Source: an uncultured Acidobacteriota bacterium (GTDB lineage Bacteria; Acidobacteriota; UBA6911). From it: a stretch of DNA of 64,000 nucleotides. The notes under the pieces are model-generated. The model did no database searches, was not told the DNA's origin, and saw only the letters and a program-made list of their open reading frames with translations. A program made the position numbers and the translations under genes. Below are positions 1-64,000 of this stretch, piece after piece. Positions within the stretch are counted from its first letter, which is position 1, and each line of letters starts with the position of its first letter. The stretch spans positions 32,001-96,000 of the forward strand of contig CAWHCF010000017.1 in NCBI GenBank assembly GCA_963827655.1. Reading direction: 5' to 3'.

Positions 1-345
1 GACGATTCGTCGGCTCCCAGAATCACCCTGGAAGAGTTCAAGAGACTTCTCGAGTCTGACAGTATCGTCGTGTTGGACGTGCGCAGCCCGGAATCTTACC
101 GGGAAGGCCACATCCCCGGCGCGATCTCGATACCGAATGACGCGGTCGTTTCCCGCGTGAATGAGTTGAAGGGATTCAAGAAGCCGATTGTCACCTATTG
201 CAGTTGATCGGCCGAACAGACCAGCGCCCGTGCGGTGCTGACGCTGCAGAGCCTGGGAATCGGCAAGGCGAGCGCTCTCCTGGGGGGCTACCGCGCGTGG
301 CAAGCCGAAGGTAAACCCGTGGTCAAGGGCGACAAACCCAGGTAA
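1..345 (+). CDS. Rhodanese-domain protein, probable selenoprotein (CxU active-site loop); 5'-truncated by the window edge
   Basis: Frame +1 reads ...VVLDVRSPESYREGHIPGAISIP...KPIVTYCS-TGA(205-207)-SAEQTSARAVLTLQSLGIGKASALLGGYRAWQAEG...TAA(343-345). Rhodanese motifs continue on both sides of the in-frame TGA. Not in the ORF track. Confidence 0.85.
222..240 (+). promoter_or_regulatory. Candidate bacterial SECIS hairpin
   Basis: CAGCGCC(222-228) pairs with GGTGCTG(234-240) as a 7-bp stem with one G-U. The loop is CGTGC and begins 21 nt after the UGA. Confidence 0.65.
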
Positions 346-401
346 TTGAGAATTCCTCACCACCAATTAGGCGCAGCGCGCCAAGATTCGCCGAAGAGGG
401 G

Positions 402-1196
402 CTACTCGTAGTATTGCGCGATCGCTTCCAGCAGTGATTCAGTCGTGTTTTCGCGAGCCCGGATCTCGGGCTGCTTGCCCAAGGATTCCACGGTTCCGGC
501 TGTGATCGGTCCCAGAACCGCAACGTTTGCGGTTCGAAGGATGCGTTTCCCCTCCGGGTCGCCCATCAACTTCACAAAATTGCTCACGGTCAAGGAACTG
601 GTAAAGACGATCAGGTCCGGAACCTGGTTTAGAAGAGTGTTGAGGGTCGATTCCTCCACCTTGGGCAATACGCTCTCGTAGCAGGCCACAACATCGACCC
701 GCGCACCGGCGGACTCGAGGGCGCGCGGCAGCACATCCCGCCCTTCCTTCGCGCGGGGAATCAGGATATGCCGGCCGGCCAGATGTTCAAGTCCGCCATG
801 GAATTCGGTAAGCGCGCGGACAACGCCTTCGGCCACAAAATCGTCGGGAATCAAGTGGACTTCAACGCCGGCGTCCATCAAGGCCGCGGCGGTAGCAGGT
901 CCTACCGCGCAAACCTTTGGATTGCGCAAGCGCTCCATCGGGATACCTCGCTCGGTCATCCGCCGGAAGAAATAGTGCGCCCCGTAGGAGCTGGTGAAGA
1001 TGATCCAGGCGTATGCTTCGAGAACGTCCAGCGATGCATCGATAGGGTCGGTATCGCCGATTTCCTGGATTTTAATGGTCGGAAACGGGATGACTCGGGC
1101 GCCAAGCCGGGCGAGACCGGCGGACAGCCGGGTCGATTTCAGCTCGCTGGCGGTCAGAACCACGATCTTGTTTTCGAGCGGCAAGTGAGCGGTCAT
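402..1196 (-). CDS. hemD: Uroporphyrinogen-III synthase
   Basis: WIIFTSSYGA, AVGPATAAAL, IPRAKEGRDVL and VFTSSLTV motifs; lies downstream of hemC. Start taken at MTAHLPLENK. Confidence 0.93.
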   Translation of the reverse strand: MTAHLPLENKIVVLTASELKSTRLSAGLARLGARVIPFPTIKIQEIGDTDPIDASLDVLEAYAWIIFTSSYGAHYFFRRMTERGIPMERLRNPKVCAVGPATAAALMDAGVEVHLIPDDFVAEGVVRALTEFHGGLEHLAGRHILIPRAKEGRDVLPRALESAGARVDVVACYESVLPKVEESTLNTLLNQVPDLIVFTSSLTVSNFVKLMGDPEGKRILRTANVAVLGPITAGTVESLGKQPEIRARENTTESLLEAIAQYYE

Positions 1197-1209
1197 TCGA
1201 CCCACGAAG

Positions 1210-2124
1210 TCAAGCCGGACCCCGGAGAATCTCCTCACCTCCATCGGCGAGAATTTTATCCGCGAGCGATTGTGCGGCTTTTTCTGCAAGGTGTAGTGGT
1301 TGCGAGATCGATGCGCGAACAAACTTGCTGCCGTCCGGGGTTGAAACCAAGCCGTCGATTTCCAGGATCTTGTCTTCGAGACTTGCGTGGACGGCGATGG
1401 GGCTGTTGCATCCGCCCTTCAACCGGCGCAGGAAAGCCCGTTCCGCCAGCACGGCCGTGGCGGTAGGACGATGGTTCAGAAATGCGATCATTTCGGACAC
1501 TCGCTTGTCGTTTTTTCGCGTTTCGAGCCCCAGCGCTCCCTGGCCCGGCGCCGGCAGCATTTCGTTCAGCTCGAGACGAGCGCTGATGCGATCCTGCATC
1601 CCGAGACGATTGAGTCCCGCGCAGGCAAGAATGATGGCATCGTAGTTTCCATCGTCGAGTTTTCTCAAACGGGTGTCGACATTGCCGCGGATGTCGCGGA
1701 CCTTCAAATCAGGACGGGCGGCAAGGATCTGGGCCTGGCGGCGCACGCTCCCGGTCCCGACGACCGCGCCCGAAGGGAGGGCCTCCAGACTCTGGGCCCC
1801 GTTTCTGCTGATAAGCGCGTCGCGGGCATCCTCTCGGATGGGGATGGCGCTGATCTCCAGAGGACCTGGAATGGAAGTGGGCATATCTTTCATGCTGTGA
1901 ACGGCCAGGTCGATCTCCGCCGCCTCCAGGGCTTCCTCGATCTCTTTTACGAAGACCCCGCGGGCCGACCCGGATCGGATCGAGGCCTTTGCGTCTTGAT
2001 CGCCGGTGGTCTTGAAGATTTGGATCGTGACTTCGAGGTCAGAAAACCGGTCGAGGACTTGTCTTCTCACCCACTGGGCCTGGGCCTGGGCCAGCACGCT
2101 GCCGCGAGAACCGATCCTTAACAT
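1210..2124 (-). CDS. hemC: Hydroxymethylbilane synthase (porphobilinogen deaminase)
   Basis: LRIGSRGSVLA, GVFVKEIEEAL, AVHSMKDMP, IRGNVDTRL, PAPGQGAL and GGC motifs. Confidence 0.97.
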   Translation of the reverse strand: MLRIGSRGSVLAQAQAQWVRRQVLDRFSDLEVTIQIFKTTGDQDAKASIRSGSARGVFVKEIEEALEAAEIDLAVHSMKDMPTSIPGPLEISAIPIREDARDALISRNGAQSLEALPSGAVVGTGSVRRQAQILAARPDLKVRDIRGNVDTRLRKLDDGNYDAIILACAGLNRLGMQDRISARLELNEMLPAPGQGALGLETRKNDKRVSEMIAFLNHRPTATAVLAERAFLRRLKGGCNSPIAVHASLEDKILEIDGLVSTPDGSKFVRASISQPLHLAEKAAQSLADKILADGGEEILRGPA

Positions 2125-2137
2125 TGCAGATCTACTC

Positions 2138-2286
2138 GATTGCAGATTGCTGATTGCGGATTGCGGATTGCGGATTGCAGATTTTTACAAGCAAGAGTCA
2201 TCTGATTTTCCTGGTCTGCAATCGGAACCCCGACTATCCAGCAAATCCGGTTTTTCAATCCGCAATCCGCAATCTGAATTGCAATC
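2138..2286. repeat. Heptamer tandem repeats (GATTGCN)6 with a reverse-complement run (CGCAATC) in the hemA-hemC spacer
   Basis: Six GATTGC[A/T/G] units at 2138-2179; CAATC-CGCAATC-CGCAATC...TGCAATC at 2256-2286. Confidence 0.85.
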
Positions 2287-2288
2287 GG

Positions 2289-3569
2289 CTAGGTTTCGCT
2301 GTTTTTCTGCAACTTGAAAATACGCCTGATGGTGTCCAGATAGGCTTCATCGTGCAAGGAATCATGGCTCATGCTCTTCATTTGCGTGATGAGCGGGTGC
2401 GCGATTTTGCCCGCAATGCGCGATACCATCCACTCGAGCTCCTGCAGTTCCTTCTCACTGCGCGGGCCGGATCTTTTGAGATAGCGTTCGAGTTCCGCCT
2501 GGCAGATCTCTTCAATCCGGCGTTGAAGCTGTGCGACCACCGGGCTCCGGTCCAGCGAGCGCAGGCGGGCGCAGAAGGATTCCACCTCCTGTTCCACGAT
2601 CTTCTCGGCAAGAACCGCTTCCTTGCGCCGTTCCTGGAGGTTGGCGTCGACCACTGCGCCGAGATCATCGACGTTGTAGTAGAAAACATTATCGATCGTG
2701 CCCACCCGTGGATCGACATTCCGGGGGACTGAAATGTCGATGAACACAATAGGTTCATTCTTGCGCTGCATCATGACTTCTTCGGCCATCGGCCGGGCTA
2801 TGAGAATCTCCGGCGAGCCGGTCGAGGTAAGGACGACATCAGACAAAGATATCCACTTCATCAGGTTGTCGAAAGGAACGGCTTCACCCCTGAATTTTTG
2901 AGCCAGATCGTGCGCTGCCGCCGGGCTGCGATTGGCCACGCGGATAAGTTTGGCCCCGGCTCCTGCCAGATGGCGGACTGCGAGTTCCCCCATCTTACCG
3001 GCTCCGACGATCAGAATGGCGGCTTTTCGCAGCTCTCCGAGGATCTTGCGCGCGAGGTCGACGGCAGCCGAACTCACTGATACCGCGTAGTCTCCGATGC
3101 TGGTTTCAGAACGGACACGCTTGGCGGTGTGGAAAGCCGCCTGGAGCAACCCGTTGAGGTAGGTCCCCGTCGTGCCGGCCTCAACCGCGATGCTGTAAAA
3201 CGATTTCAACTGACCAAGGATCTGGGGCTCTCCCAGAATCATCGAGTCGAGCGAGCTGGCAACCCGGAAGACATGCCGGATGGCCTGATCATCGTGGTAA
3301 CGGTAAAGCTTCCGGGAGAGGTGCTCGCCGGTCAGACTGCTGGTTTCGCTCAGGAACGATTCGAGAGTCTCCAGTCCTTCAGGCTTTTTTTCAACCCGGG
3401 CAAGAAGTTCGACTCGATTGCATGTGGAGAAGATTATCACCTCCTCCACGCCGGGGCGTCCCGCCAGCCGGCGCAGAGCTTCAGGCAAACCCGATTCGTC
3501 GAAGGAGGCAAGCTCGCGCGTCTCCAGGCCGGCGGTCCGGTGATTGAGTCCAACCAAAAGGAGGTTCAA
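2289..3569 (-). CDS. hemA: Glutamyl-tRNA reductase
   Basis: VGLNHRTA, STCNRVE, SLDSMILGEPQILGQ, VGAGKMG and DISVPRNVD motifs. Probable TTG start at 3569; the ORF is open to 3650. Confidence 0.96.
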   Translation of the reverse strand: MNLLLVGLNHRTAGLETRELASFDESGLPEALRRLAGRPGVEEVIIFSTCNRVELLARVEKKPEGLETLESFLSETSSLTGEHLSRKLYRYHDDQAIRHVFRVASSLDSMILGEPQILGQLKSFYSIAVEAGTTGTYLNGLLQAAFHTAKRVRSETSIGDYAVSVSSAAVDLARKILGELRKAAILIVGAGKMGELAVRHLAGAGAKLIRVANRSPAAAHDLAQKFRGEAVPFDNLMKWISLSDVVLTSTGSPEILIARPMAEEVMMQRKNEPIVFIDISVPRNVDPRVGTIDNVFYYNVDDLGAVVDANLQERRKEAVLAEKIVEQEVESFCARLRSLDRSPVVAQLQRRIEEICQAELERYLKRSGPRSEKELQELEWMVSRIAGKIAHPLITQMKSMSHDSLHDEAYLDTIRRIFKLQKNSET

Positions 3570-3707
3570 AATCGAATTACCCGAAGAGGACTTGAGACGC
3601 CGCAGTTGTGAGCGGACCAGACCTGAGGCCGTCTCGACTGCCAATCGCATCGCGTCGCCGAAACAAACTCCAGCGGCGCCCTGCGGCGGCGCTCGCGTGT
3701 GCCATGA

Positions 3708-4514
3708 TCATAAATACGCGTGCAGGCTCCTGAACCAGCTCATGCTGAATGTAAAGAGCGCCGAAACAAAACCAACGATGCTGATGTACGCCGCTCGGCG
3801 GCCACGCCAGGACGAGGAGAGGCGGTATAGAACCAGGATCAGATAGATGGCCCAGGTGATCAGCGAGGTGGTCTGTTTCGGATCCCAGCTCCAAAAATGG
3901 CCCCAGGCTTGCTGGGCCCAGAACGCGCCAGTAATAATCGTAATACTCATGAGGACGAAGCCCGCAAAAAGCGATCGCCTCAACAGTTCATCGCAGACCT
4001 GTAATGAGGGCAACCTGAAATAGAAAAAGCGAAACTTCTTGGACTTCAGCTCTTTCTCCTGGATCAAATAGAGGACCCCTGAAATGAAGGTCAAGAAGAA
4101 GGCCGCATACGCCAGGAATGCCACGCTCCCGTGGAAATAGACCCAGTTGCTTTTCAGAATCGGCGGAATGGCGTGATTTTCCTCCCAGGCGAGCTCGGAC
4201 AGGATCATCAAGGAGGAAACCAGGGGCAAGACGAACGCACCGAGCACGTTGATCTTGTAGCGGAAGTAAGCCACGATAAAAGTCAGGGTAAGGCTCCAGG
4301 CAAAGAAACAAAGAGATTCCGGGAGGTTGGTAATGGGGAAGTGCCGGCGCTCGATCCCCAGGAGGATCAAGAAGGCAGTGTGGGAAGCAAACCCGGCGAC
4401 GACAAGTATCAACGCGAGATTGATGAATAGTTTCCGCTTTTGATAGAAACCGAACAGGGAATGGAGGAGGCCCACCGCATAGAGGGCCATTGTAATCTGC
4501 AAGACCCAAGCCAT
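3708..4514 (-). CDS. ccsA: Cytochrome c biogenesis protein CcsA/HemX-like
   Basis: Multi-pass membrane protein with the WWD motif GAFWAQQAWGHFWSWDPKQ and a C-terminal SLHAY; directly upstream of hemA. Confidence 0.9.
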   Translation of the reverse strand: MAWVLQITMALYAVGLLHSLFGFYQKRKLFINLALILVVAGFASHTAFLILLGIERRHFPITNLPESLCFFAWSLTLTFIVAYFRYKINVLGAFVLPLVSSLMILSELAWEENHAIPPILKSNWVYFHGSVAFLAYAAFFLTFISGVLYLIQEKELKSKKFRFFYFRLPSLQVCDELLRRSLFAGFVLMSITIITGAFWAQQAWGHFWSWDPKQTTSLITWAIYLILVLYRLSSSWRGRRAAYISIVGFVSALFTFSMSWFRSLHAYL

Positions 4515-4611
4515 GGAGATGACTCAAGAAGTCAAAATGTTAACACTTGCGCTGGACCACTCCAACCGAAAAGGTTCTTCGCGGCTTCCTGTCTTTAAAG
4601 GCCACCCCTAA

Positions 4612-4755
4612 GGGTTCGTGCAGAAATAAGTTCGCATTCTGCTGCGCCCCAGGCCCGACGGGGCGCGATCCTCAGCGTGCTTAGCGAACAGAAACCGGTT
4701 CATGATTAACCACCGACTCTCGCGCCAGAATGTGAAGTTATTTCTGCGCGAGCCC
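4612..4755. mobile_element. MITE copy 1 (144 bp, about 30-bp imperfect TIRs, TAA flanks)
   Basis: Left end GGGTTCGTGCAGAAATAAGTTCGCATTCTG; right end CAGAATGTGAAGTTATTTCTGCGCGAGCCC; TAA on both sides; closely similar copy at 28836-28984. Confidence 0.85.
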
Positions 4756-4836
4756 TAAGACGCGAAGACGCTAAGAAACACAAAGAAGGTGTGCTATAGT
4801 TTCGTTTTTTTTCAGTCATCCCGGAGCGCCGCGCGG

Positions 4837-5532
4837 GTGGATTTTATTCAGAGAATCGACATTGCGACTTTACTCATTCAATTTGCGGTTCTTCTCTTCT
4901 CGCTGAGCATTCACGAAGCATCCCATGCCTGGGTGGCCGACCGATTCGGCGACTACACCGCCAGGTATTTGGGGCGGGTGACGCTAAACCCAGTGGCCCA
5001 CATCGATCCGATCGGCACCCTGCTGTTTCCGATTATTGCGATTGTGACCGGCCTTCCCCTTATTGGCTGGGCAAAACCGGTACCGGTAAACTCGGTACAT
5101 CTCTCGAATCCTCGGCGGGACCAGATCTATATCTCGCTCGCCGGCCCGGCTTCCAACCTGCTGGCGGCCGCGGCCGCCTTCGCCTTTCTTGCGGCAATAA
5201 AGTTTGCATCCACTCACGCTGGCGCTCTGGTCGACAATATGGTGATTACGATGAGAATCCCGAGTGAGAAATCGGCACTGGCGCCAATCCTCGGGATGCT
5301 GTTCTTCATCGCGCTTATGAATCTTGCGCTTGCTCTTTTTAACGTTATCCCTATTCCCCCTCTGGACGGGCACTGGGTGCTCTACGGGTTACTCCCCTCT
5401 GGGGCCGCCCAGATCATGGACCGCATGAGCTCCTACGGAATTCTGATACTTTGGGGATTGATGCTTTTCGGGGCATTCAACTTCATTTTCGAATGGCCCC
5501 GGAATGTGCTGGGCCTTTTGTATTATCTTTAA
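4837..5532 (+). CDS. Site-2 protease family (peptidase M50) protein
   Basis: HEASH zinc motif, TLNPVAHIDP, LAGPASN and FNVIPIPPLDG; hydrophobic. Confidence 0.93.
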   Translation: MDFIQRIDIATLLIQFAVLLFSLSIHEASHAWVADRFGDYTARYLGRVTLNPVAHIDPIGTLLFPIIAIVTGLPLIGWAKPVPVNSVHLSNPRRDQIYISLAGPASNLLAAAAAFAFLAAIKFASTHAGALVDNMVITMRIPSEKSALAPILGMLFFIALMNLALALFNVIPIPPLDGHWVLYGLLPSGAAQIMDRMSSYGILILWGLMLFGAFNFIFEWPRNVLGLLYYL

Positions 5533-5538
5533 GAGTCT

Positions 5539-6294
5539 ATGGACAGTAACAATCTGCTCGATTCCCAAGGCGAATCGTCGACGGCATCGACCATCACGAT
5601 CAAGTTGGATGGCTTCGAGGGTCCGCTCGATCTTCTGCTTCATCTACTTAAACGAGAGGAGATCGATATCTGGAATATTCCCATTGCCCGCATCACAGAG
5701 CAATACCTGGAATATCTCCAGCTCATGAAGGACCTGAATATTAACGTTGCGGGCGAGTGGCTGGTGATGGCGGCTACTCTGATTCACATCAAGTCGCGAA
5801 TGCTTCTGCCCCCAGATCCCGTGGCGGCCGCGCCCGAAGCGTCGGATGATCCCCGGACCGACCTGGTCTACCAGCTTCTGGAACACCAGAAATTCAAGAA
5901 TGCGGCTCAGATGCTTTACACCCGAGAAGAAGTGGAGAACGCGGTTTGGAGCAGTCCCCCTCGTGAAGTACTGGAAGGCGAGAAGGACGTCGTTGCCGTC
6001 AGCCTGTTCGATCTGTTGAAGGCGTTTCACGACATTGTGAAGCGTTTCGAAGCGCAGCGCGCTCTGGAACTGGGGGGAGAGGAGGTTTCCATCGATGAGA
6101 AAATCGCCGAAATCAGGCGCCTTCTTCTGATACACGACAGCATGGTGTTTTCCGCATTCTTCGCTCGATCTCCGTCAAAACACCACCTGATTGTGACGTT
6201 CCTCGCGCTGCTCGAACTGGTAAGACTGCACGAAATCTGGCTTTATCAACTCAAATCCTTCGACGAAATCCACATCAGCAAAGGGAAACGGTAG
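5539..6294 (+). CDS. scpA: Segregation and condensation protein A
   Basis: FEGPLDLLLHL, AATLIHIKSRMLLP and TFLALLELV motifs. Confidence 0.95.
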   Translation: MDSNNLLDSQGESSTASTITIKLDGFEGPLDLLLHLLKREEIDIWNIPIARITEQYLEYLQLMKDLNINVAGEWLVMAATLIHIKSRMLLPPDPVAAAPEASDDPRTDLVYQLLEHQKFKNAAQMLYTREEVENAVWSSPPREVLEGEKDVVAVSLFDLLKAFHDIVKRFEAQRALELGGEEVSIDEKIAEIRRLLLIHDSMVFSAFFARSPSKHHLIVTFLALLELVRLHEIWLYQLKSFDEIHISKGKR

Positions 6295-6309
6295 GGACTC
6301 CCCAAAGCT

Positions 6310-6867
6310 GTGTCCCGCCCAATGAATATGGAAGTTGATGAGCTGCTACCGATACTCGAAGCGATCATCTACGTCGCGGATCAGCCGGTTAAACGCGATC
6401 AGTTCAGAGAGATTCTGCCGGACGAAAGCTCCGACAAGATCGAGTTGGCGCTGGCCAAGCTGATGGATGAATTCAACTCGCGGCCCGGAGGAATGATCAT
6501 TCGCGAGGTGGCCGGCGGTCTCAAAATGACGACGCGTCCTGAGTATCACGAGCACGTGCGCGCGTATCTGAAAACAAAGCCGAGCGCGAAACTTTCGATG
6601 GCATCCCTTGAAACTCTGGCCGTGGTTGCCTACAGGCAACCCGTTACGCTAGCCGAGATCCTCGCAATTCGCGGCAAGAAATCATCCACTGCGCTCAATA
6701 CTCTTCTGGAAAAAAAGCTGGTTGCGATTGTTGGGCGCAAGCCTGTGGTCGGCAGGCCGATTCTCTATGGTACCTCGCGCGAGTTCCTGATTCATTTTGG
6801 CCTGAAGGATCTTTCAGATTTGCCCACTCTGGAAGAGTTTGCGGAAATTGCCGGCGAGCGGCTGTGA
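6310..6867 (+). CDS. scpB: Segregation and condensation protein B
   Basis: LETLAVVAYRQPVT and GRPILYGTSREFLIHFGLKDLSDLP; follows scpA. Confidence 0.95.
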   Translation: MSRPMNMEVDELLPILEAIIYVADQPVKRDQFREILPDESSDKIELALAKLMDEFNSRPGGMIIREVAGGLKMTTRPEYHEHVRAYLKTKPSAKLSMASLETLAVVAYRQPVTLAEILAIRGKKSSTALNTLLEKKLVAIVGRKPVVGRPILYGTSREFLIHFGLKDLSDLPTLEEFAEIAGERL

Positions 6868-7596
6868 GTGATGGCCGAGCGACTTCAGAAGATAATCTCT
6901 GCAGCCGGACTAGCGTCGCGCCGCAAGGCCGAGGTTCTGATCATGGACGGGAGGGTCACCGTCAACGGCGAGCTTGTCAGGAAACTGGGAACCAAGGCTG
7001 ACCCTTTCCGAGACCACATCAAGGTCGATGGCAAGTTGATACGGCAACTCCCGCCGAAGGTCTATTTGCTGCTCAACAAGCCGCGGGGAGTGATCTCTTC
7101 CGTGGCAGACCCGCAGGGCCGCGTCAAGGTCACCGATCTGGTGAAAACCAAGGAAAGAGTCTATCCTGTAGGACGTCTTGATTATGATACTGAAGGATTA
7201 ATCCTTCTCACCAATGACGGCGGCTTTGCGCGCATCGTGAGCAGCGCCGGCGCGCACATCTCGAAGGTGTATCATGTGAAGGTCAAAGGCAAGCCCGAAG
7301 TGGCTTCATTGACGCGGCTCAAGGAAGGGCTGCCGCTGAAGGATGGTCGACACCTCGCTCCTTCAAAGATTCGGACCTTGCGGGAAGGAAGCAATAGCTG
7401 GTACGAGGTTACGCTGACTCAAGGCAAGAACCAGCAGATTCGCAAGATGTTTGAGGCGGTTGGCCACAGGGTCCTCAAGCTGCGGCGCGTTGCCATAGGA
7501 TTCCTTACCGGATCAGGGCTTGAGGTGGGCGCTTACCGGCGGCTGAATGAGCGAGAAGTTGCCCGCATCTTAAGACTGGGCCGGCAGCTCGATTGA
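6868..7596 (+). CDS. rluB: rRNA pseudouridine synthase (RluB/RsuA family)
   Basis: S4 domain ERLQKIISAAGLASRRKAE, catalytic VGRLDYDTEGL, and GKNQQIRKM. Confidence 0.9.
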   Translation: MMAERLQKIISAAGLASRRKAEVLIMDGRVTVNGELVRKLGTKADPFRDHIKVDGKLIRQLPPKVYLLLNKPRGVISSVADPQGRVKVTDLVKTKERVYPVGRLDYDTEGLILLTNDGGFARIVSSAGAHISKVYHVKVKGKPEVASLTRLKEGLPLKDGRHLAPSKIRTLREGSNSWYEVTLTQGKNQQIRKMFEAVGHRVLKLRRVAIGFLTGSGLEVGAYRRLNEREVARILRLGRQLD

Positions 7597-7787
7597 CTTT
7601 GAGGTCTCAACTGCTCCAGGTACGTCACGTATTGCGACAGTACTTGGGTTCGATACGATTCTGCGCAGCTCCAGCGCTGCAGCAGCGAATGCACGCTGGG
7701 TCAGGCAGCTACATCTGCGCCGCAGACGATCGCACTCGTGCGCGCGCAGGGCTTGCAGAGAAGCAGTACTCCGAGCACGGCAGGAGT

Positions 7788-8435
7788 ATGTTTACCGGGA
7801 TTATTGAGGAGACCGGCGCCGTCCAACGTTTGAGTGTCGGTTCGCAGGGCGCAACTCTCACGATCGCCGGGGCGAGCATCATACCCGGCATGAAGCCTGG
7901 GGACTCCGTAGCCGTGAACGGTGTTTGCCTGACCGTGACTGAATGCAACTCCGGGATGTTTTCCTGCGATCTTTCCGCCGAGACCCTTGAACGCACTACG
8001 CTGCGCTGTCTCACTCCGGGGTTGGCGGTTAACCTGGAACGACCGTTGGCGTTCGGCGATCGTCTGGGCGGACATTTTGTCATGGGACACGTGGATGCGG
8101 TAGGAAGCCTGATTTCCAGGAAGCCCTCCGGAGAGGGTTCGATAATGTTTTTCGGTTATCCGACGGAGTTGGAACGATACCTTGTTTATAAAGGCTCCGT
8201 CGCGGTAGATGGCATAAGCCTTACGATCGCTTCACTCGGCCAACGCTGCTTCAGCGTCGCGATTATTCCTCATACTCTGGACGCGACCAATCTTCGCGAT
8301 TTGAGACCGGGAGCCTCGGTGAACCTCGAAGTCGATCTACTCGGAAAATACCTGGAGCGATTTTTTCACCTCGGCCTCACCGGAAAACCCTCTGCGAGTT
8401 TGACCGAGGAGTATCTCAAGGAGCAGGGATTCTGA
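7788..8435 (+). CDS. ribE: Riboflavin synthase (alpha chain)
   Basis: MFTGIIEE start preceded by AGGAG; GDSVAVNGVCLT, VNLERPL, GGHFVMGHVD and KGSVAVDGISLT motifs. Confidence 0.96.
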   Translation: MFTGIIEETGAVQRLSVGSQGATLTIAGASIIPGMKPGDSVAVNGVCLTVTECNSGMFSCDLSAETLERTTLRCLTPGLAVNLERPLAFGDRLGGHFVMGHVDAVGSLISRKPSGEGSIMFFGYPTELERYLVYKGSVAVDGISLTIASLGQRCFSVAIIPHTLDATNLRDLRPGASVNLEVDLLGKYLERFFHLGLTGKPSASLTEEYLKEQGF

Positions 8436-9079
8436 TGCTAGGACGCACCAACGTGATGGCGCTCAGTATCCTGGTGTTCCTTGGTTGCGCGGCTGGGGCC
8501 GAGGCGCCCATTCCTCCCTTTGGGCGCGACACCGTCCTGGTCTGGAAAGTAACCAACGAAGGCGACACTGACGCCGGGACCTTCGTGGTGCGCATCGCCG
8601 AGTTTCTTCCCAATCGCTTTATCGAATGGGAAAATGCGCAGACGCAGGGTACGATTTTCATGTCGCACGATGCCGTGACCAAGTCCCGGGTTTTCGTCAA
8701 CGCGCGTCTTTTCGAGGCGGGGGTCGATAGCAAAGGCAAGGACTCCACGACTCTCTGGCTGAGCCAACGGGTCTTCCGAGAACTGAAAGCGAAGGGGAGA
8801 GTAAAACTCGCGATTGATTCGCTCGATGGTTGGATGACTCTCGAAGGGAGTGAGCAGATTCAGGTCGAGGTGAACAAAGTTCCGACGGAAGTGCCGGTGG
8901 TCAAGGTAAAGGACGACCGCGGCATGGAGCGGTGGTTCTTAGACCTGGAAGAAAACCCGTTGATGGTAAAGCACAGTTATCGCGCCTACAGCCAGACTCT
9001 CAAGAGCATAACCACCGATCGCCCTAACACGTTGCGATGGATCAAGGGGAAGAAGCTTGGTCGAGGTGGAAGCTTCTAG
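8435..9079 (+). CDS. Hypothetical exported protein
   Basis: Hydrophobic N-terminus; TGATG overlap with ribE; no recognised motif. Confidence 0.7.
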   Translation: MLGRTNVMALSILVFLGCAAGAEAPIPPFGRDTVLVWKVTNEGDTDAGTFVVRIAEFLPNRFIEWENAQTQGTIFMSHDAVTKSRVFVNARLFEAGVDSKGKDSTTLWLSQRVFRELKAKGRVKLAIDSLDGWMTLEGSEQIQVEVNKVPTEVPVVKVKDDRGMERWFLDLEENPLMVKHSYRAYSQTLKSITTDRPNTLRWIKGKKLGRGGSF

Positions 9080-9171
9080 AGGCGCTCCTGAACTCGTACA
9101 CCTCTTTTTTCCTTGTCGTGCGGGGCAAAACAAGAACACAAAAGCTGCCCGACGCCCAGCCGGCGTATCGA

Positions 9172-9894
9172 TCAGCCGTGCCGGTTGCGCACTAATCCAG
9201 AAGCAATCGCGGTTCGTGTCCGCTGCGCGAGTTCGTCGCTGTCGTGCATTCCCGGTTCATGGGTGAAAATCGGGTCATGAAAAATGACCTCGATCACTCC
9301 TGGGTGAATTCCGTAGGTTCCCGGAGGTTGAATCTTTCGGCTGTTGACAATCGATACGGGAAGGATAGGCGTCTTCGCTTTGAGCGCCATCAGGAAGGCT
9401 CCCTTCTTGAATGGCCCGAGCTGGCCATCCCGGCTGCGTGTACCCTCGGGAAAGGCAACGAGCGAATATCCCTCTTTCAAGAGTCGCACTGCACAGTCAA
9501 TGCTGGTTTTTGCTCTGGCCGGGTTCGAACGATCGATCGGAACGAACCGGACCTGCTTGAGGAGCACCGAAAGAACGGGAATCCGCATCATCTCCTTTTT
9601 GATCAGGGCTCGAAAGTCGCGTGGTATCGCGTGCAAGAGTACGGGGCCGTCAAAGTTTCCTTGATGGTTGGAGACGAAAAAGTAGTTCTGCCCGGGACGA
9701 ATTTTTTCCCGTCCTTCCAACTTGACTCGGACGCCGCAGAGCCATCCCGCCGTTCGAATACAGAGGTGAGCCGCTCGATAAATGAACGTTGTATTTCCGG
9801 ACGCAACGGTCCATAACATTGCGACGGGAGTCATGACAAGGATGAACAGGCCGACAAAGAGATAAACCAGGGAGGCTCGGGCGAACTGTTTCAT
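9172..9894 (-). CDS. plsC: 1-acyl-sn-glycerol-3-phosphate acyltransferase
   Basis: NHQGNFD (HX4D), FPEGTRS and PFKKGAF motifs. Confidence 0.92.
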   Translation of the reverse strand: MKQFARASLVYLFVGLFILVMTPVAMLWTVASGNTTFIYRAAHLCIRTAGWLCGVRVKLEGREKIRPGQNYFFVSNHQGNFDGPVLLHAIPRDFRALIKKEMMRIPVLSVLLKQVRFVPIDRSNPARAKTSIDCAVRLLKEGYSLVAFPEGTRSRDGQLGPFKKGAFLMALKAKTPILPVSIVNSRKIQPPGTYGIHPGVIEVIFHDPIFTHEPGMHDSDELAQRTRTAIASGLVRNRHG

Positions 9895-10069
9895 CGACTG
9901 GTCCCTTTTGGACTGCGGCGACTTGCCGCGCTTCACGGTCAGTCTACATGCGTCGATCGTCAATCGTCATTCGTCAGTGTTCTTGTGAGAGACCAGAATA
10001 CCTGATCACTTTTTTTACCGCAAAGAGAGGATAAAGTCTGTGCGTGTTGCGGAGTATCGGGGGTGATCC

Positions 10070-11260
10070 GTGGGATTCCATTCGATAGGGGAAGCGCTGG
10101 AAGATATTCGCGACGGCAAAATCATCATCGTCGTCGATGACGAGGACCGCGAGAACGAGGGGGATTTTACCCTGGCCGCCGAGAAAGTGACGCCGGAAGC
10201 CATCAACTTCATGGCCCATTACGGTCGCGGTCTGATCTGTCTGCCGCTGACGGCCGAGCGCCTGGACCAGTTGAATATTCCGCTGATGGTGGAGGGAAAT
10301 ACGAGTAAGTATGGAACTGCCTTCACAGTTTCGATCGAAGCTCGGCACGGTGTTACCACCGGCATTTCCGCCGCCGACCGCGCGACCACGATTCTAACGG
10401 CGATCAATCCGAGGAGCACGCCATCGGATCTGGTGCGGCCAGGACATGTGTTTCCGCTGCGCGCGCGGGCGGGCGGAGTCCTGGAACGAGCGGGCCAAAC
10501 GGAAGCTGCGGTCGATCTCGCGCGTCTTGCCGGTCTCTCGCCCGCCGGCGTCATCTGCGAAGTCATGAACCAGGATGGCACGATGGCCCGCATTCCGGAG
10601 CTGCGCAAAGTGGCCCGCCGCCACCGGCTGAAGATCATCACCGTGGCCGATCTGATTGCCTTCCGTTTGAAAAACGAAACCTTCGTTCACAGGATTACCG
10701 AAGCCGATGTTCCCACCGAATTCGGCGAATTTCGGGTGATCGTGTTTGAAAACTCGCTGGACCACCAGCATCATGTCGCGCTGGTTAAGGGGGTCATCGA
10801 TCCGAATGAGCCCACGCTGGTGCGCGTGCAATCGCAGTCGACCATGGCGGACGTATTTCATTCCCTGCTCAGCGAGAGCGGCGCGCAGTTGCGCGCGGCG
10901 CTGAGCATGATTGATGGGGCTGGAGCCGGGGTCGTGGTGTACTTGCGCCAGGAGGGCGGCGGAACGGGACTGGCTGAAGAAATATGCGGGTATGGGTTGC
11001 GCCGGCACAGGCCCGTGGCCGCAGAAGCCGGCGCATGGCTCGAGTCCAACCCGGACCTTCGGGTTTACGGCATCGGGGCGCAGATTCTAACGCAACTGGG
11101 CGTCCGAAAGCTGCGCCTGCTCACGAATCACCCCAAGAAGATTATCGGGCTTCAAGGCTATGGCTTGACGGTGATCGAGCAGGTTCCGCTGGTAACGAAC
11201 CGGTCGGAACTTTACCTGCGAAAGGATTTGAGTCCTGGGAAGCGCGAGACGCCAAGCTAG
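10070..11260 (+). CDS. ribB: DHBP synthase fused to a degenerate GTP cyclohydrolase II domain (RibBX-like)
   Basis: RibB motifs [28 protein letters not shown] and GQTEAAVDL are present. The C-terminal domain reads [20 protein letters not shown] and lacks the zinc cysteines. Confidence 0.92.
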
Positions 11261-11850
11261 ACCTTCGAGAGGAAGTGTCCCAGCTTCTCTTTCTTGATTT
11301 TTAGATAGTCCCGCGTCGAGGAGTTCGGAGTTATCTCCAGGGGAATGCGCTGCTGCACTTGTACGCCTTCTTTTTCGAGGGCCCGCACTTTTTCGGGGTT
11401 ATTGGAGAGAAGGCGAATGCTTCGAAACCCGAGATACTTCAGAATCTCGGCCGGCATGCGATATTCGCGTTGATCGGCCTTAAACCCCAGTTCCTGGTTG
11501 GCTGAAACTGTGTCCAGTCCCTGGTCCTGCAGTTCATAGGCGCGTATCTTGTTGATCAGACCGATTCCACGGCCTTCCTGCTGCTGGTAGACCAGGACTC
11601 CGAAACCGGCCTGTGAAATCAGTTGCATCGATGTATGAAGCTGATCTCTGCAATCACAACGGACGGAGGCGAACACATCTCCGGTGAGGCACTGCGAGTG
11701 AATTCGAACCATCGGAATCGAGCCCGCAGGCGGAGGGCCAGCCATCAGCGCCACGGCTTCTTCGCCTGAATCCAGGTCACGGAATCCATAGACCGTGAAG
11801 TCTCCGTAGGGTGTGGGGAGCGTGGCGCGAGGAACTTTGGCGAAATTCAT
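11257..11850 (-). CDS. ribA: GTP cyclohydrolase II
   Basis: [27 protein letters not shown] and LLSNNPEK motifs; zinc ligands intact. Confidence 0.96.
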
Positions 11851-11998
11851 ATAGTCAATTCTCACTGGGCGGCCCCGGGCGAGGTCTCCGGTATATTTTG
11901 GACCGCGGCGGGAGTATTATCCGCATGGATCGCGTGGCTGTCAACCTGCGCGCCGTGGCCTCGGTGTGGCAACTGCGAAGATCAAAGAATCAGGGCAT

Positions 11999-12607
11999 AT
12001 GGATGACAATCCGGCTAAGAAGATAATCGTGGCCATCACGGGAGCGACGGGATCTATCCTGGGGGTGCGTCTGCTGCAGCTCTCGCGCGGCGCAGGGATT
12101 GAGACGCACCTCGTGGTGAGCAAGTGGGGCGTTCGAACACTCATGCATGAAACATCCTATGGGATCGAGCAGGTCAGGCAAATGGCGAGTTTCAGCTACC
12201 AGGAGGGTGATGCCGGCGCCGCGATTTCGAGCGGCTCCTTCTTGACCGACGGAATGGTCGTGATTCCATGCAGTATGAGAACTCTGGGCGCGGTCGCGAG
12301 CGGTCACGGCGACAACTTGATCCATCGTGCAGCCGATGTCGTTCTGAAAGAGCGCCGGAAACTGGTTCTCGTAGTACGCGAAGCGCCATTCAATGAAATC
12401 CATTTGGAGAACATGTTGAAACTGACGCGCATGGGCGCGGTCATTACTCCTCCAGTCCCGGCGTTCTACAATCACCCTCGGACGATTGCCGACGTCGTGG
12501 ATCACATCGCGTCGCGCGCACTGGACCATCTGGGTATTCATCTGGATCGCGTCAGCCGCTGGGATGGTGTGATGTCATCAGACGGAGCGTCTCTGATGCA
12601 GGAGTGA
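11999..12607 (+). CDS. ubiX: Flavin prenyltransferase
   Basis: VAITGATG, ISSGS, PCSMRTL, RAADVVLKERR, HLENM and PAFY motifs. Confidence 0.95.
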   Translation: MDDNPAKKIIVAITGATGSILGVRLLQLSRGAGIETHLVVSKWGVRTLMHETSYGIEQVRQMASFSYQEGDAGAAISSGSFLTDGMVVIPCSMRTLGAVASGHGDNLIHRAADVVLKERRKLVLVVREAPFNEIHLENMLKLTRMGAVITPPVPAFYNHPRTIADVVDHIASRALDHLGIHLDRVSRWDGVMSSDGASLMQE

Positions 12608-12744
12608 GGAGTATCCTCGGTCTTCGCGAGTTCTGTTAGTTCCGCACCATTAATTCCACTCTGCAATCGCGCGCATTCCTCCTTGCCTTTCTGGGCCCCA
12701 TACGATAAAAAAACAACCCCCCTTAACCAGGGAGGATCCATCTC

Positions 12745-14001
12745 ATGAAACAGCACACCTTGATCAGCTCCATTGTCCTGACCCTGTTGGGTTGGAGTAT
12801 TAACGCTCACGCTGACGTAGTCACCGACTGGAACACGGCCGCCCTGAACGCCATCCGCCTTGACCGAACGCCTCCGCCAGTCGCTTCTCGCGCCCTCGCC
12901 ATCCTGCACGCGTCTATTTACGACGCGGTGAACGGGATCAGCCGCAGCCACGAAGCGTACTTCGTGCCGAGCCAGGTCCCTGCCAGGGCTTCCAGAGAGG
13001 CCGCCGCCAGCGCGGCCGCGCACAAAGTGCTCAGTACGCTCTTCCCGAACAGCGCCGCCGCCTTCGATATGCTCCATGCCACAACGCTCGCCGCCATTCG
13101 GAACGGTCTGCAAAAGGCAGCGGGCGTCGCCTGGGGCGAATCGGTCGCCGCCCGGATCCTTGCCTGGCGGGCGATCGATGGGTCCGGCGTGCTCGTGGCG
13201 CCTCCTTCCGGCAACGGTCCCGGTGACTGGCAGCCGACGCCGGAGGCGTTTCTTCCTTATTTGCTGCCGCAGTGGGGTTTTGTCGCCTCCTTTGCGATTC
13301 CCAGGGCGTCCGCTTTTCGTCCGCCCGGACCACCGCTTCTGGACAGTGCGAGATGGGCGGCGGATTACAACGAGGTCAAGGAAATCGGTCGGGCCACCGG
13401 TTCTACGCGCACGGCGGAACAGACCGAAATCGCGCTGTTCTGGGCCGATGGTGCCGGCACGGAAACTCCGCCGGGACATTGGAACAGCATCGCGCAAAAT
13501 GTCGGGGAGCGAAACACACTGGAAGAGAACGCCCGGCTGTTTGCCCTTTTGAACATTGCGCTGGCCGACGCCGCCATATGCTCCTGGGATGCCAAATACT
13601 TCTATAACTTCTGGCGCCCGGTGACTGCGATTCGTAACGGTGATACGGATCGCAACGACGCAACCACGCCCGATCCCGAGTGGAGTTCACTGATAGTGAC
13701 TCCTCCATTTCCAGACTACACGTCCGGCCATAGCACTTTCAGCGGCGCGGCAGCGACCGTGCTGGCTTTGTTCTATGGTACGGACAATATAGTATTCGCC
13801 ACCGGCTCGGATTTCTTGCCGCGCGTCTTCCGACGCTTTACCAGTTTTTCGGCTGCGGCCCGGGAAGCGGCGCTCAGCCGCCTGTACGGTGGTATCCACT
13901 ACCGGTCTGCCAATGACGACGGTTTGACTGCGGGCAGCGCCGTCGGCACGTGGACGTTCAGAAATTACCTTCAGCCGAAAAACAATCGTTCGCGAAAGTG
14001 A
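12745..14001 (+). CDS. Secreted vanadium-dependent haloperoxidase/PAP2-superfamily protein
   Basis: Signal peptide ending AHA; motifs KYFYNFWRP, PDYTSGH and SRLYGGIHY. Confidence 0.88.
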   Translation: MKQHTLISSIVLTLLGWSINAHADVVTDWNTAALNAIRLDRTPPPVASRALAILHASIYDAVNGISRSHEAYFVPSQVPARASREAAASAAAHKVLSTLFPNSAAAFDMLHATTLAAIRNGLQKAAGVAWGESVAARILAWRAIDGSGVLVAPPSGNGPGDWQPTPEAFLPYLLPQWGFVASFAIPRASAFRPPGPPLLDSARWAADYNEVKEIGRATGSTRTAEQTEIALFWADGAGTETPPGHWNSIAQNVGERNTLEENARLFALLNIALADAAICSWDAKYFYNFWRPVTAIRNGDTDRNDATTPDPEWSSLIVTPPFPDYTSGHSTFSGAAATVLALFYGTDNIVFATGSDFLPRVFRRFTSFSAAAREAALSRLYGGIHYRSANDDGLTAGSAVGTWTFRNYLQPKNNRSRK

Positions 14002-14088
14002 ATTTCGGTGACAGGTTCCAAATTGCGTGGCAGAACTCTCGTCTTTGGCCTCTCTTGACAACGCAATTTGGCGCCTGTCACCAAATTT
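14001..14088. repeat. REP-like inverted repeat between convergent genes
   Basis: AATTTCGGTGACAGGTTCCAAATTGCGT ... ACGCAATTTGGCGCCTGTCACCAAATTT, imperfect arms of about 28 bp. Confidence 0.7.
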
Positions 14089-14147
14089 AAAGCCTGGTGT
14101 TTCTTCGTGTCTTGGTGTCCTGGTGGTATTGGTTTGAAAGGCCGGAA

Positions 14148-14882
14148 TCAGGGAAGCTGGCGGATGCGAAGATTCCTGAATTCAATCGGTGACCCTTCCG
14201 ACTCCAGACAGAGGTAGCCGGTGCGAGGTTCGGCGTCGCTGCCGCCCGAGACTTCCTCCCCGTTGACCCACAGCCGCACTTCGCCATTGATGGCCCGGAC
14301 GTAGTAATGGTTCCACTCTCCGACGCCTTTGCTGAGCTGCTTGCGTGGGAAACTGCGCGAGCCGTTGGGGGAGGTCGGAGGAAACGGTTTGAGCTTGGAT
14401 TTGCCCACGGCAAAGATGTCGCCGTTGGTGCTGAACCAGTCGCCTTTCTTTCCGGATCGTTTCTCGTATTGCTCGGCGAACCCGTGATCGAGCATCTGCA
14501 CCTCGATGCCACCCTGGGGCAGCACATTTGGTTTCAGCTCCTTGAGCGCCTCTTCCGGCACCCAGACGAAGACGCCCGAGTTGCCTGCGGGACGCAAATG
14601 CCGCCATTCCACGACCAGCTCGAAGTTGCTGAACAGTTGCTGCGTGCGCATCACGCCGATCGGCTGGCCCGTGCAGCTCAGCAGATCGTTCTTCCAGGTC
14701 CAGGTCTCGGGATAACAATTGACGTTGGCAAAGTCCTCCTGCCCCAGCGCGCGCCAGCCGGGTCCGGTGCCGTCGACGAACGCCTTGGGCAGGCTCGGTT
14801 CCTGGCCGAGGCAGAAGGCGATCGCCGGCAGCACCACCATCCCAAGCCAACCTGAGACTCGCGCAAGAGAAACATGCCACAT
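14148..14882 (-). CDS. DUF1080 (3-keto-disaccharide hydrolase) family protein
   Basis: FSNFELVVEW, GNSGVF, IEVQML, GEWNHY and GYLCLESEGSPIEFRNLRI motifs; signal peptide. Confidence 0.9.
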   Translation of the reverse strand: MWHVSLARVSGWLGMVVLPAIAFCLGQEPSLPKAFVDGTGPGWRALGQEDFANVNCYPETWTWKNDLLSCTGQPIGVMRTQQLFSNFELVVEWRHLRPAGNSGVFVWVPEEALKELKPNVLPQGGIEVQMLDHGFAEQYEKRSGKKGDWFSTNGDIFAVGKSKLKPFPPTSPNGSRSFPRKQLSKGVGEWNHYYVRAINGEVRLWVNGEEVSGGSDAEPRTGYLCLESEGSPIEFRNLRIRQLP

Positions 14883-15110
14883 GAAGAGCCCTCCCACTGT
14901 TATTTCAAGAGAAGCGCACGGCACAAACCGGCTTCCGGGCATTTCTATCGAGAAAGCGCTGGGGACGCAAGCCCATTCTCGAATTCCGGACTGCGTGGGG
15001 TGCGATCCAATCACAACTCGGGTCAGGATCGGCGCGCGGGGCCTCAAAAAACACCAAAGGGATTTCTCCGAGCGGCCAGCCCCAGGTTGACAAAACCTTC
15101 CCCGCGATAG

Positions 15111-15404
15111 CTACGATTTCAGGGTATGGTAAAAGGCTCGCTCACGCTTCTCCAACCGTGGCAGGGCTTCCCCCTTGATGTAGCGTTCGAAGTGGGGAGT
15201 CGACATGTGGGTCTGATAAGCCGATTCATCCGTATATTGCTCGTAGAGGAAGAAGACCTGCGGATCCTCGGCGGATCTGTGCGTCTGGTAAAAGAGGCAG
15301 CCCGGTTCCGCTCTCGAAAGGGGTGTCATGGTCTCGAGAATCTCTCGGATTTTTTCCTCCTCGCCGGACTTGACTCGATAGGTCGCTGCGACGACATAAG
15401 CCAT
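15111..15404 (-). CDS. Antibiotic biosynthesis monooxygenase/quinol monooxygenase family protein
   Basis: SRAEPGCLFY, FFLYEQY and HMSTPHF motifs. Confidence 0.88.
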   Translation of the reverse strand: MAYVVAATYRVKSGEEEKIREILETMTPLSRAEPGCLFYQTHRSAEDPQVFFLYEQYTDESAYQTHMSTPHFERYIKGEALPRLEKRERAFYHTLKS

Positions 15405-15698
15405 AGGGACGTCTCCTGTATAAGACTGCACGCTTCAGATCCCAACTTACCACCAGGACGCAAGGACGCCAAGAGACTCGAAGGCTTGGCTCTAGATCTC
15501 GACAGTCTTCGGGCTTCGTCCGGGGACTCAAACTGCTAGTCCAGAAACTTGGGGTTTGCGCCGGACTCTTGGTAGAATCCCGGAACCAGAGGCGACCTTA
15601 TTTCAGACCATTCGGCGCTCTGGTTGACATTGCCGATCGCCTCGTGCTGGAACAGTCGCATCTGATCAGCTATTCCGGAGAATCACGGAGCACCATCG

Positions 15699-16055
15699 AT
15701 GCCCATTCGCACGCAGCAAGAAGAGCCGGGTTTGCTTGTAGCCACTGTAAGCGGACGCGTTCATTACCGTGAGTTTCGGCCGCTGTGGCAAGAGAGTGCT
15801 GAGGCCATTGGACGGCTGGGCAAAATAAGAATCCTCATCGTGCTCGACAATTTCCAGGGATGGGAACAAAGTGAGGGATGGGGAGACACGAGCTTTCAGG
15901 AAAAATACGACCCATTCATCGAACGCATCGCTATTGTGGGGGATAGTCAATGGAAGGACCTCGTCCTCGCGTTCGCAGGCAAGCCGTTTCGAACTCTCCC
16001 GATTCAATATTTCCTGCCCACGCAACTCGCGGAAGCGCGCGCCTGGCTGGGTTGA
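15699..16055 (+). CDS. SpoIIAA-like (STAS/SEC14) protein
   Basis: GKIRILIVLDNFQGWE, IERIAIVGD and EARAWL motifs. Confidence 0.85.
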   Translation: MPIRTQQEEPGLLVATVSGRVHYREFRPLWQESAEAIGRLGKIRILIVLDNFQGWEQSEGWGDTSFQEKYDPFIERIAIVGDSQWKDLVLAFAGKPFRTLPIQYFLPTQLAEARAWLG

Positions 16056-16063
16056 GTCAAATC

Positions 16064-16730
16064 GTGCTGCGATTGAAGTCGCCCAGTGGTGGCAAGCGGC
16101 GCCTGGGAATAGTGGCTTCGAAGCTCGCCCTTTTCTTTGCGTTCACTCTCCCGGCGTCGGCCCAGGTTTTCGAGCTGACGCCACTGTTCGGCTATCGAAT
16201 GGGCGGCACGCATCCAGGTGAAGAACGAAGGGGAGAGTACGTCCATCAAGGCCAGGTTGAAGGACGGTTTTGCCTATGGTTTGGCGGCAGGATATCGGTT
16301 CGACGAAGAGTCGGTCATTGAGTTCCGATGGGCACGCCAGCATAGCCGGCTCCGCTTACCGGATCCTGTCTCCCCGGATCTGGTCTCGCCGATCGATACC
16401 ACGATCGACCAATTCCACTGTGATTTTACTCACGAGTATGAGTGGGACCATTATCCCGGCATCCGGCCTTATGTCCTGGGAAGTGCAGGCGCCACCAGAT
16501 TCGGCCTCCCCGGTGAAAGCTTCACGCGTTTCTCTTTCGGCCTGGGCGGGGGCGTGAAGATTTCCATTCATCCGCGCGTGCGTTGGCGCATTCAGGCAGA
16601 GTGGCTTCCCATCTGGATCGAGCCGGAGGCGAGAGGCCTGACCTGCAGGGGCGGCGTCTGCGCTGTGTTCTTGTCGGGGACCCTGACGCACCAGTTTGAG
16701 GTCAGCTTCGGTCCCGTTTTTCATTTTTGA
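16064..16730 (+). CDS. Outer-membrane beta-barrel protein with one +1 frameshift near 16211
   Basis: Signal peptide plus AQVFELTPLFGYRMGGT in one frame; removing C16211 continues the frame as IQVKNEG...RPYVLGSAG...SFGPVFHF (terminal Phe). Confidence 0.75.
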
Positions 16731-16769
16731 GAAAGGGAGAGTGGCGAGTGGCTCCGAATCTCTTATTTA

Positions 16770-16936
16770 GCGTTCGCGCAGAAATAAGTTCACATTCTGC
16801 TGCAGGCCCGAGGCCGCCGGCTAGGCGCGAGCGACGATGCGGACGCGGCCGGTACGTGGGGAGCGGGCAACAAAGCCACGATGGGGGTTCCGCCGAGTAC
16901 AACCTGGCAGACGATTATTCTGCGCAGAATAGTCGC
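16770..16936. mobile_element. Divergent relative of the MITE family (shared left end)
   Basis: GCGTTCGCGCAGAAATAAGTTCACATTCTGCTGCAGGCCC matches the left end of the other two copies. The interior differs, and the right end TTATTCTGCGCAGAATAGTCGC-TAA is only loosely similar. Confidence 0.55.
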
Positions 16937-19836
16937 TAATCCCTGTCCTTTTTCTTCCGTTTTTCCCTGCGTGATCTCGAAGATCGTAGTCGTGCCGCTG
17001 ATCTCGTTCCCCACGACGAGCAGCGGCCCCTTGATCGGACTGTCCTTCTCATCGATGAACAAGATCCCTTCAGGCCCGAGGTCGCCCGCCTGCGGGGTGC
17101 CGGGCGCGGAACCGAAGTCGCGCCGGTTTACGTAGGTGATGAAGACAGGTTCATGAGGATCGCTGATGTCGTACACCACCACACCGCCGATGCGCTCGAG
17201 CCCTATGAACGCGTAGGTGTTTCCTGCCACCGTCCCGATCGCGATTCCCTCCGGCTCCGGGCCTTTGTCATCACTGCGGTTGTCGAAATCGTTGCTGGTG
17301 TTAGAGGCGTTGAAGTTGGCCGGAGAGGTGATGGCGGTTATCCATTCCAGCTGGTCGCTGCTGTCGAATACCAGCTCGCCGGTCTCGCTCCAGATGGAAA
17401 ACGACCTGGTACCGAAGGCAAACAGTTGTTCAAAGGCGCCCGTCGCCGGATTCCTGCCCAGCGTGTTTGTGATATTCAGCCGGCCCAGGTTGGCATTGTT
17501 CTTGAGCACAGCACCGTCAGGAAATGCCGCCGGGTCCAGGTTAACGCTGCCGATGCGCACTGCTTCCTGGAAAGCGCTGTACTCGCGCGCATCCCCTTCG
17601 TTCGCGGTCACCAGGTAGGTATCGGAACGAGATTTATAAGAAGCAATTGCCGTCGGGCAAGAACAGGCCCTTTACCGGCCACTGTCGGATGTTGATCTTG
17701 TTATCCCGGTCGCTGGCATCGAGGCCGTTCAGACGGACATCGATGATGCCGAGCTGCTCCGGTTCGGGCACATAGTTCAAGGTGAACTTGCCGTCCGGAT
17801 GGATCGTGATATTGGCCACGCCGAAATCGTTGTCGTTGATCACCGCGAGCGTCCATGGATCAATAACCGCCAATCCTTCGACTTTCTGCGCGCGATTGTA
17901 GCCGGCTTTGTTGAGATCCACATGCAGGCTCTTCGCGATCGGCTGGATGCCGTTGGCCACCATTTCGGCGACGCTGAGCTGATCCACGGTCTTGCCCGTC
18001 GATCCCACGACGCCTGTGAGCGCCGTCACGTCCGTGGCGCCGGTGAGATTGAACCGGTAGATCTTCTTCTCTATGTGGGCCGGATTGTCATCCGGCAGCG
18101 CATCGTCATCGCGCTCCAGCGCCAGGAACTCGCCGTATCCGAGCGAGACGGCGTCACCGATCTTGTCCGCGCGGGTATTCGGTTCGGGGCCGAGATCCGG
18201 ATTGTCCAGCACGTAGATGAACTGCCGGGTGGCTCGCGTCGTGGGATTGAACTCGACCACTCGGATGTTACGCATCTGGTTGAGCGCACTGTTCGCGAGG
18301 GTCGGCGGATTGCGCAACGGGCTTTGCATGAAGGCATAGATTTTGCCGTCGTCATAGGCAACCCCCTCGAAGCCCCGGTTCTGGCGGCGTTGGCCGAGCA
18401 CCGCGGGAAGGACCTCGGTCCCGTACGTGCCGGCCGGCTTGACCGGCTGCGGCGGCTGTGCCCATCGGAACGAAGCGGTCAAGCAGCACTCCGGCGGCGC
18501 TGAAGTGGTAGATCGCCGGGCGATACTCGTCAACCATCCAGAATGTGCCGTTGCTTGGATCGATGACGATGCCTTCGAGGTCGGCGCCAAAGGGGTCGAG
18601 CGGGAGAAGGTTGCCGAGCAGGTTGACGGGCACCTCGTCGTTGTAGGGCGTATTACCTGAATCGCCCAGGGCCGTGTTGGACAATCCGGTGAGCGGGGCT
18701 CCAGACGCCCAGCTTCAGCGGAATGATCTGGGTCACGTCGATCCGGTTGCCGTCCAGCTCGAACCGCACCAGTTGTGGAGTGAAGTCCGGCAGAAGGAAA
18801 GGGCGTAATATGCCGGTCGGCTCGGCATTAGGACCACGGTCGGTGTGGGTGATGAACTTGAGCGCTCCGCTGACAGGATGAGTTCCCTCGAAGTGCAACC
18901 CGGAGAATCCGCCCAGGAAGAGCGTCTGGTTTCCCAGTGTTCTCCCGATCGGGGGGAGAGATGACGAACGGAAATTGTAGCGTCTTCGCGGTTGCCTCAA
19001 CCTTGCTATGGTCCTTGTGACCGAGTGCTGCGAGCTTTGTAACCACGGCTCTCTTGATGTCGATGATGGCAATAGCATTGTTCTCCTGGAGTGTCACATA
19101 GGCTGTCTTCGAATCGTGACTGACGGCAATGTACTCCGGTTCCATGTCCTGCGAGACTCTGGCGCCCGGCCCGAAGATGCGGATTCCAGGGGGAAGCGGG
19201 CCGGTATTGAACGCCCGAAAATCCACGGTGCGCACATCGTCCTGCTTCAGCTTCGCGACGTCACCTTTCATCTGGATGATGCTCACCGAGCCTTCGGGAT
19301 CGATGGTATAGGTGTCGTTGGGTTCCCCTTCGTTGGCGATCAGCAGCCAATCCCCATCCGGTGAGAAGGTCAACATGTCCGGGAGCGCCCCGACCTGCTA
19401 GAACGTTGAGGACTCTCAGGTCCTTGGCGCTGAAAAACACGACCTTGCCGGGATCGGTCTTGATGGCGTTTTCAACCGCCACAGCGACGACACCTTTGTC
19501 CACGGCCACGCTGTTGGCAACGGCCCCGTAGGGCCTGACGTCGATCTGGGCCACGCGGGTGACAGCGGCTGGATTCGCTATAGTCAGCACGTCGACCGTG
19601 GCCGACAGGGCATTCACGACGAAGAGCCGCTGGGTCTTGGGGTCGTGCGCTACGATCTCGGCGCCCCCCGCATTGAAAATGCCGCTCGCATAGGAACCGA
19701 TCGGCTTCAGCTTGATTGATTCGCGGTCGTCCTGGTCGTCTGCCGGAGCAAGTGTCGCGGTCAAGGCGAGGGAAACAGCCAGCAGGGGACCCAACAAGGT
19801 CGAAAGCCTGGTTCCACGTGTCAAAGTTTGTTTCAT
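16936..19836 (-). CDS. Secreted choice-of-anchor I (alkaline phosphatase-associated) protein with an embedded phytase-like domain, interrupted by six +1 indels
   Basis: Collinear fragments: signal peptide, AEIVAHD, GALPDMLTF, ANEGEP, EPEYI, TLQENNA; then GGFSGL, TDRGPN, DLEG, DEYRP, NRGFEG, KVEG, NDNDF; then ANEGD, RSDDKGPEPE, DLGPEG, NEISG. Single-base removals near 19398, 18980, 18708, 18439, 17650 and 16960 join them into one ORF. Confidence 0.8.
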
Positions 19837-19931
19837 CGGGCGTTGAAATGCCATGTAGCGCATGAGCAGCCTCCGGGTCGTAGAGATCACAAGATTTCGG
19901 ATGCGAAGGAGGGAGATCGTGCCCTGGAGAT

Positions 19932-19971
19932 GTGAACCATTTTTGACAGTCTTGTGACTTAAAGGTTAAGA
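19932..19971 (-). promoter_or_regulatory. Pho-box-like array of four half-sites at 11-bp spacing
   Basis: Minus strand TCTTAAC-cttt-AAGTCAC-aaga-CTGTCAA-aaat-GGTTCAC, followed 10 nt later by CACGAT; upstream of the phosphatase/phytase-like gene. Confidence 0.7.
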
Positions 19972-20141
19972 ACCTGCGGCGGAAAACGCAGCAGTACCTG
20001 TCCAGGAACGGGCAACAGATTTACAACTCGGTCCAATACGGAGGAACAGTTAAACCTCTTTTGGTGTCAAAACAGCGGGCTTTCTTGGTCGCAAAGGTCA
20101 GGCGTGCCGGGTGAGTTCAAGCAAGTTCAAGGAGGATAAGC

Positions 20142-20528
20142 ATGACGACAAGGGCTTTAACCCTTACCATCCTGTGGCTCATGGAGGCTGCGGTCTATGC
20201 TCAGGCTGGAGTCGCGGGTAAGTGGCGCACAGCCGAACAACCAAACCCGGAACTAGTAATCCGATTGGACCTCGAAACAGACGGAGCCCGGGTGTCTGGC
20301 ACCGTAACCCATTTCGAACAGGAGCCGCGTCAGATTTCAAACGGAAGAGTAGACGGATCGAAACTCAGCTTTGAAACCGCGGGGCTGCTTAACGGCGAAG
20401 AAGTTACTGTTTCCTGGCACGGTGAAGTCAAAGGTGACGACCTTGCCCTGAGCCGCCGAATCCAGATGCCCAACGGTCGCATCATCACCCCTTCGGGCGA
20501 CCCACATAAATTTCATCGAGCGAAGTAG
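20142..20528 (+). CDS. Hypothetical secreted protein
   Basis: AAGGAGG RBS, signal peptide, and beta-rich sequence (VAGKW...ISNGRVDGSKLSF). Confidence 0.75.
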   Translation: MTTRALTLTILWLMEAAVYAQAGVAGKWRTAEQPNPELVIRLDLETDGARVSGTVTHFEQEPRQISNGRVDGSKLSFETAGLLNGEEVTVSWHGEVKGDDLALSRRIQMPNGRIITPSGDPHKFHRAK

Positions 20529-20739
20529 TCGGGCTTGCCTCTCGTGGCTCGCGAAGGGCTCGAGATCGAAGTCCCATGGTCCCGGGCCGCCGGGCCGCTA
20601 ATCTCGCGGCCGAGCGGCCTGGTCCTCGATGAATGCTACCGCTTTGAAACTGAGGACAGGGAAGCCGCCGGTGTTCACTGTCGGCTCCGCTGGTGACGTG
20701 AAAGCGTCCCGGGTCAGCGTGCTTCCGGCGGACGCCGGC

Positions 20740-21020
20740 AGGGTCGGGATTCATGTTGGGGGCGAATTCGTCAGGGCTTGGTTGCCTGGATCTCCAGCCC
20801 GGTGCAGATGTTGGCGCGGTGCGTCTGGAACCGTGCGGTAGCTGAAAAGAGTGCCTCGGCTATCCCCGGGCTGGTCTTGTATTCGGAGATCAGCTTGAGA
20901 ATGCGCCGCTTGGCTGGGCGGCCAGGTCGTCGAGCCCAGGCCTATGCCGGTCACGACCGGCGCCGGGCGGGGGTCCGCTGGATCAGGCAGGAGGAATGGC
21001 CGGGGCTGGCGTAGTAATCC
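20740..21020 (-). pseudogene. Relic of a NarL/LuxR-family response regulator C-terminus
   Basis: Across shifting frames: DYYASPG...GLDDL...RRILKLISEYKTSPGIAEALF / SYRTV / QTHRANICTGLEIQ / GNQALT. Confidence 0.7.
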
Positions 21021-21045
21021 CCGGCACTCAAAGAAACGCTAAGGG

Positions 21046-22857
21046 CTACCGGTTTTGGGCCGCTGCGCTTTCCGTGCCGGCGTAATAGCCTCGTCGGGCA
21101 TTGATGGAATAGTCGCTGTTCAGGCGACCGAAGCGGTCGTTGAGGCGAACCTCGATTCTGCGAAAGGTACTGTCACGGGTGCCGTTGCTGGATTGGTATC
21201 CCAGGGTGTAACGCAGCTTCAACCGCGATATGGCCGCGGCCATGGCCGCGTCGAGCGAGCCGGTTGTAGAAACGTCAATGATTTCTCCGCCCGTCTCCTC
21301 CGTAACTTTACTCACGGAACCGAACCCGCCCAACCAGAGGGGGACCCGCATCGTCACCGGCGCTGCCTCCCCCGCAGTTTTCACGCTATAAATGACGGTT
21401 TCCGTTTCCATCGCGAATCGAATGAGCTGGTCCTGGCTCATGCGCGGCCTGGTGGTGGCCAGGTTGTCTGAGATCAGGATGACCGCGCGGCGCTTGTCCG
21501 GCGCAACCAGGCTGAGGTAGTTTACCGCGTCGAAGAGCCCATCAACGATATTAGTGCCGCCGCCGGCGCGGATCTCAGAGATGCGATCGGCGATTCGCTG
21601 ACGGTCGGTGGTCAAGTCTTCGAGCCGCTGCACCTCTCCGGCAAAGGTAAACAGGGCGACCTGGTCGCCACGCTTAAGCTGTGACAGCGCCTTATAGGCG
21701 GCCTGGCGTATCTCGGACATGTAGGGGGCGACACTCCCGCTGCGATCAATCACGAGAGCGAGGGCCAGAGGCAGTTCATCGCGGGAGAAGGACTGGATCT
21801 CCTGTTCGATTCCGTCTTCAAAGATCCGAAAATCCGGCTGTTTCAAGTTCTCGAGAGGGCGGCCGCCCCGGTCGCGCACTATGGCGTCGACCATCACCAG
21901 CCGCACGTCGACTTTGAGCTTGTATCCGCCGGAGTCCCAGTCGGGCGGAGAAGGGAGAGGCGCACTCGAAGGCGGGATCGGCTGGCGGGATGCAGCCTCG
22001 GCCGGGGCAGGGCCAGGATCGGCGGATTCAGCTTCGTCCTTCGTGAAATCGGGAACGGGTTCTACCTTGTCCTCCACCGGTCGAGTATCGCGGGTCGACG
22101 GAAACCTGCTGAGAATCGGGCGCGACGGAGACGGTGACGGAGATGGTGAGGGCGGCGAAGTATTTTGAGCTATCTGAATTGAGCGCTGTACGGCGGTGAC
22201 GGGAACGCTGAAAGCCTGGTCGAACATGGCTTCAAACAGCATGTCACGCGGCAAATCGAGATCGGGGCCGCGCTGAAGCAGGATGCTGGCCAGACCGATC
22301 CCTGCCCCAATGGCTCCTCCGTAAGCAGCGCCTTTAACTCCTCCAGCCATGGTACCAAGGACGGCGCCCTGCAGTCCCCCTTGAGCCACGACCGTAATGC
22401 TCCCGCCGTTGCCGGCTTCACCTTTTAACTGAGGCTCGCCTTTCTTGGCTTTGTCTACCTGGGTCAAACCAGCTCGCGTCACGCTCGCTTTGAGGGGCAG
22501 GTTGGTGCCGTCGGGAAGGCGAACCTCCTCAAAACGCAACCTGAGCTCGGCGCGCCCCTTGACTCGACCCGGACGTTGAACCTTGCTGACGGTGGCAGTG
22601 ACCGAGCTTCCGCTTGGAATCGCGATCTCGCCGCCGACTCGAACGGGTTCGATCGTTCTGAAGTGAACCCGGTCGCCCTGACGTGAGGTCTGGGTATGAA
22701 GCGACGTCTCGAGTTGCAAGATCAGCCTCTCACCCGAGGGGACCGCGAGGGAATCAGCCGAGGGGCCGCTCGACTGCGCCAGGAGAGATGAGAATGGAGC
22801 AACCATCGCTCCCAGCACAAGAATTGCCACGCTGAGGACTGGTTTTAGGTAAGTCAT
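21046..22857 (-). CDS. TrbI/VirB10-like domain with glycine zipper fused to an acidobacterial-type VWA domain
   Basis: Signal peptide; GDRVHF...IPSGSSVTATV...GRVKGRAELRLRF; GAAYGGAIGAGIG; Pro/Ser linker; VWA MIDAS DRSGS, GGTNIVD, LISD and ETGG. Confidence 0.85.
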   Translation of the reverse strand: MTYLKPVLSVAILVLGAMVAPFSSLLAQSSGPSADSLAVPSGERLILQLETSLHTQTSRQGDRVHFRTIEPVRVGGEIAIPSGSSVTATVSKVQRPGRVKGRAELRLRFEEVRLPDGTNLPLKASVTRAGLTQVDKAKKGEPQLKGEAGNGGSITVVAQGGLQGAVLGTMAGGVKGAAYGGAIGAGIGLASILLQRGPDLDLPRDMLFEAMFDQAFSVPVTAVQRSIQIAQNTSPPSPSPSPSPSRPILSRFPSTRDTRPVEDKVEPVPDFTKDEAESADPGPAPAEAASRQPIPPSSAPLPSPPDWDSGGYKLKVDVRLVMVDAIVRDRGGRPLENLKQPDFRIFEDGIEQEIQSFSRDELPLALALVIDRSGSVAPYMSEIRQAAYKALSQLKRGDQVALFTFAGEVQRLEDLTTDRQRIADRISEIRAGGGTNIVDGLFDAVNYLSLVAPDKRRAVILISDNLATTRPRMSQDQLIRFAMETETVIYSVKTAGEAAPVTMRVPLWLGGFGSVSKVTEETGGEIIDVSTTGSLDAAMAAAISRLKLRYTLGYQSSNGTRDSTFRRIEVRLNDRFGRLNSDYSINARRGYYAGTESAAAQNR

Positions 22858-23054
22858 GGTGCGGTTCCTTGAAACACGTTAAATACGTACAAAAATGCTA
22901 AGTATTGTAGATGAAGAGAGGCTCTGGAATGGTTCAAAAAATTCCTCTACATTCTGAATCGAAGTAATTTGTGGTTTCTTCGTGACTTCGCGTCTTTTGG
23001 TTGACCAGCCAGGCATCAAGCCGGCATAGCCCCCTTCAGGTGTCGACCGCCGGA

Positions 23055-23180
23055 TCAATTCACGGCGGGACCGATCCAGACCGTCTGGATGTTTACGAAT
23101 TCTCGAATGCCGAACTCCGAAGCGCTTGAGCATTCTTCGGTCGCGGGATTGATCGATTCGATGATTCCGTGAGAAGCCAT
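23055..23180 (-). pseudogene. Internally deleted succinate-semialdehyde/aldehyde dehydrogenase relic (41-aa mini-ORF)
   Basis: GGAGGTG RBS, then MASHGIIESINPATEE-CSSA-SEFGIREFVNIQTVWIGPAVN*. The typical ALDH N- and C-termini are joined. Confidence 0.8.
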
Positions 23181-23261
23181 ATTCACCTCCGGCAGGCCGG
23201 CAGCAGGGGCACCCGACTACGACCCACAGCTTTCAGCCTTCAGCCTACTGTTTACTGCGTA

Positions 23262-24944
23262 CTACTTGCTGCCTGTTACTGCTTGCTGCAACCTGGCAAC
23301 CTGGGCGTCGATGACCGGGTCTTCGATCTTTTGGAACAGGATTTCCCTCGGCCCGAGGGGTTGGCCTTCAGGCAGCCTCAGCGTGGAGACCTCATCCCAG
23401 CGGCGGTAGTCGGGCGCCTTCAGCATCTGGCGCAGCTTTTCGGCCGAGAACGGCATGAAAGGCTCCATCAAGAGCGCGAGCGCCGCCTGGAGCTGCAGGG
23501 CGGTGTTGAGCGTAGTCGCGCACCGCGCCCGATCGGTCTTTGCCGTGGACCAGGGTGCCGCGTCGTTGAAATACTTGTTTCCGGCGCGGGCCAGATCCAT
23601 CAATTCCCCTAACGCCCGCCGCACTTGAAATTCGTCCAGTGACTTTCCGATCCGGCCAGCGGCGGCGACCGTCTCGGCCAGAATCGCGCAATCGACGGGG
23701 GCGAGCGGCCCCGCCGGAGGAACCTTTCCTTCAAATTGCCTCTCGATGAACGAGAGGGTGCGGTTCACCAGATTGCCCAGCACGTCTGCGAGTTCACTAT
23801 TGTTTCGGGTCTGGAAATCCTTCCACGCAAAGTCGGCGTCCTTGGTCTCAGGGGCATTGGCGGCCAGGTAATAGCGCAGGGGGTCAGGCGGGAAGATCTC
23901 CAGGTAGTCGTCGACCCATATCGCCCAGTTCCGGCTGGTGGAAAGCTTCTGTCCCTCAATCGTGAGAAACTCGTTGGCCGGGACATTGTCGGGCAGAATG
24001 TAGTCTCCGTGGGCCATGAGCATGGCGGGCCACACGATCGCATGGAAGACGATATTATCCTTCCCGATGAAATGGATCAGCCGCGTGTTGCGATCGCACC
24101 AATAATCCTTCCAGCGCTCTGGAGTGTTCAGTTTCTGCGCCCATTCGACAGTGGATGAGATGTAGCCGATCGGGGCATCAAACCAGACATAAAGCACTTT
24201 GCCTTTGGCTCCCTCCAGAGGGACCGGGATCCCCCAGTCAATGTCGCGCGTGATCGACCGGTCGGTCAGCCCTTCGTTGAACCAACCCGAGGAGAATTCG
24301 CGCACATTGCTTTTCCAGCGCGCCTTCGATTCCTGCCACTTCTCGAGAGCCTCTTGAAACTGCGAAAGTCTGAAATACCAGTGGAGCGTGGATCTCATTT
24401 CAGGCGCCGAGCCGCAAATCTTGCAGCGCGGGTTAATGAGCAACTCGGGTTCGAGCCAGCGGCCGCACGATTCGCACTGGTCACCGCGGGCCCCGGGGCG
24501 ATGGCAATGAGGACATTCCCCCTCGATATAGCGGTCGGGGAGAAATCGTCGGCACGTGACGCAGTAGTACTGCTTCACCTCCTGCTGTCGAATGTGCCCC
24601 TTGTCGTAGAGCTTCGAAAAAAAGTCTTGCGAGATCTTATGGTGCAACGGAAGAGAAGTGCGAGAGTAATTGTCGAAATTAATACCGAGAGCCCGAAAGC
24701 TCTCCTTTATCATCGAGTGGTACCGGTCCACGATCTCCTGCGGCGAAACACCCTCACGATCGGCGCGGATGGTAATCGGTACACCGTGCTCGTCGGAGCC
24801 GCAGATGAAAACGACGTCGCTCCCTTTGAGCTGCTGATACCTGACGTAAACATCCGCCGGAATGTAGGCCCCGGCCAGATGGCCCAGGTGTAAGGGCCCA
24901 TTGGCGTAGGGGAGGGCGGCGGTTACAAGTATTTTTTCAGGCAC
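23262..24944 (-). CDS. metG: Methionine--tRNA ligase (short form without C-terminal tRNA-binding domain)
   Basis: ALPYANGPLHLGH, GSDEHG, zinc knuckles, YVWFDA, IGKDN and KLSTS motifs. Confidence 0.97.
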   Translation of the reverse strand: MPEKILVTAALPYANGPLHLGHLAGAYIPADVYVRYQQLKGSDVVFICGSDEHGVPITIRADREGVSPQEIVDRYHSMIKESFRALGINFDNYSRTSLPLHHKISQDFFSKLYDKGHIRQQEVKQYYCVTCRRFLPDRYIEGECPHCHRPGARGDQCESCGRWLEPELLINPRCKICGSAPEMRSTLHWYFRLSQFQEALEKWQESKARWKSNVREFSSGWFNEGLTDRSITRDIDWGIPVPLEGAKGKVLYVWFDAPIGYISSTVEWAQKLNTPERWKDYWCDRNTRLIHFIGKDNIVFHAIVWPAMLMAHGDYILPDNVPANEFLTIEGQKLSTSRNWAIWVDDYLEIFPPDPLRYYLAANAPETKDADFAWKDFQTRNNSELADVLGNLVNRTLSFIERQFEGKVPPAGPLAPVDCAILAETVAAAGRIGKSLDEFQVRRALGELMDLARAGNKYFNDAAPWSTAKTDRARCATTLNTALQLQAALALLMEPFMPFSAEKLRQMLKAPDYRRWDEVSTLRLPEGQPLGPREILFQKIEDPVIDAQVARLQQAVTGSK

Positions 24945-24946
24945 TG

Positions 24947-25259
24947 CATCCCTCCGGCGTCGTGGATAAAGAGCGTAATAGTACCATACGCCTCAAATGG
25001 AGACTGACCATTGTCCCTGCGGCTTCAGGTCAAGAAATCGTCAATCGTCAATCGTCAATCGAGAGGTGGCTGGGGCGAGAGTTACATAGTCGGTGAGGGC
25101 TTCATCCCTCCGGCGTCGTGGATAAAGAGCGTAATAGTACCATACGCCTCAAGGGAGACTGGCCATTGTCCCTGCGGCTTCAGGTCAAGAAAATCGTCAA
25201 TCGTCAATCGTCAATCGAGAGGTGGCTGGGGCGAGAGTTACATAGTCGGTGAGGGCTTC
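24947..25259. repeat. Tandem direct duplication of about 156 bp
   Basis: CATCCCTCCGGCGTCGTGG...GTCGGTGAGGGCTTC at 24947-25102 and again at 25103-25259, with only a few differences. Confidence 0.92.
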
Positions 25260-25763
25260 GCGCGTCGACGGGAAGGCCAGCTCTTCCCAGGGAATCTCGG
25301 ACGGCTCGAAGGCGCGTACTTCCTGGCTTTCGCTGGTTCGGCCGGCAACTCCTCCCGTCACCGTAGCGAGATACACAACCAGCACGACTCCCACCTGGCT
25401 GTAAGAGTAGACATTCAGCAGGTCGTCGAGCCTGATATCGAGCAGTGTTTCTTCAAGGGTTTCTCGGATGGCAGCGTCGGGAACGCGCTCCCCCAGGTCT
25501 ACATAGCCGCCAGGGAATGTCCACCGGCCGTAGCCCGGTTCGATGTTGCGCCGCAGCAGCCAGATCCGGCCCTCCTGACGCGGTACGGCGGCGGCCACAA
25601 TCTTTGGATTCAAGTAGTAGATGAAACTGCAGCCCGAACAGAATTTCCGCACGCGTTGCTCAAACTCGATAAACTTATCTTCGAGCTTTCCGCCGCAGCG
25701 CGGACAATACTTGACCCAGGTTGAATCGACGCTGTGCTGGTGTGGATGGTAAGTCGAATGCAT
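25197..25763 (-). CDS. NUDIX hydrolase with N-terminal zinc ribbon
   Basis: YCPRCG and CSGC; YLNPK; Nudix box GGYVDLGERVPDAAIRETLEETLL. Confidence 0.9.
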   Translation of the reverse strand: MHSTYHPHQHSVDSTWVKYCPRCGGKLEDKFIEFEQRVRKFCSGCSFIYYLNPKIVAAAVPRQEGRIWLLRRNIEPGYGRWTFPGGYVDLGERVPDAAIRETLEETLLDIRLDDLLNVYSYSQVGVVLVVYLATVTGGVAGRTSESQEVRAFEPSEIPWEELAFPSTREALTDYVTLAPATSRLTIDD

Positions 25764-25879
25764 ATTCCGAGATTGTACGACCGAGGTCCAGTAGAAATCG
25801 AGAAGTATAGTAGCAGTAGGCAGTGGGCGGTAGCCAGTATGGCAATGCTGCCTGGTGCCTGCTGCATACTGATTTGTCC

Positions 25880-26323
25880 ATGATTCGAGACTATCGGCCT
25901 GGGGATTTCTGGCGCCTCTACGAGATCGACCATATCTGCTTCCGGTCTGATGTGTCCTATTCTCGAGCCGAGCTTCTCTTCTACTTGAAGCATCCTCAGT
26001 CCATTACCCGAGTTGCTCAAATGAAAAAGGAGATTCTCGGGTTTGCCATAGGGCGAATTGAGACGGACCGGTCGGCTCACGTTCTGACGTTAGACGTGGT
26101 GCCTGAGGCGCGCCGGCGAAAAATCGGAACCGCGTTGATGGCATCCCTGCACGATGCGTTCAAGGAACAAAGGGTGGTGATGAGCTTTCTGGAAGTGGAC
26201 TCGGCCGACCAGGGGGCGCAGCTGTTCTACCAGGCGATGAACTACAGATATGTTGAAACTCTGAGGGGTTACTATGGGGGGCGAAGCGACGCCTATCGCT
26301 TGATGCGCGTGATGACTGCTTGA
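25880..26323 (+). CDS. GNAT N-acetyltransferase (RimI-like)
   Basis: AHVLTLDVVPEARRRKIG, LEV and GYYGGRSDAY motifs. Confidence 0.87.
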   Translation: MIRDYRPGDFWRLYEIDHICFRSDVSYSRAELLFYLKHPQSITRVAQMKKEILGFAIGRIETDRSAHVLTLDVVPEARRRKIGTALMASLHDAFKEQRVVMSFLEVDSADQGAQLFYQAMNYRYVETLRGYYGGRSDAYRLMRVMTA

Positions 26324-26476
26324 TTGCAACAACCGCAAAAAATACGCAAAGAGCCGTGGGGCCACAACCAAAGTGATCCTGGTATTTCTCGGCTCTTCGC
26401 GGTTAGCGCTGCGGAACAAATACCAACTTGGACACGAAGAAACGCCAGGATCTCGACGAGAGAATCCTGAAAACCG

Positions 26477-27550
26477 TCAGCTGTCTTTGGACTGATAACC
26501 TTTCCGAGTCAGAATCTTGACCTTGTCAGGCTTTCCGTCGTTGTTGATGTCCGCGACTACGTCTACCTTTATCTTCCTGTATTTCCCGTCCTTTTTGGTA
26601 TTTGAGGAGGCGTAGGCCACGCTGTATTGACTGCGCAGCATGACGGAGACGTTGTTGAAAATGCTCGGGAACTCCGTGACGAAACGCGGGAAGTAAGCCT
26701 CTCCTCCGGTGAATTCCGCAAATGATCGCAGCCGATTATCCGACATCAGCAATTCCAGATTGGTTTCAGGGCCGATATAGCCGGCGGCGTCGGCGCGAAT
26801 CCGAAAGTTCTGCCCCAGACCTATGGCGTAAACGCTGGCGTTGGCGGCCTTGCACCTCTTCAAGGCCTCGTCGTAGGTGTGTTTGGAAAAGGTATCCAGC
26901 CCCGTTGAGACCAGCAATACCGCCACTTTTCCATCAATCTCCTCCGTGCGATCCAGGGTATCGATGAGCGCGTCGGAAAGATTGCTTTCGCTGAAAGCAG
27001 GATAGTTGAACCGCGCCAGGGCTTCGTGGAGCTTCTGGCGATCTTGCGTGAAGTCGCTGAGGATCGTCGGTCGCATGTCGTAGCCGATGACAGCCACCCA
27101 GTCTCCCGGTCGCAGAGTCTTGGCGAAACCGTAAATCGCCTCCCACACTTCGTAGATGAACCAGGAAACCTGCTTGCTGTACTCCACCAGCATCACCACC
27201 GTTATGTTGGCGTCCACCGGGGCGAAGTGGCTGATCTCCTGCTTGACGTTGTCTTCGTAAACGGTAAAGTGTTCCGGTCTCAAACCGGTTATGACGTTTC
27301 CTTTCGGATCGGTTACCAGGACCTGGAGCGATACCAGATCAACGGCGACCGAAATGGCAGTTTGGCCTTTGGGCCGGTCCTGGTCTTGCTCGCCAGCCGC
27401 CGGCTTGGATGTTCGCTGAGGCGGACCTTGTTTCTTGGGCGGGTCCTGCGCGAATGCGCTCGGGGCGCCCGGCGGCAGCGATGAATCGCTGGTTGTCGAC
27501 ACGATCGAAGCCGCAAGAACAATCAAGAGCAAAAATGTGATCGATTTCAC
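26477..27550 (-). CDS. Acidobacterial-type VWA domain protein with degenerate MIDAS
   Basis: VDLVSLQVLVTDPKG, FTVYEDNVKQ, FTGG, LRSQYSVAY and RKGY motifs; the MIDAS position reads EYSK. Confidence 0.88.
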   Translation of the reverse strand: MKSITFLLLIVLAASIVSTTSDSSLPPGAPSAFAQDPPKKQGPPQRTSKPAAGEQDQDRPKGQTAISVAVDLVSLQVLVTDPKGNVITGLRPEHFTVYEDNVKQEISHFAPVDANITVVMLVEYSKQVSWFIYEVWEAIYGFAKTLRPGDWVAVIGYDMRPTILSDFTQDRQKLHEALARFNYPAFSESNLSDALIDTLDRTEEIDGKVAVLLVSTGLDTFSKHTYDEALKRCKAANASVYAIGLGQNFRIRADAAGYIGPETNLELLMSDNRLRSFAEFTGGEAYFPRFVTEFPSIFNNVSVMLRSQYSVAYASSNTKKDGKYRKIKVDVVADINNDGKPDKVKILTRKGYQSKDS

Positions 27551-27777
27551 GACCTATCCTCCCCTGGGACAGAGTGGATTTTCCATGGGGCGAATGGTAA
27601 CACAATCCGGCAGTGTTATGAAAGAAAGCTGAGATTTGGAAGCTTTGGGTGCGGGAGAGACACCTGCGCAGCGCGAAAAAGAGAAGTCGCAAAGAGTTTC
27701 TCCAAACTATTTGACCTTGGAAATTCAGGGTGACTATAATTCGGACGTTTTTCATGAAATGCGTATCGGAGGTAATC

Positions 27778-28035
27778 GTGAGCTACTGCCCCGAATGTGA
27801 GGCTGCAATCGATGATACTGAGATCGACGATGTCGGGGAAGTCCTTCCCTGCCCGGAGTGCGGCGTGGAACTTGAAGTAGTTTCCGTAGATCCTGTCGAA
27901 TTCGACCTCGCGCCGATGGATGAGGACGAAGACGACGAGGATGAATATGACTTCGACGAAACGGATGAAGAAGAGGAGTGGGACGATGAGAATTCCCACG
28001 ACGATGAAGATGAAGATGACGAAGATAAGTACTAG
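27778..28035 (+). CDS. LysW-like zinc-ribbon protein with a long acidic tail
   Basis: GGAGGT RBS; CPEC...GEVLPCPECGVELEVVSVDPVEF, then a D/E-rich tail ending in EDKY with no EDWGE. Confidence 0.8.
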   Translation: MSYCPECEAAIDDTEIDDVGEVLPCPECGVELEVVSVDPVEFDLAPMDEDEDDEDEYDFDETDEEEEWDDENSHDDEDEDDEDKY

Positions 28036-28119
28036 AATTATCCCTGCATGAGTCTGGCCTCCGTTTTATCGCATCTAAAAATCCAGCAACTCGGGGTTGT
28101 TATCCAAGAGGATTACTAG

Positions 28120-28818
28120 GTGCTGAATCATCTTAAGCTCCTGGTGTGGGACCTGGATTACCTCGTCTTCGACTGTTCAGCGCTCAAAGTTTCAGCTTTG
28201 CGCCAGAGCCTTATCTCATTTGCCGAATCGATTCCACAGAGTGTCCGCCTTCCTGATGCCATCGATGCCGAAGGGGGTTATCTCGACTATGGATTTCGCT
28301 GGCCCCAGTTTCTTGAGATTGGTCTTGATGAGGAGCGATTGGGGCAGTTTCAACGCGCCTTCCACATCCACCAGGACCGCTATGTTCAAGCCGGTGTGGG
28401 CCGGGTTTATCCTGGAGTGCATGATTTTCTGATGGATTGCCGGAAGGGGGACATCCGCCTGGCGCTGGGCGCCGAGGCGAGCCGCGACTATCTCCTGGCC
28501 GTCACGGATCAACACAGACTCGACAACATATTCGATATGGCGCTGTGCACCGAGGAATTCGGTGTAGGTAGCGCCGACGAGATGTTCGAGGAAATCATGA
28601 ACCACACCGAGGTCTATCCGAGCGAAACCCTGGTGCTTGGAACCCGTCCGGCCTTTTTTCAGGCGGCGCACAACCTCGACCTGCTTACGGTTGGCTGCGG
28701 GTGGGGGCTGCGCCAGCAATACCGGCTCGCCGAAGCCGATCTGCAGGCGCCTGCGCTGTCGCATCTGCACGCGGTCATCGAGCAGGCCGACCACCTCTCT
28801 AATCGTTACTCGAGCTGA
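28120..28818 (+). CDS. HAD-superfamily-like protein with degenerate motifs
   Basis: LVWDLDYLVFD, VYPGV, FDMALC, LVLGT and GCGWG; resembles phosphoglycolate phosphatase. Confidence 0.75.
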   Translation: MLNHLKLLVWDLDYLVFDCSALKVSALRQSLISFAESIPQSVRLPDAIDAEGGYLDYGFRWPQFLEIGLDEERLGQFQRAFHIHQDRYVQAGVGRVYPGVHDFLMDCRKGDIRLALGAEASRDYLLAVTDQHRLDNIFDMALCTEEFGVGSADEMFEEIMNHTEVYPSETLVLGTRPAFFQAAHNLDLLTVGCGWGLRQQYRLAEADLQAPALSHLHAVIEQADHLSNRYSS

Positions 28819-28835
28819 TTCCCGACAGAATCTAA

Positions 28836-28984
28836 GGGTTCGCGCAGAAATAAGTTCGCATTCTGCTGCAGGCCCCCAGACCCGCTGGCGAGGCGCGATC
28901 CTCAGCGTGCTTAGCGAACAGAAACCGGTTCATGATTAGCACCGATTCTCGCGCCAGAATGTGAAGTTATTTTTGCGCGAGCCC
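28836..28984. mobile_element. MITE copy 2 (149 bp, TAA flanks)
   Basis: Same TIRs and shared internal GCGCGATCCTCAGCGTGCTTAGCGAACAGAAACCGGTTCATGATTA as 4612-4755. Confidence 0.85.
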
Positions 28985-29048
28985 TAAAGGGCGCAAAGAA
29001 GGGCAGAGAACTTTTGTGTCCTGGTGTCTTCGTGGTAAAGTGTGACCC

Positions 29049-29867
29049 ATGGAACTGCATGAAAAGGAAGCCAGACTGGAAGCCCTGCTCAAGGAGCTCT
29101 CTCCGGTCATGGTGGCGTTCAGCGGGGGAGTGGATAGCTCGTACCTCGCGTATAAGGCCCACCAGGTTTTGGGCGACCGGGCGCTGGCCATCACGGCAGA
29201 GAGTCCCTCGGTTCCTTCGCATCAGCGCAAGATGGCACTCCAGGTGGCCTCGCAGTTCGGGTTCCTCCACGAGATCATTCATACGGATGAAGTAACCCGC
29301 GACGATTATCGAGAGAACTCCCCGAATCGCTGCTACTTTTGCAAGGATGAGCTGTACAGCAGGCTCGCGGCGTTGGCGAAGGAACGCGGATTTTCCGCCA
29401 TAGTCGATGGACTGAATGCGGACGATCTGGGAGATTTTCGGCCCGGGCGCAAGGCAGCCCGCGAACAGGGAGTACGGAGTCCCCTGGTCGAGGCCGGGCT
29501 GCGCAAGGAGGAAATCCGCGAGCTGTCGCGGCGCGCAGGTCTCCCGACTGCAGACCAGCCTGCCTCGGCTTGCCTTTCTTCTCGTTTCCCATACGGTATC
29601 CAAATAACCGAGGAGAAACTGGCCATCGTGGACCGCGGAGAAGAGTCGCTGCGAGAAATGGGCTTCCGCGTGTTCAGGGTGCGGCACCACGAGGATACTG
29701 TACGGCTCGAATTCGGACCTGAGGATCTCAACCGCGCGCTCGATTTCGAAATGGCGAAGAAACTGACCTCCGTGTTCAAGCGCCTGGGATACAAATACGT
29801 AACGCTGGACCTGGAAGGATACCGCAGCGGTTCGCTCAACGAGGTGCTGGTCCGTAGCATTGATTAG
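29049..29867 (+). CDS. larE: ATP-dependent sacrificial sulfur transferase LarE family
   Basis: PP-loop AFSGGVDS, NRCYFCK, DFRPG, ACLSSRFPYG and DLEGYRSGS motifs. Confidence 0.93.
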   Translation: MELHEKEARLEALLKELSPVMVAFSGGVDSSYLAYKAHQVLGDRALAITAESPSVPSHQRKMALQVASQFGFLHEIIHTDEVTRDDYRENSPNRCYFCKDELYSRLAALAKERGFSAIVDGLNADDLGDFRPGRKAAREQGVRSPLVEAGLRKEEIRELSRRAGLPTADQPASACLSSRFPYGIQITEEKLAIVDRGEESLREMGFRVFRVRHHEDTVRLEFGPEDLNRALDFEMAKKLTSVFKRLGYKYVTLDLEGYRSGSLNEVLVRSID

Positions 29868-29978
29868 GCCGCCCGCCCTCCGACGGTTTCGCGCGCAACT
29901 AGCGTTTCTTCGTGTCTCTGTGGTTAGTGCCGCTGATTAAACTCAACCGCGAAGACCGGCAGAAGTCGCCAGGATTTC

Positions 29979-31703
29979 ATGAAGGCCGATTCGAAACTTA
30001 GCCCGCTTCTGCGTTTTTCTCTTCTCAGCACTTTCGTCGCTGTCTGTGTGGCTCTTCCCCTGGGCGCGGGCGCCTCAAAGGCCCCGGTGCGCAGCATGCG
30101 CGGAATGGTAGTTTCGACCGAGGTGCGCGCGAGCCGCGCCGGGGTAGAAATACTGAAGCAAGGGGGCAATGCGGTCGACGCTGCTGTGGCCGTGGGGTTC
30201 ATGCTGGCTGTGACTCACCCGTCCGCAGGCAATCTGGGCGGCGGGGGGTTCATGATGATCCGGATGAGCAAGACCGGCGAGACCGTGGCGGTCGACTACC
30301 GCGAAATGGCGCCCGCCGGGGCCAGCCGCACGATGTACCTGGACAAGGAGGGTAATACGACCCCGGAAGCTTCGACCGTCGGGTATCGGGCGATCGCGGT
30401 GCCAGGCACCGTGGCAGGCTTGTCGCTGGCGTTGGAGAAGTATGGGACCATGAGACTCCCCCAGGTGATGGCGCCCTCGATCGAACTGGCCCGAGCGGGG
30501 TTGGAACTGAGCTACTTCGAGAGCGAATCGCTCAAGACCGCGAGAAAGCTTCTAAGCCGATTTCCCGAAACCATGCGGCTCTACCTGCGCGATGGCAACT
30601 ACTATTCCGAGGGGGAAACCTTTGTCCAGCCCGATCTGGCGCGATGCCTCGAGCTGATTGCGCGCAACGGCCCTCGTGAGTTCTACGAAGGTTCTATCGC
30701 TCAGCTAATAGTCAAGGATATGCAGGCCAATGGTGGTCTGATCACGGTCGACGATTTGAAAGCGTATCGTTCGACGGTGCGCAAGCCCATCGAGGGGACT
30801 TACCGCGGATATCGGATTTTTTCGATGCCGCCACCGAGCTCTGGCGGAATCGCCCTGGTGGAGATGCTCAATATCCTGGAAGCTTATCCGCTCGCGGACT
30901 ACGGCCAGGGAGCCAGCCGCACACTTCACCTTCTTGCCGAGGCTATGAAGCGCGCCTTCGCCGATCGCGCGGAGTATCTGGGAGACCCCGACTTCGTCCG
31001 AATCCCGATCGCGGGGCTGATTTCCAAACGGTACGCCGCGGAGCGCCGCGCGACGATCGACCCTTTTCTGGCGTCTGATTCCTCCAAACTTGGGTATGGC
31101 AAGCCTGGGGACTACGAATCTGAGCAGACCACGCATTTTTCCATCGTTGATGCCGCCGGTAATGTCGTGGCCAACACCTATACGCTCAACGGCGGTTACG
31201 GATCGGGAGTGACCATTCCGGGAACGGGCATTCTGATGAACAACGAGATGGACGATTTCAGCTCCAGACCCGGCGCTCCCAACGCCTATGGTCTGGTGCA
31301 CGGCGAGGCCAATTCCATCGCGCCGCGTAAGCGCCCGCTCAGTGCCATGTCTCCCACGATTGTCGTCAAAGACGACAAGCCGCTCCTGGTTCTAGGAAGT
31401 CCGGGCGGCCCCACCATCATCAATACTGTGCTCCAGACGTTGATCAACACGATCGACTTTCAGCTTACCGTTCAGGAAGCCGTGGACGCCCCCCGCATCC
31501 ATCACCAGTGGATGCCTGACAAGCTCGTGATCGAGCGAATCGGATTTGCTCAGGACGTGATGGACGCATTGAAAGCGCGCGGACACTCTTTAGAGCTGCG
31601 CCGCAGCATCGGCGACTGCCATGCGATCATGATCGATTCCAAGACTGGAGTGCGCCTGGGGGCCGCCGACCCTCGTATGGACGGGGTTGCGATAGGCTAC
31701 TGA
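29979..31703 (+). CDS. ggt: Gamma-glutamyltransferase
   Basis: GGNAVDAA, GNLGGGGF, EQTTHFS (Thr nucleophile), NNEMDDF, PLSAMSP and GSPGG motifs; signal peptide. Confidence 0.96.
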   Translation: MKADSKLSPLLRFSLLSTFVAVCVALPLGAGASKAPVRSMRGMVVSTEVRASRAGVEILKQGGNAVDAAVAVGFMLAVTHPSAGNLGGGGFMMIRMSKTGETVAVDYREMAPAGASRTMYLDKEGNTTPEASTVGYRAIAVPGTVAGLSLALEKYGTMRLPQVMAPSIELARAGLELSYFESESLKTARKLLSRFPETMRLYLRDGNYYSEGETFVQPDLARCLELIARNGPREFYEGSIAQLIVKDMQANGGLITVDDLKAYRSTVRKPIEGTYRGYRIFSMPPPSSGGIALVEMLNILEAYPLADYGQGASRTLHLLAEAMKRAFADRAEYLGDPDFVRIPIAGLISKRYAAERRATIDPFLASDSSKLGYGKPGDYESEQTTHFSIVDAAGNVVANTYTLNGGYGSGVTIPGTGILMNNEMDDFSSRPGAPNAYGLVHGEANSIAPRKRPLSAMSPTIVVKDDKPLLVLGSPGGPTIINTVLQTLINTIDFQLTVQEAVDAPRIHHQWMPDKLVIERIGFAQDVMDALKARGHSLELRRSIGDCHAIMIDSKTGVRLGAADPRMDGVAIGY

Positions 31704-31744
31704 TCCTGGAGTTTCTTCGTGTCTTAGCGGTATTTGTTCCGCAT

Positions 31745-32822
31745 TTAAGATTGGGGCTTCGCGGCGAAGTAGCCCTTTCGATACCGGAGATGGTGGGTAG
31801 GATCCGCGCCGTCAAGAACGACTTTCACTCGCCGAAAGGCGCCGTCGCGCGCGGGATTGGAAGAGATAAAACCGATGCTGTACTGGTTGCGGAGTTCGTG
31901 GGCGATCTCGGACACGATGCGCGTTCATCTCGGCTACTTTTTGCGGGAAGAATGCCTTCCCGCCGGTCTCGTCCGAAATCTTTTGCAGAGCGTCGCGCGC
32001 CTTTTCCGGCACCGACTTTGAGAAGCGTCCGAACAGACCTTTCTCGGGAGTCGGATTCATGATTCCAATATTGAAAACCTGAACATCAAGCTCCTGGACC
32101 TTGGCCACCAGTTCGTCCAGCTTGTAATAGCTGTCACGATCCTCTCCGTCGCTGACCACGACGACTGCTTTCTTGGGTTTCTTGCCGGTCTGCGCCTTCT
32201 GGATACTCAGGTAGATCGCGTCATAAAGAGCGGTCCCTCCCGAGACGATCGTGTTCTCGAGGGCATCCGTGATCAGATCGATATCGCTGGTGTAGTCCTC
32301 GAGCAGCTCAATCTCATCGTTAAAGCCCACCAGAAAGACTTCATCCTCAGGATTGCTGGCCTTGATAAAGGCGAGAGCGGACCGGTTCACCATCTCGATC
32401 TTGTTCCGCATGCTTCCACTGATGTCCAGGGTAATCCCCATGCTGACCGGGACGTCCTCCTGGGAAAAAAACGAAACGTTCTGCGCGACGCCGTCCTCGA
32501 ATAGCTTGAAATTCTCCTTCTTCAGACCTCCGACGAAATGACCGTTCTTGTCATAAACGGAGGTATGGACAACGACCAGATCGACACTGACGCCGATCGT
32601 GTACCCCTTCTGGCGCTCTGGACGCTCTTCCTGAGGGGAGCCCGACTCAAGTTCCGGCTTGTTGGGCCGTTTTCGTTCGTCGGGTTTGGATTTACCTTCG
32701 TCGGGTTTGGATTTAGCCTGGGGAAACGCCGAGAGTACGGTTGAGTCTGAAATCGAGCTGGAAATGACGAGGGTCAGGCAGAGCGCAATCGCGGCGGCCG
32801 CTAAGCTAAGTCTTCGGCGCAT
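31745..32822 (-). CDS. Acidobacterial-type VWA domain protein with a +1 frameshift near 31919
   Basis: DISGS, GGTALYD, SDGED and ETGG motifs. Removing one base restores IAHELRNQYSIGF...RKGYFAAKPQS*. Confidence 0.85.
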
Positions 32823-33732
32823 AATAACCCTCCTTAGCGTGGAGTATCAGCTTTGGAAGGCCTTCGGGCGGATCCAGCTTGATCTTGACCTTGCGCCATT
32901 TCCCGTCGTGATTCTTGTTCGTGGGCACGTATCCGACGACGTACTGGTTGCGCAACTCGGCGTGAATCAAGTCAATGTAGTAGTCCAGCTCATTGAAGTT
33001 ATTGGGGAAGAAAGCGCGCCCGCCCGTCAGCCCCACGATGTTCTGTATCTCCGAGCGGCCGTAGCCCAGCTTGCCTTCTTCGCCGATCGCGTAGATCTGC
33101 ACGTCAGATTCCTTGGCGAACTCCCGTATTTCCGAGGCCGAGTAACGGCTGCTGTTGTCCTCTCCATCGGTGATCAGGATCAGCGCCTTCTTTTCATTCC
33201 TGGCCGCCTTGATATTGTCCAGTCCCAGATAGACCGCATCGTAGAGAGCCGTGCGTCCTCCCGGCTGGCTGAAGGAAATCTCGTTTTGAATGGACGAGCT
33301 CTGGCTGGTGAAGCTCTGAACCAGTGAAGTCTTCTGGTTGAACGTCACCAGGAAGAATTCATCCTCGGGATTGCCTGACTGGAGAAAACGGGAGACAGAG
33401 TTCCGGGCCGTGTGAATGTTGTCCTTCATGCTTCCGCTGATATCAAAGAGAATTCCAACGGAAATCGGCGCGGATTCCTGGGTGAAATGAGAGACGCTCT
33501 GCTCGACCTTATCCTCAAACACCTTGAAGTGCTCTTTTTCGAGTCCAGTGACGTAACGGTTCAGAGGATCGGTGACCGAGATCTTGATGAATACAGTTTC
33601 GACGCCGACGCGAAAGGTCGGCTTGGCCGGCTTATCCTGGGTTTTAGAGGACTGACCCCAGGCAAGAGTCGCGAAGCAAGCCAAAAGAATCAAACAAGGC
33701 GCCAGGCTTCTCGGCTTTGCAAGTGGCATCAC
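32806..33732 (-). CDS. Acidobacterial-type VWA domain protein
   Basis: DISGS, GRTALYD, TDGEDNSS, LTGG, ELRNQY and EGYYAP motifs. Confidence 0.9.
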   Translation of the reverse strand: MMPLAKPRSLAPCLILLACFATLAWGQSSKTQDKPAKPTFRVGVETVFIKISVTDPLNRYVTGLEKEHFKVFEDKVEQSVSHFTQESAPISVGILFDISGSMKDNIHTARNSVSRFLQSGNPEDEFFLVTFNQKTSLVQSFTSQSSSIQNEISFSQPGGRTALYDAVYLGLDNIKAARNEKKALILITDGEDNSSRYSASEIREFAKESDVQIYAIGEEGKLGYGRSEIQNIVGLTGGRAFFPNNFNELDYYIDLIHAELRNQYVVGYVPTNKNHDGKWRKVKIKLDPPEGLPKLILHAKEGYYAPKT

Positions 33733-33852
33733 GGTACCAGAGAGATCATAGTTTCATCGTGTTCCGCATTTTACCTCACCGAGAATCCAAGTCAAGCACA
33801 GTAATAAGGTTCCTGACGTTTCTTCGAGGCTTTGTGTCTCGGCGGTTAGCTC

Positions 33853-36102
33853 CTATTTCCCCACCAGCCGGTCCAAAAATTCGAGTCCAACCAGAACTTC
33901 TCGCGGTTTGGAGCCTTCGGCGGGACCGACCAGGTTGTTTTGATACATCATGTCGACGAGCTTGGCGGCCCGACCATAACCGATACTGAGACGTCTTTGA
34001 AGCAAGGACGTGGAGGCACGCCCCTCGCTCACCACAATCCGGACGGCATCGTTGTAGAGTTCGTCATGCGCGCCGCCGTCCACCGGGTTTCCCTCCTCAT
34101 CGACTTCTTCCTGGCCGTAGGTAAGGACGGAATTGTCGTACGCCGGGCGGCCCTGGCCGCGCAAGTGCTCGACAATCAGCAGAGCTTCCTTCTCGGTGAC
34201 AAAGGCGCCGTGAACGCGGGTAAGCCTGGACGAACCGGGCGGGATAAACAGCATGTCGCCATTTCCCAGAAGCAGTTCGGCGCCGTTAGAATCAATGATC
34301 GTCCGGGAGTCGACCTTCGTGGCCACCTTGAAAGCGATCCGGCAAGGAAAATTCGCCTTGATCACTCCGGTGATTACGTCGACCGAGGGCCTTTGGGTCG
34401 CGAGGATGAGATGTATGCCGACGGCTCGGGCCATGGCGGCCAGGCGTGAAATCGATTCTTCAACCTCACGCGACGAAACCATCATGAGGTCAGCCAGCTC
34501 GTCGATGACCAGGATCAGGTAAGGAAGCGCCTTCTCGAGTTCCCCCTCGATGTCGTTGCTGTCGATGAGCGACAGCTGGCGTCCGCCCGCTCGAATCAGG
34601 GTATTGTACTGGTCTATATTCCGAACGCCTCTCAGGGCCAGTTTTTTGTACCGCGTCTCCATCTCGCTGGTAGCCCAGCGCAATGCATTTGCCGCCTCCT
34701 TGGGATCCGTCACGATGGGAGTCAGTAGATGAGGGATGTCGGCATAGATTCCGAGCTCGAGACGCTTGGGGTCGATCAAAATGAACTTCACTTCCTCGGG
34801 CGTGGATTTGTACAGAACCGAGGTGATCATGCAATTCAGCGCTACGCTCTTGCCCGCTCCGGTAGCCCCCGCGATCAGAAGGTGCGGCATCTTGGCCAGG
34901 TCGGTCACATAGACATTGCCGTTGATTAATTTCCCCAGTGCGAGGGTAAGTCTGGATTGAGACTTTCGGAAGACTTCCGACTCGATCACCTCGCGCAAAA
35001 AGATGGTTTCGCGCTGCGGATTGGGCACCTCCATTCCCACGGTAGCCTTCCCGGGAATGCGATCGATTCGAATCGACTCCGCCTTGATCCCCAGGCATAG
35101 ATCGTCGACCAGCGTGGTGATTTTCGAGTACTTGATGCCGGCATCCGGTTTGAACTCGAAAGTGGTGACGACAGGACCGGGATGAATCTGGGTGATGTTT
35201 CCATGCACGTCGAATTCCGCACACTTGTCGGATATCTGGCGCGCCCGTTCCATCAGCTCCGCTTCGTTCACACTCAGATGGTCTTCAACTTCGGCCAGCA
35301 GGTCGGAAGGCGGAAACAGGTATTTCCGGTTGCGCGGCCGGTCGTCGACCGGTGAGGGACGGGCGGCTTCGGTCTCGGGCGCTCGTACGACCGGAGGACG
35401 CGGTTCGGATCGCGTTGTAACCTGGCTGGGTTTTACGGGCACAGGACGCGGCGTCAGATCCAAGACTGCGGAACCCGCAGATTTTATGTTGACCACGGTT
35501 CGGAGTGGTTTGCGACTCTCACGCCAGCTACGAAACCTCTTCAGCAGACCCGGACCTGCCGATTCCTTTTCGGCTGCAAGGCGGCCGACTGTGGCGTCGA
35601 GCGAAACGGTCGTCGCTGTCAACAGCCCGAGCACGAAAGTTCCAATCAGCAGCACCACGGTTCCGGTCAGGTTCAGGTTTGGCAGGAGCAGATCCGCCAG
35701 CAGCACACCGACGACACCTCCCGGCAGGAAGTTGACGTCCGGCAGCGGAATCGGAACCATCTGCAGGACCGTGCAGGCGGTGGCAATTAACAGCGCCAGT
35801 CCGAGCGCGCGCAAGTACGGCGATTGAATTTGCCGGCCGCGGATCAGTTTCCAGCTCAGGATGACCATGGGAATCAACAACAGAAAGGCCGACAGACCCA
35901 TAGCTTGAAAGAGAAGGTCGCTGACAATGGCGCCGACTCTCCCTATTCGATTCTCGGCTCCTGCCTTGTTGAAGATCGAGTTGAAACTCGAGTCGCTCGG
36001 ATTGTAAGAAACCAGACAGAAAAAGAGCAGGATGGTCACAAGCAGGCCAAGGACTCCAATGTACTCGTGCCGCTTCGCCGGAGTGTGCAGGGACATGCTC
36101 AA
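33853..36102 (-). CDS. ftsK: DNA translocase FtsK
   Basis: N-terminal transmembrane segments, MPHLLIAGATGAGKS, IDELADLM, ATQRPS, LLGNGDML and gamma domain LQRRLSIGYGRAA. Confidence 0.97.
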   Translation of the reverse strand: MSMSLHTPAKRHEYIGVLGLLVTILLFFCLVSYNPSDSSFNSIFNKAGAENRIGRVGAIVSDLLFQAMGLSAFLLLIPMVILSWKLIRGRQIQSPYLRALGLALLIATACTVLQMVPIPLPDVNFLPGGVVGVLLADLLLPNLNLTGTVVLLIGTFVLGLLTATTVSLDATVGRLAAEKESAGPGLLKRFRSWRESRKPLRTVVNIKSAGSAVLDLTPRPVPVKPSQVTTRSEPRPPVVRAPETEAARPSPVDDRPRNRKYLFPPSDLLAEVEDHLSVNEAELMERARQISDKCAEFDVHGNITQIHPGPVVTTFEFKPDAGIKYSKITTLVDDLCLGIKAESIRIDRIPGKATVGMEVPNPQRETIFLREVIESEVFRKSQSRLTLALGKLINGNVYVTDLAKMPHLLIAGATGAGKSVALNCMITSVLYKSTPEEVKFILIDPKRLELGIYADIPHLLTPIVTDPKEAANALRWATSEMETRYKKLALRGVRNIDQYNTLIRAGGRQLSLIDSNDIEGELEKALPYLILVIDELADLMMVSSREVEESISRLAAMARAVGIHLILATQRPSVDVITGVIKANFPCRIAFKVATKVDSRTIIDSNGAELLLGNGDMLFIPPGSSRLTRVHGAFVTEKEALLIVEHLRGQGRPAYDNSVLTYGQEEVDEEGNPVDGGAHDELYNDAVRIVVSEGRASTSLLQRRLSIGYGRAAKLVDMMYQNNLVGPAEGSKPREVLVGLEFLDRLVGK

Positions 36103-36120
36103 TCCTATTCCAAATCCAAT

Positions 36121-37824
36121 CTAGATTTCCAGAACTAACGGGACAATCATAGGGCGAGTTCCCGTGCGCTTGCGAAAGAATCGCTTCAAATCGGCACGGA
36201 TCATTTCGGTCAAAACCAGAGAGTCGGCACGTTCTTCTTCGGTGCTTTCCTTAAGGGTGTTAAGTACGATCTGCTTGCCCTCGGCCAGGATTGCGGAACC
36301 CCCTTTCTCGTCAAGGTGCCCCCGGCTGACCAGTTCGGGCAAGCCTTCAAGCTCGCCCGTCGACTTGTTGATCGCTACCACGGCCAGAACGACTCCCTCC
36401 TCGGAAAGATGCTGCCGGTCTCGAACCATGAACTCATCGACGTCGGCCATGCCGCTGTCATCCAGGAGCCGCCGTCCCACCGGAGCCTTGCCACGAATCC
36501 CGGCCCAGTCCGCGGTGAAGGTGATAATGTCGCCGGTCTCGGCCAGGAGGATCCGATCTTTGGTAATCCCGGTTTCCTGGGCAACCAGCGAGTGATGATA
36601 GAGCTGGCGGTATTCTCCATGGATCGGGACAAAAAACCGGGGCCGGGTTAGGTTCAGCATGAGCTTCAACTCTTCCTGGCTCGCATGTCCGGAGACATGA
36701 ATCGACCACCTGCTCTCGTCGTAGACTTTTGCGCCACGCCGGCAAAAATGGTTTATCAGATGTGAGATGCGGCTCTCGTTTCCCGGAATCGCCCGGGCGC
36801 TGATGATTATCGAGTCATCCGGCTCCACTCTGAAGTTCTTGTGTTTGTCCAGCGCAAGCTTTCCCAGGGCCGCCATCGGTTCACCCTGGCTTCCGGTCGC
36901 CAGCAGGACGATCTGGTCAGCCGGGAGTTGCAGGCCCTCATTTATGTCCGCCAGAGTTCCGGCAGGAACGCTTATGTATCCCATGCTACGAGCAATCCCC
37001 AGGTTCTCTTTCATGCTTCGTCCGACAAGCACTACGCGTCTTCGGAACTCCCGGGCCAGTTCCAGGATGATCTGGATCCGATGAATGCTCGAGGCGAAGC
37101 AGGCCACGATGATCTTGCCCTGGCTGGTATGAAAGATCTGTTCGAGGTGCCGCTGTACGTGGTTTTCGGAAGGCGTGTACCCGGGCCGTTCACTATTTGT
37201 GCTGTCGGAGAACAGAGCCAGAACCCCGCGTTCTCCGTAATAGGAGAAGCGGCTGTAGTCAGTGGTTTTGCCATCGGGAGGAGACTGATCGAACTTGAAA
37301 TCCCCCGTATGAATAAGGGTTCCCAAATCGGTCGTGATGGCGAGTCCGATGCTATCGGCTATGCTGTGGGTTACCCGGAGAAACTCCAGGTGCATGTCGC
37401 CGACTTGCAGGGTATCGCGCGCTTGAACCCGGTTCAGCTGAACGCGGTCGAGCAGCCTCTGCTCTGAAAGCCGTCCTTCGGCGAAGGCCAGCGTGAGTGG
37501 AGTGCCATACACCGGCGCCGGAATCTCGTCGAGCAAGTAGGGAAGAGCTCCAATGTGGTCCTCATGGCCGTGAGTCAGCACGATCGCTTTCACTTCGTCC
37601 TTGTGCTCCACCAGGTAGCGAAGGTCCGGCACGACGAGGTCGACCCCGAGGAGGTCATTGCGAGGAAACATCAGTCCGGCATCCACCACCAGAATGGTTC
37701 CGGCGTGGCGGATGGCCATCATGTTCATTCCGAATTCCCCCAGTCCTCCCAGGGGAATCACTTCAATCTGGTCGCTGGTCACAGTTCGCGGCTCGTCCGG
37801 TAAAGTGCGCGAAAAGTATAACAT
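36121..37824 (-). CDS. rnj: Ribonuclease J
   Basis: PLGGLGEFGMN, THGHEDHIG, HTGDFK, DSTN, TGSQGEP, HVSGH and PIHGE motifs; start may be the GTG at 37782. Confidence 0.96.
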   Translation of the reverse strand: MLYFSRTLPDEPRTVTSDQIEVIPLGGLGEFGMNMMAIRHAGTILVVDAGLMFPRNDLLGVDLVVPDLRYLVEHKDEVKAIVLTHGHEDHIGALPYLLDEIPAPVYGTPLTLAFAEGRLSEQRLLDRVQLNRVQARDTLQVGDMHLEFLRVTHSIADSIGLAITTDLGTLIHTGDFKFDQSPPDGKTTDYSRFSYYGERGVLALFSDSTNSERPGYTPSENHVQRHLEQIFHTSQGKIIVACFASSIHRIQIILELAREFRRRVVLVGRSMKENLGIARSMGYISVPAGTLADINEGLQLPADQIVLLATGSQGEPMAALGKLALDKHKNFRVEPDDSIIISARAIPGNESRISHLINHFCRRGAKVYDESRWSIHVSGHASQEELKLMLNLTRPRFFVPIHGEYRQLYHHSLVAQETGITKDRILLAETGDIITFTADWAGIRGKAPVGRRLLDDSGMADVDEFMVRDRQHLSEEGVVLAVVAINKSTGELEGLPELVSRGHLDEKGGSAILAEGKQIVLNTLKESTEEERADSLVLTEMIRADLKRFFRKRTGTRPMIVPLVLEI

Positions 37825-37855
37825 AGCTTGGCTCTTGCGCAGATTCGCGTCCCGT

Positions 37856-37892
37856 TCTTAGTGTTTCTTTGTGTCTTCGTGTCTTTGTGGTT
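37856..37892. repeat. Representative of a dispersed intergenic CTTCGTGT/ACACGAAG-type short repeat family
   Basis: TCTTAGTGTTTCTTTGTGTCTTCGTGTCTTTGTGGTT; related runs near 4757, 14095, 15449, 26420, 29011, 29899, 31705, 33811 and 41935. Confidence 0.7.
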
Positions 37893-37904
37893 AAAGCTGT
37901 CTAA

Positions 37905-38721
37905 CTAGCGGTTGAAGTTACGGGCGTAAATGGCCGCCAGTCTTTCAAATTCCTGGATGGTCAGGTCTTCGGCCCGGCGCCCCGGATCGATACGGGCTTG
38001 GGCCAGGAGTGCGTCTGATACGAGCCCGATCTGTGGATCGTGGCGGAGAGAGTTGGCAAGCGTCTTGCGTCGATGACCGAATGCCGCTTTGGCGACAGGA
38101 ACCAGAGAGTTGGTTAACGTCCGGTCTTTTGGCCGTGGGTGTGGTCGAAAGGTAACGACCGCAGAAACTACCTGCGGACGCGGTGAAAAGCAACCAGCGG
38201 CGACTTCGAATTCCAGTCGCACCTGCGCGAGATGCTGGCAGTACACCGAGAAGTAACCGTACTGGCGCGTTCCGGGGCTGGCGACTATCCGCTGGGCTAC
38301 CTCGAGCTGGACCATGGCGGTGATGTCCCGGACGGAAAGATCGAGGGAGAGCAGCTTCTCGATGATGGCTGTGGCTATGTTATACGGCAAGTTCCCTGTC
38401 ACTCTGAGAGACTGGCCGGCTTTCAGGTAAGGGGATACCAGGGCCGGGATATTCAAGCTCAGGATATCCCCCGCCACGCACCGTTGCGGAGGGAAAGCGG
38501 GCAAGGGAAACCTGGAGCGCCGAAACGCAGTCGCGGTCCAGTTCCACCGCGACCAGCCGAGCCACCCGTGGAGCGAGGCGCTCCGATAACGCTCCATACC
38601 CGGCGCCAACCTCCAGAACTGTGTCGGTAGAGGCCGGGTCGACGAGACGGATCAGACGGTCCAGAATCCGTGCATCTCTAAGAAAATGTTGCCCCAAACG
38701 CTTCTTTGCCCGTGACTTCAC
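37905..38721 (-). CDS. rsmA: 16S rRNA adenine dimethyltransferase with a +1 frameshift near 38478
   Basis: KKRLGQHFL, VLEVGAGYGAL and ELD in one frame; GNLPYNI, MVQLEVA, FGHRRKTL and RAEDL in the next. Confidence 0.92.
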
Positions 38722-38750
38722 TTGACAACCTCCGGACGCGTCCACATAAT
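38722..38750 (+). promoter_or_regulatory. Sigma70-type promoter for trxA
   Basis: TTGACA(38722-38727)-N17-CATAAT(38745-38750). Confidence 0.7.
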
Positions 38751-38806
38751 TAGTCCGTTTTGCTCACGCACGACGGAGCGATCATAGATTTCGGAGGGAC
38801 ACCTGA

Positions 38807-39133
38807 ATGAGCGAAAAAGTTGCGGAAGTGGCGGATCAGAACTTCGAGACGGAAGTCCTAAACTCTAACATGCCGGTCCTGGTGGATTTCTGGGCCGCCT
38901 GGTGTGCTCCTTGTCGCATGCTCGCTCCTGTGGTTGAAGCGATCGCCGAAAAATACGCGGGCAAGGCGAAAGTGGTCAAGCTCAACGTCGACGAAAACAC
39001 CTCAACCTCCGGGAAATACAACATCAAAGGTATCCCCACACTTCTACTCTTCAAGGATGGCGTCATCAAGGAGCAGATCGTCGGTAACACGACGAAAGAT
39101 ACCATCTCCAAGATGATCGACAACCATCTGTAA
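38807..39133 (+). CDS. trxA: Thioredoxin
   Basis: VDFWAAWCAPC and GIPTL motifs. Confidence 0.96.
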   Translation: MSEKVAEVADQNFETEVLNSNMPVLVDFWAAWCAPCRMLAPVVEAIAEKYAGKAKVVKLNVDENTSTSGKYNIKGIPTLLLFKDGVIKEQIVGNTTKDTISKMIDNHL

Positions 39134-39263
39134 CCGATCGCTCGTGGCGCCGGTCCCGCGCTGGGGTCGCAGGAATGCAGCCTTCCGCCGGGCGCGCAAA
39201 CATAAGATGATCCGGGAAAGATTCAATCCGTAATCCTCTGCTAGTAGTCTGCAATCGAGAGTT

Positions 39264-40586
39264 GTGATGGCTAATCTCGTCGTGGTGGGTGCTCAGTGGG
39301 GCGATGAAGGCAAGGGCAAGATCGTCGACCTGTTGACCACGCACTTCGACGTGGTAGCCCGCTATCAAGGGGGACACAACGCCGGTCACACGGTGATCAT
39401 CAGCGGAAAGAAGTACGTCTTGCATTTGATACCGTCGGGAATACTGCATCCGGATAAGGTATGCGTGATCGGGAACGGCGTGGTCATTGATCTCTTGGCC
39501 CTGAAGCGTGAGATCGCGGAGTTGCGCGCCGCAGGGATAGACTGCAAGGGGAGGCTGCTTGTCAGCCACCGCGCCCATGTCATCCTGGAATATCACCGGC
39601 TGGTCGAGACAGCGGCTGAAGAGCGACGCGGCGAAAACCGAATTGGCACTACCCAGCGCGGGATCGGCCCGGCTTACGAAGACAAGATGGGGCGCCGCGG
39701 CTTGAGAATCTCCGACCTTCAGGATCCTTCAACGCTGCGGCGTGTCCTGGAAGAGAACCTTCGCGAAAAGCGCGTGAGCTTGCCCGCCGCAAAGGGGGCG
39801 CTCGACGTCGACGCCATTCATGCCGGGACGCGGGCTCTGGGCGAGGAACTGTCGGAGTACTTCGTCGACACGGCTGAGTATTTGAATCGCGTCATGGACC
39901 AGGGGAAGCGGGTTCTTTTCGAGGGGGCCCAGGGTACCCTGTTGGATGTGGACCACGGCACTTACCCGTTTGTGACCGCTTCCAGCGCAACGGCAGGGGG
40001 AGCTTGCACCGGAACCGGAGTGGGGCCTACCCGCATCGATGGTGTCGTCGGCATCGTCAAGGCCTACACGACCCGCGTGGGAGAAGGGCCGTTCCCGACC
40101 GAGCTAAGGGATGATACCGGTGAGGGAATTCGGCAAAGAGGACAGGAATTCGGGGCCTCGACCGGGCGTCCTCGAAGATGCGGCTGGTTCGACGCCGTCG
40201 TGGTCCACTACGCTCGCTTGATTAATAACCTGGACACCCTCGTGATCACGAAGCTGGACGTCCTGGATCCGCTCGCAGAGATCAAGATTTGCAAGGGCTA
40301 TCGTTACAAAGCGAGTCTGCTCGAGTCTTTCCCTCCCGAAATCGACGTACTGGCCGAGTGCCGGCCCGAATATGTAACGGTGCGGGGTTGGAACACGAAG
40401 ACGGCGGGGATTCAGGACTTCGACGATCTTCCTTCTCTGGCTAAAGACTACCTGAAACGCATCTCGGATCTGGTGCGGGCCGAGATCTCAGTGGTCTCAA
40501 CCGGACCCGATCGTACCGAAACCATCATGACCTCGCCCAGATCGCGCCTTCAAACCTGGATCTCACCAAACCTGACCTGGGCTTGA
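39264..40586 (+). CDS. purA: Adenylosuccinate synthetase
   Basis: QWGDEGKGK, GGHNAGHT, GIGPAY, EGAQG, TTRVG and TGRPRRCGW motifs. Confidence 0.98.
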   Translation: MMANLVVVGAQWGDEGKGKIVDLLTTHFDVVARYQGGHNAGHTVIISGKKYVLHLIPSGILHPDKVCVIGNGVVIDLLALKREIAELRAAGIDCKGRLLVSHRAHVILEYHRLVETAAEERRGENRIGTTQRGIGPAYEDKMGRRGLRISDLQDPSTLRRVLEENLREKRVSLPAAKGALDVDAIHAGTRALGEELSEYFVDTAEYLNRVMDQGKRVLFEGAQGTLLDVDHGTYPFVTASSATAGGACTGTGVGPTRIDGVVGIVKAYTTRVGEGPFPTELRDDTGEGIRQRGQEFGASTGRPRRCGWFDAVVVHYARLINNLDTLVITKLDVLDPLAEIKICKGYRYKASLLESFPPEIDVLAECRPEYVTVRGWNTKTAGIQDFDDLPSLAKDYLKRISDLVRAEISVVSTGPDRTETIMTSPRSRLQTWISPNLTWA

Positions 40587-40633
40587 GGTCAGACACCTAC
40601 GGTTCTGGACACTGGGTCAATAAGGAGGCAGGA

Positions 40634-41110
40634 ATGTCAGACGGAACGAAGGGCATGATGAAATGGCCGCTGATCATTGCGGCTGCGCTCGTGCTACTGC
40701 GCCTGGTACTCGAGCAGGCAGGCGCCCCTGAGACCGTCAACAACATCCTCGGCGTGTCATGGCTCTATTTCATCACACCGGTCTATTTCGCAAACCGTAT
40801 TGTCGGAAGCGGCGACACGCGTCCCTTCAGGACTCTTTTTAAGACCCTCCTCGTGTACATCACTTACACGCGGTTGATGATCATCCCTACCTACTGGCTG
40901 GCTTATATGCTTCAGTGGAAAGCGCCCCGCTTCGGGCTCCAGATGGGTGGGGTGGTCGGGGAAGGCATCAGCCCGGTCGAAGGTTACCTTTGGATTCCGG
41001 TCCGTAACGCGCTTGTCTGGATAGTGGGCGGGACCATCATCGGCATGATTATCGGCGGAGTGACCTTGCTGATTCGAAGACGCGGCGCGGGCGCTCCACG
41101 CACTGCATAG
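40634..41110 (+). CDS. Hypothetical membrane protein
   Basis: AAGGAGG RBS; about four hydrophobic segments. Confidence 0.7.
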   Translation: MSDGTKGMMKWPLIIAAALVLLRLVLEQAGAPETVNNILGVSWLYFITPVYFANRIVGSGDTRPFRTLFKTLLVYITYTRLMIIPTYWLAYMLQWKAPRFGLQMGGVVGEGISPVEGYLWIPVRNALVWIVGGTIIGMIIGGVTLLIRRRGAGAPRTA

Positions 41111-41116
41111 TTGCTA

Positions 41117-41138
41117 AAATTAGGGACGTCCCTAATTT
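41117..41138. repeat. Perfect 22-bp palindrome (REP-like)
   Basis: AAATTAGGGACGTCCCTAATTT equals its own reverse complement. Confidence 0.8.
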
Positions 41139-41385
41139 CCCACGGGTCTGGCGTTCTGCTCGGCGAGCCCTCATTCGTTGCGTCATTTCACGGCGGGCGC
41201 TCAAAAAGGAATCAAAGACCCTTCCGTCCAGGAGATACTGCTCTCCGGCTATCTTTTCGATTCGAGCAACTATCCTCATCGCCGCCGCCTCCGATATCAA
41301 TAGAGTCTACGAATCAGAGGCCCTGTCTGGTTTTCAGTTTTTGGTTTATACTTGAAAACAACCTTGCCGCGTGAGGAGATCCACG

Positions 41386-41922
41386 ATGAAGGTCAAGAGT
41401 CCTGCTACCCTCGAAGACCTGATGAAAATGCCCAAGGACGGCTACAAATACGAGCTGGTGGATGGATCAATTGTGGCCAGTCCCACCGGCATGTATCATT
41501 CCGAGGTTGGGGCGCGTATTTCCTATATACTCCAGAAATTCCTGGATCAGGAACCGCTGGGGCGGATCTACGGGAGCGACGTAGGGATCCAGCTGCCGGA
41601 TGGGAATTTGCGTTCTCCAGATGCCTGTTTTGTCTCCGCAGCAAAACTCCCGGGAGGGAAATCCCCGGTTACCTTTGGTGAACTGGTTCCGGACCTGGCG
41701 GTCGAGGTTCTGTCTCCCGGCGATAGCGCGCGCGAAGTTGCCGATAAAATCGGCGAGTATCTCGAGTGCGGCGTCCCGTTGGTCTGGCTGGTCGATCCCA
41801 AGGGGAAAACGGTTACCGTTTACCGGACACTGACCGATGCGCGGCGCCTGAGCTCCGAAGAGATTCTCTCGGCCGAGCCGGTTCTGCCGGGCTTCTCGTG
41901 CCGGGTCTCGCAGTTCTTCTAG
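41386..41922 (+). CDS. Uma2/DUF820 restriction-endonuclease-like protein
   Basis: YELVDG, RSPDACF, PDLAVEVLSP, LVWLVDP and VLPGF motifs. Confidence 0.92.
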   Translation: MKVKSPATLEDLMKMPKDGYKYELVDGSIVASPTGMYHSEVGARISYILQKFLDQEPLGRIYGSDVGIQLPDGNLRSPDACFVSAAKLPGGKSPVTFGELVPDLAVEVLSPGDSAREVADKIGEYLECGVPLVWLVDPKGKTVTVYRTLTDARRLSSEEILSAEPVLPGFSCRVSQFF

Positions 41923-41985
41923 CAACCCGGCTTCCCGGTTCTTGGTTTCGAGCCTTGGTGGTTAGCGTCCAGGAATTTCATTGCC

Positions 41986-43348
41986 TCAGTCCACCGGCTT
42001 TACCTCTTCCATCAGCGTGAAGAAGCCTTCGGCCAGCGTTGGGTGAATGTAGACCGCGCCCTTCAGCAGCGTGTAGGGGAGGTCGGCCAGCATCAGAGTG
42101 CCCAGCATCTGAACCAGCTCTCCACCCTCGGTAGATAGGATTGCGGCGCCTAGTATGCGGTCGTTAGAGGCATCGACGACCAGCTTCATCAGACCTGCAG
42201 TCTCGTCGCGTTCGATCGCCCGCGCGACCCGGCTCATCGGGATTTTCCCCACCTTGACTCGAAATCCTCTGTTCTCGGGCCTCCTTTTCACCGATGCCGA
42301 CACGACCGAGCTGTGGATCCGTGAAAACCGAGTAAGGAACGATGCGGTGGTCGATAGTCAGATTCTTGTTCTCGATCAGGTTGGCGTAAATGATCTGGTA
42401 GTCGTTGTAGGATATGTGAGTGAAGGCCGGTCCCCCTTTAACGTCGCCCAATGCCCAGATACCCGGAACGTTGGTTTCCAGCCGGCCGTTTACTTTGACA
42501 AAACCACGGCTATCCGCTTCCACTCCGGCTTTCTCGAGACCCAGGTCTCGAGTGCTGGGGACTCGCCCGGTGGCGATGAGCAGGTGAGAACCCGAATGCG
42601 TCGAGGAGCCTTCCACATCGAGAAGGATGCGGCCGTTTTTTCGGTGGACGCGCGATGTTCGCGCATTCAGAACGAAGCGGACACCTTCCGCCTCCAGAGC
42701 CTTCTGAAGTTCGGCGGCAACGTCAGGATCCTCACGCGACAGCACTTGATCATGAGCGTGGACGATGGTGACCTCGCTGCCGTAGCGACGAAACATCTGG
42801 CCGAACTCGAGACCGATGTAGCCTCCGCCGAGGATGAGCAGGTGTTCGGGGAGTTGGCGCAGCTCCATCAGGGTGGCATTGGTCAGGTAATTGATCGCGT
42901 CCAGTCCTTCGATCTTTGGAATGGCGGGATGAGTTCCTGTGTTTATGAAGATTCGTTCGCTCTCGAGTGTTTTATCGCCGACCGTGACGGCGCGCGGACC
43001 TGAAAAGCGGGCCTGCCCCCGGTAGAGGTGGAGGTTCGGACGGCTGCTCACGCCGCGCTCAAGGCCGGCGCGGAAACTCTGCACGACCTTGTCTTTCTGT
43101 GCCACAATTTCGGCCAGGTCGACGCTCACTTCGCCGGCGCGGATACCCCACCGGGCGGCGTTGCGCGCGTAATGAGCTATCTGGGCGCGCGCGACCATGG
43201 TTTTGGTCGGCGTGCAGCCGGTGTTGACGCACGATCCTCCTAAATGTTCTTTCTCGATCAGGGCCACGGACCACCCCTGATCGGCCAGTTTCTGCGCCAG
43301 CGGGTTGCCTCCCTGGCCGGAGCCGATTACGATCGCATCGTGTCTCAT
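41986..43348 (-). CDS. Pyridine nucleotide-disulfide oxidoreductase (RclA/mercuric-reductase-like) with a +1 frameshift near 42271
   Basis: IGSGQGG, GGSCVNTGCTPTK, GGGYIGLEF and GDVKGG motifs; dimerisation domain HPTLAE in the adjacent frame. Confidence 0.88.
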
Positions 43349-43544
43349 GGGATTCCTCCACGCCTCAGCTTAACGCCTTTGTCCCTTTGTGGTAATAGAA
43401 AGAACAAAATACACCTGGAATCCGTAGAGACGCTCGTAGGAATCTTGGTTGAAACCTTTATCCTGATAGCGCCACTTACCTAGCGTGATTTTCCACGCAA
43501 CAGCATCGTAATCGAGCTGTGCCGTGAAAGGAGCATGAAGTTGT

Positions 43545-44288
43545 ATGAGGAGAATTCTGGCTGTTCTTGCTGTAACGCCGTTCGTCATGGCGCTGACGGT
43601 GGCAGATCCGCTCATCGCTCAAGACTTTCAAAAAGCTTACTCAATCAGCGCGGGCGGGCAGATCCGGATTGCGACGGTCTCGGGTAACGTTGCGGTGGCC
43701 GGCTATAACGGCGATACGATTCTGGTTCACGGTTACAAGGAAGGGCGCGATCGTGACCAGGTTCAGATTGAAGATACCAGCGCCGGCGACCGAGTCGACC
43801 TGCGGGTACGATATCCGGAGTCGTGCAACTGTGACGCGAGCGTTCGGTTTGATGTCCGCGTGCCGCGCGCCGTCACCTACAATTTCGAACGCATTTCGTC
43901 GGTAAGCGGTAATGTTCTTGTAGAGGACATCACAGGGCGCCTGAAGGCGGAGGCCGTAAGCGGCAACGTCGATGTCAAGGATGTCTCCGGTCTGGTCAGC
44001 GCATCGGCCGTCAGCGGAAACGTCACCGTCGAAATCAGGAGTCTCGAAGGCGCGGGAGACATGAAATTCTCGGCGGTCAGCGGCAATGTCACTGTCAAGG
44101 CTCCGGCAAATCTGGACGCCGACATTGAAATGTCGAGCGTGAGCGGTTCGCTCAAGACCGATTTTCCAATTGAGGTGCAGGAACGTCGCTATGGCCCGGG
44201 CCGGTCCGCGCGCGGCCGGTTGGGAGCCGGGTCACGCAATCTGCGGATAAGCAGCGTTTCGGGGCGCGTGAGCCTGACGCGCACGTGA
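43545..44288 (+). CDS. DUF4097 beta-strand-repeat exported protein
   Basis: Signal peptide and repeated xVSGNV units. Confidence 0.85.
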   Translation: MRRILAVLAVTPFVMALTVADPLIAQDFQKAYSISAGGQIRIATVSGNVAVAGYNGDTILVHGYKEGRDRDQVQIEDTSAGDRVDLRVRYPESCNCDASVRFDVRVPRAVTYNFERISSVSGNVLVEDITGRLKAEAVSGNVDVKDVSGLVSASAVSGNVTVEIRSLEGAGDMKFSAVSGNVTVKAPANLDADIEMSSVSGSLKTDFPIEVQERRYGPGRSARGRLGAGSRNLRISSVSGRVSLTRT

Positions 44289-44351
44289 TGGAACCTTGGT
44301 AATCTTGGCGTTTTGACGGTGAGAAAAGCCGGGGACATCCGGAGGAATAGA

Positions 44352-44975
44352 TTGGCGGAAGCGCGACTGCTACAGAGTTCTGCGGCGTGGGGAAGGGAAG
44401 AGGCGGAAAATATCGTGGCCCGTGCCCGTGACGGCGACGAGGAAGCCTTCCTCGCGATTTTTAACCGCTACGCGAAACCGGTCCAAGCCTTCATCTTCAA
44501 TCTTCTAGGGGATCGCGGGCGAGCCGAGGAATTGACGCAGGAGACGTTTTATCGTGCTTTCCGCAGGCTCGAAAGCATGCGGGCCGAGACGGAGCTGTCA
44601 ACCTGGCTTTTCGGCATCGCACGCAATGTTGTGCGCGAGTCGATCAAGGGCAAGTACAGAGAACAACGCCGGAGCTCCCCGCAAGACCCTGCAGGTCTGA
44701 ACCTGGAGGATCAGCGACTCGGGGCGGACCAGCTCTTGATATCGAGCGAGTTTCAGCAGGCGATCGGGCGAGCGCTGGACTCCCTCAGCCTGGACCATCG
44801 GCTGGTTTTCGTGTTGAAGGCGTTTCATAGCATGAGCTATCAGGAAATCTCCCGGATCACCGGTTGCTCCATCGGTAAGCTCAAGACGGACCTGCGCCGG
44901 GCCAGGCAGGAGATCAGGCGCAGGCTGCGTCCGTATTTGCGAGATCCGGGAGTGAAATCGCGAGGTGAACCGTGA
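44352..44975 (+). CDS. ECF RNA polymerase sigma factor
   Basis: GDEEAF, AEELTQETF, STWLFGIARN and MSYQEI motifs; GGAGG before a TTG start. Confidence 0.92.
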   Translation: MAEARLLQSSAAWGREEAENIVARARDGDEEAFLAIFNRYAKPVQAFIFNLLGDRGRAEELTQETFYRAFRRLESMRAETELSTWLFGIARNVVRESIKGKYREQRRSSPQDPAGLNLEDQRLGADQLLISSEFQQAIGRALDSLSLDHRLVFVLKAFHSMSYQEISRITGCSIGKLKTDLRRARQEIRRRLRPYLRDPGVKSRGEP

Positions 44976-45739
44976 AATGCGCGAGAGTCTTGGAACTCAT
45001 TGAGGACTACCATTACGGGGAGTTGGACCGTCGGGCGGCGGACCGGTTGGAGTCTCATCTGCGCCATTGTGGTGAGTGCTCGAAAGCCGTCGAGTCTTTG
45101 GAAGAGGAGAGCAGGCTCTTTCGCGCCTACGCCAGGGACATCGAGCAGGCTCAACTGAAGCCTGCGGTGTGGGAGGCCGTGCGCCGCCGGATCAGGGACC
45201 TTCCTCGATCGCGATCCGGGTGGCGTGGTCTCATCCACCGATACTCGGACGTAGCGGCACAACCGCGGAGTGGTTTGGTTCTGGCCTGCACAGCTGCAGT
45301 CGTCATTCTGCTGGTCTCGGTTGCCGTGGGGTATCGATACCTCGACCCGAAGCCTTTGGGGCGAGGCGCGGCTGAAGGACAAGGAATCAGCCCGGGATCA
45401 CAGGATCCTGGAGGCGGGCTTTCCAGAGATGGCGCGGCTCGTGGAGGCGATTCCGCCCAGCACAGGAGCAGCATTCAGTTTGCCGAGTGGTCGATTCGCA
45501 GAGCAGAAGAGCAATACATTGAAGCGATCGAGGTTCTGAGCGCGGCGTTCAGCGAGCGGAAGGACAGTATCGATCCTCAGGTAGTTGCCTCATTTGAGCG
45601 CGATGTGAAGGCCATCGATCGAAACATCGCTGCCAGCCGGAAAGCATACCGGGCCCGCCCCCGCGACTTCGATCTTGGGCAGTACATGCTCACCGCCTAT
45701 GCCCGAAAGCTGGAGATGCTGCAAACGCTGGGGTCATAG
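44972..45739 (+). CDS. Zinc-binding (zf-HC2) transmembrane anti-sigma factor
   Basis: MKC...HLRHCGEC, one transmembrane segment, GTGA overlap with the sigma gene. Confidence 0.88.
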   Translation: MKCARVLELIEDYHYGELDRRAADRLESHLRHCGECSKAVESLEEESRLFRAYARDIEQAQLKPAVWEAVRRRIRDLPRSRSGWRGLIHRYSDVAAQPRSGLVLACTAAVVILLVSVAVGYRYLDPKPLGRGAAEGQGISPGSQDPGGGLSRDGAARGGDSAQHRSSIQFAEWSIRRAEEQYIEAIEVLSAAFSERKDSIDPQVVASFERDVKAIDRNIAASRKAYRARPRDFDLGQYMLTAYARKLEMLQTLGS

Positions 45740-46098
45740 AATCCTTCTGGTCTCGGCCTCGTCATGACGAACGACCGGAACAGAATTCGCCGCTGAAAAC
45801 GGGGACAGCCAAGGTGTTCCCCGAAAGAAGTTCCTGTATTTCCCATTAGGATAATTTTGGGTGGCAACAAAGGGCGTCCTTAGTCTGCCGAATCGCGCCA
45901 GGTGCTCCAGAACCGCCTTTGAAACGGCCTGACCTACGTGCTAATCTTCCCGTCGTTACGCCGCACATGTTGCGGCAAGAGGTCGCGGCAGGCTCGAACA
46001 GACGGCAGGGAGTTGAACTACTCGCACGAAGGATTCCCCTGCAGGAACCGCCGACGCCGAGCAGCGCGATGGCGGTGAATAGAGCTTGTCAATAGGAT

Positions 46099-46174
46099 GG
46101 GCCGTTAGCTCAGTCGGTAGAGCATCTGCCTTTTAAGCAGAGGGTCGCTGGTTCGAGTCCAGCACGGCTCACCA
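46099..46174 (+). tRNA. tRNA-Lys(TTT)
   Basis: GGGCCGT/ACGGCTC acceptor stem, TCTGC-CTTTTAA-GCAGA anticodon arm, GGTTCGAGTCC T-arm, CCA end. Confidence 0.97.
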
Positions 46175-46361
46175 GTTTTTTCAATGGTCACCAACAGTAA
46201 ACTGCGGAAGCACCGCTGCACCCAGACTTGCTTCCTGACAGGCGTCGGACCCTTCAGCCATTACTCTTTTCGGTAATTCTTCGATTCCAAGTGCACGAAG
46301 CCCCAGGGTAATAGACTTTTGGCGACGGACAGGGATCGCCTGAACGGTGAAATGAACCACC

Positions 46362-47789
46362 TCACGCGAGGAGCTTCTTCACCACGTTCCCCGAGACGTC
46401 CGTCAGGCGATAGTCGCGGCCGAGGAACCGGAAGGTAAGCCTGGTGTGGTCGATGCCCATCAGGTGAAGGACCGTAGCGTGGAGGTCGTGGACCGGCACC
46501 GGCTCCTCCACCACCCGGTAGCCGAACTCGTCGGTCCTTCCGATAACCTGGCCGGGCCGGATGCCGCCGCCGGCGACCCACATCGTGAAGGCGTGCGGGT
46601 GGTGGTCGCGGCCGAGGAACTTCGATCCGCTCCGCTCCTCGTTCATGGGGGTGCGCCCGAACTCACCGCCCCAGACTACCAGGGTCGAGTCGAGCAGCCC
46701 GCGATCCTTCAGGTCACGCAGCAGTGCGGCCGATGCCTGATCGGTTTCGCGGCAAAGGCGCGGCAGCCCGATGTCCTTGATGTCGGAATCCGCGCTCGTG
46801 CCGTGGTGGTCCCAGCCATTGTGAAAGAGCTGCACGAAACGGACCCCGCGTTCGACCAGCCTGCGCGCCAGCAGACAGTTGTTGGCGAAGGAGGCTTTTC
46901 CCGGCTCGGTTCCGTAGAGCTCGTGGATCCGCGCCGGCTCGCGGCTGATATCCATGAGCTCAGGTACACTCGTCTGCATCCGGTAAGCCAGCTCGTAGGA
47001 TGCAATCCGAGCGGCCGTCTCCGGGTCGCCAACGTCCAGGAAGTGGCGGCGGTTGATTGCGACGATCGAGTCGATGGTGCGCCGGCGCGCTTCCGTGGTC
47101 ACTCCCGGTGGGTTGGAAAGGTAGAGCACCGGGTCGCCGGAGTTGCGGAACTCGACCCCCTGGAACGTCGTAGGCAGAAATCCATTCCCCCAGCAGGATT
47201 TTCCTCCCTCGGGGTTGTTCCTGCCCGAAAGCAGCACGACAAATCCCGGCAGGTCGCGGTTCTCGCTTCCGAGCCCGTAGCTCAGCCACGCTCCCATGCT
47301 CGGCCTTCCCACGATCTGATGCCCGGAGCTCATGAAGATCTGGGCCGGCGCGTGGTTGAACTGCGTCGTCTGCATCGAGCGTACGACGGCGATGTCGTCG
47401 GCCACCGAGCCGAGGTGGGGAAGCAGCGACGACAGCTCGAGGCCCGAGCGGCCGTGGCGCTCGAAATCGTGCGGAGACCCGAGAAGGCGCGGCACGCCCT
47501 TGATGAAGGCGAAGCGCTCGCCCTGGAGCAGGCTCTCCGGGCAGGGCTGGCCGTTCAGCTCACGCAGCTTCGGCTTGGAATCGAACAGGTCGACCGACGA
47601 GGGTCCCCCGGCCATGAACAGGTAGATGATGCGCTTCGCCCTGGGCGGGAAATGCGGAGCCGGCCTTGCGCCGTCCCCGGCGTAGCCGACGAGCTCCGTC
47701 AGCGCGAGCGCGCCGATACCGAATCCGGCATCTCGGAAGAAGTGCCGGCGTGTGATCTGCTTCACGGCCTCGTCGGTCTGAATACGCAT
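46362..47789 (-). CDS. DUF1501 domain protein (sulfatase-like, Tat signal)
   Basis: [40 protein letters not shown] and GRDHH motifs. Confidence 0.92.
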
Positions 47790-47790
47790 C

Positions 47791-50700
47791 TCACTCCTTA
47801 GTCTGGGTCTCGTCGAGATTGAGCAGCACGTTCGCCACCATGGTCCAGGCCGCCAGCTCATTACGCTCCGCGTCCGAGGAGGGCGCGGAGGCGAGCCCTT
47901 CGAGCACCGAGTCCGCCGCTCTTTCCCTGGCGAACCGCGCCTTCTCGCTCTCGTAGAGTGCGACAAGGTCGTCGAGGTCCAGGGCCGAGGGGCGTCGCGC
48001 CGTGGTAATGCGGAATCCGTACGCGGCGCGCGAGCGCGGGTCGTTCCCGCCTTCCCTCATCATCCGGTCGGCGAGCGACTGGGCGGCCTCGAAGAACGCC
48101 GGATCGTTGAGCAGGTTGAGCGCCTGAAGCGGCGTGTTCGTTCGGACCCGCCGGACCGTGCAGACTTCGCGGCTCGTGGCGTCGAAGGTCATCATCATCG
48201 GGTAGGGCGCCGACCGTCTCAGGAAAGTGTAGATCGTTCGCCGGTGACGGTTCTCTCCGGTCGAGGTCGTCCATTTCAGACTGCTGCGAGAAACGTTCCA
48301 GATTCCATTCGGCTGCACCGGGAAGACGCTGGGCCCGCCGATCCTGGGCGAGAGGAGTCCACCGGCGGCGAGGGCTACGTCGCGGATCATCTCCGCCTCG
48401 AGCCTGAACCGCGGTCCGCGCGCGAGCAACCGGTTGTCGGGATCCTTCTCGAGCAGGCTGGACGGCGCGCGGGACGACTGCCGGTACGCGGCCGAGGTCA
48501 CAATGAGGCGGTGCAGCCTCTTCATGCTCCAGCCCTGCTCGATGAATTCGGTGGCGAGCCAGTCGAGCAGCTCCGGATGCGTGGGGGCGGCGCCCTGCGT
48601 GCCGAAGTCCTCGCTGGTCTCGACGATCCCGCGGCCGAAGAACTGTTCCCAGAAGCGATTCACGGCGACTCGCGCGGTGAGCGGGTTATCCGGGTCAACG
48701 AGCCAGCGGGCCAGCTCGAGCCGGCTCGCCGGCTGGTTCTTGCCGAGCGATTGGAGCGCCGCCGGAACCCGCGCCTGAACGCGCTCGCCAGGGCTCGTGA
48801 AGGCGCCGCGCACGCGCAGAGGCGTCGATGGAGGTTCAGAAGCGGGTTTCTCCTGCATCACGATCGCGGTCGGAATACCGAGCGCGTCGATCTTCTTCTT
48901 CAGCTGCGCGATTTCGGTGCGAACCGGAGCGAGCAGCGGCGCGATCGTCCGGTAGTACGTTTCGAGCTCGCGGCGTCCTTCCTGACGCCTGTCCCCATCC
49001 TTGGCCAGGAGAACCGCCCGCACGCCCGCCGGCAGATCGAGCGTGCGCGCCGCGTCAGACACCGGCGAGGTCGACAGGCGGAAACGACCGATTCCGTGCT
49101 GCGGGTGAACGGTCTTGTACTGCAAGTCGATCCTGAGCACGGTCCCGCGCTCGCTGTGAACCGGCTCCTTGAATGTGAAGATGGCGGTCGGCTCCTTTCG
49201 TCCTGTCACGGACCACCCGGTGCCATTCTTTCCGTCGATCGCCTCTGCTATCGTCCAGCCGGTCACGGACGAGTCGGCGGCCGCTTTTTCAATCGCCACG
49301 GGTGCGAAATCCTTCGCGTCCTTCCGGCGCACCGACAGCTTGAACTCTGACAGCGCGAAGTCGCCGTTAGGCCCGCGGCCGGGCCCCGATGACGGCAGGC
49401 TCGGATCGGGCAGCAGTTCCAGTCGGAGCGCGGTTGCCCGCGGTCCGGGGACCTTGGTCATGAGCGTGTAGCTGTCATTGATGGGGTTCGGGCCCGACAC
49501 GAGGAGCGACTTGTCGGGCTGACGCCGGAGGCGGGCGCCGCTCTCGGCGTCGGCTTCGCGCGACTTCAAGGGTTTCCAGCTACCCAGGAGCGCCCTCGTT
49601 TCTGACACCCAGCGCGCGCGCGCCGCGGCGAGCTCCGTGGTGTCGGTCTCGAGGATCTTGACTCGCTCGGCGATCTCGGCCTCGAGAGCACGAAGGCTCG
49701 CCTCCTGTTCGGGGCTGGGCACCGAGATCTTCGGGTCATGCCTCACGGCGTTCGCGCCCGCGCGGCGGTCGACATCCACGACGCCGTTGTCGAAGAAGGC
49801 GAGCATCCCGTAGTAATCCCGTTGTGAGAAGGGGTCGTACTTGTGATTGTGGCATTGAGCGCAGCCGAGCGTGGAACCGAGCCAAACCGTGGCTGTCGTG
49901 TTCGCGCGGTCGACCAGGACCTCGAAGCGGGCTTCCTCTCCATCGACACCCCCCTCCTCGTTGAGCATGGTGTTGGCATGAAAGCCCGAGGCGATGCGCT
50001 GCGCGACGGACGCATCGGGGAGCATGTCGCCGGCGATTTGCTCGATCGTGAATTGGTCGAAGGGAAGGTCGCGGTTGAAGGCTTCGATGACCCAGTCGCG
50101 GTACTTCCACATGACCCGAGGCCTGTCTTCGTCGTAGCCGTTCGAGTCGGCATAGCGGGCGAGGTCGAGCCAGGGCCGCGCCCAGCGCTCCCCGTAACGA
50201 GGCGAGGCGAGGAGCCGATCGACCATTCTCTCATAGGCATTCGGGGCGGTGTCCGACAGGAAGAGGTCGAGCTCGGCGATCGTTGGGGGAAGTCCGGTGA
50301 GGTCGAGGGTGACGCGGCGCAGGAGCGTCTCTCGACTCGCCTCCGGCGCCGGCGCCAGGCCCTCCTTCTCGAGGCGCGCGAGCACGAACGTGTCGATGGG
50401 GTTACGGACCCATCCCTCGTTCTTTACCTTCGGGAGCGCCTGCCGACGAGGCTTGACATACGCCCAGTGTTTCTCGGCCTTTGCCTCCGCGTTCGCGGCC
50501 GAATCGGGCCACGTCGCACCCTCGTCGATCCAGCGGCGGATGAGGTCGATTTGCGCTCCGGGCAGGGGCTCCCCCCTGAACGGCATCCGTTCGTCGGGAT
50601 TCTGGTTGGTCAGCCGTTTGATGATTTCGCTGCGCTCGCTCATGCCCGGCAGGATCACAGGCCCGGACACGCCTCCCTTCATGGCCAAAGCCCGGGCGTC

Positions 50701-50880
50701 GAGCCGGAGCATCCCCATTTGAATCTTCGGGCCGTGGCACGGGTAGCACGATGTCTGGAGAATCGGCTGTATGTCGCGTGCGAAGTCCGCTCGGTCCTGG
50801 ATTGTCGACCAGGCCGCGACAGGGACCGACAGCAAAACTGCCGCGAAGAGCAGATGGATCGATTTCGAGCGCGAGCGCAT
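47791..50880 (-). CDS. Planctomycete cytochrome c plus DUF1549 and DUF1553 (PSD1) protein
   Basis: CYPCH and CAQCH heme motifs; [36 protein letters not shown] and TPLQAL. Confidence 0.93.
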
Positions 50881-51367
50881 GCCTGAACCTCAGTGAGACT
50901 GACCCGTAGCATTATAGATTGGTTCTCGACAACACGCCACCCAGCGGCATGCGATTCACGGTGCTTCCGTCATCAATTGTTGGTATGCCGCCAGACGCAT
51001 CCGCGTCTCAAAGACAATGACGAAGGCGGGTGCTTGTCCGAACGCGACTCTCTTTGATGTCCAGAGAACCATCGGCAACGGGAAGCTCTCCCTTAACGCC
51101 AGCCGTATCAACGATATGTACCGCGTGTACAGCCGCAGAATCCTTGACTTTTTCCGAGCAGTTGGAGCTGTGAAGACATCTCTTCCCGCCGCATTGATGC
51201 TGTTGAGAGTTTTTGTGACGTTCTCTGTGGCGTAACTCTGGTTAGACTACCCAGTGTAACGCACTGAAACACAGTGATACAGATTTACGACGATAGTGCT
51301 GAAACCCGTGTCAGTCGCGGGTTCCGGCACCATCGGTTACGCTTAGTAGCGCGTCACTTTTAGAACT

Positions 51368-51412
51368 TTTTAAGCAGAGAGTCGCTGGTTCGAGTCCAGC
51401 ACGGCTCACCAG
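51368..51412 (+). repeat. att-like direct repeat of the tRNA-Lys 3' half
   Basis: TTTTAAGCAGAGAGTCGCTGGTTCGAGTCCAGCACGGCTCACCAG matches 46131-46175 with one mismatch. Confidence 0.92.
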
Positions 51413-51552
51413 CCTTCATTCGGGGTTTCGCCTTCCGCAGCTAGCGCAAGGACGCACGCCGGAAATGGAACAGGCTGGGCGATCAACTTCGCTGAAAGAA
51501 TCGTCCCACCATCCCCATGACGTCACGATGCGAACGGAACGGCCAGCGCCCG

Positions 51553-52563
51553 CTACTTCGGGGCCGGACTTTCGCGGCGCGCCGCAATCGAGCGCTTGTC
51601 GGCGGCTTGCAGGACGAGCGTGCCGTCCGGCCGGATCTCGAAGCGTTGCACGCCCCGCAGGATGCCGAGGAATGCCTGCTCCTGCTTCATCAGCGGAGTT
51701 GCGCACGCTTTCATCGTCCCGATCGTTTGGCCGATGGTCAAGTTCTCTCCCGCGATCTTGTAACTCCCGCTGTACGAGTTGCAGGAGGAACTGCCCGACA
51801 CACGGCCGTCCTGGCCGAAGCTCAGGGTGACGCGCGACTTCTCCACCGGCGCGGTGCCGTTGATGTCATGGACGACCCAGGTCCCGCCCTGTAGCTGCTG
51901 CGCACCCGCATCCACCGGCGTACACTCCGGATAAGTTTTCCCCTTCACAACCAGCGTGCCGTTACGGCCCTTGTTCCAGAACGAAGTCGTGGGATCGCCG
52001 GCAACCTCGAACTTGGCGCCGGAGGCAGCTTTCACTTGCTTCATCTCGTAAGTCTGGCCGCCCACGATCACGCGCGCGATGTCCCGATCGAAGCTCACGG
52101 AGATCCGCTCGGAGCCGCACATGAGCGTGGTCTTCAACGGCTCCGCCCGGACCTGAGTAAGCCGGATCATGCCGACGTCGACCGAGGGTGCGGCGGAATC
52201 GACGGCGATGTCCTTGGAAGCCCACATCGGCCGGCCACCTGACACAATGGCGCCTCTGACGACGTAGCGCTTTCCGGACGAGAGTTTCGCGCGATCAACG
52301 GACAGCTGGAAGGGTACCGGGACCTGCCGGCCCTCGAGGTCGATGCGCTGCTCCGCGACCGCCGGGGTGCCCTCGGGCGCCGCAGCGTCGCGCAACTCAA
52401 CGACCGCGCGGCTGTCTGGCGGGAGCGCGATGCGCGCTAAATAGGTGAGCGAGCCTTTGATGATCAGAGGCTGGTTCTGCTGGGCCACGGCGTTCGCGGG
52501 CACGCCCACGAGCGCCGCCCACCCCGCGAAAGACGTCACGACACCAGTAATGACACGGAACAT
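51553..52563 (-). CDS. YbaY-like plus MliC plus META domain exported protein
   Basis: TYLARIALPP (YbaY), AASGAKF...FWNKG (MliC) and GSSSCNSY...TMKAC (META). Confidence 0.87.
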   Translation of the reverse strand: MFRVITGVVTSFAGWAALVGVPANAVAQQNQPLIIKGSLTYLARIALPPDSRAVVELRDAAAPEGTPAVAEQRIDLEGRQVPVPFQLSVDRAKLSSGKRYVVRGAIVSGGRPMWASKDIAVDSAAPSVDVGMIRLTQVRAEPLKTTLMCGSERISVSFDRDIARVIVGGQTYEMKQVKAASGAKFEVAGDPTTSFWNKGRNGTLVVKGKTYPECTPVDAGAQQLQGGTWVVHDINGTAPVEKSRVTLSFGQDGRVSGSSSCNSYSGSYKIAGENLTIGQTIGTMKACATPLMKQEQAFLGILRGVQRFEIRPDGTLVLQAADKRSIAARRESPAPK

Positions 52564-53012
52564 GGCGTTCCTCCCTAGTGTGTGCTTCTCCCGACTCTAC
52601 GTCAGGCCGCGCGAACAATGCAATCCGAAATACCGAGGCGAGTGCGGCAGGCGAGACGGCGGACCATTTTCTGTTGGCCGCGCAGTCTGGTCACCCTGCA
52701 GGATCGCGCCTTTCCGGCTGCGGCCTGCAGGCCCGCCGGCGTTGTGACTCGCCCTCTCGTACCGCTCCAGGTCGGCATCGTCGCAGCACCGCGCCAGAGA
52801 TCCCAGTGCGAGAGCGGTAGAATGCGGACTTATTCCTGCGCAGTCGCCCGACCTTCCTGACGTTCAAATCCCTTGAAATTCGGCACCCCGGTCCGTAGTA
52901 TTCAGGCTCCGGGCGGTACGCGTGGGACTTGGACCAATGCTTTCGAGAAGCCTCAGGCAACCATGCGGAGAACCAGCAACCCGTCACCTCCGCTAATGCT
53001 GCTTTCGCATCC

Positions 53013-53089
53013 GTCCCCATCGTCTAGTCGGCCTAGGACACCGCGCTTTCAATGCGGCAACACGGGTTCGAATCCCGTTGGGGACGCCA
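53013..53089 (+). tRNA. tRNA-Glu(TTC)
   Basis: GTCCCCA/TGGGGAC acceptor stem, CCGCG-CTTTCAA-TGCGG anticodon arm, GGTTCGAATCC T-arm, CCA end. Confidence 0.96.
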
Positions 53090-54556
53090 GTTCTCGAATT
53101 TGTCTTTCCGCGCCAGGATGTCGAAGGGCTTATGGTATGTGGGACAAAGACTTCCGCGCGCGAAGGCGCAGTTCGATAGCAGGGTATTAAGCAGTCTTCG
53201 TCTTTCGGGGTGGTCCTGCCGTAAGTACAACTGGTGGGCTTTCTTGGCCAGTTCTAGAATACTGATGCCAAGCTCGTAATTCTTCTTAGTGGCATTTTCG
53301 TAGCGGGCCATCGAGAGCCTGATTTCCCTGAGTTCGCTCTGCCATTGTCTGGACTTCCTGGTCCAGAATTCCTCATCGATCTTTCCCGCTAGCTTATCGT
53401 CGTAGGCCCGATCCAATCGCTCCTGAACTGCTGCGTACTGAGTGTGGAGCTTCTCGATGGCCTCCCTATGGAATTTCTCTATGTCCCGGTGACTTTCCTG
53501 GAGGGCAACGCCAATCTTCGCCGCTAGATCGTCGGGGATCTCGATGGCTCGAACGATCTCACCAAGAAGATTCGACAGTCTGTCTTCGCGTATGTACGTG
53601 TTACCGCACTGCCCCTTGAATCCTGTGCAGTGGTAATAGACATAGCGGCTCTTCTTCTCTTCGGCGGTCATCGAGCAGCCGCAAAGCCCGCAGGTCAAAA
53701 GCCCAGAGAATGCGAAACTCCGCTTCGTTGCGCGAGGGCGACTTGAGCTCTTGAACACTTCCTGAACCGTGTCGAAAAGCTCCCTGGAAATAATGGGCGT
53801 GTGCTTGCCAGCGTGGATTCTACCTTTCCAGACAAACTCGCCGCAGTAAATCGGGTTATGCAAGATTCTGTGGATCTCAGATTTCGCCAGCCGTTTACCG
53901 GATCTGTGATGGAGAAGCCCAGAATTGCCGGCGATTTGCACTATTTGTTTGAGCGAATAGCTGCCGCTTGCGTAGGCCTCAAACATCTTGGCGATCAGTG
54001 GTGCTTTCTTGGGATCAACCTCAATCACTCTGGTCTCCCGGTTGTTGACGTATCCTATCGGGGCGTAGCTGGGCCAATGTCCCTGCTCGGCCTTCTCACG
54101 CATTCCCTTGCTCGTCTCTTCCGACAGGTTGTCCAGAAAGTTTTTCGCAATCAACACCTTCAGCCCGTGCATGAGCTTCTCTGAGGAGCGCGACGTGGGA
54201 GAAATGATTGAGTTCTCTTTAACGAGCCTGACCTCGAGTCCAAGCTCATCAATGATCACATAGTCTTTGAAGTTTCGGTAAAGTCTGTCGGTCTTTTCCA
54301 CAAGGATGATCCGACAGCCTGGATTCCGCCTTAGGAATGAAACCATTTTGCCGAAGGCAGTCCGACCTGACTGTTTGGCGGTCTCAACATCCACGAATTC
54401 CTCTAGAACGTTCAGGCTGTGATCGTCTGCATAAGCGAGCAGGAGCTTGAGCTGCGCAGGGATAGAGAAGCCCTCTTTCTCCTGCTCTTTGGAGGAGACC
54501 CGCGCATAAAGGACCGCCTTCATGCGCCCCTTATCGGAATGTTCGTTCTTTGGCAT
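53033..54556 (-). CDS. Large serine recombinase (resolvase, recombinase and zinc-ribbon domains)
   Basis: YARVSS, DRLYRN, APIGY, HTPIIS, CGLCG...YYHC and a coiled coil; the C-terminus reads antisense through tRNA-Glu. Confidence 0.94.
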   Translation of the reverse strand: MPKNEHSDKGRMKAVLYARVSSKEQEKEGFSIPAQLKLLLAYADDHSLNVLEEFVDVETAKQSGRTAFGKMVSFLRRNPGCRIILVEKTDRLYRNFKDYVIIDELGLEVRLVKENSIISPTSRSSEKLMHGLKVLIAKNFLDNLSEETSKGMREKAEQGHWPSYAPIGYVNNRETRVIEVDPKKAPLIAKMFEAYASGSYSLKQIVQIAGNSGLLHHRSGKRLAKSEIHRILHNPIYCGEFVWKGRIHAGKHTPIISRELFDTVQEVFKSSSRPRATKRSFAFSGLLTCGLCGCSMTAEEKKSRYVYYHCTGFKGQCGNTYIREDRLSNLLGEIVRAIEIPDDLAAKIGVALQESHRDIEKFHREAIEKLHTQYAAVQERLDRAYDDKLAGKIDEEFWTRKSRQWQSELREIRLSMARYENATKKNYELGISILELAKKAHQLYLRQDHPERRRLLNTLLSNCAFARGSLCPTYHKPFDILARKDKFENWRPQRDSNPCCRIESAVS

Positions 54557-54574
54557 GTTGGTCCTAAAGGGACT

Positions 54575-54817
54575 TCAAGGTTTGCGGCTAGAGCTTTGAG
54601 AGTAATCTATCATCAACGTTGGGGCATCGCGCAAGATTTTTTGGGGATCTGGAGTCGTCGGCAGTGGCGGAGTTTTCCTTTCTCTCTCATGCCATTCATA
54701 GAGCACTCGAAAGAACCCAATCAAATTGGGAGTGATGGTGAGCTCTGGTCCAGCTTCGGGGAGATCCGTCTGCCAGTTCGCAACTGATTTCTTCTGATCT
54801 GATTGGCTGACTTTCAC
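54575..54817 (-). CDS. Small hypothetical protein upstream of the recombinase
   Basis: 80 aa containing NLIGFFRVLYEW; co-oriented and 18 bp from the recombinase ORF. Confidence 0.55.
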   Translation of the reverse strand: MKVSQSDQKKSVANWQTDLPEAGPELTITPNLIGFFRVLYEWHERERKTPPLPTTPDPQKILRDAPTLMIDYSQSSSRKP

Positions 54818-54893
54818 GAGGTTTTCCAGCGATCAGAGCTTCTCGTTTGCAGTAGCTGAGGCTGCTCCGTATTGAACTCCACGTGCTTCGAGT

Positions 54894-55187
54894 TCATACG
54901 GCGGCACAGATCCCCTTCAACTCGATCTCAAAGCCGAACGGGGAGAGATCGTGGTCATGGACCATATGAGCGTGCATTCGAAAGGAGCGTAGACGGTTTC
55001 GAATCTCCGGCCGCTCCCGGATTCGCTCCTTCAGCAGGTCCAGATTGATGGCGCACTCGTCAATCAGAACTAACTGAAGTAAGTCGTTATCGCGAGGAAA
55101 TGGTTTCCAGATCCACGCCGCCGTCCACACTGCGGATGCCACGCAGTAGCTGACGAAAGACTTACCCTCGATGACGCGCCGTAACAC
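54894..55187 (-). pseudogene. Possible truncated coupling-protein (VirD4-like) N-terminus
   Basis: MLRRVIEGKSFVSYCVASAVWTAAWIWKPFPRDNDLLQLVLI resembles, from recall, the transmembrane start of acidobacterial coupling proteins; no ATPase domain follows. Confidence 0.4.
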
Positions 55188-55200
55188 CTTTGTCTTTTTC

Positions 55201-55467
55201 TCACTCGATCGTGGACTCGGAACTCACGGCTCCTTCGGTCTGGTGGTGCGGTGCTCTCTTGCCTGTGGTCCTGTTGCGCTTGAGCCAGGCCTGAAATTCC
55301 TTGTCTCGACCGAAGGTATAGCGAAGCGCCTGCTCGACTACATAGTGCTGGCCGCTATCTATAAACTCACAGTAACTCCGAAGCAGATCGCCCACGGCAG
55401 GATCGATCCGTATGTTGAGCTGGTCCTTCTTCTCAACCGGAGGTTCCTTTGTAATCAGAGCCACCAC
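55201..55467 (-). CDS. Small ribbon-helix-helix-like DNA-binding protein
   Basis: GAGGAG RBS before GTG; DQLNIRIDPAVGDLLRSYCEF...YVVEQALRYTF beta-alpha-alpha pattern. Confidence 0.6.
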   Translation of the reverse strand: MVALITKEPPVEKKDQLNIRIDPAVGDLLRSYCEFIDSGQHYVVEQALRYTFGRDKEFQAWLKRNRTTGKRAPHHQTEGAVSSESTIE

Positions 55468-55503
55468 TTTCTCCTCGACTTGCTGGTGCCTGTAATCGCA
55501 TTT

Positions 55504-55583
55504 TGCTAGCAGCGATTGCCTCATCTCTGCTAGCAAGCTTTCGCGAAACCGTGCTAGCAAGGAATCCCGTAAGTCTGCTAGCA
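55504..55583. repeat. Four TGCTAGCA palindromes with exact 24-bp period
   Basis: Copies start at 55504, 55528, 55552 and 55576; the 16-bp spacers are non-identical. Confidence 0.9.
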
Positions 55584-55598
55584 AGATTCTCTCGTCTT

Positions 55599-55720
55599 GG
55601 GTCAAGGGACGGGCGGGAGCGACCCCCGGGAGTTCGAAGCAAAGCTTCAGAACGATCCGAGGGGTTTTGGGCGGCCCAGCCGCACAAAAACCGGGGTCGC
55701 TCCCGCCCGTCCCTTGACCC
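55599..55720. repeat. Perfect 28-bp inverted repeat enclosing two hairpins
   Basis: GGGTCAAGGGACGGGCGGGAGCGACCCC (55599-55626) and its reverse complement (55693-55720). Confidence 0.88.
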
Positions 55721-55842
55721 CGCGGCCCGCCCAGATCGGACTTGACGGCTTGTGAAGTCATTGTGAGAGCTTTGATTAGTATCGGGCGGGCACAGAACCA
55801 CGAGCCAGAACATTGACCTGAACATCCAATGCGTTGGATGGT

Positions 55843-56770
55843 TCAGGCTTCTTCCGCCCAATCTGAGGTATTTCTGGCAGACGTACCAAAAAGGTCATAG
55901 TTTTCATCGAGCTTGTAGGTCAGAAAGTCCGCTGTGAGGGCACCAGAGCGATCGCTTCTTGGGAACAAAACAGCGATCACATGCACACCAGGGAGGTCGT
56001 CTTTCCTTTCGTCCGAAGGATTGAAAAAGCCGCGACACGAAAGGTTTTCTCGGCGGTAGGAAGTGCCTTTGTTCGTCGCGACGTGCACGATTCGGACTCC
56101 GCCGAGCGCGTCAAAAGGTTTGGTACTGCTTCAAAAAGTCTGAAATCCTGAAGTGGAAACGACACCCTCAGCGACGCAGCAAAAGGAGACCACAGGAGCT
56201 GAGAGCGACAATAAGTTCGGCCGGAATGAAGATCGGAACCTTGTCGAGAAATGAGATCGCGGATTGGACGCCGCTTGAGCGATAGATCTTGGTGGGATTA
56301 TCGATTCCGATGCCGCGCTCGCCCGTGAAATAGGCGATTTTTTCCTCCTCTTCTTGGTCCAGAAAGCGCTTCCGATTCGCGAGAACGAAGTCAGTGCCAT
56401 CAGTTTGGCCTTCGCAACAAGCGCCGGTCGCGTGCGTCTGGGCGGTTGTTCGCTTGACCAATGGCACCGTAGAAGGACTGGGAGCATTGGTGGTAAACAA
56501 GGCTTTGCGTCGCCACCTGTACATTGGCCGTGGTCCTGGCCAGGATTTTCTCCACAAGTACGTCGTCACGTCAGCCGGTTTCTTACCGCGGAACTGGCAA
56601 TACTGGCGCAGGACGAAGTAGCCGCTATGAGCCGTCGCCAGACAGAGAAACACAGCTTCTCGGTCTGTGTGTAGCCCAGGGACTGGAGTGCTGCGATGCG
56701 TTCCTGGTGTGTCACGATAGCGAGAGGATTCCCGGCGGTTTAATGCGGCATAAAAGTCAGGCAGACGCAC
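55843..56770 (-). pseudogene. Fragmented plasmid/ICE replication- or relaxation-type protein
   Basis: Collinear pieces in different frames: REAVFLCLATAHSGYFVLRQY / KAKLMAL / DFVLANRKRFL...EKIAYF...KIYR...FLDKVPIF / EGVVSTSGFQTF. Family assignment is from recall only. Confidence 0.5.
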
Positions 56771-57010
56771 CCTGCGAAATAAGACGAGCGGCGCCTTGAT
56801 CGCGACTCTGCAGCTTTATATTAGTAACGAAAAATGGGTAAATGTAACACGAGGGGTCAAAAAAACCCGAGACTGTAGTGCGGGCATCCTTGAGTCTTGA
56901 CGTTTCTCGCGGGAGTTCGACGAAATGAAACACACTCAGAATAAATATTCCGAGCACGCTGATGGCCGAGGTTTTAGGACGGACGAAATCTGTCGCCTTG
57001 CTCTCAAATC

Positions 57011-57349
57011 CTATCGGGTCGATCGAGTAGTTGTTTTCAGCTCTTTCGTGTTTGTCGTGCGGAAAGCTGATCGAATTGGATAGTGCGACGGATCGTCGAA
57101 ACGAAAAACCAGAGACGAATCGGAACGTTGGTAATGACAGCTGTACATAAGGCGTATGGGTCTTGGTTCTGCGTCCACGAGTTCGCGGAAGTGAAGGTGT
57201 GAGTTGTCGAGGAAGTAAATGTTTCCTCGGATTAGTCCTGCATCGGGGCTGCGCTTGTCGAGTGCTTCGTTGTACGAGCTGACGTAGGAAGATTCGCCGA
57301 GGGCTTCCAGCAAGCGTGAAATATAGTCTTCAATGGACAATCTGGGCCC
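57011..57349 (-). CDS. DUF6516/TumE-like toxin, possibly degenerate
   Basis: LHFRE...MYSCHYQRSDSSLVFRFDDPSHYP; start uncertain. Confidence 0.65.
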   Translation of the reverse strand, partial: GPRLSIEDYISRLLEALGESSYVSSYNEALDKRSPDAGLIRGNIYFLDNSHLHFRELVDAEPRPIRLMYSCHYQRSDSSLVFRFDDPSHYPIRSAFRTTNTKELKTTTRSTR

Positions 57350-57474
57350 CATGAAGAGTTTCGTACTTTTTCCTGAGTACGGGTGTTCCTGGCGAATTCC
57401 GAATTTGCCGTCATTTCCATCCACGTGTCCAGGGCGAATTGTCGCAATCCTTCGATTTTCTGATCTTCAACGCG

Positions 57475-57777
57475 GCATACGATTGCGGAACGGATCAGTC
57501 GGCCGGGGGCGCATGAGGAGAGCACACAAGCCGGCGACGACGCGATCGCAGACGCGCAGATTGGGTGAACGGTGTCGGGAACGATTCAGGATCAGGAGTT
57601 GCTGCTTGACCAGAACAGATTCGGCGACCACAGAACGTGCGCCGCCGGGACCCGCGAGTCGGGCAATCGTCGTAATGAGATGGATGAAAGTACAGCTAGA
57701 TCACGCATGAGAGAGCATCGTAACAGATCGCGAAATCCAAGAAATGCCCTAAAACTAGCAATTCGCCACCGACAAGA
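57475..57777 (-). pseudogene. N-terminal remnant and end of an integrase-core IS/transposase
   Basis: MRDLAVL/IHLITTIARLAGPGGARSVVAESVLVKQQLLILNRSRHRSPNL...VAGLCALLMRP/GRLIRSAIV, with frameshifts, then truncated. Confidence 0.65.
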
Positions 57778-58019
57778 TCCGCAGCGCGGCTCTTCAGGTA
57801 CGTCACCGGTCGAATATCTTTCCTTAGATGCCCATGCATGGATCCTCGGCCCGAATTCGGTACCGAATTCGGACCGATTGCAAGCTTTCTGCCGTCCGCG
57901 AGAATTCGGTTGTTTCAGTCAGGCCGCTGCAAAGGTACTGCGGGCCCCGGCAGGACAACGCTCCAGGGTGCGACCGCGTTCCCCGGGCCGACAGCCTGGC
58001 CGCCCGGCGGCACGTTCAT

Positions 58020-59153
58020 CTACGGGCATACGGTGGTGCCGCGGCTCAGGACAGTCTTATCGCATTTTATTGTCCCGATGGCTACCCCATCAAAAGTCAC
58101 CCGGGTCCCAAAGCCGAGGTCCACATCGGTGCCATTGCGTGTGATGGCAGACGGGTTCGCTGGTATCGACACAAATGTCAGACTGTCGGCGGCATCCGCC
58201 AGCACTCCGGTGTCGCTATTGTTTCGCACGGTGAGCCCGCCAACGACGAGAGCCCCGGACCCCTGACCGAAGTTCAAGCCTATGGCGTTGTTCTCGATCA
58301 GGAACGTGCTGTTTCCAACAGGACTGACGAGTGTGCCGTCGACAACAAAGATCCCCGTCGGATTATTTGAGGCGCTGATTGTGCTGCGGGCGAACACCGT
58401 AAAGATTGAGCTGGCGATGACAATGCCGCCAGCACCGTTGTGGTGTGCGGTTATGCTGCTTCCCTGCGATGTCCCGAACCCGAAGATGGCCACCTGGCCG
58501 CTACCGGCAATCAAGCCGAATGCACCGTTGTTGCTTAATTGAACCGCCGCCCCGCGGATTTCCAGAGTCGACTGACCGTTGACCTCTATGCCGTTCCCCA
58601 CATTGTTAGTAATGTCGATCGCGTTCTTGAGGACGGCGCTGGAGCCTGTGAACACGTCCAGGCCGAAACCGTTGCGCCGCATTGTGCAACCGATAAGCTC
58701 GGCCGAGGAGCTGTCACCGACTGCAATACCTGTGGCGGCATTATCCTGCACGACGGTGTTGTGCACCGCAAAGGCCGCGCCGCGCATACCGAGAATCCCT
58801 TCTCCGGGACCGCGTTGTATGGTGAAGCCCTTAATAACCACGCCGCTAGCTCCATCTATGGTCACCACCCCGTCGAACTCGGTCGGCGCACCGCCACCTC
58901 CGTCGAGGATCGCGGCGCGTTGCCCGTCAAGCGTGATCCGGTCTGTAGTGATGGTCACTCTCTCACGGCAGGTGCCGCTGACGATGATCGTGTCGCCCGC
59001 TTCGGCTTTGCTCAGAGCCTCGGCGATCGTTTTCCCCGCGCCGCAATCTACAACTTTCATACCGGGGGCAGCGACGGCCTCTGCAGAGGAGGCTGCCGCG
59101 ACCAGCGCGATCATCAGCGCAAAAAGCTTCGTTCGTGCGTCTTGAGTTTTCAT
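58020..59153 (-). CDS. Secreted right-handed parallel beta-helix protein
   Basis: Signal peptide, GDTIIVSGTC and repeated xxNN/GIxV beta-helix turns. Confidence 0.82.
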   Translation of the reverse strand: MKTQDARTKLFALMIALVAAASSAEAVAAPGMKVVDCGAGKTIAEALSKAEAGDTIIVSGTCRERVTITTDRITLDGQRAAILDGGGGAPTEFDGVVTIDGASGVVIKGFTIQRGPGEGILGMRGAAFAVHNTVVQDNAATGIAVGDSSSAELIGCTMRRNGFGLDVFTGSSAVLKNAIDITNNVGNGIEVNGQSTLEIRGAAVQLSNNGAFGLIAGSGQVAIFGFGTSQGSSITAHHNGAGGIVIASSIFTVFARSTISASNNPTGIFVVDGTLVSPVGNSTFLIENNAIGLNFGQGSGALVVGGLTVRNNSDTGVLADAADSLTFVSIPANPSAITRNGTDVDLGFGTRVTFDGVAIGTIKCDKTVLSRGTTVCP

Positions 59154-59407
59154 GACTCTCTCCTTGGTCGGTTATCAATCATTTGCTGCAGCGGGGTAAT
59201 CACTCCTTCATTATTTGGCATGTTTGTATTCTCCTTTTGTTCTTTAACGGCACCTGAATGGGGCCAGAATGTTTCAACCATTTCTTCTCTCAAGCTCGCG
59301 CCGAATGTTGCAATCGACGCCTTCACTTTCATTAACGGAAATGGCGGCGAAAGAGGATCATGCAAATCAAGGATTCGATTACCAAATGCAACCAAGCGGC
59401 GCGCAAG

Positions 59408-59416
59408 TGGTATAAT
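59408..59416 (+). promoter_or_regulatory. Extended -10 promoter upstream of the ECF sigma gene
   Basis: TGGTATAAT (TGnTATAAT), 47 bp before the ATG. Confidence 0.6.
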
Positions 59417-59463
59417 GCTCGGCGTCTCAGCCTGAACTCATTGCACGAAAGGGGTGATCGCCC

Positions 59464-60030
59464 ATGACACCCTCGCCCCAAGAGATCTCGCAATTGCTCG
59501 TCGAGTGGAGTAACGGCGATCAGGCCGCGCACGACAAGCTGATGCCACTGGTCTACGACGAACTGCGCCGGATAGCGAAGCGTTACATGAGACGTCAACA
59601 TCCTAGCCACACGCTGCAAACCACCGCGCTCATCCATGAAGCGTACCTCCGGCTGGTGAATCAACGAGAGGCACACTGGCAGAACCGCACCCACTTCTTC
59701 GCCGTCGCGGCGCGTGTGATGCGCCAGATCTTGGTCGATCACGCCCGCTCTCGTCACAGCGCCAAGCGTGGGGCTGAGACACGCGCAATCGTTCCGGAGG
59801 AAGCTGCCGTCATTGCTCCGGAACGGGCCGCAGAGATGATCGCCCTCGACGAGGCGCTGCAGACGCTGACGGCCATCGACCGGCGTCAAGGCCGGATCGT
59901 GGAATTGCGGTACTTCGGCGGGCTGACCGTGGAAGAGACCGCCGAGATCCTCAAAATCTCGCCGATCACAGTCAAACGCGACTGGAGTCTGGCCAAAGCT
60001 TGGCTCCATCAAGAGCTCAAACTCAAATAG
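59464..60030 (+). CDS. Kinase-associated ECF sigma factor (TIGR02999-like)
   Basis: [45 protein letters not shown] and [10 protein letters not shown] motifs. Confidence 0.93.
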
Positions 60031-60095
60031 TCCCTTGTTGCTGATCCTTGTTCCTTTATCGGTTGCCACGGGCCATGGCCTGTGATCAAGAATCA

Positions 60096-62922
60096 ATGAC
60101 GCCCGAACGTTGGCAGCAAATCGGCCGGCTCTATGACGCTGTCTTAGAGCACCCGCCAGAGGAGCGCCCTGCCTTTCTCGCTCAAGCTTGTGCTGGCGAC
60201 GAAGACCTGCGCCGAGAGGTCGAAATGCTCATTGCCTCCTCCGAGCAAGCGGGCCGCTTCCTGGAGTCATCACCGGGGGATATGGCGGCTGACTGGCTTG
60301 CCGAAAGCCAGGCTCGAGCCATGGTCGGGCGGAGCCTGGGCCCTTACCGGCTCATTTCCTTGCTCGGCGTGGGCGGAATGGGTCAAGTCTACCGCGCCCT
60401 GGATACGCGATTGGACCGCGAGGTGGCGGTCAAAGTCTTGGCCACACACCTGGCCCAGGATGCTGGGGCGGTGGCGCGCTTCAAAACCGAGGCCCGAGCT
60501 GTCGCGGCGCTCTCGCATCCCAACATTCTGGCGATTCACGATTTCGGGACGGAGCAGGGCGTCACCTTCGCAGTCATGGAATTGCTCGCCGGGGAGACGC
60601 TACGCAGTTGCCTGGCGCGCTCGGCTCTGGGCTGGCGCAAGGCAGTCGAATATGGGATGACGCTTGCTGACGGGCTGGCGGCGGCGCATACCAGAGGGAT
60701 CATTCACCGCGACCTCAAGCCAGAGAACATCTTCCTGACCGAGGACGGTCAGGTGAAGATTCTCGACTTCGGCTTGGCGCGAATAAAACGAGTAGTCTCC
60801 GCCCAAACGGCGGTCTCGACCTCGGTGATGCCTGTTGTCACTCAACCGGGCGTAGTGTTGGGGACGGTCGGCTATATGTCGCCGGAGCAGGTACGCGGGG
60901 AGGAGGCTGAGGCGCCCAGTGATATTTTCTCCTTCGGGTGTGTGCTTTACGAGATGGTGACGGGCGGTCGCGCCTTTGCGCGCGCGACGGCGGCGGAGAC
61001 TATGGCAGCGATTCTGAAAGACGATCCGCCCCGTCTGGCAGAGGCCGGGCAAAGCATTCCCCCCGCTTTAGAGCAATCGATCGGGCGCTGTTTGGAGAAG
61101 CAGGCCGAGAAGCGCTATCAATCAGGGAGCGAACTGGCTCTTAATTTAAGGGCCACCGTAGGCGGGATCGGAGGAGCGAAGGGCTTGCCGTCGCGCTTTG
61201 TGGTCGGCTTTCGTCGAGCGGCGTGGGTTAGCGCCCTGTTGCTCGCGGCCTTAGTGGCGGCTCTGTGGTGGCAGCCCTGGCAGAAGCCGCAGCAGCCGGT
61301 CCAGCAACTCATTTCCACTTTCCCGGGGGCGCACACCGCTGCCAGTTTTTCACCGGATGGCAGCATGATCGCATTAATGATGCAGGATGGGGCGGGAGTG
61401 CCTCAGATCTGGATCAAGAACCTGGCCCAGGGTGATCCGATCCAGGTCACTTTCGATCCGGGTGGCGCTGGCCCGCCACGCTGGTCTCCCAAGAATGACC
61501 AGATCATTTTCAGCCGTGGCCGGGGCTGGCAATCCATATTGTCGGTCCCACCTCTCGGTGGCCGACTCCGGATTCTCATCGATAGAGGTCATAATCGAGA
61601 TGGCACACGCCATCCCGAAGGCGGCAGGAACCCGAGTTTTTCCTGGGACGGATCCCGGATTGTCTTTGAGAGAGCTGGTGAACTATGGATCGCCAATGCC
61701 GACGGAAGTAATCAGCACAAGGTCGAAGGCCTAGTCCCAGGTAATGACCGAAGCGGTTCACTGGGGCCTACGTTTTCACCCGATGGTTCTCTCATCGCCT
61801 ATTTTCATTCCACACTCGGTCCAGTGGGTGAAATCTGGGTGATCTCCTCTCAGGGTGGAAAACCGCGCCAATTGACTTTCGACAATGACCTTTGCGCAAC
61901 GCCCGTCTGGACAGCGGATGGACGTCACATCATCTTTTCTTCCAGTCGGCGCGGCAGCCAGACTCTCTGGAAGGTGCCCGTGGGTGGCGGCGAGCCGCAG
62001 CCGGTGTTGGTGAGCGCGGGTGAAGACACGAATCCGGAAGTTTCCCGCGATGGCACAAGATTGATCTATACCACGGCGCGCAATCATTACGCCTTGACTG
62101 TTCTAGACCCAGCAACCCAGCAGAAGCGGGAACTGAGGGAAGTCCGGGCCGACATGGCGGGGCCCGTCTTTTCTCCCGCGGGCGATAAGATTGCATTCTG
62201 CAGCAGTACAGTGAGTTGGCGATTCGCATTTGTTTACGATCGATGCGGATGGCCGCAACCTGACCCAGGTGACCCATGGCAAGGGGGAACGAAACATTTT
62301 CCCCCGCTGGTCTCGTGATGGGTCAGCCCTGTATTTCTATCAGGACCGTCCGGTTCCGTCTTTTCGAAAAATTTCGCTCCGAGGCGGGCAGAGTGTGGAG
62401 CTGGTTCGCGGTTGGAGTTTTTCGTCCCAATGGCTGGTGCATGTCGATCCTCAAGAGAAGCTCATTGCCCACTCCCAGATCGAGAACGGCATTGTCATCG
62501 GAACCTTTCTTCGGGAAATTGCTACGGGAAAGGAAACCCTGTTCCGCAAGCTCATGTATGAGCCTCAGTGGTCGAAAGACGGCCAATGGATTCTGGGCAC
62601 TGAATTGAACTCTGGCGTCCGCAGCTCGTTCGGTGACATCGTGGTTTGCGCCGTGTCCACGGGTGAGTGCCGCAAAATAGCAGCCGATGGTAACCGTCCC
62701 ATCTGGTCTCACGATGGTTCCCGGGTCTATTTCCACCGCTTCAAAGGAGGGAATCGAGATCTCTTCTCAGTAGCTAACGATGGGACCGATGAACGTCTGG
62801 TTGCCGAGCTCGGACCCTTCCCACCCTATAACCATCTCACGGACGTTTCCCGGAAGGGAGAGGTAGCCTACGTGCAATTTAAGGCAGGGAAACCAGAGCT
62901 GTGGATGATGGATTTGAGGTGA
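60096..62922 (+). CDS. Membrane Ser/Thr protein kinase with TolB-like (PD40) propeller; +1 frameshift near 62216
   Basis: MTPERW start, GVGGMG, VAVK, HRDLKPEN, DFG and YMSPE; one transmembrane segment; repeated FSPDG/WSRDG units continuing into 62230-62922. Confidence 0.92.
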
Positions 62923-63124
62923 GGAACCACCATGACCCGTACCGGCTTCCCGCTTGCGTCTCAAACGCTCCGGCGATTGAAAACCCTATCATCTTCAACC
63001 CGCCGACGCGACGGCGAACTTCGTCCGTCCGAGCGAGCTCAGAAAGCCTGACGGCCGGATCCACGAACGGCGTCGCTGGGGCGGCCAGCCGCATACCGTC
63101 GACAACTGGTTTGTTTCAGTTCCT

Positions 63125-63141
63125 GTTTACGTATAGTAAAC
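63125..63141. promoter_or_regulatory. Putative HigA operator palindrome
   Basis: GTTTAC-gtata-GTAAAC, 7 bp upstream of the higB GTG. Confidence 0.55.
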
Positions 63142-63148
63142 TTTCGCC

Positions 63149-63433
63149 GTGCGGGTAATCTCGCGGCGGCGCATCAATGAATTTTGCGAGCAGCATGCGG
63201 ATGCGCTCCCTGGTCTTCACAACTGGTACAAGACCGTCCGTCGTGCCACTTGGAGGAACTTCGCAGAACTTCGTCAGGACTTCAATTCAGCGGATGTGGT
63301 TGGACGGCGGACGGTGTTCAACATTCATAAGAATGTTTATCGCCTGATCGCTCGGGTGAATTATCAGAAGCAGATCGTTTTTGTGTTGTTCATCCTCACA
63401 CACAATGAATATAAAAAAGGGAAATGGAAATGA
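63149..63433 (+). CDS. higB: Type II toxin HigB
   Basis: MRVISRR, W...SADVVG, VFNI...YRLI and LTHNEY motifs. Confidence 0.92.
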   Translation: MRVISRRRINEFCEQHADALPGLHNWYKTVRRATWRNFAELRQDFNSADVVGRRTVFNIHKNVYRLIARVNYQKQIVFVLFILTHNEYKKGKWK

Positions 63434-63837
63434 GGGCGCCAGCACGGATCAATAGAGAACGATATGGACGGCTTCTCCTCGAGAAACTGCCGCGGCCAAT
63501 TCGGAACGATCGTGACCTGGAGCGTGCCGAAACAGAGCTCCTTGCGCTCGACGAGAAGGGGAATGATCTGACTCCCGAGGAAGGCGAGTACTTCGACATG
63601 CTCGCGGTCTTGATCGAGGATTACGAGAACAAGCACTACCCTGTCCCAACTGTTCCCGCAAGTAAGGCATTGAAGGAGCTGATGTTCGAACGTGGACTTC
63701 GGCACAAGGACATCGCGGCAATCGTTGGCAACAAAGGGCTGACAACGGAGATTCTGGCTGGCAGGCGTGGCATCAGCAAGACCGTTGCGCGAAAGCTCGC
63801 CGAGCGCCTGCAGGTCCCGATAGACCTATTTCTCTGA
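63424..63837 (+). CDS. higA: Antitoxin HigA (HTH)
   Basis: LIEDYE, LKELM...GLRHKD...EILAGRRGIS; overlaps higB. Confidence 0.9.
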   Translation: MEMRAPARINRERYGRLLLEKLPRPIRNDRDLERAETELLALDEKGNDLTPEEGEYFDMLAVLIEDYENKHYPVPTVPASKALKELMFERGLRHKDIAAIVGNKGLTTEILAGRRGISKTVARKLAERLQVPIDLFL

Positions 63838-63884
63838 GGATCAGGAAGAGCTTCGCCCCTGGTGTCTTCGCCGTCGCAGACTGC

Positions 63885-63998
63885 CTAGGCGTAGGGCTTC
63901 ACCCCGGCCACAGGTTTACGATAGACATTGGGACGGCCATCGTACTCGAAGAACTCAACTTCCAACGCTCTGGCCACATCCCACCCATCAATGGCAAG
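63885..63998 (-). CDS. Possible 3' end of an unidentified gene running off the window
   Basis: Open frame LAIDGWDVARALEVEFFEYDGRPNVYRKPVAGVKPYA*. Confidence 0.35.
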   Translation of the reverse strand, partial: LAIDGWDVARALEVEFFEYDGRPNVYRKPVAGVKPYA

Positions 63999-64000
63999 GA

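Follow-up and report, generated by a model that had tools for sequence, protein, structure and literature searches.

A large serine recombinase probably inserted a genomic island at the 3' tip of a tRNA-Glu(UUC) gene, using an attachment site within its own reading frame

Our study of a 64 000-nt stretch of DNA (the window) revealed an integrative genomic island of ~11.6 kb, running from window position 53081 to window-equivalent position ~64709. We consider, with a probability of roughly 80 %, that a large serine recombinase (LSR) inserted this island at the tip of tRNA-Glu(UUC), that attP lies inside the recombinase's own ORF and that integration exchanged the tail of the enzyme. The features at the left end are as follows.

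53013-53089, + strand: tRNA-Glu(UUC), intact (ARAGORN, anticodon ttc; Rfam RF00005)
53081-53089, no strand: left copy of the 9-nt common core GGGACGCCA, formed by the acceptor-stem 3' strand, the discriminator base and CCA
53033-53080, - strand: host-supplied tail of 15 codons, QRDSNPCCRIESAVS, and stop, antisense to the tRNA and left of the core
53033-54556, - strand: large serine recombinase, 507 aa, integrated form (ORF; Pfam; PDB sequence matches; Foldseek)
54575-54817, - strand: 80-aa partner ORF, candidate recombination directionality factor (RDF) (ORF)

Judged by its sequence, the 507-aa protein is a serine integrase, with a catalytic resolvase domain (Resolvase, PF00239, E 2.4e-21, residues 14-161), a DBD1 Recombinase domain (PF07508, E 3.9e-17) and a zinc-ribbon DBD2 (Zn_ribbon_recom, PF13408, E 8.1e-12). 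Across 42 homologues, R19, S21, S22 and Q25 of the YARVSSKEQ segment were conserved at ≥90 %, and C289, C292, C294, C310 and C317 were invariant. PDB sequence searches matched the A118, TP901-1 and SPbeta integrases, including the C-terminal domain of the A118 integrase (E 1.2e-10), and the catalytic domains of TP901-1 and 3guv. The AlphaFold2 model (mean pLDDT 82.7) has helices at residues 342-389 and 395-446, predicted to form a long coiled coil inserted in the DBD2 zinc domain. With this model as query, Foldseek placed the full-length SPbeta integrase first (E 6.4e-22, 544 columns) and also returned Bxb1 and PhiC31, although identity to characterised integrases was low, at 13-18 % in these alignments.

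The initial annotation had described the C-terminus of the recombinase as encoded antisense to tRNA-Glu, and our data bear this out. The ORF stops 57 nt inside an intact tRNA gene, so that this gene contains the final 18 codons (53036-53089) as well as the stop codon (53033-53035); the protein terminates in FENWRPQRDSNPCCRIESAVS, and the codon for W490, TGG, is complementary to the CCA that the tRNA gene encodes. The Rfam tRNA model RF00005 scored 60.6 bits against 53013-53089, over a cut-off of 29 bits. This is the single tRNA-Glu(ttc) gene, and hence the single UUC isoacceptor, among the 46 tRNAs of the assembly (G000), and the tRNA-Glu of family relatives is 100 % identical. At the tRNA, GC content drops to 0.52-0.56, compared with 0.65-0.67 in the DNA on its left. 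The tRNA-Glu gene is the left junction, attL being composed of the host B arm and the regenerated 3' end, and the identity shared by both island ends starts, in the alignment, exactly at GGGACGCCA. Dyad symmetry around the core was not significant, with 13 of 26 matching positions, compared with a best of 11.75 +/- 1.2 (maximum 15) in shuffled sequences.

The other att site had been expected beyond 64 kb, and a second copy of GGGACGCCA was indeed found there. Since the island has its far end beyond base 64000, on the same contig, no repeat within the 64-kb window marks that end, and far-end positions are given as window-equivalents (contig C17 minus 32000).

64659-64700 (window-equivalent), - strand: right end of the element (P arm), with the alternative tail IVDEFRNWAIQVA and stop in the integrase frame
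64701-64709 (window-equivalent), no strand: right copy of the 9-nt core GGGACGCCA (sequence and alignment)
64701-64921 (window-equivalent), - strand: decayed 3' remnant of a related recombinase (tblastn, alignment)

A BLAST search of the 77-nt tRNA against the rest of the genome gave chance matches of ≤27 nt only and no 3' fragment; the GGGACGCCA repeat was missed because 9 nt is too short, and it was located through the recombinase remnant. With the LSR as query, tblastn returned far-end fragments at 88 % and 80 % identity. The remnant matches 53081-53184 and 53284-53400 in 211 of 221 nt, the 99 nt between these segments being deleted in frame. The DNA left of the right core is not tRNA-like and is open in the integrase frame, in which it reads WRP-IVDEFRNWAIQVA followed by a stop. 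The earlier proposal that attP lies in the 3' end of the recombinase gene is supported by this second reading, since the frame left of the second core gives another tail, and one that is conserved in tRNA-free members of the family. The right junction is not a textbook attR, because an integrase remnant follows the core instead of naive host DNA. As in Islander-type islands, there is an intact tRNA, a displaced 9-nt fragment forming a direct repeat and an integrase inside; this repeat is shorter than those typical of tyrosine integrases, and it contrasts with the 44-nt tRNA-Glu repeat of one relative (G411).

These features suggest that the LSR inserted the island into tRNA-Glu(UUC), a single-copy gene, at its 3' tip, from an attP situated inside the recombinase ORF, 16 codons ahead of the native stop. 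The element would bring with it GGGACGCCA, the final 9 nt of the tRNA, whose other strand reads W-R-P, so that recombination within them would regenerate an intact tRNA, and the crossover probably fell within this 9-nt core. Integration across attP would thereby disconnect the native tail IVDEFRNWAIQVA and leave it at the far end of the island, while the LSR frame would from then on continue through the antisense strand of the tRNA as QRDSNPCCRIESAVS and a stop. The island would have entered between the tRNA and the older remnant of a related element, by accretion.

That remnant also provides for a different history, in which the island was placed not by the LSR but by RecA-type homologous recombination of a circular element with the pre-existing ~220 nt. 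The island ends share 221 nt at 95 % identity, with no mismatch over the first 85 nt, as such an event could draw upon, and canonical serine integrases, such as those of PhiC31 and Bxb1, are not known to use attL as a partner for attP. Remnants of this kind do persist beside tRNA-Glu: of 11 relatives' loci, ten have neither int-like nor common sequence downstream of this gene, and the eleventh, G403 (L135), carries an integrase 3' remnant after it. The ten loci bear upon the question from the other side, since the want of common sequence past tRNA-Glu indicates that the recombinase reads no conserved right half-site there. Since unrelated sequence follows the tRNA at naive sites, the enzyme must accept whatever right half-site it meets, and an old remnant should be equally usable. 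Placement by homologous recombination is also opposed by the family-wide position at tRNA tips and by a clean 9-nt example in the relative L053 (see below), which indicate that the recombinase normally does the insertion. We judge it to be rather improbable, and it would alter the history of one insertion and not the nature of the element.

The case for insertion by the LSR draws upon a large family. By our own rough estimate, the chance of a frame staying open for 15 more codons is ~0.5, and the overlap in the window is hence not improbable in itself; it exceeds chance because the same convergent overlap recurs among relatives. Among 29 same-phylum loci, of which 16 had a tRNA in the locus, the ORF terminated within an antisense tRNA in 14, and among 80 multi-phylum loci it did so in 54, whereas 15 and 26 loci, respectively, had no overlap, several of these being contig ends or broken genes. 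Homologues are therefore tRNA-adjacent, contrary to the outcome that had been named as refuting the idea. The tRNAs of the 54 loci were Asn (25), Gln (19), Asp, His, Ser and Glu (2 each) and Arg and Met (1 each), and stops in integrated copies fell between 12 and 258 nt into the tRNA. A tail with the T-arm-antisense signature of a tRNA was found in 94 of the 120 closest database proteins. Among relatives on viral contigs, 10 of 53 overlapped a tRNA or tmRNA (the latter in L150 and L152), and L141, L142 and L190 had only a 45-50-nt tRNA 3' fragment after the gene. Tail exchange is thus not universal, and in some subclades the element may bring along a long stretch of tRNA, its integrase having the same tail whether excised or integrated. 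The initial annotation had spoken of a conserved target, and this stands for the position at the 3' tip and not for the identity of the tRNA, which may be Asn, Gln, Glu, His, Ala, Pro, Lys, others or tmRNA. The family comprises >6000 proteins at E ≤ 1e-20, with at least 586 relatives confirmed in the genome collection, and its hosts include Acidobacteriota, Proteobacteria, Planctomycetota and others, among them cultured strains of Caulobacter, Rhodopseudomonas, Asticcacaulis and Sphingomonas.

The rare tRNA-free members of the family (L052, L085, P0005, P0010, P0110 and P0116) have in common an alternative tail motif, [DE]FR[NT][WYF]. The L052 protein ends in WLA-ALDDFRNYLIREAA and a stop, L085 in WLP-LYDEFRTFL..., P0110 in ...YEFRNFL and P0116 in ...YEFRIYL; P0005 (WLG-VRNVFRN, stop) and P0010 (WLG-VRDAFRN, stop) differ in this from P0009 (WLG-DRDSNP...), an integrated cousin of both. 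A second and clean case of the arrangement in the window is L053. Its island of ~7.4 kb has TGGCTCGCC (9 nt) at both ends; on the integrase side the frame reads antisense to the tRNA, and at the far end it gives WLA-ALDDFRNWLIRDAA with a stop. The window, L053 and the comparison of P0005 and P0010 with P0009 each put the core at ≤9 nt. A search of 54 relatives' loci, with flanks of ≤10 kb, for the last 6-12 nt of the tRNA followed by the tail motif gave two spurious matches only at the far ends, the flanks being probably too short, and a motif-only search of the loci recovered L052 and L053. A word search with the L052 tail region gave 10 matches, and the native tail was absent from the five C-termini inspected, that of P0111 among them. 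Few proteins of the collection have the native tail.

The recombinase gene is preceded by a small gene that the initial annotation had put forward as a directionality-factor candidate, and this proposal has gained ground, in that the ORF is a conserved partner and its product is predicted at a known RDF binding site. The 80-aa ORF, in which NLIGFFRVLYEW occurs, stops 18 nt short of the start codon (ATG) of the recombinase gene. In at least 19 of 80 loci, an ORF with the conserved core of this family, W-Q-P..R.LT.EDAREI..N..GFF..L.EW, lies upstream of the LSR, usually on the same strand and at a distance of 24-870 nt. Pfam and PHROG searches with the family gave nothing consistent, and we regard this as a new, unannotated small-protein family linked to LSRs. 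The copy in the window is missing six residues of the EDAREI segment, and its predicted fold is moderately confident (pLDDT 50). Prediction of the complex between LSR and small ORF scored 0.76, compared with 0.00 for the best of three controls; of 157 solved complexes, 116 attain the mark applied to this score, as do 2 of 215 mismatched pairs, and these counts are approximate because our own alignments were used. Runs agreed in at least 51 % of contacts, with a partner pLDDT of at least 50. Since solved integrase-RDF complexes exist, likeness to them may add to the score. The predicted interface joins LSR residues 338-355, 429-459 and 475-478 to residues 26-46 of the small protein, and it matches the RDF hotspot of serine integrases at the junction of DBD2 and the coiled coil, as described in the relevant passages of PMC11722253 and PMC11795197. 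On the strength of these models, it is about an even chance that the small protein binds the LSR at this junction and acts as a directionality factor.

Whether an exchange of tails matters to the enzyme is a separate question. The exchange may be a neutral by-product, with attP merely overlapping the last codons and both forms working alike; the native tail would then serve only for folding or DNA binding, and direction would be set by the small ORF alone or by nothing. We give this slightly less than even odds. It is in keeping with integrated tails that are dictated by the tRNA, with their widely scattered stops and no selection on sequence, and some relatives may keep a single tRNA-derived tail in both states. 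In the solved complexes of the SPbeta integrase, moreover, the last 28 residues are disordered, according to the structural description in PMC11722253. The native tail motif, however, is conserved across members that are just ~45-55 % identical overall, and it forms a confidently predicted helix (AlphaFold2, L052 integrase, residues 477-492, pLDDT 82-88), whereas the tRNA-encoded tail of the LSR (residues 487-507) has pLDDT <50 and no secondary structure, in predictions that were made from different alignments and with only 7 rows bearing a native tail. The native tail also begins ~12 residues past LSR residues 475-478, which touch the predicted partner, and the work of Abe et al., as cited in PMC11722253, is likewise counted against a neutral by-product.

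That tail exchange alters the behaviour of the enzyme between the excised and integrated states, as in the state switch proposed by the initial annotation, is, on this evidence, an idea that we hold only tentatively, and less probable still is a built-in directionality toggle, by which only the integrated form would answer the small protein and excise. In such a toggle, the native helix of the excised state, [DE]FR[NT][WYF]L, would adjoin the junction of coiled coil and DBD2 and keep the enzyme set for integration, perhaps because it fills or covers a groove bound by the small GFF..L.EW protein. Integration would swap this helix for a disordered, tRNA-encoded peptide and free the groove, and response to the small protein, and with it excision, would therefore be limited to the integrated form. 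As the right half of the target would go unread past the tRNA, occupied sites would stay usable and islands could stack.

Several known systems share parts of this arrangement. A118/LI of Listeria, SprA of SPbeta with its directionality factor SprB, Bxb1 and PhiC31 resemble the LSR in domain set and fold, in the coiled coil that the model places within the zinc domain and, going by the predicted complex, in a small accessory protein at the junction of coiled coil and DBD2. These integrases insert into protein-coding or intergenic sites, usually disrupting them, and their attP lies beside the int gene and outside it, whereas here it appears to lie inside. The closest precedent concerns the ssrA-specific islands of Dehalococcoides and their serine recombinase DsiB (McMurdie et al. 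2011, PMC3146451). As portrayed in the sections of that article on these islands, a reverse-strand gene for a serine recombinase of ~540 aa abuts attL, the elements target a tRNA-like gene (tmRNA) at its 3' end, dsiB has the repeat embedded in it, islands are stacked in tandem beside the target and the elements are non-conjugative, all of which is like the situation here. The same sections give a repeat of 20 bp and insertion in the T-loop, compared with our 9-nt core at the acceptor end; a small serine recombinase, DsiA, beside the CcrB-like DsiB, where we found an 80-aa partner of no known family and no second recombinase; and tmRNA as the target, in contrast to many true tRNAs across many phyla; they do not mention an altered enzyme tail (PMC3146451). 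The suggestion that this is a new integrase has consequently to be narrowed, as a serine recombinase with an embedded tmRNA-gene repeat had already been described, and it otherwise stands beside partial precedents only.

Those precedents include tyrosine recombinases. In Mx8 IntP/IntX and SSV-type integrases, attP lies inside the integrase ORF and a tRNA gene is the target, as here; integration changes the C-terminal part of the integrase in Myxococcus phage Mx8 (title of Tojo et al. 1996) and splits the integrase gene in Sulfolobus virus SSV, according to the portions of PMC4383910 that treat them. Both have long segments of identity, unlike the 9-nt core described here (PMC4383910). As tyrosine recombinases, they are unrelated to the LSR in enzyme family and in chemistry. 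The organisation of the Mx8/SSV type, with an integrated tail read from the tRNA and an alternative in-frame tail at the far end, would nevertheless appear to be present in the window, and in L053 likewise. In the integration-dependent immunity of mycobacteriophages, as outlined in PMC8092301, a gene also spans attP and yields proteins with state-dependent C-termini; there, the gene is a repressor, the integrase is a tyrosine integrase and the loss of a degradation tag has been shown experimentally to act as a switch, whereas a switch in our case would act through the tail of the integrase itself. Prochlorococcus tycheposons are similarly small, cargo-carrying integrative elements with full and partial tRNA genes, and those with a large serine recombinase are a minority (937 minus 910 elements) in the text available for 10.1101/2020.12.28.424599. 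The full texts that we searched contained no serine integrase at tRNA 3' tips with attP in its own gene beyond these partial precedents, and the term 'tRNA' does not occur in the accessible text of the recombinase survey by Durrant et al. (PMC10083194).

In its statement on the subject, a standard reference on tRNA-linked islands (PMC4383910) holds that serine integrases are not known to target tRNA genes. Our results suggest, contrary to that statement, a very large LSR family whose insertion sites are the final bases of tRNAs of many kinds. Serine integrases are favoured tools for large DNA insertion, and targets that are universal, short and conserved, with a right half-site that is seemingly irrelevant, would be attractive for broad-host genome engineering. 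This apparent indifference to the right half-site would also help to explain the pile-up of islands at tRNAs, and a state-dependent enzyme tail, together with a new family of small partner proteins whose predicted binding site is the directionality hotspot, offers a testable model of direction control.

The remainder of the island carries the following cargo.

54894-64000, no strand: island cargo within the window (Pfam; GC 0.52-0.62, compared with 0.65-0.67 left of the tRNA)
57011-57424, - strand: TumE-like toxin (Pfam)
58020-59153, - strand: beta-helix protein (Pfam)
59464-60030, + strand: ECF sigma factor (Pfam)
60048-62318, + strand: Ser/Thr kinase with PD40 repeats (Pfam)
62230-62922, + strand: further PD40 repeats (Pfam)
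63149-63433, + strand: HigB (Pfam)
63424-63837, + strand: HTH protein (Pfam)
63928-64000, no strand: island leaves the window (right-end features beyond base 64000)
C17 96232-96636 (window-equivalent 64232-64636), + strand: MazF/PemK-like toxin, just past the window (Pfam)

Several cargo ORFs have no family at all, and Pfam found no phage-structural or conjugation domains among the island ORFs scanned. The LSR is the sole recombinase detected between the island ends. A tyrosine integrase as the real agent was rejected, as contig C17 has no PF00589 match and all 20 matches lie on other contigs.

The island could by now be a dead fossil, its ORF open and the element immobile, so that the overlap records an old insertion. 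This appears doubtful to us. Contigs of four public runs (Logan), compared with a 14-kb stretch, joined neither the two ends of the island to each other nor the tRNA to the right flank, these contigs being too short to tell, and a scan of metagenome contigs for the exact 20-nt junction pattern gave one chance match in unrelated DNA without recombinase or tRNA; neither an excised circle nor an empty site has thus come to light in these data. Two Logan contigs, X1 (75 nt) and X2 (851 nt), cross the right junction and end too early to separate attP from the remnant, and several others break off or diverge at window positions 53083-53084. Immobility would further agree with the indel in the conserved core of the small ORF, and the three toxin-antitoxin-like modules in the cargo would stabilise a resident island. 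Against this, the 507-aa ORF is intact and retains the residues that vary little or not at all among the 42 homologues (R19 and S21 included), both junction sequences are intact and the GC content of the island is still well under that of the host. A right-end variant without the MazF-like cassette is, in addition, present in one soil metagenome, and related copies therefore vary in nature.

The 507-aa ORF encodes a large serine recombinase (LSR): Resolvase, Recombinase and Zn_ribbon_recom domains were identified by Pfam, its sequence matched the A118, TP901-1 and SPbeta integrases, and in Foldseek (lowest E 6.4e-22) its AlphaFold2 model (mean pLDDT 82.7) matched the SPbeta, Bxb1 and PhiC31 integrases, all full-length. 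The initial annotation had placed its C-terminus antisense to tRNA-Glu, with a small ORF upstream, and both were borne out by ARAGORN, Rfam and the ORF positions:

53013-53089, plus strand: tRNA-Glu (anticodon ttc), found by ARAGORN; Rfam tRNA model, 60.6 bits
54556 to 53033, minus strand (opposite the tRNA): LSR ORF, 507 aa, C-terminus ...FENWRPQRDSNPCCRIESAVS, stop
54575-54817, minus strand: small ORF, 80 aa, ending 18 nt before the LSR start

The final 18 codons of the LSR and its stop fall within the tRNA-Glu gene, and the Trp codon of its tail is the complement of the tRNA-encoded CCA. The tRNA-overlapping LSR island is a real feature. Only one copy of tRNA-Glu(UUC) was present among the 46 tRNAs found, and it must therefore be preserved. 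Directly upstream of this gene lies a dispersed intergenic repeat of ~150 nt (52691-52841), which recurs at 72-88 % identity on seven or more further contigs of this genome and a number of times in the relative G406; it matched no Rfam family at the gathering threshold.

The window covers positions 32001-96000 of contig C17 in an 8.18-Mb, 53-contig assembly, and GC content was 0.65-0.67 to the left of tRNA-Glu versus 0.52-0.56 to its right. Searching the LSR against its own genome revealed two fragments just beyond the window end, with 88 % identity (LSR residues 457-496) and 80 % identity (residues 385-424). By alignment, a far-end repeat at 64701-64921 (window-equivalent, the C17 coordinate minus 32000) is a copy of 53081-53184 plus 53284-53400, identical at 211/221 nt, mismatch-free over its initial 85 nt and carrying an in-frame 99-nt deletion. 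It starts at exactly GGGACGCCA, the final 9 nt of tRNA-Glu, and the DNA to its left is not tRNA-like and is open in the LSR frame, reading WRP-IVDEFRNWAIQVA and a stop. The initial annotation had pointed beyond 64 kb for the other att site, and this second copy of GGGACGCCA lies there, at window-equivalent 64701. Because GGGACGCCA recurs at the far end as the start of an LSR repeat, the island is about 11.6 kb long.

The most likely reading, to which we assign a probability of 0.8, is that attP lies within the recombinase 3' end and that crossover occurs inside the terminal 9 nt of tRNA-Glu. A copy of this 9-nt stretch would arrive with the element and regenerate the tRNA, and the native helix of the enzyme would be swapped for a tRNA-encoded peptide on integration. 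Members of the family without a terminal tRNA have tails resembling that of the window's far junction.

Recombinase tails at the far junction and in relatives
Window, far junction: WRP-IVDEFRNWAIQVA, stop
L052: WLA-ALDDFRNYLIREAA, stop
L085: WLP-LYDEFRTFLNN...
P0110: ...GW-LYEFRNFLQ...
P0116: ...RA-FVYEFRIYLKLAG, stop
P0005 / P0010: WLG-VRNVFRN, stop / WLG-VRDAFRN, stop

In P0009, an integrated relative of the last two, the tail is WLG-DRDSNP... instead. Locus L053 reads as a clean island of the same layout, with the 9 nt TGGCTCGCC at both ends, followed by tRNA-antisense sequence at the recombinase end and by ALDDFRNWLIRDAA and a stop at the far end, ~7.4 kb upstream, where it is preceded by DNA like that downstream of tRNA-Asn in L052. 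The common core was 9 nt long, measured from the CCA end, in three independent cases (the window, L053, and P0005/P0010 versus P0009). AlphaFold2 predicted a helix for the native tail of L052 (residues 477-492, pLDDT 82-88) and no secondary structure for residues 487-507 of the integrated window LSR (pLDDT <50), the two models being built on different alignments, with the native tail in 7 rows only.

Some subclades may instead keep one tail in both states, the element carrying a long piece of the tRNA, since in three viral-contig relatives (L141, L142 and L190) the gene is followed by only a 45-50-nt tRNA 3' fragment. In approximately 25 viral-contig relatives with the gene interior to the contig, the tail is a longer, non-tRNA one of a different kind (...NGG...LE...LK.LD.AA, stop). 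L052 itself lies on a chromosome-sized contig (CAVQFC010000001.1; features at 2305-2569, 9995-11476 and 19171-19245) with a complete, native-tailed recombinase. A second native-tailed 3' remnant, sharing 91 % identity across 267 nt, lies 9 kb upstream of it, and a tRNA-Asn that seems to be unoccupied lies 7.7 kb downstream; together these form an array of attP-like junctions.

The small ORF matched no Pfam or PHROG family. Its core (W-Q-P..R.LT.EDAREI..N..GFF..L.EW, by tblastn and motif scan) was found in no fewer than 19 of 80 loci, 24-870 nt ahead of the recombinase gene and on its strand; 73 of the 80 offered 400 nt or more of upstream DNA. Weaker matches occurred elsewhere in additional loci and in 2/29 same-phylum loci. 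F35 and W42 were invariant in 18 sequences, and the window copy is without six residues of the EDAREI segment. The predicted complex of the small ORF with LSR residues 165-507 scored 0.76 (best of three controls, 0.00), a mark reached by 116/157 solved complexes and 2/215 mismatched pairs, although this calibration is only rough, our own alignments having been used, and the score may partly reflect likeness to solved integrase-factor complexes. At least 51 % of contacts agreed between runs, with partner pLDDT ≥50. Small-ORF residues 26-46 are predicted to contact LSR residues 338-355, 429-459 and 475-478, which form the coiled-coil start and return and the next helix in the AlphaFold2 model. 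This is the same junction, between coiled coil and second DNA-binding domain, at which diverse serine-integrase directionality factors are described as binding in PMC11722253 and PMC11795197. The prediction supports, but does not prove, binding of the small ORF to the LSR.

The native tail begins ~12 residues past the LSR residues touching this predicted partner, and for SPbeta SprA a link between directionality and the far C-terminal end has been reported (work cited in PMC11722253). That the tail exchange acts as a real activity switch is doubtful, and a specific toggle model of it is unlikelier still.

The initial annotation named homologues lying away from tRNAs as a refutation of its reading, and the surveys of relatives do not refute it on this count. 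Among 401 same-phylum genomes, 38 held an LSR relative at E ≤1e-30 and 29 loci were fetched; a tRNA was present in 16, and in 14 (Glu, Asn, SeC, Pro, Gln, Cys, His, Ala or Lys) the recombinase stop lay inside the antisense tRNA, the 15 without overlap including L021, from a genome flagged unpublished. In species-representative genomes, at least 586 relatives were confirmed across many phyla, with cultured hosts including Caulobacter, Rhodopseudomonas, Asticcacaulis, Sphingomonas, Bradyrhizobium and Sandaracinobacter. The recombinase ORF entered an antisense tRNA in 54 of 80 retained loci (Asn 25, Gln 19, Asp, His, Ser and Glu 2 each, Arg and Met 1 each), by 12 to 258 nt. More than 6000 proteins in the protein collection matched the LSR at E ≤1e-20; a tail with a T-arm-antisense signature, e.g. 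W..RDSNP, was seen in 94 of the best 120, and the remainder mostly stop a few codons past W or RG. Viral contigs held 53 relatives (identity 25-61 % across the best-matching segment), of which ARAGORN found tRNA or tmRNA overlap in 10; in a further one, L153, the overlap is with a tRNA-Gln not called by ARAGORN. In L150 and L152 (IMG/VR, ~38-42 % identity) the recombinase overlaps an antisense tmRNA gene by 62 nt, so the family uses tmRNA too, like the Dehalococcoides islands.

For the latter, PMC3146451 describes tandem islands at a tmRNA gene whose attL end carries a serine recombinase; a related fosmid has the repeat embedded in the recombinase gene. A minority of tycheposons are described with large serine recombinases in a preprint (10.1101/2020.12.28.424599). 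Full-text searching of the published literature returned no account of the present LSR family or of tail exchange. The feature described here, as read from sequence and structural models, is a putative tRNA-tip-targeting serine integrase spanning its own attachment site, with a new predicted partner.

The tRNA-Glu gene was 95-100 % identical among the 18 family relatives searched, and in 10 of 11 relatives' loci examined the DNA past it was unrelated between genomes, so no conserved right half-site past the final bases of the tRNA can be required by the enzyme. In the remaining locus (L135, G403:C73), which belongs to a different genus of the family, tRNA-Glu is directly followed by a short remnant of a recombinase 3' end with ...PFEIL-like coding sequence, which shows earlier visits by the same element type and that old remnants persist at this site. 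In the distal block of the window's own remnant, 6/7 differences are T-to-C on the plus strand, GC-raising and, by our own reading, mostly amino acid-altering, a pattern consistent with an older copy undergoing decay in a host of high GC content. We infer that the present island inserted between tRNA-Glu and this remnant (accretion), either by the recombinase acting at an occupied site or by homologous recombination. In G411 (L132), the 3' end of tRNA-Glu is repeated exactly over 44 nt (C54:57051-57094) at a distance of 4.2 kb from the complete gene (61259-61336), the hallmark of another, long-repeat island type at the same tRNA.

Island cargo comprises a TumE-like toxin (E 1.6e-07, in a 137-aa ORF at 57011-57424), a beta-helix protein, a MazF-like toxin, an ECF sigma factor alongside a PD40-repeat Ser/Thr kinase, HigB together with an HTH protein, and several ORFs without family; no phage or conjugation domains were detected among the ORFs scanned. 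Contig C17 held no tyrosine integrase, all 20 PF00589 matches lying elsewhere in the assembly. A 186-aa ORF of unknown family (55201-55761, minus strand) contains three direct repeats at 24-nt spacing (TGCTAGCAAG...) as well as a perfect inverted repeat of 28 nt whose arms are 66 nt apart, spanning 55504-55588 and 55599-55720. The right flank is a sulfatase gene (C17 97072-99482; window-equivalent 65072-67482) read as two overlapping minus-strand ORFs of 507 and 469 aa, each holding part of the Sulfatase domain, which may reflect a frameshift or a pseudogene. In soil metagenome run X3, one contig has 32 other letters in place of 744 nt (window 63908 to window-equivalent 64653; L138 11908-12653), comprising a 124-aa ORF and the MazF-like gene, and then runs on into the island right end, indicating a natural variant without this cassette.
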